Assembly (NCBI GenBank): GCA_040774145.1
Contig: JAXGUU010000003.1
Span: forward strand, 1 to 38,328
Length of the DNA: 38,328 bases
Source of the DNA: Anaerolineae bacterium
GTDB taxonomy: Bacteria > Chloroflexota > Anaerolineae > B4-G1 > SLSP01
Reading direction: 5' to 3'
This document shows, piece by piece, positions 1 through 38,328 of the stretch. A program made the translations under genes and the position numbers. Under the pieces are notes generated by a model that was not told the DNA's origin, searched no databases, and saw only the letters and a list, made by a program, of their open reading frames with translations. Numbering within the stretch: the stretch's first letter is position 1; each line of letters opens with the position of its first letter.

Positions 1-70
1 CAGCGCGGCGAGAAGGTAGCCCAGGAAGCGCGGTGTGTATTGTCCCGACGGCGTTACCGGGAAGGTGAAG

Positions 71-547
71 CTAGTGTTCGTGTCCCGAGTGCACGTGGCC
101 GTGGGCGATCTCCTCCTCCGAGGCCTCTTGAACGTCCATCACCTCGACGTCGAAGTGGAGTGTCTCACCCGCCAAGGGATGGTTGAGGTCCAACTTCACC
201 GCATCGGAGGTCACGCCGACCACCGTTGCCAGGTAGCGGCCTTGATCCGTCTGGATCTGGAATCGAGCGCCCAGCTGGATCATATCGGCGTTGGGGAACT
301 GCGCAGGATCGGCGGTCATCACCATTTCGTCTTTGCGCTCGCCATATCCCTGCTCGGGCGGGATCGAGACCGAGAGCGTGTCTCCGGTCTCCTTACCCTC
401 CAGTGCTGTCTCCAGACCGGGGATGATGTTGCCTGCGCCGTGCAAATAGGCTAGCGGCTGCCGCCCCTCAGAGCTATCGAGCACCTGCCCCGCGTCGTTC
501 TTGAGCGTGTAGTCTATCTGTACGGCCTTACCTTGAGAGATCTTCAT
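71..547 (-). CDS. slyD: FKBP-type peptidyl-prolyl cis-trans isomerase, SlyD-like
   Basis: DYTL..DSS...PL.YLHGAGNIIPGLE, PEQGYG, DLNHPLAGETLHFDVEV motifs; short His-rich tail HGHVHSGHEH; AAAGGA RBS upstream. Confidence 0.95.
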   Translation of the reverse strand: MKISQGKAVQIDYTLKNDAGQVLDSSEGRQPLAYLHGAGNIIPGLETALEGKETGDTLSVSIPPEQGYGERKDEMVMTADPAQFPNADMIQLGARFQIQTDQGRYLATVVGVTSDAVKLDLNHPLAGETLHFDVEVMDVQEASEEEIAHGHVHSGHEH

Positions 548-697
548 CGTCGTCCTTTCGTCTGCTTGGTCGTCACACGCCCTTATGCTAACAGCATTGC
601 GAGGAAAACCAACCTCCTACGCGCTGGTTCGCCGCCGGCACCTTCCGTCAGCGGGAAAACGCGGGTGCGACGGCGCTCGAGCCGCTTCGAGACCACC

Positions 698-1999
698 CTA
701 CCGCGTCGCATTCGTGGCGATCCCTACCATGACCTCGTGGAAGCGGTCGGCCTCCTCCCAGATCATACCGTGGCCCGATTCCTCGAAGAAGATCAGCTCC
801 TTGCTCGGCGCCTCGATGAGGTCGTAGTAGGCCTCGGGGATCTGCGAAGGATTGTTCATGTCGTGACGGCCCAGGATGATGGTCACCGGCAGGGCGAAGT
901 GGGCCGCATCTTGGCGATAGTCCATTTCCTGAAGCTGGGGATAGACGGCGTTGAAGGTGTTCATCAAGCCGAGCAGGTAGTAGACGCGGTCAAGCCAGCC
1001 GTACTCGGGCCGTCTGAGGGAGAGCAGTAGGATGTCGCCGTCGCGGCGGTAGACCTCGTTCCGGATATTGGGGACCTCGAAGACGGCGTATTCCCGTCCG
1101 AAGAGCGTCGCGTAGGGTTGGATAGGGCTCTTGCCGAAGTAGGGGGGCGGTCCCTGCGCCTCCAGTGTCCGCACAAAGGCCGTGTCGCCGGTTCTCTGGG
1201 CGTGTTCATACACCGCATCGTAGACGAGCAGGTCGGCCTCCTGCACATCCACCATCTGCGCTGTGCCGACGTAGTGGGTGAAGAGGTCGGGGCGGGCCTG
1301 CGCGGCGCGCGCGCCGATGATGGTGCCCCACGAGTGGCCCACCAGGGTGATGGTCTCCTCGTCGAAGCGCGCGCGCAGCATCTCGGCGAGCTCGATGATG
1401 TCTTCTGTGTACTGCGCCACCGTCAGATCGCCCTTCGGGTTGATCGAGGGGTAAGACTTGGTGCAGACGCGCTGCTCCCAGATGACGACGGCGTAGTCCT
1501 CCTCCAGCGCCTGGTTGAAGCGCAGCACGCGCGCAGCCTCGCTGGCCCCGGGCCCGCCGGAGAGGAAGAGGAGCACGGGCTTGGTCACGTCCTGTCCGCG
1601 GATGATGAGCCACTGCCGGACGCCGCCCAGCTCCACCGCCTCGACGCTGGCGATGCTCCCCGGGAGCGGCTTGCCGTCGGCGCCGCGGATTTGCGGGGTG
1701 TGCGCCAGGGCCTGCGAGGCACCGACGATGGCGATGATCAGGGCCAGTGCGCCGAGCGCGACCGCGCCGCGACGGCGCAGTTGCTGCGCCCGTGGTTTGC
1801 CCAGCGCCAGCGCTATCCCCGCGATCCCCGCCAGGAGCAGCGCGCCGATGAGCACCAACAAGCCGGCAGCCAGCGCCACGCCCTCGATCAGGACGCTCGG
1901 CCCCGCGCCGAGCAGCGGGCGCAGGCCGAGGAAGTAGCTCATCAGGACGATCAGGACGATAGCGTAGGGCCGGATCTTCCGCATAGTTTCGGTCTTCAT
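698..1999 (-). CDS. Membrane-anchored alpha/beta hydrolase (proline iminopeptidase-like)
   Basis: About 3 N-terminal hydrophobic helices, LSGGPG oxyanion loop, GHSWG nucleophile elbow, GRHD, ESGH; ATG at 1999 follows AAAGGA RBS (ORF track starts at TTG 2014). Confidence 0.85.
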   Translation of the reverse strand: MKTETMRKIRPYAIVLIVLMSYFLGLRPLLGAGPSVLIEGVALAAGLLVLIGALLLAGIAGIALALGKPRAQQLRRRGAVALGALALIIAIVGASQALAHTPQIRGADGKPLPGSIASVEAVELGGVRQWLIIRGQDVTKPVLLFLSGGPGASEAARVLRFNQALEEDYAVVIWEQRVCTKSYPSINPKGDLTVAQYTEDIIELAEMLRARFDEETITLVGHSWGTIIGARAAQARPDLFTHYVGTAQMVDVQEADLLVYDAVYEHAQRTGDTAFVRTLEAQGPPPYFGKSPIQPYATLFGREYAVFEVPNIRNEVYRRDGDILLLSLRRPEYGWLDRVYYLLGLMNTFNAVYPQLQEMDYRQDAAHFALPVTIILGRHDMNNPSQIPEAYYDLIEAPSKELIFFEESGHGMIWEEADRFHEVMVGIATNATR

Positions 2000-2029
2000 T
2001 GTGATTCCTTTCAACTTGAGTAGGTTGCA

Positions 2030-2575
2030 TCAACTACAGCCGGCATCGTCGTGCGGTGGGCTGCTGTCGCGGTCGTTCGCAGCCCCCCCCGCCGCCATCA
2101 GGCGGCCCAGCTCGTCGAGCGTCAGGCCGTGGTCCCGCGGCTCACGCAGCACCAGCCGTCCTCCCGGCTTGAGCTGTCGCGCCAGCGCCGCGATCACGTC
2201 AGGGCGCTCGGCGGAGGGGATATCGTGCAGGACAAAGTGGATCACGATCACGTCGTAGGCGGCCTCGGGTAGGTCAAGCGTCGTGATGCGGCCCCGGTAG
2301 GTGCCGACGTTATCGTATCGGCGCAGGGTCCGGCGGATCACGCGCATCCAACCGCGGGAGATGTCCACGCAGTCGAGCTGTCCGCCGGCCTGCAGACGGT
2401 CGGCGATATGACGTGAGCAGACGCCAGATCCGGAGCCGAAGTCCAGCACGCGTTCACCGCCGTGCAGGCCCAGGCTGCGGGTGAAGCTGCGGTAGTAGGG
2501 CTGGAGCACGGTCGTGCCCAGCCATTGCGTGAGCTTGATCTCAAGCGGGGTGGGTTCATAGGTCGAAAGCGTCAT
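2030..2575 (-). CDS. Class I SAM-dependent methyltransferase (C-terminus possibly frameshifted at a G8 run)
   Basis: VLDFGSGSG motif I, CVDIS, YDVIVIHFVLHDI, LKPGGRL; ATG 2575 overlaps stop of upstream ORF (ATGA). Confidence 0.85.
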   Translation of the reverse strand: MTLSTYEPTPLEIKLTQWLGTTVLQPYYRSFTRSLGLHGGERVLDFGSGSGVCSRHIADRLQAGGQLDCVDISRGWMRVIRRTLRRYDNVGTYRGRITTLDLPEAAYDVIVIHFVLHDIPSAERPDVIAALARQLKPGGRLVLREPRDHGLTLDELGRLMAAGGAANDRDSSPPHDDAGCS

Positions 2576-2826
2576 AGGTGCGTCTCTCCTCTCTCTCTTT
2601 CTGAGTCGAGGCAGCACACAGCCAGGAGCGCGATGCCCATATCGCGGATGCGGTCCAAGATACCAAAGAGCGCGGCCTGGTCCGCGACGGGACCCGTGAG
2701 CACGGTCTCTCCGCAGGGAAGCCACGTGGCGGTCAAGCCATCGAAGGAGCCTACCCGGCGTGTGTCCAGGTGGCCCTGCAAACGAATCTCGTAGATGCGG
2801 CCCATCGGTTGGGTCTTGTGACTCAT
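2572..2826 (-). CDS. Small hypothetical protein (YEIRxxGHL ... DQAALxGxLxxIRDxG type)
   Basis: 84 aa ORF with GGAGAGG RBS; resembles a recurrent small uncharacterised family; translationally coupled to the methyltransferase. Confidence 0.75.
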   Translation of the reverse strand: MSHKTQPMGRIYEIRLQGHLDTRRVGSFDGLTATWLPCGETVLTGPVADQAALFGILDRIRDMGIALLAVCCLDSERERGETHL

Positions 2827-2890
2827 CTCGTGCCCTCTCCGAGTTCTGGTCTGGTGTGCGTCTCACTGCCTACAGTCTAGAGGATGAACG

Positions 2891-2918
2891 GATAGGACGT
2901 CACCTATCTTTCGATAGG
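2891..2918. promoter_or_regulatory. Candidate operator: GATAGG-N6-CCTATC-N4-GATAGG
   Basis: Three alternating 6-bp half-sites in the divergent intergenic region 2827-3070, just upstream of a minus-strand TAGACT -10-like hexamer. Confidence 0.4.
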
Positions 2919-3070
2919 AGGGAGGGGTAGGTCGTTGGGCGGGCAAGTATGCTATGATGGGAGCAGACATACTCTCGCAGTATTTCCGCATGGTCGGTGT
3001 TTGAGTAAGTGAAGCGATCGACCGGATGTGACCGATCCGACATGGGGTGATGTGCTGACAGGAGTGAGTT

Positions 3071-3679
3071 TTGTCGAAGATCCAGGAGTTAACGCAGGAG
3101 CGGCGCCTCGTCTCGCGGGCGCGTCGTGATCCCGAGGCCTTTCGCGAGCTCTACCGTGCCTACTTCCCGCGGATCTACGCCTATATCGCCTACCGCGTGG
3201 GGCGGGCCCAGGATGCGGAGGACCTCACGGCTGAGACGTTTCTCAGAGCTGTGGAGCAGCTGTCGCGCTTCCGTTGGCGCGGGGAGGGGAGCTTCGCGGC
3301 GTGGCTCTTCCGGATCGCCCATAACCTAGTGGCTAACTTCTATCGCGCCGCCGAACGGGCGCCCGAGCCCCTGCCGCTTGAGCTGCTGCCCGATGTGAAA
3401 GTCGCCGACGGGCTGCCCGCCGATGAGCTGGCCCGCAAGGAGGTGCTGACGCAGCTACGCGGCCTGATCGGCGCGCTCTCCCCGCGACAGCAGGAGATCG
3501 TCACCCTGCGTTTCTTTGGTGGGCTGCGGAACCAGGAGATCGCTGCGCTCCTCGATCTCGACGAGCGCACGGTCGCGGCGCATCTCTCTCGTGGCGTGCG
3601 CCGGTTGCAGGAGCATTATGAACAAGCTGCCCTTTCAGCGGAAGAGGTGCCGGCAGCAGCGGAGGTATCCCATGGATAA
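3071..3679 (+). CDS. ECF (sigma-70 group 4) RNA polymerase sigma factor
   Basis: Region 2 (DAEDLTAETFLRA, FAAWLFRIAHN) and region 4 (LSPRQQEIVTLRFFGGLRNQEIAALL); TTG start after AGGAG. Confidence 0.93.
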   Translation: MSKIQELTQERRLVSRARRDPEAFRELYRAYFPRIYAYIAYRVGRAQDAEDLTAETFLRAVEQLSRFRWRGEGSFAAWLFRIAHNLVANFYRAAERAPEPLPLELLPDVKVADGLPADELARKEVLTQLRGLIGALSPRQQEIVTLRFFGGLRNQEIAALLDLDERTVAAHLSRGVRRLQEHYEQAALSAEEVPAAAEVSHG

Positions 3680-6095
3680 GGTGATGGCGTTGACAGAGGC
3701 GGACAGAGAGGTACTGGCCCATATCGAGCGCGCGATCGGTGGCGCGCCCTCTTCGGGTGCCGAATGGGATGGGCGCGAGGACGTCGTTGAGCTTCTGCTC
3801 GCGACGCAGCCCCAGGCGACAGGCGACTTCGAGCAGCGTCTTGAGAGCCGGCTGATGGCCCGGCTGCACCCGATCCCGGAGACGCGGGTGCAGCTCCACG
3901 CCTGGCGGCGTTGGGGCGCAGCGGGAGCTCTGGCGATCCTGCTCATCGTGGTGTTGGCCCTGGCGGCGATGGGGCCGCGCCGTGTCTGGGCGCAGGTCCG
4001 GCACTGGCTGGGTTACGCCCCGGGCATCGGCTTCGTTGACCTGGACGCGACGCGGGTGCTCGCGGCGCCGGTCGCCGCGACGCGCGATGGCGTGACGCTC
4101 ACGGTAGGACAGGTGCTTGCCCGGTCCGATGAAACGACGGTCGTCTTCAGCAGCCAGGGGCTGCCGCGGGAGGACCGGCTGATCCCCCAGGGGCCGGAGA
4201 TGGCACCGGGTCACGCGCCACGGCTGCGCCTGCCCGATGGGCGGGAGCTGGCGCCGGAGACCTTCACGCTGCGCTGGGGTGGGGGGACGGTTGTCTTCCC
4301 GGCGCTGCCGCCGGAGGTCTACCGTGTGACGCTGGTCGTGCCGACTCTGCCCTTGGTGCCGGCAGGCGCCGCGCCCGAGGACTGGGAGATGCCGCTCGCA
4401 CTGCGTGCCGCTACCAGCGAGCTCGTGGCGGAGCTCTTCCCGCAGCCCTACACGCCACCCGAGGCCGTCGATGCCCGACACGGTGTCACGCTCCGGGTGC
4501 TGGAGGTGGCGCATAGCCCGGATGAGACGGCGCTGCAGCTCCAGCTCCAGTGGGCTGACCCCTCTTGGGAGAGCCACTTCATCCGCGGTTCCTATCTGCC
4601 GCAGTTGAGCGACGATGTGGGCCACGTCTACTACGAACAGGTCGGAGGCTCGGGTGAGGGTAGCCTGAGCCAGAGTGTGGTCGTCGCTGTGCAGCCGGAT
4701 GCGGACGGCGGGCCTGAGCCCGATCATCAGATCCCGACCCTGACTCAGACGGTGACCTTCTCGCCGGTCTCGCTCGCGGCGCAGGCCCTGACGCTGACGA
4801 TGGGCGGCTTCGATTTCGAAGTCCCGGCGGAGGCGGCTCTGACGCTGGATCTGGGGGACGATCCCCAGGTGGGCGATGTCTGGCCCATGGATCTGGTGCT
4901 GGATGTGGCGGGGGTCTCCATGCGCGTCCTCCGCGCCCGGCTGGTGAACGAGGAGCTGGGGTCTCCTGAGGACGTGATCCTGCGGCCTACCCTGTGGTTC
5001 GATATCGTGCCCGTTGTTCAGGACGGCATCATGGGGCTCTGCGGCCTTCGTTTCGATGGAGCCGTCGCCGGCTTCCGGCCCGGGAGTGTCGGCGGCTATA
5101 GCCCACAGTCGCAACAGGTGCGCGCGGGCCTCGTGGTCGAGGAGGGGCATCCGATGCCCAAGGGGGTTATCCACGTGCCGATCGACGGCGCCCGACTCTG
5201 TCTCAATGATGTGTGGACGGTCTCGTGGGAGATCCCGAGTTCGACTGACGGCGTGGAAACAGACCTAACCCCGGTGGTGATCTACCCGACCGAGGCCGCT
5301 CAGACACGACACGGGCTGACGCTGCAGGTTGAAAAGGTCGTGTTGACCGACCGGCTCACGCACGTGCAGGTCGGGTTGGTCGATCCGCCGGCGGGGACGA
5401 CGCTGAGTGCGGCGCTGCGCTGGAACTGGCCTAATGTCAGACCGGAGGGGCTCTCCCTGACTGATGATCGTGTGCACACCTACGCACCGGCGCGCGCCGT
5501 CGGTTGGGTGCCTGCTGTGGGCACAGCGCCGGGTCAGCCGATGGGCGTGGACTTGACCGCTATAGCCTTCGAGCCTTTGGACCCGCTGGCGCGGCAGCTC
5601 ACACTGCACGTCCCTGCGGTCGAGATCGTGACATCCGCGACAGCAGGCTTCGACGTACCGGTGCCCGATGGGTTGACGCCGGACCACGGTGATGATGCGC
5701 CATGGGCTGTCAGCTCGACGTGGGAGGTGGACATCCCGGTGACGTTGGGCGAGGTTCAGCTGCACTTCACCCAGGCGCATCTCGCGGAGCTCAACGGCAC
5801 GACGATGCTGATGCTGCGCTCGGAGCCCATCACGCCGGTCGCGCGTTTGAGGCGGCTCTCCGGCGTGAGTCTAGCCGCCGTGACCGGCCCCGACAGGCGC
5901 CGGGTGGATCTCAGCAGCTCGGTTGGCGGTGCGGGGCCTGTGGCGGAGGGCGATCCGCGCTATGAGGTGTGGCTGGGATTTGATGTCGTGGACCCGGCGA
6001 GCGGCAGCGTGCAGCCGGGGTTGTACCGTGTCATGGTTGGGGGGGCCAGGTTGGTCGTCGAGGGAGACTGGACGCTCCGATGGGAGCTGCCCTGA
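3672..6095 (+). CDS. Putative membrane-anchored anti-sigma factor with large repeated extracytoplasmic beta-domains (DUF4179-like)
   Basis: ATG 3672 after GGAGGT overlaps the sigma gene end; short cytoplasmic N-terminus, one TM helix (ALAILLIVVLALAAM), then repeated xRxGVTLxV modules. Confidence 0.7.
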   Translation: MDKVMALTEADREVLAHIERAIGGAPSSGAEWDGREDVVELLLATQPQATGDFEQRLESRLMARLHPIPETRVQLHAWRRWGAAGALAILLIVVLALAAMGPRRVWAQVRHWLGYAPGIGFVDLDATRVLAAPVAATRDGVTLTVGQVLARSDETTVVFSSQGLPREDRLIPQGPEMAPGHAPRLRLPDGRELAPETFTLRWGGGTVVFPALPPEVYRVTLVVPTLPLVPAGAAPEDWEMPLALRAATSELVAELFPQPYTPPEAVDARHGVTLRVLEVAHSPDETALQLQLQWADPSWESHFIRGSYLPQLSDDVGHVYYEQVGGSGEGSLSQSVVVAVQPDADGGPEPDHQIPTLTQTVTFSPVSLAAQALTLTMGGFDFEVPAEAALTLDLGDDPQVGDVWPMDLVLDVAGVSMRVLRARLVNEELGSPEDVILRPTLWFDIVPVVQDGIMGLCGLRFDGAVAGFRPGSVGGYSPQSQQVRAGLVVEEGHPMPKGVIHVPIDGARLCLNDVWTVSWEIPSSTDGVETDLTPVVIYPTEAAQTRHGLTLQVEKVVLTDRLTHVQVGLVDPPAGTTLSAALRWNWPNVRPEGLSLTDDRVHTYAPARAVGWVPAVGTAPGQPMGVDLTAIAFEPLDPLARQLTLHVPAVEIVTSATAGFDVPVPDGLTPDHGDDAPWAVSSTWEVDIPVTLGEVQLHFTQAHLAELNGTTMLMLRSEPITPVARLRRLSGVSLAAVTGPDRRRVDLSSSVGGAGPVAEGDPRYEVWLGFDVVDPASGSVQPGLYRVMVGGARLVVEGDWTLRWELP

Positions 6096-6208
6096 TCGGT
6101 GCGCACTGCCGATGCGCCGACTGCCGGATAGGGATCCGGAGGGAGCGTGAGAAGGCATAGCCCCAGCCCTTCAGTGCTGGGCGGAGGTCGCGTCCGGATG
6201 AGCCCGGG

Positions 6209-7168
6209 TCAGGGCGCCATCAGAGGCGACATGACCTTGCCACGCAGGGCGCGCCAGGCGAGGGCGAACATCATGGTGAGGCCGGCGAAGGCGAGGAAGA
6301 AGGTGACCTGCTCGATCCCATCGAGGTAGGCGAACTCGGCAGCTCCGATCCATGCGATCTGCAGGCCGAGCAGCACGCTGCAGGCGATGACGACCCAGCC
6401 GAAGAGCGGGATGAGCCATACCGTCGCCAGTGCAAAGGTGAACCAGATGAGGGGCAGCAGCAGATCGAGGTTGAACGGGTAGGAGGCCAGGGCGAAGACG
6501 GGCGCTGCCGCCAGGGCGACCAGGCCCGTGTGCAACAGGCCTCTGACAAGTGGTCTGCTGCGCAAGGCGGGGAGCTTGGCGCTGTCTGTTGGCGCCGCAA
6601 TCCTGCCGTTGACATAGGCTGTGACCTGGTCGAAGTTCTCGGGAAGGCAGACGACTAACATCAGCGGGCGCCACGTGCCGCGCAGGGTGATCATCCGGTG
6701 GCGCGGGGCCACCGTGAAACCGGCGAGCTCGTCCCAGCGGACCGCCTCCGTCTCCCGTGACGTGCCCAGCAGACCGGCGCCTGCCGTCTGTGGATTGCCC
6801 CCCAATAGGCCCGCGATCAGGGCCAGACGGTTGCCGGCGCGCGCGCGTCGATCCACCGTCTTCCACAGCACACCCTCGTTGTCGACCGTGAAGCTGACGC
6901 GGATGTGGTTGCCGAACGCGATCAGAGCGACCAAGAAGAGCAGGATCCCGAGAACCACGGCTGCCGCCGCCGAGATCAGCAGCATTATCGGGATCTGGTC
7001 GAACTCACCGGTGGTGGCCAAGATGAAGGTCAGCAAGAAGGCCATCAAGAGACCCGCACCTGCCGAGACGAGCAGCAGTTGTCTCGCGATCAGGGGATTG
7101 GTGACCAGCGGAATCTCAGTCTCCCACGAGAGAGAACTATCGCGCTCCAGTGGATGGGTCGTCTCCAT
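6209..7168 (-). CDS. Integral membrane protein of unknown function
   Basis: 319 aa; 2 TM helices, a soluble domain and about 4 C-terminal TM helices; GGAGGAG RBS; upstream promoter. Confidence 0.75.
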   Translation of the reverse strand: METTHPLERDSSLSWETEIPLVTNPLIARQLLLVSAGAGLLMAFLLTFILATTGEFDQIPIMLLISAAAAVVLGILLFLVALIAFGNHIRVSFTVDNEGVLWKTVDRRARAGNRLALIAGLLGGNPQTAGAGLLGTSRETEAVRWDELAGFTVAPRHRMITLRGTWRPLMLVVCLPENFDQVTAYVNGRIAAPTDSAKLPALRSRPLVRGLLHTGLVALAAAPVFALASYPFNLDLLLPLIWFTFALATVWLIPLFGWVVIACSVLLGLQIAWIGAAEFAYLDGIEQVTFFLAFAGLTMMFALAWRALRGKVMSPLMAP

Positions 7169-7239
7169 CGTGCTCCTCCCTCTGCGCAGTGTGCGTTGTG
7201 ACAGGATGAGGGCGCGCTGTGCACCCGCTCACGATGTTC

Positions 7240-7267
7240 AGTATAGAACCCCCGAGGCCTGCGTCAA
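7240..7267 (-). promoter_or_regulatory. sigma70-type promoter for the 6209-7168 gene
   Basis: Minus strand TTGACG-16 nt-TATACT. Confidence 0.55.
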
Positions 7268-7336
7268 CTTGCCGGGCGGTCGGTTTGCGGCGCTCAGCTG
7301 AGCTCATCTGATGGTGGCTGCCGAGTCCCGGGGCGG

Positions 7337-10300
7337 TTAGCGTCGGTTCCGAAGGGCGGCGTCAACGGCACGGGCGAGGTCGTCGAGGTCGGGGGGCTTC
7401 GGTAACCAGTCGGCTACGCCCTGAGCCAGCAGCTCGTCGAGGTTGCGCTGGCGCGGATGACCGCTCATCAGGATCACGGGGATGGTCCAGCCGCGTTCCC
7501 GCAGCGCGTTGGCCAATGCCAGGCCTCCCATGCGGGGCATCACGACATCGCTGAGAACGAGGTCCACATGGACGTGCTCCTCGCCGAGGAGGGCCAGCGC
7601 AGCAAGGCCGTCGGGCGCCTCACGGATCTGGTAGCCGTTATCGACCAGCGTCTCGCAGAGGGCCCCGCGCAGCACGGCGTTGTCCTCGACGACCAGAATC
7701 ACCTGGCCCTGACCGCGAGGCGTCTCGCTCTGAGCGAGCTCCAGGACGGCGTCCGGTGTAGTAGACGAAGCGGGCAGATAGATGGTGAAGGTTGTCCCAT
7801 GGTTCGGCTCGGTACGGACGTCAATGTGCCCTTCGTGCTGTGCGATGATGCCATGCACCTGGGCGAGGCCCAGCCCGCTGCCCTGACCGGGTGGCTTGGT
7901 TGTGTAGAAGGGCTCGAAGATGTGCGGCAGGGCCTCCGCCGGGATACCCGTGCCGGTATCCGTGACCGAGATCGTGATCCAGTCGCCCGCTGTCATACGC
8001 GCGACCGGTGGCGATGCGTGACGGTCGAGATGCACATGATCCAGTGCAATGCGCAGCGTGCCTCCTTGCGGCATTGCGTCACGCGCGTTAACCGCCAAGT
8101 TCATGATGATCTGCTGCATCCGGGTCGGGTCGGCGCTGACCAGGTAGGCCTCCCGCGCGTGAATCAGCTCGACGGTGATGCTCTCGGGCAGCGTGCGCTT
8201 GAGCAATCGCTCCTGCTCCTTGATCAGGGGCAGCAGGTCGAGGGGGCGGCGCGCCAGGAGCCCACGGCGGCTGAAATCCAGGATCTGCTCGATCAGCTGA
8301 GCTGCGTGATGGGCCTGCTGGTTGATCGTCTCCAATCGCTCCCTGTCGCGCATCGGTAGGTGGTCCGACCGCGCTGCCATCTGCGCGTGAAGGACAATGA
8401 CGCCCATGATGTTGTTGAAGTCGTGGGCGATACCCGCGGCCAGCTGGCCGAGGGCAGCCAACCGCTCCTGCTGCTGCAGCCGTTCACGTACCTGGTGTTC
8501 CTCGGTCACGTCCTGAATGACGAGGACCCAGTGCTCGGGATCGGCGCCGTTGGCGATGGGGCGGGCGATGACCTCGAAGGTGCGGTCCTCGGCGTGTACG
8601 TCGTGCCAGACGCCCTTGGGCGGCGATGTGAGGAGTTCGGAGAGGGAGCGGTTGCCGAGATGGCTGAGTCGTGGCGGCTCCTCGGCTGACTCGGGATCGG
8701 GGGAGGTGGGGAGCTGCTGGACGCCATCACGGCTGTAAATGTCGATATCGGCGAGGAGCGAAAGCTGGCTCGCTGCGACCGGGTTGGTCAGCTCGATGTG
8801 ACCTTGGGCATCAAGGAGGAGCACACCCTGCGGGACGGTCTCAATGATCTGTGTGATCTGCTGGGCTTGTTCACGGTTGAGCTCGAGCAGGGCTTGACGC
8901 TCGGCCTCAGCGACTCTCCGATCGGTGACATCCTCGCCCGAGGAGAGGATGCCGGTCACGGTGCCGGCCTCGTCCCTGACGACGACGTTGCGCCAAGCGA
9001 TGAGACGACGGTCACCCTGATGGGTCAGGATGTGATTCTCCATCACCTCGCCGGAGCTCGGGGCGCCGTTCGCGAGACGCGTCAGGTCTTCACGCACCCG
9101 GTTGCCCTCCTCTTGGGGCAAGCAGAACTCGTACCAATCCCTGCCGATGAGCTCATCCTCCTGATAGCCAAGCACCTCGCATCCTTTGCGATTGACCATG
9201 GTGATCTCGCCGGATGGACTGAGCGCGACCATGATCACGCCGGCCGTATCAAGGTAGCGTTGGGCGCGGGCCTGCTCACGCTCCAGACGCCGCTGGGCCT
9301 CGCGCTCCTCGGCCTGGTCCCGGAAGACCAGGACGACGCCGGTGATGTTGCCGTCAGGGTCGGCAATCGGGGCCCCGCTATCGGCGATGGGGATCTCCCG
9401 CCCGTCACGTGCGATGAGCAACGTGTGGTTGGCCAGCCCGACGATGACACCCTCGCTCAGGACCCGGCTGACCGGATTCTCCACTGCTTGACGAGATGCC
9501 TCATTGACGATCACAAAGACCTCGGTCAGCGGTCGACCGCGTGCGTCCTGCGCCGTCCACCCGGTCAGGCTCTCGGCGACGGCGTTGAGGAGCATCACCC
9601 TTCCGTGTTCGTCGGTCGCGATGACGCCATCGCCGATGCTCTGCAGGGTGGTCCCATAGCGCATCTCCGCTTCGTAGAGCGCGCGGTAGTGAGAGCGATC
9701 CCGACGCTGCCACACGACGCCGACAGCGCTGCCCGTACCCGTCAGCAACAGCCCGACGACGCCGAGGACAAGCCAGAGTCTCTGTCGCAGCGGAGCGTAG
9801 ATCTCTGCGGTGTCGATCTTCGCGATAAGGGCCCAGGGGGAATCGGGCACGCGGCGCACGGCGGCGGCTACGGGTATGCCACGATAGTCGAGGCCCTCGA
9901 CGAGGCCCTCGGCGCCCTGTAGGGCCATCGCGGCAGGTAGGGCTTCCTCGGTCAGGGGTATCGTGAGTCGAAGGGCCGCGTCGTCGTGGTAGCGAAGGTC
10001 ATTGAGGAAGAGGACGTGGTCGCCCTCGCGGCGGACGAGAAGGGTCTCGGCGGTGGCGCGCCCGGTCGGCCAACGCTGGATCATGGGGTAGAGATAGTGG
10101 TTGGGGTCGGTCTCGATCACGAGGACGCCGAGGCCTGCATCCCCCTCCCGTTCGTCCAGGATGGGTACCAAGACACTCAGGAGCACCGGTCCGTCCGGGG
10201 CGTGGCGGTGGAAATCGATGAAGGCGATCTCCTGCGCGGCAAGCACGTCGCGTGCCTTCTCAACGAGATGGGGCGAAACGGGCTCATCGAGCGGAGGTGA

Positions 10301-11326
10301 AACCTCGATAGGGGCGCCTTGCGCGTCGAGGAGAGCCACCTGTTGGTAGTCGTAGGCGGTGCGAAGCTTTTCGAGCCAGAGCCAGAGCCGCTCACTGGGC
10401 TCCGGATCCTCAGGGCTCTGTAGATAGCTCCTGACCAGGCCCGCGTAGTTCACGTTGCGGTAGAAGAGGCTGCCATCGGCGATGCGCTCCCGACGCCACA
10501 ACGTCAGCTCGTTGACCTTCAGGTCGGCCACAGCTGAGAGCTCGCTCTCGATCCCGCGACGGAACTCGCGCTCAAAGGCACTGAAGTAGACATACGCGAT
10601 CCCGATGGTGATCAGGGCGACCAAGCTGAAGATCGCCAGGAGCCCATAGGGTGGACGCGGCGCATAGTCGGCTTCGGATTCCTCGCGGAGCCGGACACGG
10701 TGGCCTGCGCAAGCCATCAGCCCCCAGCTCAGAAACAGAAAGCCGAGGGAGGTGTTCAGCGCGGGGGGGATCACACCGGTGTCGTAGAAGAGCGGTCCGC
10801 CGAGCAGATAGGCGGTGATCAGCACGATGCTGGTGAGCATGAGCAACCAGGATAGGGCTAGAGCTACCCTGATCAGGCGGGCTCGCGCCGGCGGCGCGAG
10901 GTGAATCAGGAGATAGGTCAAGGCTGCCAGCACGAGGGCGCCTGCGGTGATCGGCGATATGTGGCCCAGGGGAGCGCCCCCTACGGTGCCCGCGATGCGT
11001 AGGCCGAGGTGTTCGGCGGGCAGGCGGATGCCCAACAGGCTGGGGACCAGCAGGAGGGCCGCTGAGATGGCGACGAGGCTGCCGAGCAGGGTTCTGATCG
11101 TGCGGTGCCGTGACGATGTGCCAAGGGCCATCAGCAGACCCAGGAGCGTGAAGAGGGACGCCGTGCTGGGCGCCATCGGGATGTGTGCGCCCCCCAGCGT
11201 GGTGAGGAGTGACATGCCGCTGACCCAGCCGATCAGCGTAGCGACGCCGAGTCCCGCTGCCAGAGCGCCCGAGATGCGCGTGATCGCGTGCAGCCAACGT
11301 AACTCAGTGCTCGTCTTTGATGTCAT
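7337..11326 (-). CDS. Hybrid sensor histidine kinase/response regulator (multi-TM, extracytoplasmic Cache-like region, 3 PAS, HisKA, HATPase, REC)
   Basis: H-box LAAGIAHDFNN, N-box NLAVNARDAM, G1 DTGTGI, F-box IFEPFYTTK, G2 GSGLGL, receiver DLVLSDVVMP and KP; PAS repeats (SIGDGVIATD, ITMVNRKGCEVLGY). Confidence 0.93.
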   Translation of the reverse strand: MTSKTSTELRWLHAITRISGALAAGLGVATLIGWVSGMSLLTTLGGAHIPMAPSTASLFTLLGLLMALGTSSRHRTIRTLLGSLVAISAALLLVPSLLGIRLPAEHLGLRIAGTVGGAPLGHISPITAGALVLAALTYLLIHLAPPARARLIRVALALSWLLMLTSIVLITAYLLGGPLFYDTGVIPPALNTSLGFLFLSWGLMACAGHRVRLREESEADYAPRPPYGLLAIFSLVALITIGIAYVYFSAFEREFRRGIESELSAVADLKVNELTLWRRERIADGSLFYRNVNYAGLVRSYLQSPEDPEPSERLWLWLEKLRTAYDYQQVALLDAQGAPIEVSPPLDEPVSPHLVEKARDVLAAQEIAFIDFHRHAPDGPVLLSVLVPILDEREGDAGLGVLVIETDPNHYLYPMIQRWPTGRATAETLLVRREGDHVLFLNDLRYHDDAALRLTIPLTEEALPAAMALQGAEGLVEGLDYRGIPVAAAVRRVPDSPWALIAKIDTAEIYAPLRQRLWLVLGVVGLLLTGTGSAVGVVWQRRDRSHYRALYEAEMRYGTTLQSIGDGVIATDEHGRVMLLNAVAESLTGWTAQDARGRPLTEVFVIVNEASRQAVENPVSRVLSEGVIVGLANHTLLIARDGREIPIADSGAPIADPDGNITGVVLVFRDQAEEREAQRRLEREQARAQRYLDTAGVIMVALSPSGEITMVNRKGCEVLGYQEDELIGRDWYEFCLPQEEGNRVREDLTRLANGAPSSGEVMENHILTHQGDRRLIAWRNVVVRDEAGTVTGILSSGEDVTDRRVAEAERQALLELNREQAQQITQIIETVPQGVLLLDAQGHIELTNPVAASQLSLLADIDIYSRDGVQQLPTSPDPESAEEPPRLSHLGNRSLSELLTSPPKGVWHDVHAEDRTFEVIARPIANGADPEHWVLVIQDVTEEHQVRERLQQQERLAALGQLAAGIAHDFNNIMGVIVLHAQMAARSDHLPMRDRERLETINQQAHHAAQLIEQILDFSRRGLLARRPLDLLPLIKEQERLLKRTLPESITVELIHAREAYLVSADPTRMQQIIMNLAVNARDAMPQGGTLRIALDHVHLDRHASPPVARMTAGDWITISVTDTGTGIPAEALPHIFEPFYTTKPPGQGSGLGLAQVHGIIAQHEGHIDVRTEPNHGTTFTIYLPASSTTPDAVLELAQSETPRGQGQVILVVEDNAVLRGALCETLVDNGYQIREAPDGLAALALLGEEHVHVDLVLSDVVMPRMGGLALANALRERGWTIPVILMSGHPRQRNLDELLAQGVADWLPKPPDLDDLARAVDAALRNRR

Positions 11327-11542
11327 ACTGACGCTCTCTCCGCCACGGGTATGTGCGCTCTGCTCTGACTGTCACAGCCAGCCGCTGCTGTGCAGGCCCG
11401 ACCGCTACCGCGCTGCGGAGCAGAGTGCCCCCTCTGTCACTCCAACGCAGCTCATACAGTCTCTATGATAGGGCCAATGATGCGCGCGTCAAGGGTGTGC
11501 AGCCGCCCGATCTCGATGGAGGCGAGTTCCAGAGGACAGGGC

Positions 11543-11571
11543 TTGACAGCGAGGGAGACATCGAGTAGAAT
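11543..11571 (+). promoter_or_regulatory. sigma70-type promoter of the IclR catabolic operon
   Basis: TTGACA (11543-48), 17 nt spacer, TAGAAT (11566-71). Confidence 0.85.
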
Positions 11572-11577
11572 ATACCT

Positions 11578-11608
11578 AATATAACAGCGTTATATACAAT
11601 ATAACGCT
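11578..11608. promoter_or_regulatory. Putative IclR operator (AT-rich overlapping inverted repeats)
   Basis: AGCGTTATAT-ACA-ATATAACGCT (11586-11608, perfect 10-bp arms) overlapping ATATAAC-AGC-GTTATAT (11579-11595), directly downstream of the -10. Confidence 0.7.
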
Positions 11609-11613
11609 TCCGC

Positions 11614-12405
11614 ATGAAGAGACCTATGCCTGACTACCGAATTGCCGTCGTCGAAGATGCCATTCACGTGCTGGAGACCTTCCTGCACGTGGATCACGCC
11701 CTCTCACTTGCCGAGATCACTGAGCGGACGGGTCTGGTGAAGAACAAGGTCTTTCGCATCCTCGCAACCCTTCAGGCCCATCGTCTCGTCGTACGCAATG
11801 ATCAGGGGGAGTATACCCTGGGCCTGCGCATGGTGGAGTTTTGCGATCATGTGCGCAGCCGCGATGTCGTCGTTCAGGCTGCTACGCCGGTCATGGACTG
11901 GCTGAGTGATGAGACCCGCGAGACAGTTTTCCTCGGTGCCATCGATGGCACTGAGGTCCTTGTGCTCGCGGCTCGGGAGTCGCCGCAGTCGGTACGCCTG
12001 TTTGGGTCGGTGGGACGCCGCGCCCCGATTCACACGGGCGGCATCCCCAAGGTGTTGCTGGCGTTCCTGCCGAGCAGTGAGCGCAAGGCGATTCTCGATC
12101 AGATCAGCCTTGATCCCATCACGCCGTACACCTACACGGATCGTGATCGCCTTGAGGCGTTCCTCGATGAGATTCACGAGCAGGGCTACGTTGTGACGGC
12201 GGACGATCTCGACGTGGGCGCGGTCTCGATCGCTGCGCCGATTCGCGATTACAGCGGTCAGGTCGTTGCGGCGATGTCTGTGGCAGGCCCTCTATCGCGC
12301 ATGCCTGAAGCCACGTCGCAGCATTACGCCGACCTCGTCTTGCGGGGTGCGGCCCGGGTGTCGCAGACCCTGGGCTATCGCTCGACCCGGCACGACGCAC
12401 CCTAG
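11614..12405 (+). CDS. IclR-family transcriptional regulator
   Basis: N-terminal wHTH (LSLAEITERTGLVKNKVFRILATL..YTLG), TRETVFL, GRRAPIHTGGIPKVLLA, SIAAPIRDYSGQVVAAMSVAGP; true start may be ATG 11626. Confidence 0.95.
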   Translation: MKRPMPDYRIAVVEDAIHVLETFLHVDHALSLAEITERTGLVKNKVFRILATLQAHRLVVRNDQGEYTLGLRMVEFCDHVRSRDVVVQAATPVMDWLSDETRETVFLGAIDGTEVLVLAARESPQSVRLFGSVGRRAPIHTGGIPKVLLAFLPSSERKAILDQISLDPITPYTYTDRDRLEAFLDEIHEQGYVVTADDLDVGAVSIAAPIRDYSGQVVAAMSVAGPLSRMPEATSQHYADLVLRGAARVSQTLGYRSTRHDAP

Positions 12406-12417
12406 CGCGCTCTCTAC

Positions 12418-12462
12418 TCCAATGCTCAGCCACGCACGCAGGATGCGTGGCTGAGCATTGGA
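12418..12462. repeat. Perfect 19-bp inverted repeat (intercistronic stem-loop)
   Basis: TCCAATGCTCAGCCACGCA-cgcagga-TGCGTGGCTGAGCATTGGA; no U-tract. Confidence 0.85.
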
Positions 12463-12484
12463 AGGAATTTGAAAGGTGATCCTG

Positions 12485-13687
12485 ATGAAGACGAAACGCT
12501 ACAACGGCTACGCTTCATTCCAGTACCTGGAACCGGGCATCGATTACCGTCCGTTTGAGCTTGCGGCACAGATCGCGCGCGTGCCGACCTACACGGTGCC
12601 GGTGTCTGAGGCTCAGGAGGCCCTGGTTCAGCAGATCCTCACAGAGGAGATGATTGTGTCGCTCCACGAGCACACGAGCGTGATGCCCGAGGACGTCAGC
12701 GAGTCGGTCGAGTATGCCCGTCAGGGCCGGGAGCGCACCGGCTTTGCGGGTCTCGCCGCCTCGGGCCTCGACGTGGTCTTCGAGAACTTCATGGACGGCA
12801 CGGCCACGATCACGTCGCTTGCCGGCTGGAAGTGGACCGACGTGATCCACGACTTCGGTATGCGCCAGAGCGACTTCGACCATCAGGACATGCTCTTTGT
12901 CGCCCGTACGCTGGACGATCTCACGCGTGCCAAGCGAGAGGATCGCATTGCCCTCGTTGCCAGTTTCGAGTCGGCGACGCCCATCGAGAACGAGATCGAT
13001 CGCGTCGATGTGCTCTACGGCCTGGGCGTGCGGGCGATGGGGATTACCTATTCTGAGAGCAACGCCTTGGGGTCGGGACTCAAGGAGCCCACCGATGGGG
13101 GCCTGACGACCTTCGGACGCCAGGTCGTGCGCCGTATGAACCGGCTCGGTATGACGATCGACACCGCGCACTGCGGCGATCGCACGGCGATCGATGTGGC
13201 TGAGGCCAGCGAGCGCCCGGTTCTGATGTCGCACGTGGGGGCCCGCGCCCTCTGGGACACGAACCGTATGAAGTCCGACGATGCGCTCAAGGCGGTCGCC
13301 GCAGGCGGCGGCCTCATCGGCATCGAGGCCGCCCCGCATACCACGCTCACAGCGGCTCATCCGCACCACTCGATCGAGTCGGTGATGGAGCACTTCGAGT
13401 ATGTGGCCGAGCTGGTCGGGCTCGACCACGTGACCTTCGGCCCTGACACGCTCTACGGCGACCACGTGGGCCTGCATCACGCCTACGCCTCGCAACTCTC
13501 GATCGGCGCGACGCACAAGGGGCCGACGTTCGAGGAGGTCCCCTACGTCAAGGGGCTGGAGAACCCGACCGAGTGCTTCCCGAACATCATCCGCTGGCTT
13601 GTGAGCCATGGTTATGAGAGGGAAGAGATCGCCAAGGTGGTGGGCAAGAACGCCCTGCGCGTCCTTGCGGCGACCTGGGTTCGCTGA
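12485..13687 (+). CDS. Membrane (renal) dipeptidase-family amidohydrolase, peptidase M19, paralog 1
   Basis: SLHEH, SFESATPIEN, ITYSESN, GGLTTFGRQVVRRMNRLGMTIDTAH, MSH, GGLIGI, VGLDHVTFGPD, KVVGKNALRV; ATG after AAAGGTGA (track starts GTG 12476). Confidence 0.88.
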   Translation: MKTKRYNGYASFQYLEPGIDYRPFELAAQIARVPTYTVPVSEAQEALVQQILTEEMIVSLHEHTSVMPEDVSESVEYARQGRERTGFAGLAASGLDVVFENFMDGTATITSLAGWKWTDVIHDFGMRQSDFDHQDMLFVARTLDDLTRAKREDRIALVASFESATPIENEIDRVDVLYGLGVRAMGITYSESNALGSGLKEPTDGGLTTFGRQVVRRMNRLGMTIDTAHCGDRTAIDVAEASERPVLMSHVGARALWDTNRMKSDDALKAVAAGGGLIGIEAAPHTTLTAAHPHHSIESVMEHFEYVAELVGLDHVTFGPDTLYGDHVGLHHAYASQLSIGATHKGPTFEEVPYVKGLENPTECFPNIIRWLVSHGYEREEIAKVVGKNALRVLAATWVR

Positions 13688-13777
13688 GTGTCCTATCGCG
13701 CGCTTCCACGTGCTCAAGACGTAGATGCGTGGGTGGCGTGCGGACAAGATCCATTATCCAACTAAGGAGATTCGTGA

Positions 13778-14983
13778 ATGGCGAAGAAACGAGCCTATAA
13801 CGGCTATACAGCCTATCGGTATTTGGAGGCAGGCGTCGACTACCGCGCTTTCGACCTCTGCGGTGGCGACGACATCTTCCCTGAGTACCTGATCCCACTG
13901 ACGGTGGATCAAGAAGTCCGGGCCGAGGCGTTGGCCGAGGAGCTCATCTGCATCTCGCTGCACGAGCACCCGGTCCTCTTCCCCAAGGACATCGCACGCG
14001 ATGTCTTCGAGTACAATCGCGAGGGACGGCAGGCGACTGCCTATGCGGCGCTAGCGCGCAGCAACTGGGACTGCGTCTTCGACAACATGATGGACGGCAC
14101 CTGCACGATTCACTCGAAGGCGGGATGGAAGTGGGAGTCGATCATCCACGACATTGGGATGCGGCTCTCGGACATCGCGCATCAGGACTTTATCATCAAG
14201 GCCGAGCGCGTGGAGGACATCGAGCGCGCCCACGATGAGGGCAAGCTGGCGCTGGTGTTGGTCATCGAGGGGGCTGCCCCCATCGAGAACGAGGTCGATC
14301 GGGTGGATATCCTCTACGGCCTCGGAGTGCGGCTGATGGGCATTACGTACAGCGAGTCGAATGCGCTGGGTTCGGGCCTCAAGGAAGATCACGACGGTGG
14401 GCTCACGGCCTTCGGACGCGAGGTCGTGACGCGGATGAACAAGATCGGTATGGCCATCGACTGCTCGCACGTCGGCATCCGGACGACGCTGGACGTCATC
14501 GACTACAGCAGCAAGCCGATCTTCATGAGCCACGTCGGCGCCAAGGCCCTCTGGGATAGCCGCCGCCTGGCCCCCGATGAGGTCCTCAAGGCCTGTGCCG
14601 CTAAGGGTGGCGTGATCGGTATCGAGGCGGCCCCGCACACGACCATCACCCGCAAGACCACTGAGCACTCCATCGAATCCTTTATGGAGCACTTCGAGTA
14701 CGTCAAGGATCTCGTCGGCATCGACCACGTGACCTTCGGTCCTGATACCCTCTACGGTGATCACGTCGGGCTGCACCACGCCTTCGCCGCGCATCTTTCG
14801 ACCCAGGGGACGCAGGGTAATACCCAGGCGTTCAACGAGGTCGCCTACGTCCGCGGCATTGAGAACCCCACTGAGGGATCCAAGAACATCCTGCGCTACC
14901 TGGTGCGCGAGGGGTACTCCGACGAGGATATCGCCAAGGTGGTGGGGCAGAACGTGCTCCGGGTCTTGCGGGAAGTCTGGTGA
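13778..14983 (+). CDS. Membrane (renal) dipeptidase-family amidohydrolase, peptidase M19, paralog 2
   Basis: Colinear with paralog 1: SLHEH, IEGAAPIEN, ITYSESNALGSGLKE, IDCSH, MSH, GIDHVTFGPD, GQNVLRV; AAGGAG RBS. Confidence 0.88.
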   Translation: MAKKRAYNGYTAYRYLEAGVDYRAFDLCGGDDIFPEYLIPLTVDQEVRAEALAEELICISLHEHPVLFPKDIARDVFEYNREGRQATAYAALARSNWDCVFDNMMDGTCTIHSKAGWKWESIIHDIGMRLSDIAHQDFIIKAERVEDIERAHDEGKLALVLVIEGAAPIENEVDRVDILYGLGVRLMGITYSESNALGSGLKEDHDGGLTAFGREVVTRMNKIGMAIDCSHVGIRTTLDVIDYSSKPIFMSHVGAKALWDSRRLAPDEVLKACAAKGGVIGIEAAPHTTITRKTTEHSIESFMEHFEYVKDLVGIDHVTFGPDTLYGDHVGLHHAFAAHLSTQGTQGNTQAFNEVAYVRGIENPTEGSKNILRYLVREGYSDEDIAKVVGQNVLRVLREVW

Positions 14984-14993
14984 GAGGAGCGTG

Positions 14994-15752
14994 ATGACGA
15001 TGCGCATTCTGTACGCTGTTCCCGGTCCGATGGACCGCCAGGAGCTGGATCGCCGGGTGGGCATGCTGCGGGGTTGGGCTGCGCCCGGCACCGAGGTGGA
15101 CATCATCTGTGCGAGTGAGGGACCGGCCTCCATCGAGAGTATGTATGAGGAGTACCTGTCGATCCCTGCGGCGATGAAGCTGATCTACGCGGCACATGGC
15201 GAGGGCTATGATGCGGCGATCCTCGGATGCGCCGGCGACCCGGGGCTGGATGCCGCTCGTGAGATCACCGACACGATGCTCGTCGTCGGTCCCGGACAGA
15301 CCAGCTTCCAGGTTGCGGCGATGCTCGGACACCGCTTCTCGGTCCTCACGATTGAGGACAGCATGATCGCCAGCAGCTACGAGTTGGCCTTCAAAGCCGG
15401 TGTGCACGCCAAACTGGCCTCGGTGGTCTCGGTCAATATCCCGGTGTTGGAGCTGGCGACCAACCGCGCTGCGTCGCTTGAGAAGATCGCCGCGGCAGGG
15501 CGTCTCGCCGTTGAGCGAGATCGCGCGGACGTCCTAGCTCTCGGCTGCATGTCGATGGGGTTCCTTGATATGGCCAAGGAGATCGAGGCCCTCGTCGGTG
15601 TGCCGGTCATCAACCCGTCGCTGACGGGGCTCAAGGTCGCGGAGGCTCTGGTGGGTAGCGGCTTGATGCACTCGAAGGCCGCTTTCGCGACGCCGCCGAA
15701 ACTCAAGAGCGGCAAGGTCGCGGACCTGGACGAGTTGTACGTCCGGTTGTGA
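14994..15752 (+). CDS. Asp/Glu/hydantoin racemase family protein (hydantoin/allantoin racemase-like)
   Basis: GPASIES, two catalytic Cys motifs ILGCAGDPGLDAARE and LALGCMSM, GVPVINP; GAGGAG RBS (start 14994 or 15000). Confidence 0.9.
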   Translation: MTMRILYAVPGPMDRQELDRRVGMLRGWAAPGTEVDIICASEGPASIESMYEEYLSIPAAMKLIYAAHGEGYDAAILGCAGDPGLDAAREITDTMLVVGPGQTSFQVAAMLGHRFSVLTIEDSMIASSYELAFKAGVHAKLASVVSVNIPVLELATNRAASLEKIAAAGRLAVERDRADVLALGCMSMGFLDMAKEIEALVGVPVINPSLTGLKVAEALVGSGLMHSKAAFATPPKLKSGKVADLDELYVRL

Positions 15753-15767
15753 GCTGCGAATGAAGGA

Positions 15768-15799
15768 CCCTCCGCAGGGTCTATGGGCTCTGCGGAGGG
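15768..15799. repeat. GC-rich intercistronic stem-loop
   Basis: CCCTCCGCAGGGTC...GGCTCTGCGGAGGG, about 14 bp with G-U pairs, between racemase and nitroreductase. Confidence 0.65.
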
Positions 15800-15818
15800 C
15801 GTTGGGAGGGGGGAGACT

Positions 15819-16376
15819 ATGGAATTCGATGAGGTTATCGCTCGACGCCGCAGCATCCGATCTTACGAGGATCGGGACGTCGATGACGATGTGATCGCGC
15901 GTCTGCTGGCTTACGGACATCAGGCGCCGAGCGGCGGCAACCTACATCCGTGGACCTTCATCATCGTCCGCGATAGGGAGCAGCGCCGCCGCATCGTCGA
16001 CACGACCTACCGGGGCAACGACTTCAACGGCACAGCGCATCAGGAGTGGTTGATGCAGGCGCCGGTGTTGATCGTCGTCGCTGCTGACAAGGTCAAGAGC
16101 GCTGCCCGTTACGGTGAGCAGGCGCTGAAGACGCTGATCTACCTCGATTGCTCGGCGTGCATCGAGAACATCCTGCTCGGCGCGGTCAATCTGGGCCTGG
16201 CGAGCTGCTACATCAGCGGCTTCCGTGAGGAGGAGCTGGGAGCCGTGTTGGGCCTGCCCGACACCCACGAGGTGATCGGTTTTCTGCCCGTGGGATATGG
16301 CGCCGACGAGGGCAGGGCGCGCCCCAGGACGCCGTTGGCGGAGTTGGTCCACCGCGAACGGTGGGGAGGACGCTGA
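15819..16376 (+). CDS. Nitroreductase-family flavoprotein
   Basis: RRSIRSY, APSGGNLHPW, QAPVLIVV, ENILLGAVNLGLASCYI, LPVGY; GGGAG RBS. Confidence 0.92.
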   Translation: MEFDEVIARRRSIRSYEDRDVDDDVIARLLAYGHQAPSGGNLHPWTFIIVRDREQRRRIVDTTYRGNDFNGTAHQEWLMQAPVLIVVAADKVKSAARYGEQALKTLIYLDCSACIENILLGAVNLGLASCYISGFREEELGAVLGLPDTHEVIGFLPVGYGADEGRARPRTPLAELVHRERWGGR

Positions 16377-17365
16377 TGGATGAGCCTACGCTGAGGATTG
16401 AGGCGTTGAGTGTGGGCTTCCGGGACCGCGAGACCAAGGAGGTCGTCAATGTGTTGCGTGACGTCTCCTTCGATGTGCCGGCGGATTATGTCTTGGGCAT
16501 CGTCGGTGAGTCGGGCTGCGGCAAGAGCATCACGATGCACACCGTGATGGGCCTGCTCCCGCGTACAGCCGTGGTGACCTCCGGCGAGATCCACTATGGG
16601 GGCACGAATTTGCTGACCTTGAACCAGGAGGAGATGAACCGGTACCGGGGTGAGGAGATCGCGATGATCTTCCAGGAGCCGATGACGTCGCTCAACCCGG
16701 TCTACAAGGTCGGCGATCAGATCGCGGAGATGCTGATGCTGCACCAGGAGATCAGCCGCCAGGATGCGTTGGCCGAGGCGGTCCATAAGCTGGAGCTGGT
16801 CTCGATCCCCTCGCCGGAGAAGGTCGTGGAGCAGTATCCGCACGAGCTGTCGGGCGGGATGCGCCAGCGGGTGATGATCGCCATCGCTATGGCGTGCAAT
16901 CCCAAGATCCTGATCGCCGACGAGCCCACGACGGCGCTCGACGTCACGATTCAGGCCCAGATCCTGTCGCTGATGAAGACGATCAAGGAGCAGATGCGCT
17001 CGTCGATCATCCTGATCACGCACGACCTCGGCGTGGTGGCGGAGATGTGCGACGAGGTCGTGGTGATGTATGCCGGCGACGTGGTTGAGAAGGCGGATGT
17101 GGTGCATCTCTTCAAGGAGCCTAGCCATCCGTACACCAACGGGCTGCTTAAGTCCTTGCCGATGCTGCACTCGAGCGACGAGAGGCTCTACAACATCGAG
17201 GGCACGGTACCCTCACCGCGCAACTTCCCCGAGGCCTGTCGCTTTGCACCGCGCTGTGAGTTCGCCTTTGATCGCTGCCTTGAGGCGCGGCCCCCACTGT
17301 TCCGCATCGGTCCCGGCCACGAGGCGGCCTGTTGGCTGCGCGACCCGGAGGGAGAGGGGCTATGA
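16376..17365 (+). CDS. oppD: Oligopeptide/dipeptide ABC transporter ATP-binding subunit (OppD/DppD-like)
   Basis: Walker A GESGCGKS, IFQEPMTSLNP, YPHELSGGMRQR, LIADEPTTALDVTIQAQI, HPYT, Cys-rich C-terminus; TGATG overlap with upstream stop. Confidence 0.95.
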   Translation: MDEPTLRIEALSVGFRDRETKEVVNVLRDVSFDVPADYVLGIVGESGCGKSITMHTVMGLLPRTAVVTSGEIHYGGTNLLTLNQEEMNRYRGEEIAMIFQEPMTSLNPVYKVGDQIAEMLMLHQEISRQDALAEAVHKLELVSIPSPEKVVEQYPHELSGGMRQRVMIAIAMACNPKILIADEPTTALDVTIQAQILSLMKTIKEQMRSSIILITHDLGVVAEMCDEVVVMYAGDVVEKADVVHLFKEPSHPYTNGLLKSLPMLHSSDERLYNIEGTVPSPRNFPEACRFAPRCEFAFDRCLEARPPLFRIGPGHEAACWLRDPEGEGL

Positions 17366-18339
17366 GCGAGACCATCCTTGAGGTCAAGGGGCTCAAGAAG
17401 CATTTCCGCGTGAAGGGGAGGGGCTTTGGCCGCCCCATGATGGCGCGAGCCGTCGATGAGGTGAGCTTCACCCTGCACAAGGGCGAGACGTTGGGACTTG
17501 TCGGCGAGAGCGGATCGGGCAAGTCGACGGCGGGCCGGGCGCTGCTGCGCCTCATCGAGCCCACGGCGGGTTCGGTGGTTTATCGAGGTGTCGACATCGC
17601 GAAGCTGCGCGGCGAGCGGCTCCGTACGACGCGGAAGAACCTGCAGATGATGTTTCAGGATCCCTATGCCGCTCTCAATCCACGGATGACCGTGGGTGAG
17701 GCCGTCACCGAACCGATGCTCGCCCACAAAATGGCAACACCACGCGAGGCCACCGAGCGTGCCTGTGAGATCCTGGAAGACGTCGGTCTGCGGGCCGAGT
17801 ATTACTATCGCTACCCTCACGAGTTCAGCGGCGGGCAGAAACAGCGGATCAGCATGGCGCGCTCGCTGGCGGTGTCACCGGAGATCCTGGTAGCTGACGA
17901 GCCGGTGTCGGCCCTCGATGTCTCGATTCAGGCACAGATCATCAACCTGTTCAAGGATCTGCAGGCAGAACACGGCATGACGTACCTGTTCATCGCGCAC
18001 GACCTCAGCGTCGTCCGCTATCTGAGCGACCGCATCGCGGTGATGTATCTGGGCGAGATCGTCGAGCTGTGCAGCAAGGACGAGCTCTTTGATAACCCGC
18101 TGCACCCCTACACACGGGCACTGATCTCGGCGATCCCGATTCCCGATCCTACCGCCGGCAAGGACCGTATCATCCTGGAGGGTGATATCCCGAGCCCGAC
18201 CGCCGTGCCGCCGGGCTGCCGCTTCGGCACGCGCTGTCCTGAGTGCCGTCCGGAGTGCCTCGGCGAACACCCACAGCTGCAGGATCTCGGTGGTCATTGG
18301 GTGCGGTGCCATATCTGTGATAGGGAGGTGGCGTCGTGA
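17362..18339 (+). CDS. oppF: Oligopeptide/dipeptide ABC transporter ATP-binding subunit (OppF/DppF-like)
   Basis: GESGSGKS, FQDPYAALNPR, YPHEFSGGQKQRI, ADEPVSALDVSIQAQ, PLHPYT, GCRFGTRCP; ATGA overlap. Confidence 0.95.
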   Translation: MSETILEVKGLKKHFRVKGRGFGRPMMARAVDEVSFTLHKGETLGLVGESGSGKSTAGRALLRLIEPTAGSVVYRGVDIAKLRGERLRTTRKNLQMMFQDPYAALNPRMTVGEAVTEPMLAHKMATPREATERACEILEDVGLRAEYYYRYPHEFSGGQKQRISMARSLAVSPEILVADEPVSALDVSIQAQIINLFKDLQAEHGMTYLFIAHDLSVVRYLSDRIAVMYLGEIVELCSKDELFDNPLHPYTRALISAIPIPDPTAGKDRIILEGDIPSPTAVPPGCRFGTRCPECRPECLGEHPQLQDLGGHWVRCHICDREVAS

Positions 18340-19301
18340 GCCGCTACATCGCCGAACGTGTTCTCAAAGGCGTCGCGACCTTGCTGATCACGATCACCTT
18401 GACGTTCCTGATCGTGCGGCTGTTGCCCTCGGACCCGGCGCTGATGATGCTGGGTGAGATGTTCACCGCCGAACAACGCGATGCGCTTATCGCGCAGTTC
18501 GGACTCGACAAACCGCTGCTGCAGCAGTACTTCATCTACCTGGGCAATCTTGTTCGTGGTGACCTGGGCATGTCGTTCTTCCAGCGCCGCCCCGTGATGA
18601 CCGTCATCCGTGAGAAGCTGCCGTGGACGCTGCTGTTGATGATCACGACCCAGATTCTGACGATGGTCGTAGGCATCCCGCTCGGCATCTACTCGGGCTA
18701 CAAGCGTGGGTCCCTCTTCGACCAGGTGGTCAACGCTGTGGCGATCTTCGGGGTCTCGGTCTTCGTGCCCTGGCTGGGCTTCACGCTGCTCTACTTTTTC
18801 GGCTATCGGATGCCGATCTTCCCGATCGGCGGTGCCTACAAGATCGGGACCTCGGGCTTCGCGCACTTCGTCAGTATCGGTCGACACCTGGTCCTGCCGG
18901 TGACGACGCTGATGGTGATCTACCTGGCCAACTATGTGCTTTACACGCGCGGCAGCGTGATCGACGTGATGGAGGAGGACTACATCAAGACGGCGCGCTC
19001 CAAGGGCATGAAGGAGCGGCGAGTGCTCTGGAAGCATGCCGCGAAGAACGCCATGATCCCCACCGTCACCATGGCCGGCATGATGCTCGGACAGATGGTG
19101 GGCGGGGCCGTGCTCACCGAGACGATCTACGCCTATCCGGGGGTCGGTCGGATGATCTACCAGGCCGTCGGCCAGCAGGACTATCCCGTGCTGCAGGGCG
19201 CTTTCATCATCCTGGCCCTCAGTGTGATCGTGATGAACATCGTCACCGATATCGCCATCGTCTACCTCGATCCGCGCATCAAGCTGGAGCGATCATCATG
19301 A
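18336..19301 (+). CDS. oppB: Oligopeptide ABC transporter permease (OppB/DppB-like)
   Basis: GLDKPLLQQY, GDLGMSF, EDYIKTARSKG EAA-loop, GAVLTETIYAYPGVG, DYPVLQG, LDPRI. Confidence 0.95.
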   Translation: MSRYIAERVLKGVATLLITITLTFLIVRLLPSDPALMMLGEMFTAEQRDALIAQFGLDKPLLQQYFIYLGNLVRGDLGMSFFQRRPVMTVIREKLPWTLLLMITTQILTMVVGIPLGIYSGYKRGSLFDQVVNAVAIFGVSVFVPWLGFTLLYFFGYRMPIFPIGGAYKIGTSGFAHFVSIGRHLVLPVTTLMVIYLANYVLYTRGSVIDVMEEDYIKTARSKGMKERRVLWKHAAKNAMIPTVTMAGMMLGQMVGGAVLTETIYAYPGVGRMIYQAVGQQDYPVLQGAFIILALSVIVMNIVTDIAIVYLDPRIKLERSS

Positions 19302-20167
19302 ACCAGCGACCGAGCCTATTCAGCAAATGGGAGAAGGAGATCCAGGCTTTCTTCCGCCACCCCATCGGGGTGATCGGCCTGGCAGGGGTGGCCTTCGTCT
19401 TCCTCGTGGCGCTGTTCGCGCCGCTGCTGGCAGCGCCGGTGGCGGGCTATGGCGTCTATGAGGAGCGCCTTATGGCGCCCGGACTGGGCCATCCCTTCGG
19501 CACCGACGACATGGGTCGCGACCTCTTTTCTCAGGTCGTGTGGGGCACGCGTGCCTCGATCAAGGTGGCGGTCCTGGCAGTGCTCACGGCCACGGTCATC
19601 GGGGTCCCCATAGGCCTGCTCTCCGGCTACTTCCACGGATTCGTCGACACCATCGGTATGGGTCTCGTGGAGATCTTCCTGACGATACCGATGCTGCCGC
19701 TGATCATCATCGTCACCGCCGTCTCCAACACACAGAGTATCGATATGGTGGCGATCATCATCGGTCTCTTCTCGTGGCCCACGATTGCGCGTATCACACG
19801 TGCCTCCACGCTGCAGGTCTCCAGTATGCAGTACATCGAGGCCGCACGCTGCCTGGGCATCCGCATCGGCAAGATCATCTTCAAGCACGTCTTGGTGAAC
19901 GCCAGCACGCCGGTGCTGATCAACCTGACCATCGTGATGGCCACGTCTATTATCACGGAGTCGGCGATCAGCTTTCTGGGGTTAGGTGACCCGACGACGT
20001 TCAGTTGGGGCAAGATCCTGCACAACGCCCACGCCAGTGGGGCCTTTGCCTCGGCGTGGTGGTTTTCGTTCTTCCCGAGTGTCGGCATCGTTTGGTTCGT
20101 TATCTCGTTCAACTTCCTGAGTATGGGAATTCGGGATGCCTTGAACCCGAAGATCACGCGCGGGTAA
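19298..20167 (+). CDS. oppC: Oligopeptide ABC transporter permease (OppC/DppC-like)
   Basis: HPFGTDDMGRDLFS, YIEAARCLG, ESAISFLGLG, IRDALNPK; ATG 19298 overlaps oppB stop. Confidence 0.95.
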   Translation: MNQRPSLFSKWEKEIQAFFRHPIGVIGLAGVAFVFLVALFAPLLAAPVAGYGVYEERLMAPGLGHPFGTDDMGRDLFSQVVWGTRASIKVAVLAVLTATVIGVPIGLLSGYFHGFVDTIGMGLVEIFLTIPMLPLIIIVTAVSNTQSIDMVAIIIGLFSWPTIARITRASTLQVSSMQYIEAARCLGIRIGKIIFKHVLVNASTPVLINLTIVMATSIITESAISFLGLGDPTTFSWGKILHNAHASGAFASAWWFSFFPSVGIVWFVISFNFLSMGIRDALNPKITRG

Positions 20168-20210
20168 GGGACAGTCGTAACGCACGCCTTAGCACGACAA
20201 AGGAGACATC

Positions 20211-21368
20211 ATGACGCAAGGCTTTAGCCGGAAGGAGTATGCTCGCAGGATCGGCAGCATCGCCGATCGCATCCAGGCGCGTGGCGTGGACGGCGCCCTG
20301 GTCTTCGACCCCTATAACGTCTTCTATCTGGGGCTCTATTATCATCCGGGCAAGCGCCCCGTGATCCTCTACGTGCACCATGACGGCACGGTGGTCGCCG
20401 TGACGCCCGCGATGGAGGCGCACGAGGCCCGCAAGGTGGAGCACTTCGCCGCGGTCGATGCCTACGAGGACAATTACGCTGAAGGTGCCGATGTGTACGA
20501 CTGCCTGAAGGCCACGTTGACCCAGGGCTTCGGGAAGCTGCAGAAGGTGGCGGTCGACCAGGTGGGCCTAGCCGCGTATCGGCGCCTCACCGCAATCTTC
20601 CCCGAGGTCGTTGAGGAAGACCTGGTCTTCCCCTCCCGTATCCTCAAGTCGGATGAGGAGGTCGCGATGCTCAAGCGCTCCGCCGGTTACTCGGATCATA
20701 TCGTGGCAGCGGGACGCAAGCTTCTTGCGCCGGGCGTCACGGAGCTCGGGTTGCTCAACCGGATGATCGTTGAGACCGTCGATCAGATGATCGATGATAT
20801 GGGCGACGTGATCTATGTCCCCGGTGGCCCGGCGGGCGCGTTGGTGCCCAGCGGTCTCCGGACGGCGCTGCCCCACGCCCTACCGAGCGGGCGCAAGCTG
20901 CGCGCCAACGAGCCGATGATCCTCTCCTGCGGCGCCAACGTCTGGGGCTATCGCACGGAGTGCGAGCGCACCTTCTTCGTGGGGTCGCCAAGCCCTGAGT
21001 GGTGCAAGGCCTTCGACGTGATGCGCCGCGCTCAGGCGCTGGGCATCTCGCTGATGCAGCCTGGCGCCGTCTGTGAGGAGATCGACCGCGAGGTCGCGGC
21101 GTTCATCCGCGCCGAGGGCTACGGCGATGCCATCCGCCACCGTACCGGGCACGGCAAGGGTCTCGAGGAACATGAGCCGCCCTACATCGCGATGGGCGAT
21201 CGCACCGTGATCCAACCGGGCATGATCTTTTCCAGTGAACCCGGCATCTACATCGAGGGGTTCTCAGGCTTTCGTCACTCCGACATCATCTGGGTGTCTG
21301 AGGGGGGGCCGGTGGTCCTGACGCAGTATCCCAAGGACCTTGAGAGTATGGTCGTAGCCGTAGCGTAG
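20211..21368 (+). CDS. M24 (pita-bread fold) Xaa-Pro peptidase/creatinase-like hydrolase
   Basis: Creatinase_N-like N-terminus, RILKSDEE, PHALPS, GYRTECERT, HRTGHGKGLEEHEPP, SEPGIY, GFRHSD; AAAGGAG RBS. Confidence 0.88.
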   Translation: MTQGFSRKEYARRIGSIADRIQARGVDGALVFDPYNVFYLGLYYHPGKRPVILYVHHDGTVVAVTPAMEAHEARKVEHFAAVDAYEDNYAEGADVYDCLKATLTQGFGKLQKVAVDQVGLAAYRRLTAIFPEVVEEDLVFPSRILKSDEEVAMLKRSAGYSDHIVAAGRKLLAPGVTELGLLNRMIVETVDQMIDDMGDVIYVPGGPAGALVPSGLRTALPHALPSGRKLRANEPMILSCGANVWGYRTECERTFFVGSPSPEWCKAFDVMRRAQALGISLMQPGAVCEEIDREVAAFIRAEGYGDAIRHRTGHGKGLEEHEPPYIAMGDRTVIQPGMIFSSEPGIYIEGFSGFRHSDIIWVSEGGPVVLTQYPKDLESMVVAVA

Positions 21369-21377
21369 CGAGGTGAT

Positions 21378-23000
21378 ATGACAGATTACGATGTGATCAT
21401 CAAGAACGGCTTCATCGTCGACGGTACGGGTGGTCCCGGTTTCCGAGGTGAGGTCGCGATCCGCGGTGATGTGATTGTCCAGGTGGGCACCCACATCGAC
21501 GGCACCGCCGAGCGCGTGATCGATGCCGGCGGTAGGATGGTGTGTCCCGGCCTGATCGACCCCCACGTGCACGAGGAGACCGTCGTGCTGAACGATGGGG
21601 ATTTCGAGCTCTTCCTTCGGGAGGGCGTCACGACGACGATCAATGGGAACTGCGGTCATTCGGTGACACCGGGCGACTCGCGTGGCGTCTTTGAGTACTA
21701 CTACAAGAATGGCCTGATCACGGCGGAGGCACTGGAGAAGTACTCGCGCGAACTGCCGGTTTGGCACGACTTTGCCGGCTACTGCGACCTGGTACGGCGC
21801 ACCGGCATCAATATCAACATGGGGTTTCTGCTGGGGCACGGCGCGATCCGCTGGGCCGCGATGGGGGGATCCAAAGAGCGTCCGCCGACGCCTGCCGAGG
21901 AAGAGGAGATCCTTGGAGCGATCGATGAGGGGATGCGCCAGGGGGCCCTGGGTCTGTCAACCGGGCTTTCCTATATCCCCAGCCGCTATGCCGACACCGA
22001 GGAGATCGTCAAGTGTGCGCAGGTGGTTGCCCAGCACGACGGGGTCTACGCTACCCACGCCCGTTACTACATCGGCATCGTCGAATCCACGCAAGAGGCG
22101 ATCGAGATCGGCGAGCGTTCGGGGTGCCGGGTGCAGGTCTCGCATCTCAAGCCGACCAGTCCCGAATCCTATGATCTGATCCTGGCGGCGCGCGAGCGTG
22201 GTGTGGAGGTGTTGGTCGACACGATCCCCCGCAGCACGGGCCACTGCGTGCGCAAGGACCGGTTGCTGCAGTTCATCATGGCGATCTCGTCTGAGCTTTT
22301 CGATGGGGGTGTCGAGGGGGTCAAGGCGGCGCTGCAGACGCCGGAGGGCCGCGAGCTTGTCCTCAGAGACGCCTACATCTTCGGCAACGCGATGGAGCAG
22401 ACCTTTGTCTACCACACTGGGGATCCGGCGACCGACGGGCAGTCCATCGCCGCGATCGCTGCGGCTCGCGGTGTCGAGGAGCCCAAAGAGGTGTTGCTCG
22501 ATCTGCTGGCAGCCGAGGACGATGAGCAGATGGTCTTCTGGCTGGGCGGGGCCAGCCGCGAGGACTTCCCGTGGGCTCCGCACGCCGACAGCATCATCGC
22601 CAACCCGTTGGTCATGGTCGGGTCGGACGTCATCTTTGGTGAGCCTTGGGACCCGGGCTCATGGTATGAGCTGCAGCGTCCGGGAGCCTTCCCCATCTTC
22701 ATGCGGATGTACCGCGAGAAGGGGGTGCCCGTTGAGGAGGTCGTGCGGCGCAACACCTCGATGGCTGCTACGCAGTTCAGGATCTTTGACCGAGGCCTGC
22801 TTCGCCCGGGGATGAAGGCCGATATCGCGGTGATCGACCTCGATGCGTATCGTTATCCGTCACCGGACGAGATCGACCCGCGCATTCCGCAGCAGATGGC
22901 GGAGGGCGTAGCCTACGTCCTGGTCAACGGGCAGGTGACGCTGGACGATGGCGTGGTCCGATCCGTCCGCGCAGGGGAGGTGGTGCTGAACCGCCGGTAG
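21378..23000 (+). CDS. N-acyl-D-amino-acid deacylase (D-aminoacylase) family amidohydrolase
   Basis: IKNGFIVDGTG, PGLIDPHVH, GVTT..NGNCG, GLSTGLSY.P, YATHAR, VQVSHLK, MVGSD, DRGLLRPGMKADI, VLVNG. Confidence 0.9.
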   Translation: MTDYDVIIKNGFIVDGTGGPGFRGEVAIRGDVIVQVGTHIDGTAERVIDAGGRMVCPGLIDPHVHEETVVLNDGDFELFLREGVTTTINGNCGHSVTPGDSRGVFEYYYKNGLITAEALEKYSRELPVWHDFAGYCDLVRRTGININMGFLLGHGAIRWAAMGGSKERPPTPAEEEEILGAIDEGMRQGALGLSTGLSYIPSRYADTEEIVKCAQVVAQHDGVYATHARYYIGIVESTQEAIEIGERSGCRVQVSHLKPTSPESYDLILAARERGVEVLVDTIPRSTGHCVRKDRLLQFIMAISSELFDGGVEGVKAALQTPEGRELVLRDAYIFGNAMEQTFVYHTGDPATDGQSIAAIAAARGVEEPKEVLLDLLAAEDDEQMVFWLGGASREDFPWAPHADSIIANPLVMVGSDVIFGEPWDPGSWYELQRPGAFPIFMRMYREKGVPVEEVVRRNTSMAATQFRIFDRGLLRPGMKADIAVIDLDAYRYPSPDEIDPRIPQQMAEGVAYVLVNGQVTLDDGVVRSVRAGEVVLNRR

Positions 23001-23113
23001 CGGTAGGCCCTGAGGCGCCCACCGGCAGACGATGATGTTGCCCGTATCTCATTTCGCGATCGCAGACCTATGGCATTCAACCTAACAACCCAGACTGTCA
23101 AGAAGGAGAGAGA

Positions 23114-24727
23114 GTGATGCGCAAACTTATGATGGCACTGGTGGCTCTGGTCACCCTTGCCGCAATGCTCACGGGGTGCGGTGGTGCGGGGGGCGCGGAT
23201 GAGCCCGTCACCCTGACCGTCGGCATCGCCAGTGATCCTGACTCAATGAATGTGCTCGTCAGCAACGAGATCAACACGTCTCTGATGCTGAACGCCACCT
23301 ATCCGACGTTGCTGCTGCTGGATGAGAACGGCAACAAGGAGCCGTACATCATCGAGGAGCCTGAGTACTCCGATGATGGTTTGACGGTCACCCTTCGGGT
23401 CAAGGAGGGCCTCAAGTGGACCGATGGCGAGCCGATCACGGCCCATGACATCGCCTGGACCTACGATGCAGTCTACGAGGGCAAGTTCCACTGGACCTAC
23501 ACGGTGCTCGAGGGGATCACCTGGGAGGTCGTGGATGACCAAACCATCGTCTTCACGCTTTCAGAGCCGTTCCCCAAGTTCATCAGCCAGATCGGATTCT
23601 GGGTGCGGATCGTGCCTTCGCACGTCTGGTCGCAGGCAACCGACGTCGCGTCCTTCATCGATGAGGACTTTGTCGGTTTTGGCCCGTTCCAGCTGACCGA
23701 GTACACCATCGGAGAGTACTTTATGTTCGAGCGTGTTGAGGACTTCCCCTTCACGCCCGATGATGACAAGGCCTACGTCGACACCCTGATCTTCAAGCCC
23801 TATCCGGATCCCAACACGATGGTCCTGGCGCTCAAGTCCGGTGACATCGATGTCGCGGCGCGCCCGTTGACGCACGATGCCGCTGCTGAGCTTGAGGGCA
23901 CCGCGGGGATCGCGATCGCCAGGACCATCGATCTGGGCTACGAGCATCTGCACATGAACATGAACCAGCCGCTGCTCTCAGATCCGGCGGTCCGCAAGGC
24001 TGTCGCTATGGTCGTCGATCGCGATAAGATCGTGGACTTCGCCTACGGTGGTGATGCCGTGCCTATGCCGGGCGTGGTCTCACCCCTTTACGCCGACTTC
24101 GACTACGGCATCTACCTGCCCTCCTTCGATATCGAGGGCGCCAAGGCCGTCCTGGCTGAGGCGGGCTACACCGACACCGACGGTGATGGGATCGTGAACG
24201 CGCCGACCGGCGAGAACCTCTCGTTCGAGATGATCTACGCCACGAACTACGTCGAGCACGAGAAGATCGCGACGATCATCGCGGAGGATGCCAAGGCCGC
24301 CGGCCTCGAGCTGATCCCCAAGGGCCTCGACAAGCCGGTCCAGCTCGAGCAGCTTTACCTCGAGCCGCAGGGGCGCAACAACTACCAGATCGCCATCAAC
24401 ACCTGGGGCATCATCGACGATGTCGAGTCCGCGATGAGCGATCTCTACGCACCGGGCTCCACGCTCAACTGGATGAACTGGTCCAATCCCACCGCCATCG
24501 AGGCTATGGCGAAGATGCGCTCCGCCGTGGATCCCGCTGAGACCGAGAGGTGGATGCGCGTCTTCCAGACCGAAGCCGTGAACGATATTCCCGATGTCCC
24601 GCTGGTCGTCAAGGGCAATATCTTCGCCTATCGGACTGAGTTCGATGGCTTCAAGGTCTACCCCGACGACCTCAAGGGCCTGGTCACACCCCAGAACCTC
24701 TGGAGCATCTACCGGGTCGAGCAGTAG
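23114..24727 (+). CDS. oppA: ABC transporter substrate-binding lipoprotein, family 5 (OppA/DppA-like)
   Basis: Signal peptide with lipobox LTGC, KWTDGEPITAHDI, GFGPF, DPAVRKAV, AKAVLAEAGY; AAGGAG RBS. Confidence 0.93.
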   Translation: MMRKLMMALVALVTLAAMLTGCGGAGGADEPVTLTVGIASDPDSMNVLVSNEINTSLMLNATYPTLLLLDENGNKEPYIIEEPEYSDDGLTVTLRVKEGLKWTDGEPITAHDIAWTYDAVYEGKFHWTYTVLEGITWEVVDDQTIVFTLSEPFPKFISQIGFWVRIVPSHVWSQATDVASFIDEDFVGFGPFQLTEYTIGEYFMFERVEDFPFTPDDDKAYVDTLIFKPYPDPNTMVLALKSGDIDVAARPLTHDAAAELEGTAGIAIARTIDLGYEHLHMNMNQPLLSDPAVRKAVAMVVDRDKIVDFAYGGDAVPMPGVVSPLYADFDYGIYLPSFDIEGAKAVLAEAGYTDTDGDGIVNAPTGENLSFEMIYATNYVEHEKIATIIAEDAKAAGLELIPKGLDKPVQLEQLYLEPQGRNNYQIAINTWGIIDDVESAMSDLYAPGSTLNWMNWSNPTAIEAMAKMRSAVDPAETERWMRVFQTEAVNDIPDVPLVVKGNIFAYRTEFDGFKVYPDDLKGLVTPQNLWSIYRVEQ

Positions 24728-24768
24728 TTTCCGACGCTGTTTCGGTTTTGCGATCGCCTGAGATACAC

Positions 24769-24803
24769 GAGCGGGCTTCCGATGATCATCGGGAGCCCGC
24801 TTT
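24769..24803. terminator. Intrinsic terminator closing the operon, likely bidirectional
   Basis: GAGCGGGCTTCCGAT-GATC-ATCGGGAGCCCGCTTT between convergent genes. Confidence 0.75.
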
Positions 24804-24816
24804 GCGTGTCTCGGGA

Positions 24817-25686
24817 TCAGGTATGAGGCCTGGCGACACGAGGGGAAGCTGTTCCGTGGCCTCTGTCTGCGTCGAACAGCGCTATCCAGCGGTCAAGTGA
24901 GTGGGGCAGGTTCATCGCGGTGGTGTCGTCGGACCACGGTGCACCGCATGGTGCGATCGCCAGCGCAGCCACCCTTTCGTAGTGGTCGAATTTGGCATGG
25001 CGCTCGCTCTCGGCGATGAATTGCTGGTAGTGGGTGAGGAAATCGAGATCATGGGCCAGCAGATAGCGGATGGCCTCTTTCTCTCCTGCGTAGGGCAGGC
25101 GTCGAATGGTGAAGTAGCCGGTCCACACGTCCATATGGCCGAAGATCGCCATACGCACATCGACCGTCGCGCTATAGAGGGGATCGTCCGATGCCAACAT
25201 CCGGCGGGCCTGCGCGAGGTTGTAGTTGATGGCGAACCACGAGCCGTAGACGTCCTCCTCGGGGGTGGGTTTGACCCAGGAGGTGGCGGTGACGTGCTCC
25301 CGTGCGGTCGCTAACCGACCGGATCGATCGTGGATGATGCGTCCCTGCTGAAGCCACCGGACGATGGGGGCGAGCGGGTCCTGCAAAGCGATCGGGGTCG
25401 CTAACGCCGCGATGCGACCGAGGGCTACAGCGTCGACGAAGAGCCGGTCGGTGAAGCGCCCGTCGATGATGGTCACGCCAACGTACCAGGGTGTAGGTAG
25501 GTCGTGCAGGACGATGACCAGATCGTAGTCACTGGTGGGAGAGAAGGCGTCGTTCGTCAGCGACCCGATCTGCATAACGCCGTCGATCTCCGGCTGCCCG
25601 GATAGGTGAGCGATCACGGCGTCGAGGGACCAGTCTGTGGTGGGTGCGGGGCTGGTGAGATACACGGTCGGCCTCCTTGGGCTCAT
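24817..25686 (-). CDS. DNA pol-beta-superfamily nucleotidyltransferase-domain protein
   Basis: GVMQIGS...SDYDLVIV (hGS-x-DxD) followed by a helical C-terminal domain. Confidence 0.7.
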   Translation of the reverse strand: MSPRRPTVYLTSPAPTTDWSLDAVIAHLSGQPEIDGVMQIGSLTNDAFSPTSDYDLVIVLHDLPTPWYVGVTIIDGRFTDRLFVDAVALGRIAALATPIALQDPLAPIVRWLQQGRIIHDRSGRLATAREHVTATSWVKPTPEEDVYGSWFAINYNLAQARRMLASDDPLYSATVDVRMAIFGHMDVWTGYFTIRRLPYAGEKEAIRYLLAHDLDFLTHYQQFIAESERHAKFDHYERVAALAIAPCGAPWSDDTTAMNLPHSLDRWIALFDADRGHGTASPRVARPHT

Positions 25687-25761
25687 GGTGCGGTTATTAT
25701 CCTATGGTCCGGGGCCTGCGCCAGCGGTGTCGATCAAGGCTCTCCGGGCGGGTCGGGTCGT

Positions 25762-25789
25762 TTGCGTGACTTGCCGGCGCGTGTACAAT
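25762..25789 (+). promoter_or_regulatory. Possible sigma70-type promoter for the fucosidase
   Basis: TTGCGT-16 nt-TACAAT. Confidence 0.45.
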
Positions 25790-25834
25790 GCTCAATGGTA
25801 GGTATCTCATCAGATTGACCGGGAGGCTATAGCG

Positions 25835-27118
25835 ATGTATACACCAAAACCGACTGCCGGCGACACCTCGTGGTTCGTCCACGACCGTTTCGGGATGTTC
25901 ATCCATTGGGGGCTCTATGCGGTGCCTGCTCGTCACGAGTGGGTTCAGTCGCGCGAGCGGATCGCCCCTGAGGAGTACCGCAAGTACTTCGAGCGCTTTG
26001 ACCCTGTGGATTATGACCCCTTCGAGTGGGCGGCTGCCGCTGCGGATGCGGGGATGAAGTACGTCGTCCTCACCACCAAGCACCACGAGGGTTTCTGCCT
26101 TTGGGATAGCCGGTTCACCGAGTACAAGGTCACCAATACGCCCTACGGTGAGGACCTGCTGGGGCCCTTCGTTGAGGCGTTCCGGGGTGAGGGGCTACGC
26201 GTCGGCTTCTACTACTCGCTCATCGACTGGCACCATCCCGACTTCCCCATCGACGGCATTCATCCGCTGCGCGACCTGCCCAACGCCCTCGAGCTCAACA
26301 AGGGCCGCGATGTCACGAAGTACGCTGATTACCTCTACAATCAGGTCCACGAGCTGCTGACGACCTATGACCCCGACGTCCTGTGGTGTGACTTCTCCTA
26401 TCCTGACAGCGAATACAAGGGCATGCGCGGGAAGGGGCACCAGGACTGGCAGAGCGAGCGGCTGCTCAAGATGATCCGCGAGGTCAGCCCGAAGATCGTC
26501 ATGAACAACCGTCTGGACCTACCTCGCGATCTTGCTGACGTCCATACGCCGGAGCAATGGCAGCCGCGTGAGTGGGTCAAGGTCGATGGCGAGCCGGTGG
26601 TCTGGGAGGCGTGTCAGACCTTCAGCGGTAGCTGGGGCTACCATCGTGATGAGATGACCTGGAAGAGCCCCGGGCAGTTGATCCGCATGTTGGTCAACAC
26701 TGTGGCGCGCGGCGGTAACCTGCTGATGAACGTAGGCCCGACGGCTAAGGGAACCTTTGACGATCGGGCGCTCGATGCCCTGGACACCTATGGGGAGTGG
26801 ATGGCGCTGCACAGTGACGCGATCTATGGCTGCACGCAGAGCGAGTTCCCTGAGCCGCAGGATTGCCGCCTGACCCAGAACGGCAACAAGGTGTACGTGC
26901 ACATTTTCGCCTGGCCTTTCAAGCACCTCTACCTCGAGGGACTTGGGGACAAGGTGGCCTTTGCGCGCTTCCTGCACGACGGCAGCGAGATCCCGCTGAA
27001 GCTGAGTGACTGGACGTCGCGACATCTACAGACGGGCGAGAACACGCTCGTGCTCGAGCTGCCGGTGCTTGAGCCTGACGTGATCGTGCCAGTGATCGAG
27101 CTGGAGCTCAAGAGCTAG
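25835..27118 (+). CDS. Alpha-L-fucosidase, GH29 (no signal peptide seen)
   Basis: RFGMFIHWGLY, AGMKYVVLTTKHHEGFCLWDS, GFYYSLIDW, LWCD nucleophile, NNRL, TPEQ, WEAC..SWGY, GGNLLMNVGP. Confidence 0.95.
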   Translation: MYTPKPTAGDTSWFVHDRFGMFIHWGLYAVPARHEWVQSRERIAPEEYRKYFERFDPVDYDPFEWAAAAADAGMKYVVLTTKHHEGFCLWDSRFTEYKVTNTPYGEDLLGPFVEAFRGEGLRVGFYYSLIDWHHPDFPIDGIHPLRDLPNALELNKGRDVTKYADYLYNQVHELLTTYDPDVLWCDFSYPDSEYKGMRGKGHQDWQSERLLKMIREVSPKIVMNNRLDLPRDLADVHTPEQWQPREWVKVDGEPVVWEACQTFSGSWGYHRDEMTWKSPGQLIRMLVNTVARGGNLLMNVGPTAKGTFDDRALDALDTYGEWMALHSDAIYGCTQSEFPEPQDCRLTQNGNKVYVHIFAWPFKHLYLEGLGDKVAFARFLHDGSEIPLKLSDWTSRHLQTGENTLVLELPVLEPDVIVPVIELELKS

Positions 27119-27137
27119 GTCCGTTAGCCGGATGGGT

Positions 27138-27168
27138 ACGGGAGCCCACCTGCGTGGGCTCCCGTTTG
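27138..27168 (+). terminator. Intrinsic terminator after the fucosidase
   Basis: ACGGGAGCCCAC-CTGC-GTGGGCTCCCGT perfect 12-bp stem followed by TTG. Confidence 0.75.
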
Positions 27169-27345
27169 CGTTCCGGAGGCCTTGAGCACAAGCCGAGACG
27201 AGAGATACTGCAACCCCCTTGATCCTGCTGCGTAGTGATATATGATGCGGGTCACCGTCTCGAAGTGTGGGCGTGCCCGACGCCATCATCATTCGACGCC
27301 GTCGCGTACGGGACGAGGTCCCGAGAGGAGAGCAGGAGGGCCACT

Positions 27346-27753
27346 ATGGGTCAAGGCAATATCGAACGGAAACCATCGCGCACCGATCAGGAGCGCGAGC
27401 TTCTGGGTTGGCTGCGGGATTTCCTCTCGCAATTTGAGTTAGCGTGGAAACTGCTGTGGGATCGGCGTGTTTCGTTTTTCACGAAGCTGGTGCCGCTCGC
27501 ACTCCTCGGTTACCTGTTGATGCCCTTCGATCTCGTGCCGGATGCGCTGCTGGGCTTGGGGCAGGTCGATGACCTGGTCGTAGTTCTGGTGGGCATGCGT
27601 ATGTTTGTCTCGCTCTGCCCGCCCGATGTGGTTGCCGACCTGGGAGGCGTGGTCGTCGACGAGGACGAGGATCTACCCTCGCCGGTCACGGAGATCGTCG
27701 ACCTCGAGCCTGAGATGCTTCCTGACCCGGCCAAGGACGATGTGGCGAACTAG
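27346..27753 (+). CDS. YkvA/DUF1232-family membrane protein
   Basis: LAWKLLWDRRV...GYLLMPFDLVPD..LGLGQVDD signature; AGGAGG RBS before ATG 27346; acidic tail. Confidence 0.88.
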   Translation: MGQGNIERKPSRTDQERELLGWLRDFLSQFELAWKLLWDRRVSFFTKLVPLALLGYLLMPFDLVPDALLGLGQVDDLVVVLVGMRMFVSLCPPDVVADLGGVVVDEDEDLPSPVTEIVDLEPEMLPDPAKDDVAN

Positions 27754-27770
27754 CGCCGACAGCTGAGACG

Positions 27771-28565
27771 CTACGTTGCCCGCTCGAAGAAGGGGGCGAC
27801 GGTGTCGCGCACGGTGGTTAGGAAGTCGTCCTCGTCGAGGACGACGAAGTCAAGCGTCCATCCGATCGGCAGCATCCCCTCGAACTCCTCCAGGAGTTCG
27901 TCCATGAGCCTCTCCTGGGCCTCGTACGCCATCCCCTCGTAGAGGGCCACACCGATCACATGGCGTGGGCCCGCGGGCGCCATATGCAGGCGGAAGAAGT
28001 AGGCGGATTCGATGGAAGGGTAGTGGCCCAGCGTCTCACGAATCGAGCGCCACCAGCCGGCGGGCGGGCTCTCATCCGGCGGTGCGATGAGCACGGTGGT
28101 TCCGTCGGGTGGACCGGCGGTCATGCCGTCCGCGCGATCGAGCGCGCCCTGTGCGATTGCCGTGAACGTCTCTCGATCCATGCGGCGCACGTGGTCACTG
28201 CCGGGGTTGAGGAGCAGTTCGTCGATGTCGTTCTGCGTCGCGATCAGGACGAGGTCGAGCCCCCTGAGCGCGACGAACTCCGCATCGTCGGGTGCCCAGT
28301 CGAGCGCGGTCTCTTCGTCGGTGAAGGCGACGAGCACGGATGCGCCGGCGTCATTTTCGAAGGTGACGAGCGGGATATCCTCCTCGAGATCGTCATCCTC
28401 GCCCGTAGCTTCGGGCGAGGGCGGCGCAGGCAGGAGTAGCTGGCTGCCCAGCAGCAGCTGGTGGAAGGTCGCGCGCTGCTCGGCGGTCTCCTCTCCCGCC
28501 AGGGTCTGCATCAACGCGATCAGTTCCTGGTTAGCGAACTCAAAGGTCTCGTCTGCATCGGGCAT
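27771..28565 (-). CDS. SseB-family protein (SseB plus SseB_C-like domains)
   Basis: LLGSQLLLP, VLVAFTDEE..W, LLLNPGS; C-terminal IESAYF...LDFVVL; very acidic. Confidence 0.75.
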   Translation of the reverse strand: MPDADETFEFANQELIALMQTLAGEETAEQRATFHQLLLGSQLLLPAPPSPEATGEDDDLEEDIPLVTFENDAGASVLVAFTDEETALDWAPDDAEFVALRGLDLVLIATQNDIDELLLNPGSDHVRRMDRETFTAIAQGALDRADGMTAGPPDGTTVLIAPPDESPPAGWWRSIRETLGHYPSIESAYFFRLHMAPAGPRHVIGVALYEGMAYEAQERLMDELLEEFEGMLPIGWTLDFVVLDEDDFLTTVRDTVAPFFERAT

Positions 28566-28633
28566 AGTCCTCGGTCCTTTCAACGGTCGATGTCCTCATA
28601 AGCGTCGTACTTGATGAACAACGCCTCGGAGGT

Positions 28634-30166
28634 CTAGCGGCAGGGATGGTAGTCCTGACCGAGGATCAAGCGCAGTTTGACGTCATCGCCGGCCGTGCTC
28701 CCATAGGTGACGTGGGCGTCGTCGACGCCGAAGATCTCCTGCACGGTGGTGAGCCCGGTGCCCTTGGCGTGTTCCCCAAAGACCTGGATCAGGGTCTGCG
28801 GATAGACCTGCCCATCCGTCTCGCCCAACACCGGGGTGAAACCATAGCTGTACAGCCGGTCCGCCGCCAGGAGGTCCCAATCGCTGCCCCATGATCTGTT
28901 CCATATCTCCACCTTGATCGAGGCCAGCGCCGCGCGACTGGGGGAGGGGGGCAGCATAGCACGGTCGATCAGCGGGCCGAGCGTCTCCCACCGGGGCAGG
29001 TAAACGCCGCCGCCGTGGATGGTGACGTAGGGTTCCACGTGCGCTCTGCCGATATTGTAGAGCGAGACCTGCGAAGGTTCGATCTGGGCCGCGATTATGC
29101 CCAGGGTGAGGATCTCACCGATGCCCAGATCGGTCTGGACCAGCTTGCCGTACTGATCATAGAGTTTGGGCACCATGGTGAGCAGGCCACCCTCCTTGGC
29201 CTTGCGCCAGATAGCTTCCAGGACCTGCTGTTGGCGCTGCTCGCGGTCGAAGACGCTGGTGGTCTTGCGGGTGCGCGAGTACCAGAGCGCCAGTCGCCCA
29301 TCCATGTGGCGGATCCCGGGTTCGAGGACGAGCCAGTCATACTCACCCTCATCGTTGGGATAGGGCCAGTAGTCCTCGATCCTGCAGTGAACGGGTACCT
29401 CGATCCCGCCCACGATATCGACGATGTCCTTGAGGCCCTGAAAGTCGACCATGGCGTAGAAGTCCGCCGTGATACCCAGGTTGTAGAGCAGCGTTTGGTT
29501 GAGCAGGCCGAAGCCGCCGCCGTCAAATCCGTAGCGCTCCCCATACATATCGGCGACGTTGATGCGTGCCAGATTGAACTGCGGAATATAGACATAGAGG
29601 TCCCGAGGAATGGAGAGCAGGGTCACGGACGGCACCTTCGGATAGATGATGGCGTATTGGATGGCATCCGTATTCCAGTGCTCCCAGTCGGGGCGCCGGT
29701 CGCTGCCGAGCAACGCGATGGTCAGGGCCTCCTCAGAGATCGGGTAACGCGGTACAGGCGTCGGGATAGCATAGGTCTCGGAGATGCTCTGCGTCGGGAG
29801 GACACCGATGGGCACGGCGGTCGGACGCCTCAAAGGAAGAGACGTTGGTGTCAGCGCCGGCGAGGGCGTCGCCGTCGGTGTGGCGGTCTTCGTGGGCGTC
29901 GGCGTCCAGGTGGCGGTGGGCGTTGGCGTGGCGGTAGGGGGCGGCGTCTGGGTGGGTGGCGAGGTGGGAGAGGGCGTCAGTGTAGGCGTCGTGGGCAGGG
30001 ATGTCGGGGTGATGACGCGCGGGCCATTGGCCGACCTTATGGCTGGGGACGCGAAGGCCAACTCCGTGATGCGCACCAGGAACACGATCAGGACGATCGT
30101 CAGTGTAGTACACAGGAGGATCAGCGAAATCCTTACGATGTTAGGGCGCTCGCGGTCCGATGGCAT
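28634..30166 (-). CDS. LCP (LytR-CpsA-Psr) family protein with Pro/Thr-rich linker and LytR_C-like domain
   Basis: N-terminal TM helix, TPT repeats, LLGSD, LLSIPRDLYV, RIN, VDFQG..IVDIVGGI, ALWYSRTR, REQRQQQV; C-terminal VEIWN..AADRL..GF. Confidence 0.9.
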   Translation of the reverse strand: MPSDRERPNIVRISLILLCTTLTIVLIVFLVRITELAFASPAIRSANGPRVITPTSLPTTPTLTPSPTSPPTQTPPPTATPTPTATWTPTPTKTATPTATPSPALTPTSLPLRRPTAVPIGVLPTQSISETYAIPTPVPRYPISEEALTIALLGSDRRPDWEHWNTDAIQYAIIYPKVPSVTLLSIPRDLYVYIPQFNLARINVADMYGERYGFDGGGFGLLNQTLLYNLGITADFYAMVDFQGLKDIVDIVGGIEVPVHCRIEDYWPYPNDEGEYDWLVLEPGIRHMDGRLALWYSRTRKTTSVFDREQRQQQVLEAIWRKAKEGGLLTMVPKLYDQYGKLVQTDLGIGEILTLGIIAAQIEPSQVSLYNIGRAHVEPYVTIHGGGVYLPRWETLGPLIDRAMLPPSPSRAALASIKVEIWNRSWGSDWDLLAADRLYSYGFTPVLGETDGQVYPQTLIQVFGEHAKGTGLTTVQEIFGVDDAHVTYGSTAGDDVKLRLILGQDYHPCR

Positions 30167-30241
30167 AGACGGCGGATGAGTCCTTTCCCCAAGTCGGCCT
30201 AGCCTGGCGGGTGCACCGGAGCCTGTGCAGAATCAGGTCCG

Positions 30242-30269
30242 TTGACCCTTCACTGTGCACCAGTATACT
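30242..30269 (+). promoter_or_regulatory. sigma70-type promoter for nudC
   Basis: TTGACC-16 nt-TATACT. Confidence 0.55.
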
Positions 30270-30315
30270 TCACGGACGCAAAATCGTCGAGTTGTCCAGA
30301 GGAGTGCACCAGCGT

Positions 30316-31302
30316 ATGGATACCTTTACTGTGGCTCAGCGAAATGCTTTCGTCTCACACGCGATCGCCCGTGTCCACGACCGCCGTCCGGATGATGCTT
30401 GGCTGGCGGAGCGCTTAGCGGATCCTGCCACACGCTTTGTCGTGATCTGGCAGGACCAGGTTCTCCTGGACGCGGGAGACGCTCCGCATCTCCGCCGGCT
30501 GACGGCAGCGGAGGTCGCGGAGCTGCAGACGAGATGCCCGGGCCAGGGCGAGGAGACGGTGTTGCTGGGCGATCTGGGCGATGTGACCTACTTTGGGCTG
30601 GGGCTGCACGATGCGTGTCATCTGCACGGGGCGTCCGAGCCGTCGAACCATACGGAGTTTGCCGGCAGGTTCGTCGATCTACGCAGCGCCGCTTCGCTGC
30701 TGGATCCGGACGAGGGCGCACTGGCGGCGCAGGCCAAGGCGATGGTTCATTGGCATCGCCAGCAGCGCTTCTGTGGGCGGTGTGGAAGTCCCACGCAGAG
30801 CGAGCAGGGGGGATATGCGCGACGCTGCTCCGACCCGGCGTGTGCGCAGGTGCATTTTCCCCGCGTCGACCCGGCGATCATCGTGCTCGTGACGCACGGT
30901 ACGCGCTGCCTTCTGGGTCGGCAAGCCACGTGGCCCAAGGGCCGCTACTCCAATATCGCCGGTTTTGTGGAGCCTGGCGAGAGCCTGGAGACGGCGGTCG
31001 CCCGTGAGGTTTGGGAGGAGACAGGGATCACGATTGAGGGGTTGCACTACCATTCATCACAGCCGTGGCCCTTTCCACAGTCGCTGATGGTGGGTTTCGT
31101 AGCTCGGGCGTCGTCGACGGAGATCGAGCGCCACGATGGGGAGTTGGAGGATGCCCGTTGGTTTACGCGCGAGGCGATCCGCGATGGTCTCGTGAAGGGA
31201 GAGTTGGGACTGCCCTCACCCACCTCGATCTCCTTCCACCTGATCGAGGACTGGTTCGATGAGGGGACCTGCGGGAAGTTGGCGGCGTGGCTCTCGGGTT
31301 GA
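30316..31302 (+). CDS. nudC: NAD(H) diphosphatase / NAD-cap decapping Nudix hydrolase
   Basis: Zn ribbon WHRQQRFCGRCG...CSDPAC, FPRVDPAIIV, Nudix box AGFVEPGESLETAVAREVWEETG, NudC signature SQPWPFPQS; ATG after GAGGAG. Confidence 0.95.
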   Translation: MDTFTVAQRNAFVSHAIARVHDRRPDDAWLAERLADPATRFVVIWQDQVLLDAGDAPHLRRLTAAEVAELQTRCPGQGEETVLLGDLGDVTYFGLGLHDACHLHGASEPSNHTEFAGRFVDLRSAASLLDPDEGALAAQAKAMVHWHRQQRFCGRCGSPTQSEQGGYARRCSDPACAQVHFPRVDPAIIVLVTHGTRCLLGRQATWPKGRYSNIAGFVEPGESLETAVAREVWEETGITIEGLHYHSSQPWPFPQSLMVGFVARASSTEIERHDGELEDARWFTREAIRDGLVKGELGLPSPTSISFHLIEDWFDEGTCGKLAAWLSG

Positions 31303-31934
31303 TCTTATCTGCGGCTGAGGGTGGCGCGACGTCCTGGACGACCGTGGAGGTGCGGTGGTTTGTCCGGGACAAGGCGCCCGCGTGCCTCACGACGTGGTTC
31401 GCAGACGACGATCCCGCCACTGACATCCAGTCGCCGCGAGTCGATCACTACCTGCGCTTGCCGGAGATCGACGGGCTGGGGATCAAGGTCCGTGAAGGGC
31501 GCCTCGAGATCAAGCGGCGCTATGCGAGCGAGTCCGCCGTCCTGACGCCGCGAGTGGCAGGGCTTGTGGAGCTCTGGCGCAAGTGGGGTGCGGGCCCGGT
31601 CGACGACGACAGCTCCTTCGCGGGTGATGCGGCCTGGGTCGCTGTCGAAAAGACGCGCCGGTTGCGCACCTACCGCGTCGCGCCTGACGGCACGATTGCC
31701 CCATCGGGTCGGTCGTTGACGCCCAGTGGTGAGTGCTCGGTTGAGCTGACCGAGGTGGTCGTTAACGGGCAGCGCTGGTGGACGCTGGGCTTTGAAGCGC
31801 TGGGTGAGGAGGCTGCACTCAGGCGCACACTGGATGCCGTTGCCCGGCACGTGCTGGACGAGATGCCGGAGACCTCACTCGCCCTCGATGCCTCGTACGG
31901 CTATCCGCGGTGGCTGCAGCTGGTCGCCGGCTGA
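31299..31934 (+). CDS. CYTH-like (triphosphate tunnel metalloenzyme) domain protein
   Basis: EVRWF, RVDHYL, GIKVREGRLEIKRR, VEKTRRLRTY, ELTEV, GFEA beta-strand pattern; start uncertain (TTG 31299 overlapping nudC stop, or GTG 31287). Confidence 0.6.
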   Translation: MILSAAEGGATSWTTVEVRWFVRDKAPACLTTWFADDDPATDIQSPRVDHYLRLPEIDGLGIKVREGRLEIKRRYASESAVLTPRVAGLVELWRKWGAGPVDDDSSFAGDAAWVAVEKTRRLRTYRVAPDGTIAPSGRSLTPSGECSVELTEVVVNGQRWWTLGFEALGEEAALRRTLDAVARHVLDEMPETSLALDASYGYPRWLQLVAG

Positions 31935-33326
31935 TTACTTGAGGATGTAGTAGGTCCCGCGCTTGCGCCCGACCTTGAGCAATACGCCTCGCTCAACCAG
32001 GTCGACCAGGTCGAGACGCAGGGTCTCAGGGCTGACATCGGGACAGAGCTCCTGGTAATCACGGCTGCGAATGCGTTCGTGCTGTTGCACGTAGCCGAGG
32101 GCCTTGGTCTGTCGCTCATTCATCGTCAGGTCGGCGGCGACCTTGGGCAGTGGCTGTCGTTCGACCTTGGCCTCGAAGATGACGGTGAACAAACCCTCGT
32201 TGGCCTTGAATCTGGGGATCGGCTGTCCGGCGTTCACCATCTCCTCGATCATCAGGTCAACGCCCATCCCCAGTTCCTCGATGTAGCCCCACTGAAAGAG
32301 ACCGGTGACGATGCGCGGATTGCGTGAGAAGTGCTCGTCGACGATGTTGTCGACGGTGATGTAGCCCGGCAATCCCCCGGGGCTGACAATCTCGAGACGG
32401 TCTGGAAACATCTTGACCTCGATCTCGCGCCCCTGGAGCCGGTAGTCGCGATGGGCGACGGCGTTGACCAGGGCCTCGCGGATGGCGGTCGGGGGATAGA
32501 TCCACTGCTCCTCACGCTTCAGGCCACGGACGACGGCCCCGATGTGGATCTCCTCCTTGAGGATGTCCCAGGTGCGCTTGATGGTGTGTGCCAGAGGTCC
32601 GCTGATCTCGACGCGTCGACCGTAGCTCGCCTCGCCGTCAGCCCGGCGCAGTTGGGTGCCCGCAAAACGCACGAAGGTGACCCCGCAGCGGGGTAGGTAG
32701 CTTGCAGGGTTCTTGCCGAAGAGGAGCATCCCGCCGACGGTCGGTTGACCACCGGGCAGCAACCAGCCCATCTCGATCAATAGATCATCGAGGGGGCGGG
32801 TGATCTGTCGCCCCTGGCGCTCCTCCCACACCTCCACGAACTCGCGGAGCACGGCGTCATCGAGGTCGTCGCGACCGGCACCCGCGACCGGCGCGGTCTC
32901 ATAGTCGCCGGAGGAGCGGGTGTTGGTGACCTGCAGAACCTGCTCTCGCGAAAGGGGGCGATTCTCGGCCCCGGTCCTGACCAAGACGCGCCCATCGTCC
33001 AGCGTGTGCAGGTCAGGGCTGCGGTGGACGCGCCCCACAAAGACAAAGCGCCCCCCGGTCTCGAGCTGTTCCCAACTGACCAGGATCGGCGGACGGCAGC
33101 GGAGCTCAGCCTGTTGCGTGATGCTGTCGAGGTCCTCGGGGTAGACCTCGCCTGTGGGCCTGCCCTTGGCATCGACCCCGATATAGATGGTACCGCCATC
33201 GGCATTGGAGAAGGCGACCAGGGTCTCGGCGAGCAGGTCGACATCGCTCTCCGAGAAGAGCGCGACCAATTGGCTAGAGCCGGGGTTGAATCGTTCCTGA
33301 TGCGTGCTCTCTCTTCCCGTTGTCAT
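31935..33326 (-). CDS. Schlafen/AlbA_2 + HATPase_c_4 (RecG-C-like) + C-terminal wHTH protein
   Basis: LAETLVAFSNADGGTIYIGVD, AIREALVNAVAHRDY, DRLEIVSPG, SRNPRI, IEELGMGV, C-terminal NERQ...DLVDLVERG..GRKRGTYY. Confidence 0.85.
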   Translation of the reverse strand: MTTGRESTHQERFNPGSSQLVALFSESDVDLLAETLVAFSNADGGTIYIGVDAKGRPTGEVYPEDLDSITQQAELRCRPPILVSWEQLETGGRFVFVGRVHRSPDLHTLDDGRVLVRTGAENRPLSREQVLQVTNTRSSGDYETAPVAGAGRDDLDDAVLREFVEVWEERQGRQITRPLDDLLIEMGWLLPGGQPTVGGMLLFGKNPASYLPRCGVTFVRFAGTQLRRADGEASYGRRVEISGPLAHTIKRTWDILKEEIHIGAVVRGLKREEQWIYPPTAIREALVNAVAHRDYRLQGREIEVKMFPDRLEIVSPGGLPGYITVDNIVDEHFSRNPRIVTGLFQWGYIEELGMGVDLMIEEMVNAGQPIPRFKANEGLFTVIFEAKVERQPLPKVAADLTMNERQTKALGYVQQHERIRSRDYQELCPDVSPETLRLDLVDLVERGVLLKVGRKRGTYYILK

Positions 33327-33370
33327 CGCGCCTATGTCCTCATCTCGTTGGTCGACCCGCCCTGAGGGCC

Positions 33371-35917
33371 TCACTCATCCGGTGTCGTGGCCTGGATTCC
33401 CTCATTGTTGCGTTGCCCGTTGTCGTCTCCCTGCTCATGACCGGCGCCCGCGAGCAGCCGAGCTACGGACGCCACCGCATCCTTCTCTTTGAGATCCATC
33501 ATCCGCACACCACGTGAGTAACGGCCCATCACGGGGACCTTGTCGATCTGTGTGCGCAGGATAATGCCTGATTCGGACATCAGCGTGAGCTCATCCTCGT
33601 CCTGCACCACGCGCCCGTCCACGACGGGACCGCTGTCGTCGCTGACTTTGTAGGCTCTCAAGCCCTTGCCGCCGCGTCGCTGGGCGGTGAACTCCTCAAG
33701 GTCCGTGCAACGGCCATAGCCCTTCTGCGAGGCCAGGAAGAGCTTTCCACCGGGCTCGATGACCTCCGCAAGGGCGACTCGATCCCCCTGTATCAGGCGA
33801 ATGGCCCTGACGCCGGCGGCGGTCCGGCCCATCGCGCGGACGTCCTGCTCGTGGAAGCGGATCGCCTGACCCTGCTCGGTCACTAGAATGATCTCGTCGT
33901 TGCCTCGGGTGAGGCGAACCCAGCCGAGGACATCGCCCTCGGCGAGGTGAACCGCGATCAAGCCGCTGGGTCGGACCGACTCGAACTCGCTGAGGGCAAC
34001 ACGCTTGGTGGTGCCCTGGCGGGTGATCATCGTGACATAGCGCGCGTCCTCAAAGTCAGGCACGTTCACAATAGCGGTCACGCGCTCCTCCGGCGCAATA
34101 GCCAGAATCCCCGCCAGCAGGGCTCCCTTGGCGGTCCGTCCGACATCGGGAATCTGGTAGACCTTCTCCTGATAGACCTTGCCGCGGTCGGTGAAGAAGA
34201 GCAGGGTGTCGTGGCTGTTGGCCGAGATGAGCATCTTGATCTCGTCCTCGTCATTGGTCGCCATGCCAAGTACCCCACGACCGCCGCGATGCTGGGCTTT
34301 GTAGACCGACCAGGGCACCCGCTTGATATAGCCGCGTCCGGTCAGCGAAACGAGGACGTCCTCCTTGGCGATGAGGTCCTCCTCATCAAAGGAGCCATCG
34401 ACGTTGGGCAGAATCTGGGTGCGGCGCGGATCGGCGTAACGCTCACGCAGCTCCAAGAGGTCCTTGCGGACCACGTAGCGCTGCTGATGGGGCGAGGCGA
34501 GCAAGCCCTCTAGATAGGCGATGGTCTTGAGCAGTTCCGCATACTCGTCCTCGAGTCGCTGGCGCTCAAGGCCCGTGAGGCGGCGCAGCTGCATATCGAG
34601 GATCGCCTGAGCCTGCGCCTCGCTGAGCCCAAAGCGCTCGATGAGGCGCGCCCGCGCCATCTCGACATCGGGTGACTCGCGGATAGTGCTGATGACGGCA
34701 TCCAGATGATCCAGGGCGATGAGCAGCCCCTCCAGAATGTGGGCCCGTTCCTGCGCCTTGTTGAGATCGTATTGGGTGCGGCGGATCAGGACGTCGATGC
34801 GGTGATCGAGGAAGACCTGCAGCATACGCTTGAGGGTAAGGACCCTGGGCACGCCGTCGACGAGCGAGAGCAGCTGTATACCAAACGTGGTCTGCAGGGG
34901 CGTGTTCTTGTAGAGGCGGTTGAGCGCCTTCTGTGGCTGCGTGCCGCGCTTGAGCTCGATGACGATGCTCATGCCCTGCTTGTCCGACTCGTCGCGTAGG
35001 TCGCTGATCTCATCGAGACGACCCTCGCGGACCAGTTTGGCGATGCGCTCCAGCAGACCGCTCTTGTTGACCTGATAGGGGATCTCGGTGACGACGATGC
35101 GGAAGCGATTGCCGGGCATCTCCTCGATGCCGGCGACGGCGCGGACCGTGGCCTTTCCGCGTCCTGTGGCGTAGGCGCTGATGATGGAGCCGTTGCCAAG
35201 GATCTGTCCGCCGGTTGGGAAGTCGGGGCCCTTGATGTGGTCCATCAGCTCTTCGACGCTGATCTCCTCGCGGCGTTCCCAGTTGTCCAGAATGTAGACG
35301 AGGCCGTCAACGGTCTCGCCGAGGTTGTGGGGCGGGATGTTGGTGGCCATCCCCACAGCGATGCCGGAGGAGCCGTTGAGGAGCAGGTTGGGCAGTCGCA
35401 CGGGCAGGACGGTGGGTTCTTCCAGGCTGCCGTCGAAGTTCTCGGCCCAGTCGACCGTGTCTTTCTCAATGTCGCTGAGCAGCTCCATGGCGATGTGCGC
35501 CAGTCGGGCCTCGGTGTAGCGCATCGCGGCGGGTGAATCGCCGTCGACCGACCCGAAGTTGCCCTGACCATCGACCAGCATGTAGCGCATCGAGAAGTCC
35601 TGAGCCATACGGGCCATGGCCTCGTAGACGGCGCTGTCGCCGTGGGGATGGTACTTGCCGAGGACCTCGCCGACGATGCGGGCCGATTTCTTGTGGGGCG
35701 TGTTGGGACGCACGCCCATATCGTGCATAGCGTAGAGAATGCGGCGCTGCACCGGCTTCATACCGTCGCGCGCGTCGGGCAAGGCGCGTGCAGCGATGAC
35801 GCTCATCGCATAGTCGAGATACGCGGTACGCATCTCATTCTGGATGGCGACGGGGCGCACGGTGCCGATGTCGGTGTTCAGCTGTGAACCTTCGACGTCA
35901 GAGAACTCTGCTTCCAA
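33371..35917 (-). CDS. gyrA: DNA gyrase subunit A
   Basis: [34 protein letters not shown], catalytic AAMRYTE, GyrA-box QHRGGRG, beta-pinwheel repeats; TTG start after GAGG. Confidence 0.98.
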
Positions 35918-35976
35918 GGATAACTACCTCTCAGGTATGTCGATATTAAGGAAACTGAGGGGACTTCCGAAGCATC

Positions 35977-35982
35977 ATTATA
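35977..35982 (-). promoter_or_regulatory. -10 element upstream of gyrA
   Basis: Consensus TATAAT on minus strand about 60 nt upstream of the start; weak -35. Confidence 0.5.
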
Positions 35983-36019
35983 CCGCAAACTGGGGCGCTG
36001 GCGAGCGCAGAAGCGCGTG

Positions 36020-37639
36020 TCAGCGGATCTCGAGGGCGTCGAGTGAGAGGTCGCCGGCAACCGGGGTGAGGGTGATGCCGCGCGGGGTGGCGAAGAGCGT
36101 GCGGTGAAGCGTGATGGGGTCGCCGTCCAGGGTGAGCTCACGGCTGCGGCCCTGCGCATCCGTCATGCGGACGGTGGCCTGCCCGGGGCCGGGGATGAGG
36201 GTCAGCGCGCGGCCCTCCCAGGTGAAGGTCACCGCAGCATCGGGATCTACCGTGGTCCGATAGCTGCCCAGGAGGGCGTCATCGTCGAGTACGTCGTCCC
36301 AGGTGCCGGTGTAGGCAAGCTGCCACGATGTCTCCTGATGGACGCCGCGGTAGAGCGTCGGGGTGAGAGAGGTGAGGTAATCCGACAGGGCACCGTAGAC
36401 CGGCATAGGGGTGAAGTCGGGATCGACCAGGCGAAAGTAGTAGGAGGGGTCCAGCTGATCGGCGTCGGTGGCCTTCTTGAAGAACCAGACAGTGGTGACG
36501 CCGGCCCAGGGCCAGTCGCGCTGGATGCGTTCGAAGGCGAGGGGGGCCCAGCGCGCCTGTTGCTCGAGGGTCACGCGTCCGTAGCGATCGGGTATGGCCT
36601 CGGGAGCGGCGTTGCTGTTCATCTCGCTGATCCAGATGGGTTTGTGGGCATCGCCGTTGGCGACCATCAGATCCCTGAGCCACATCGGGCGCGAGAAGTT
36701 GATCTCGCGCAGGGACATGCGGCGGTCGGTAGGACCCGAGCGCAGCATGTAGTTGTTGACGGCCATGACGTCGAAGCACGCGCCGGCGCCTGCGGCGTAC
36801 ATGCGCTGCAGGAAGACGGTGTCCATCATGTTGTCGCCCTCATACTCGTGCTGCCAGCTGCCGAGTTCGGCGGTCTGGGCCATCGCCCCGCTGATGACGA
36901 CGGCGTCGGGATCGGTGGCCTTGATGCGGGCATAGGCGCGGCAGAGCAGGTCGGTATAGGCTTCCGGATCAACCGGTTGATTGCCCCACTCAGGATAAAT
37001 GTTGGGCTCGTTCCAGACCTGGTAGAAGCGGATGCGACCTTGATACCGTGAGACGACAGCCTCGACGAAATCGACGAAGTCCTCGACATCGTCGGGGGGA
37101 CCGAAGGCGCCCCGAGCGGTGCCGTCGTGACGGCTCCAGGCGGGTGGCGCCCCGAGCCGCGCGATGATGGCCAGATCGTGCGCTTCGGCAAGGTCGACAA
37201 TGTTGTCGTACTTGTCCCAGGCCGAGCGGAAAGGCTCGTGGCGACGGTCCTCGAAGTCGCCCTTGGCGTGGATCTCGATATCGTACCAGGGGAAAGGCTG
37301 GCGGATCCAGCGAAAGCCCGCATCGGCGATCATCTGGAGGGAGCGGCTTCGCTTCTCGATCTCGACTTCCTGCTCCAGCTCGGTATTGATGCCAAAGGGT
37401 GGGAGGTCAGTATGGATGACGGGGACATGGGGTGCCGTGTTGGGCAGGGGGCGGAGCCATCCGAGGGCCCATTGGACCATACCGCGTACCTGCGATGGTA
37501 ACGCTTCCTCGCCGGTGAGGTTGAAGAATAGGTCATCGGGCGACCGGGGCAAAGGACCTACTGCATCGGCATACCACAGGCCCATGCCCATCAGCACGGC
37601 GGCAATGGCAAGGAGGAGGGGCCAGGCAGGGCGACGCAT
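36020..37639 (-). CDS. Exported/membrane-anchored clan GH-A glycoside hydrolase (GH5/GH39-like)
   Basis: N-terminal hydrophobic segment, AGFRWIRQPFPW, WDKYD, YQVWNEPN acid/base, KPIWISEM nucleophile. Confidence 0.8.
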   Translation of the reverse strand: MRRPAWPLLLAIAAVLMGMGLWYADAVGPLPRSPDDLFFNLTGEEALPSQVRGMVQWALGWLRPLPNTAPHVPVIHTDLPPFGINTELEQEVEIEKRSRSLQMIADAGFRWIRQPFPWYDIEIHAKGDFEDRRHEPFRSAWDKYDNIVDLAEAHDLAIIARLGAPPAWSRHDGTARGAFGPPDDVEDFVDFVEAVVSRYQGRIRFYQVWNEPNIYPEWGNQPVDPEAYTDLLCRAYARIKATDPDAVVISGAMAQTAELGSWQHEYEGDNMMDTVFLQRMYAAGAGACFDVMAVNNYMLRSGPTDRRMSLREINFSRPMWLRDLMVANGDAHKPIWISEMNSNAAPEAIPDRYGRVTLEQQARWAPLAFERIQRDWPWAGVTTVWFFKKATDADQLDPSYYFRLVDPDFTPMPVYGALSDYLTSLTPTLYRGVHQETSWQLAYTGTWDDVLDDDALLGSYRTTVDPDAAVTFTWEGRALTLIPGPGQATVRMTDAQGRSRELTLDGDPITLHRTLFATPRGITLTPVAGDLSLDALEIR

Positions 37640-37651
37640 AGTCCGGCGGTG

Positions 37652-38032
37652 CTACATCAGCCTGGTCGATGGGATGACGAGCTTTTCCTCAAGCATAAGC
37701 GAGATAGAGAGGGGTTGTTGCTTCTCGATGAAGGCTTGGACCTCGACCAGGGACTTTTCGAAGAGCTCCAGCAGTGAGGCATCGTCTTCCTTGTAGCCGC
37801 TGACCGTGCGGCGCGCACAGGTGCAGCATCCCAACGAGGCGCGATAGCTGTCGAGGTCGCAGGTGAGACAGCTCCCCAACCTGATCATCATGAGACCAAA
37901 GGAGAGCACCTCTTCGTGGTTGTGGGGCAACTGGGCAACACGCCGGGCCAGTTCCTGCCACTTTGGGCCACGTAAGTCACTTAGCTGCTCGATACACCGG
38001 GGTGGGAAGAGAATCTCACTATCTGGATACAT
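37652..38032 (-). CDS. Small Cys-rich hypothetical protein (CxxC...CCxC)
   Basis: 126 aa ORF with its own consensus promoter; SCLTCD and GCCTCA motifs. Confidence 0.75.
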   Translation of the reverse strand: MYPDSEILFPPRCIEQLSDLRGPKWQELARRVAQLPHNHEEVLSFGLMMIRLGSCLTCDLDSYRASLGCCTCARRTVSGYKEDDASLLELFEKSLVEVQAFIEKQQPLSISLMLEEKLVIPSTRLM

Positions 38033-38107
38033 TGCGCCTTATCAGGGACAGAAACGTGCTAGAGTGGCATTGTGTGCCGGATCGGAAGCCAGGTCAGGCT
38101 GGCGCCT

Positions 38108-38136
38108 ATGATAGCATAGTCGGGGGGCTTTTTCAA
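38108..38136 (-). promoter_or_regulatory. sigma70-type promoter for the Cys-rich protein/GH genes
   Basis: Minus strand TTGAAA-17 nt-TATCAT with extended -10 TG. Confidence 0.7.
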
Positions 38137-38182
38137 GGGTTGTCGCCAAGTTGGGTTGTCTGTTCCTGAACAGGGCTCGGCT

Positions 38183-38298
38183 ATACGGAGAGGACCCGGC
38201 TAATGCCGGGTCCTCCGCGTGTCTATATGATCCATATGCCACCTCCTCAGAAGGAGATACGGTACCTAAGTGTGCGCGCCCATCGAAGGCACCGTCCA
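38183..38298 (-). ncRNA. Candidate structured small RNA, possibly encoding an 11-aa peptide
   Basis: Bounded by extended -10 TGTGCTATAAT (38304-38314) and the 38190-38215 hairpin; contains two further hairpins; no family recognised. Confidence 0.4.
38190..38215 (-). terminator. Terminator-like hairpin
   Basis: GAGGACCCGGC-ATTA-GCCGGGTCCTC perfect 11-bp stem, followed on minus strand by pyrimidine-rich TCCGTAT (weak U-tract). Confidence 0.55.
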
Positions 38299-38303
38299 TT
38301 AGT

Positions 38304-38314
38304 ATTATAGCACA
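38304..38314 (-). promoter_or_regulatory. Extended -10 promoter element
   Basis: TGTGCTATAAT on minus strand; the expected -35 position runs off the window edge. Confidence 0.6.
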
Positions 38315-38328
38315 CGTGTCAAGCCCTC

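Follow-up and report, generated by a model that had tools for sequence, protein, structure and literature searches.

Import and stereospecific breakdown of cell-wall-derived D-peptides is carried out in Bacillus subtilis by the dppA-E/ykfABCD system and in Escherichia coli by ddpXABCDF, which use an M55 D-aminopeptidase, the VanX-type DdpX and an enolase-superfamily epimerase. The hyu clusters combine a permease and a hydantoin racemase with a hydantoinase and a carbamoylase. Here, an operon was analysed within a stretch of 38,328 nucleotides (the window) from an Anaerolineae bacterium (contig JAXGUU010000003.1). Peptide-uptake operons that include peptidases are common; this one encodes six enzymes whose nearest studied relatives all act on stereochemically or chemically odd amides. 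With its racemase and four unusual amide hydrolases, it represents a real, conserved and uncharacterised catabolic pathway based on peptide uptake, probably for D-amino-acid or ring-closed peptides.

The operon (11543-24803) consists of a promoter, an operator with three half-sites and 12 genes, all on the plus strand, followed by a strong terminal hairpin (Table 1). Gene families were assigned by Pfam, and the gene order is iclR, M19a, M19b, racemase (rac), nitroreductase (ntr), oppD, oppF, oppB, oppC, M24, D-aminoacylase-like (Dacyl) and oppA. Overlaps, or gaps of no more than 10 nt, were seen at the M19b/rac, ntr/oppD, oppD/oppF, oppF/oppB, oppB/oppC and M24/Dacyl junctions. The flanks are unrelated to the operon: upstream lies a hybrid histidine kinase, downstream an ORF in convergent orientation without a Pfam match and then a fucosidase. 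The hairpin has a fold energy of -50.7 kcal/mol (z -6.8), equalled by none of 200 shuffled sequences; a scan called no terminator because of the weak T-run (CTTTGCGTGT). The original prediction of a self-contained unit headed by iclR was borne out, with unrelated flanks; the 12 co-oriented, often overlapping genes were all present where it had placed them and had been assigned to the correct families, and the terminator it proposed corresponds to the terminator-like hairpin, though with a weak T-run.

Table 1. Features of the operon, with positions counted from the first nucleotide of the window.
Feature	Position	Strand	Basis or remarks
Predicted sigma-70-type promoter, TTGACA-17 nt-TAGAAT	11543-11571	+	11/12 matches
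Putative operator, three alternating half-sites, ATATAAC-agc-GTTATAT-aca-ATATAAC	11579-11608	.	Directly 3' of the -10 box
iclR, IclR-family regulator	11614-12405	+	PF09339 + PF01614; start possibly 11626 by comparison with the G008 orthologue
M19a, renal-dipeptidase-fold amidohydrolase	12476-13687	+	PF01244 (1.4e-66, profile positions 79-318 only); PDB 2i5g, Sco3058
M19b, paralogue of M19a	13778-14983	+	PF01244 (4.8e-69)
Racemase/epimerase, two-Cys, hydantoin/allantoin-racemase branch of PF01177	14994-15752	+	Pfam, PDB matches, alignment
ntr, nitroreductase-fold flavoenzyme	15783-16376	+	PF00881 (7.7e-34); PDB matches
oppD, ATPase	16361-17365	+	PF00005 + PF08352
oppF, ATPase	17332-18339	+	PF00005 + PF08352
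oppB, permease	18336-19301	+	PF00528, PF19300, PF12911 (oppB and oppC jointly)
oppC, permease	19298-20167	+	PF00528, PF19300, PF12911 (oppB and oppC jointly); ATGA overlap with oppB
M24 creatinase/prolidase-fold protein	20211-21368	+	PF01321 + PF00557; metal-ligand positions S/E/H/E/S
Dacyl, D-aminoacylase-type amidohydrolase (Amidohydro_3), 540 aa	21378-23000	+	Pfam; PDB 9g5m, 1m7j
oppA, family-5 solute-binding lipoprotein (OppA/AppA-like)	23114-24727	+	PF00496; lipobox L-T-G-C
Terminator-like hairpin	24757-24815	.	Between oppA and the convergent ORF; perfect core 24770-24801

The promoter was the best of six promoter-like sites in the interval 11000-26000 (shuffle mean 3.3), and TTGACA-17-TAGAAT or TAGACT was also present upstream of iclR in three relatives of the same genus (G008, G002 and G012), as was the layout of three half-sites. 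The palindrome AGCGTTATAT/ATATAACGCT at 11586-11608, whose 10-nt arms are 100% complementary, belongs to a set of three alternating 7-nt half-sites spanning 11579-11605. Both the single consensus promoter and the operator-like palindrome that had been predicted were thus recovered. Among 12 racemase-linked iclR loci, the operator was found in seven by a relaxed pattern and in 11 by eye. Judged from the sequence, the inverted-repeat element beside the -10 box is a candidate operator for the operon's own IclR. The latter contains a winged HTH (PF09339, E 3.9e-10) and a C-terminal effector domain (PF01614, E 3e-40), and it stayed far short of the equivalog cut-off of every named NCBIfam regulator, the best being BhcR (163 vs 350 bits). 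The Opp/Dpp importer set is complete, with a family-5 solute-binding protein, two PF00528 permeases and two PF00005 ATPases carrying PF08352 (oligo_HPY tail); the best PDB matches of the solute-binding protein were the peptide binders AppA and Lmo0135.

In canonical M19 enzymes the binuclear metal ligands are H-x-D, E, H and H. M19a and M19b, which are 59% identical, retain H-x-H, E, H, H and D positions, with H62, H64, E164, H231, H252 and D323 invariant among 35 aligned sequences; in all 35 the first motif is H62-x-H64 and not H-x-D, the equivalence of position being judged by spacing rather than superposition. The top 18 PDB matches of an AF2 model of M19b (pLDDT 86.5) were all M19 proteins (TM 0.63-0.70), in line with the TIM-barrel fold of this family. 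The model matched Sco3058, and one of the matching entries has an L-Leu-D-Ala phosphinate in the structure. The fold and, apparently, metal or catalytic positions are shared with solved M19 members, whereas the H-[E/D]-H first strand (H-E-H in M19a), an N-terminal extension of ~60 residues and an identity of 23-26% set the present proteins apart. L-D dipeptide specificity is known for a few M19 members only, and those are the ones with 23-26% identity to M19a/M19b.

Dacyl matched the D-acylases 9g5m (E 2.9e-48) and 1m7j (E 2.2e-44), and its motifs DPHVH (HxH), GNCG, TH, SH and GSD aligned with D-acylase motifs, at H-x-H, Cys, His, His and Asp positions which we take to be the D-acylase metal/catalytic residues. 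Fold and metal/catalytic positions are common to Dacyl and the solved D-acylases, although Dacyl is ~55 residues longer; 9G5M is itself named in excerpts of a D-acylase study. Hydrolysis of N-acyl-D-amino acids is predicted from family membership, and as the family also includes a carbohydrate de-N-acetylase (9kb1/9kb3), a D-amino-acid substrate is not assured. NCBIfam allantoinase and hydantoinase models covered the first ~65-68 residues only and scored far below cut-off (e.g., 74 vs 631 bits).

The two-Cys label given to the racemase in the original prediction held, since C79 and C185 were invariant in 18 of 18 aligned homologues; the two catalytic cysteines of this branch lie on its two pseudo-symmetric halves, and here they line up with 3qvj inside its GDPGL and LGC motifs. 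The five PDB relatives that reached E <= 0.001 are all hydantoin or allantoin racemases or members of the OpaE group, with no Glu or Asp racemase among them. The matches include the allantoin racemase HpxA/AllR (3qvj, E 1.6e-26; 5lfd, E 5.4e-25). OpaE, as described in part of its source, epimerises a residue in a peptide-derived heterocycle. Similarity would allow a hydantoin- or allantoin-racemising role for the operon enzyme. The G012 racemase is split over two reading frames, reflecting either a sequencing error or gene loss.

The dinuclear metal centre of M24 enzymes has five ligands, D, D, H, E and E. Alignment to Lactococcus prolidase (6xmr) placed S239, E250, H314, E343 and S357 at these positions, and the S/E/H/E/S pattern also occurs in 10 cluster-linked M24 orthologues and in remoter homologues, whereas four prolidase-like but unrelated genes from these loci retain D/D/H/E/E. 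The description of this protein as an atypical M24 was thereby justified, the degenerate metal site being kept in orthologues. By sequence, prolidases (E 4e-40) were closer than creatinase (9e-22) and DoeA (2.5e-14); the structural model (pLDDT 87) matched prolidases and creatinase at TM 0.8-0.88 (creatinase 0.88), in keeping with the two-domain creatinase/prolidase fold, and ectoine hydrolase was also matched.

The flavoenzyme was considered as a cyclodipeptide oxidase (CDO), which is defined in excerpts of PMC11055893 as CDOA plus CDOB (PF19585). AlbA was only its 13th PDB match (E 6.7e-13), and as ntr lies 30 nt from rac and overlaps oppD, there is no room for an adjoining partner gene. A weak search of the genome (87.8% complete), whose control matched in 0 of 14 genomes, gave no PF19585, and assignment of the flavoenzyme to the CDO type was not supported. 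According to the same excerpts, 88% of 274 CDO clusters are without a synthase gene, in these synthase-less clusters PF01177 racemases, peptide ABC transporters and peptidases are over-represented, and CDO genes are most abundant in phyla including Chloroflexota and Bacillota (PMC11055893). The operon is like the synthase-less clusters, as there described, in its nitroreductase-fold protein, PF01177 racemase, peptide ABC transporter and peptidases, and unlike them in that no CDOB was found and ntr is not specially close to AlbA.

Conservation was investigated by racemase-anchored synteny across 80 genome loci, 31 of which carry a racemase at least 60% identical. Of these 31, 22 had M19, 15 had ntr, 13 had Dacyl and nine had M24, and all four occurred together in nine (L014, L015, L018, L019, L023, L026, L027, L029 and L032), two from the same genus (Anaerolineae) and seven from Clostridia, Eubacteriaceae, Halanaerobiales or Bacillota, and Atribacterota. 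All four were absent from seven of the 31, so the racemase does not require these partners. With M24 in metagenomes as an independent anchor (24 loci at least 42% identical and 56 remoter homologues), oppC was directly upstream in 21 of the 22 close loci with room and Dacyl directly downstream in 18 of the 23 with room; the 14 close loci of at least 10 kb contained the racemase in 10 and M19 in nine cases. None of the 56 remoter homologues had the racemase nearby, and none of 48 had Dacyl downstream. Close racemase orthologues were found in four of 21 other genomes of the genus (two more had matches only 31-39% identical) and in none of 19 relatives at family or order level, and a sample of 400 other genomes from the phylum yielded no M24 orthologue at E <= 1e-80.

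In other layouts, relatives of the racemase adjoin peptide transporters and further peptide-directed enzymes, namely M28 and M20 peptidases, an amidase and an Xaa-Pro-dipeptidase-like amidohydrolase. An enolase-superfamily protein from such a cluster had only below-cut-off NCBIfam matches, headed by a muconate-cycloisomerase model and including L-Ala-D/L-Glu epimerase, and a PGA_cap protein weakly matched the peptide epimerase MslH. With their additional dipeptidases and their peptide-epimerase-like genes of two other kinds, such clusters fit the theme of stereochemically unusual peptides. The IclR-operator-racemase core also recurs in Chloroflexota with other hydrolase sets. Co-occurrence, chosen beforehand as a check whose failure would count against the original prediction, was therefore conserved in several phyla, and in agreement with its remark on novelty no characterised pathway of this composition was matched (allantoin, creatinine, classical hyu or canonical cyclodipeptide oxidase). 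What was observed here comprises the parts with their families and folds, catalytic motifs that are intact, conservation of promoter and operator, and synteny across phyla.

From these observations we infer the substrates and the order of steps that follow. The IclR-type repressor would bind the three-half-site operator, which starts 8 nt after the -10 box, and block its own gene and the 11 behind it until released by a substrate-derived effector. Judging by family, the membrane-anchored OppA-like lipoprotein and OppBCDF would import a di- or tripeptide-sized amide poorly handled by L-specific peptidases, the likeliest being linear peptides or N-acylated amino acids with D-residues, from cell-wall, aged-protein or non-ribosomal-peptide debris. 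The M19 paralogues may split L-Xaa-D-Xaa-type dipeptides, the D-aminoacylase-type enzyme may free a D-amino acid of its acyl or aminoacyl group, and the two-Cys enzyme may invert a C-alpha activated by flanking amide groups, allowing the products to enter L-amino-acid metabolism. The M24 protein, in which one metal site of the two has lost its ligands, may cut a C-N bond other than the standard Xaa-Pro bond, and the flavoenzyme may handle an oxidised or dehydro residue. An autoregulated catabolic operon acting on D-residue compounds, either small linear peptides or N-acyl compounds, is favoured tentatively, with somewhat less than even confidence.

Catabolism of a cyclic dipeptide (2,5-diketopiperazine) or other cyclic amide is considerably less probable. 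The ring would be imported by Opp, epimerised at C-alpha by the racemase and opened by M24 or the hydantoinase-related amidohydrolase; the M19 paralogues would then split the L-L or L-D dipeptide, and the flavoenzyme would reduce or oxidise dehydro forms. The only characterised relatives found in the PDB for the racemase (hydantoin and allantoin racemases, OpaE) act on ring stereocentres, which favours this route over linear peptides, and the S/E/H/E/S site of M24, the match of its model to creatinase and ectoine hydrolase as well as prolidases and the make-up of synthase-less CDO clusters point the same way. However, the operon is without a known cyclic-dipeptide hydrolase, the M24 sequence is nearer to prolidases, and the flavoenzyme gave neither a particular likeness to AlbA nor, in the weak search above, a PF19585 partner. 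That the cluster type is the missing bacterial route for cyclic dipeptides of mixed stereochemistry, with IclR sensing the ring compound, is judged unlikely. Of the original proposal of a full pathway for substrates out of reach of normal peptidases, such as diketopiperazines or peptide antibiotics, which had been drawn from family names, the class (peptide-uptake catabolism by a conserved cluster) is supported and the substrate is not.

It was also considered that the operon might serve ordinary peptide nutrition, with a Dpp/Opp importer, general L-dipeptidases and a prolidase-like enzyme, and a racemase supplying or removing free D-Glu, D-Asp and the like. The solute-binding protein does resemble general peptide binders, plain dipeptidases are common among M19, M24 and M20 enzymes, and PF01177 includes Asp and Glu racemases. 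Neither of these is among the PDB matches of the racemase, however, and all cluster orthologues of M24 have Ser at two of the five metal positions and an Asp-to-Glu change at a third. The D-acylase-type enzyme and flavoenzyme are conserved in the cluster, and the patchy distribution described above is unlike that of housekeeping genes, making this explanation improbable. Classical use of 5-substituted hydantoins, ureides or purine-derived allantoin (hyu- or hpx-like) is very improbable. In its favour, the nearest solved racemase relatives are hydantoin and allantoin racemases, the amidohydrolase has weak N-terminal similarity to hydantoinases and allantoinases, and other racemase layouts, with an Amidohydro_1 protein and M20 enzymes, recall the classical arrangement of racemase, hydantoinase and carbamoylase. 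Against it, genes of N-carbamoylase type (M20 or nitrilase) are missing from the operon, the transporter is a peptide-type Opp system rather than a nucleobase or hydantoin permease, the allantoinase/hydantoinase similarity is confined to residues ~1-68, and the Amidohydro_1 protein of relatives scores best with an Xaa-Pro dipeptidase model.

The operon is kept together in at least four phyla, mostly of anaerobic detritus feeders, and is a good target for enzyme-function discovery. If its substrates are D-residue peptides, it would explain how the D-amino-acid fraction of dead biomass is used without oxidases; if they are cyclic dipeptides, genes would become available for a degradation route that is called little known in excerpts of PMC3852281, and the IclR-operator-racemase core would mark a broad, unrecognised family of cyclic-peptide catabolic operons. 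Two enzyme subfamilies delimited by the operon, M19-fold proteins with an H-x-H first motif and a large M24 subfamily with S/E/H/E/S metal positions, are worth assaying, and the IclR-operator pair could serve as a reporter for the inducer.

As in hyu clusters and with HpxA/AllR, the racemase of this operon comes from the same PF01177 branch, has both catalytic cysteines and is accompanied by a transporter and an enzyme of the amidohydrolase superfamily. Unlike hyu, the operon lacks a carbamoylase, has a peptide-type transporter and a D-acylase-like amidohydrolase in place of a hydantoinase, and includes in addition two M19 proteins and one M24 protein. With dpp/ykf and ddp the operon has in common a Dpp/Opp-type importer encoded together with peptidases that are D-specific there and probably here, and, in the case of B. 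subtilis, with a dipeptide epimerase. The enzymes differ: the operon places under an IclR regulator a pair of M19-fold enzymes, an amidohydrolase of D-acylase type, a two-Cys enzyme from PF01177, an M24 protein whose metal site is degenerate, and a flavoenzyme. The logic would be common to all three systems: stereochemically unusual peptides are taken up and made usable.

Twelve co-oriented genes within 11543-24815 of the window, which comes from a metagenome-assembled genome (622 contigs, 87.8% complete), form an operon flanked by unrelated genes. Its promoter, TTGACA-17-TAGAAT, matched 11 of 12 consensus positions and was the top promoter-like site in 11000-26000. Beyond it lie three 7-nt half-sites of alternating orientation, ATATAAC-agc-GTTATAT-aca-ATATAAC, the first base being 8 nt past the -10 box; the operator-like palindrome of the original prediction is perfect, has 10-nt arms and falls within this putative operator. 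In three same-genus genomes, with IclR proteins of 67-76% identity, the iclR orthologue is preceded by the same promoter and three-half-site layout. Among 12 genome loci with an IclR at least 40% identical near a racemase homologue, the element was recovered in 7 with a relaxed pattern and in 11 by eye, the exception being locus L051. As the element recurs upstream of racemase-linked iclR genes, IclR and its putative operator, judged from sequence comparison, move together with the racemase as one orthologous unit. No further operator copies were found in the window, where the 9-mer occurred only at both arms and a regex scan returned a single site, matched on both strands; about two 9-mers with one mismatch are expected by chance in the window, so the count alone is uninformative. 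A hairpin 3' of oppA (-50.7 kcal/mol, z -6.8, none of 200 shuffles as stable) directly adjoins the convergent ORF at its stop codon and was missed by the terminator pattern scan because its T-run is weak. Beyond this ORF lie an alpha-L-fucosidase gene and then housekeeping genes including gyrA. Upstream, a hybrid histidine kinase gene is divergent from the operon promoter region, and the 859-aa frame further upstream is overlapped on the opposite strand by a 557-aa ORF.

Features of the operon and its surroundings, with paired nitroreductase-fold genes of related loci
Feature	Position	Strand	Description
Long ORF, 859 aa	3516-6095	+	No Pfam match at E <= 1e-5
Long ORF, 319 aa	6209-7168	-	No Pfam match at E <= 1e-5
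Hybrid sensor kinase, 1329 aa	7337-11326	-	Weak Cache match, several PAS, HisKA, HATPase, receiver
Second promoter-like site	11492-11465		TTGACG-16-TATCAT, oriented towards the kinase gene
Promoter	11543-11571		
Putative operator	11579-11605		
iclR		+	IclR regulator (Pfam)
M19a, M19b		+	Two M19-type proteins (Pfam)
Racemase	start 14994	+	Asp/Glu/hydantoin racemase family (Pfam); start taken from sequence
Nitroreductase		+	Pfam assignment
oppD, oppF		+	Opp-type ATPases, both with oligo_HPY tail (Pfam)
oppB, oppC	oppC start 19298	+	Permeases (Pfam); oppC start from sequence, ATGA overlap
M24		+	M24 protein with creatinase/prolidase N-domain (Pfam)
D-aminoacylase-type gene		+	Amidohydro_3 protein (Pfam)
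oppA		+	Family-5 solute-binding protein (Pfam)
Hairpin	24757-24815		
Convergent ORF, 289 aa	24817-25686	-	Directly after operon; no Pfam or NCBIfam match
Paired nitroreductase-fold genes	L061:1943-3129; L049:10979-12156; L066:15378-16527		

A neighbourhood search, set by the original prediction as its own test, recovered the gene combination in other genomes with the racemase as anchor and in metagenomes with the M24 gene as anchor. A close racemase orthologue (82-91% identity) was present in 4 of 21 other same-genus genomes and absent from all 19 relatives at family or order level; two more same-genus genomes gave weaker matches (39% and 31%). The four orthologous loci had the neighbour genes and order of the window, varied by a third M19 paralogue (genome G008) or a second Opp system (G002 and G012). 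Two loci with the latter, L015 (G002:C15, 1-9200) and L043, carry a longer operon in which two M19a-type genes and then another full Opp system, its ATPases fused (about 706 aa), precede M19b, the racemase and the rest; the window has no second importer. Across 80 racemase-anchored genome loci, 31 encoded a racemase at least 60% identical, with M19 nearby in 22, the nitroreductase in 15, the D-aminoacylase-type gene in 13 and M24 in 9; all four occurred together in 9 loci and none of them in 7. These counts are lower bounds because many contigs end early, and several of the 31 loci are close kin and thus non-independent. Seven of the nine complete loci belong to different phyla or classes (Clostridia, Eubacteriaceae, Halanaerobiales or Bacillota, Atribacterota). 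The M24-anchored survey covered 80 metagenome loci, some contigs of which probably overlap the genome-derived loci. At M24 identities of at least 42% (24 loci), oppC lay directly upstream in 21 of the 22 loci with room and the D-aminoacylase-type gene directly downstream in 18 of 23, and the 14 loci of at least 10 kb held a racemase in 10 cases and M19 in 9. Below 42% (56 loci) the corresponding figures were 12/50 for oppC and 0/48 for the D-aminoacylase-type gene, with no racemase; since the latter two neighbours were seen only above this identity, it is specifically the orthologous group that shows the association. Among 400 other genomes sampled from the phylum, none held an M24 orthologue at E <= 1e-80, so that the cluster is rare in Chloroflexota and patchily distributed there; as its next relatives sit in Bacillota-type anaerobes, lateral spread is suggested.

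M19a and M19b share 59% identity, and their Pfam match covers only profile positions 79-319. The N-terminal part outside this match holds an invariant H-x-H (H62 and H64 of M19b), the corresponding motif of renal dipeptidase being H-x-D, and E164, H231, H252 and D323 (M19b numbering) were likewise invariant among 35 aligned sequences. For the AlphaFold model of M19b (pLDDT 86.5), the best 18 PDB matches were M19 proteins, including Sco3058 solved with an L-Leu-D-Ala phosphinate. The M24 protein aligned over its full length with Lactococcus prolidase, with S, E, H, E and S at the five metal-ligand positions. All 10 cluster-linked orthologues examined shared this pattern, which recurred in homologues of just 32-37% identity, whereas four unrelated prolidase-like genes from the same locus set retained D, D, H, E and E. 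The M24 model (pLDDT 87) was about as close to prolidases as to creatinase and ectoine hydrolase; a literature search on ectoine hydrolase yielded nothing at residue level on the metal site. A remoter metagenome layout, M19-oppA-oppB-oppC-M24-(one gene)-oppD-oppF-M19 (L128, L158, L168, L153 and L160), joins an S/E/H/E/S-type M24 (35-37% identity) with H-x-H-type M19 genes and has no racemase, nitroreductase or D-acylase. The amidohydrolase matched D-acylases (E 3e-48), and its H-x-H, Cys, His, His and Asp motifs are all in place. At E <= 0.001 the PDB relatives of the racemase were two hydantoin/allantoin racemases (three sequence forms), the fungal epimerase OpaE and an archaeal hydantoin-racemase-like protein only, with no glutamate or aspartate racemase among them; C79 and C185 were invariant in 18/18 homologues. 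The orthologue of genome G012 (L012/L043, G012:C33, about 820-1573) is split over two frames with separate matches (residues 2-84 and 77-252), reflecting either an assembly frameshift error or a broken gene.

The nitroreductase is a generic family member, AlbA of the cyclodipeptide oxidase (CDO) ranking 13th among its PDB matches. No PF19585 (CDOB) partner was detected in its own genome, a result of little weight since control genomes were equally without a match. Several related clusters carry, in place of the single gene, an adjacent and overlapping pair of nitroreductase-fold genes (about 195 aa each), whose products are 25-28% and 37-44% identical to the window nitroreductase. Neither product is a PF19585 protein; the pairing suggests a putative heterodimeric flavoenzyme. 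OppA carries a lipobox and most closely resembles AppA and Lmo0135, both peptide binders. In mature E. coli DppA, D408 and R355 (precursor positions 436 and 383, residues confirmed in the sequence) hold the free amino and carboxyl termini of the peptide; in a low-similarity alignment of OppA and its orthologues with DppA, the Arg position varied and a conserved acidic pair lay 1-2 residues from the Asp position.

Racemase homologues of 50-65% identity occurred in other layouts: IclR-M28-racemase-amidohydrolase-M20-oppABCDF-dehydrogenase in Chloroflexota, AsnC-M20-M28-racemase-enolase-type protein-MFS-SSF-M20-amidase in Bacillaceae and M28-opp-racemase(s)-M28 in Brevibacillus. Virgibacillus is a further carrier of related layouts. 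Their enzyme names serve as leads only, as every score fell below its cut-off: Xaa-Pro dipeptidase as best model for the amidohydrolase (274 bits vs 500), the muconate-cycloisomerase subfamily first (220 vs 335) and L-Ala-D/L-Glu epimerase second (188 vs 500) for the enolase-type protein, and a weak MslH peptide epimerase match for a PGA_cap protein (102 vs 700). Since the layouts all keep the racemase together with a transporter, mostly one of peptide type, and the hydrolases differ, the racemase likely acts on the imported compound class; this points to peptides of unusual stereochemistry.

There is good support for an inducible catabolic operon whose substrates are small peptide-like amides that standard peptidases are unable to degrade completely. 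The original prediction, an operon for import and stereo-salvage of a D-amino-acid, cyclic or modified peptide, is supported in part, at class level, and the readings of its substrate differ in probability. Linear D-residue peptides or N-acyl-D-amino acids come a little short of an even chance, because of the M19 and D-acylase relatives, the peptide-type OppA and the dipeptidase- and epimerase-like genes of related clusters. Cyclic dipeptides or other cyclic amides are unlikely, if a serious candidate, given that the studied racemase relatives all act on ring stereocentres and that the M24 metal site is degenerate. As reported in PMC11055893, most CDO clusters lack a synthase gene and have abundant PF01177 racemases, peptide ABC transporters and peptidases, which also favours cyclic amides. 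Ordinary L-peptide nutrition fits less well and is improbable; classical hydantoin or ureide use fits less well too and is very improbable. What probability remains falls to substrates outside these readings.

The original prediction named no characterised pathway with this composition, and the literature search returned none beyond the remark on CDO neighbourhoods, the supplementary CDO cluster list of PMC11055893 lying outside the comparison. Identity of the operon with an allantoin, creatinine or classical hydantoin pathway was rejected, and a biosynthetic role was set aside, as importer genes are present and synthase, NRPS and RiPP genes are absent. The operon breaks no rule. The cluster is compact, conserved and amenable to testing, and it provides two enzyme subfamilies that are unstudied as well as a regulator already paired with its putative operator. 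Its logic is shared with B. subtilis dpp/ykf, E. coli ddp and the hyu clusters; its enzyme set is unlike that of each of them.
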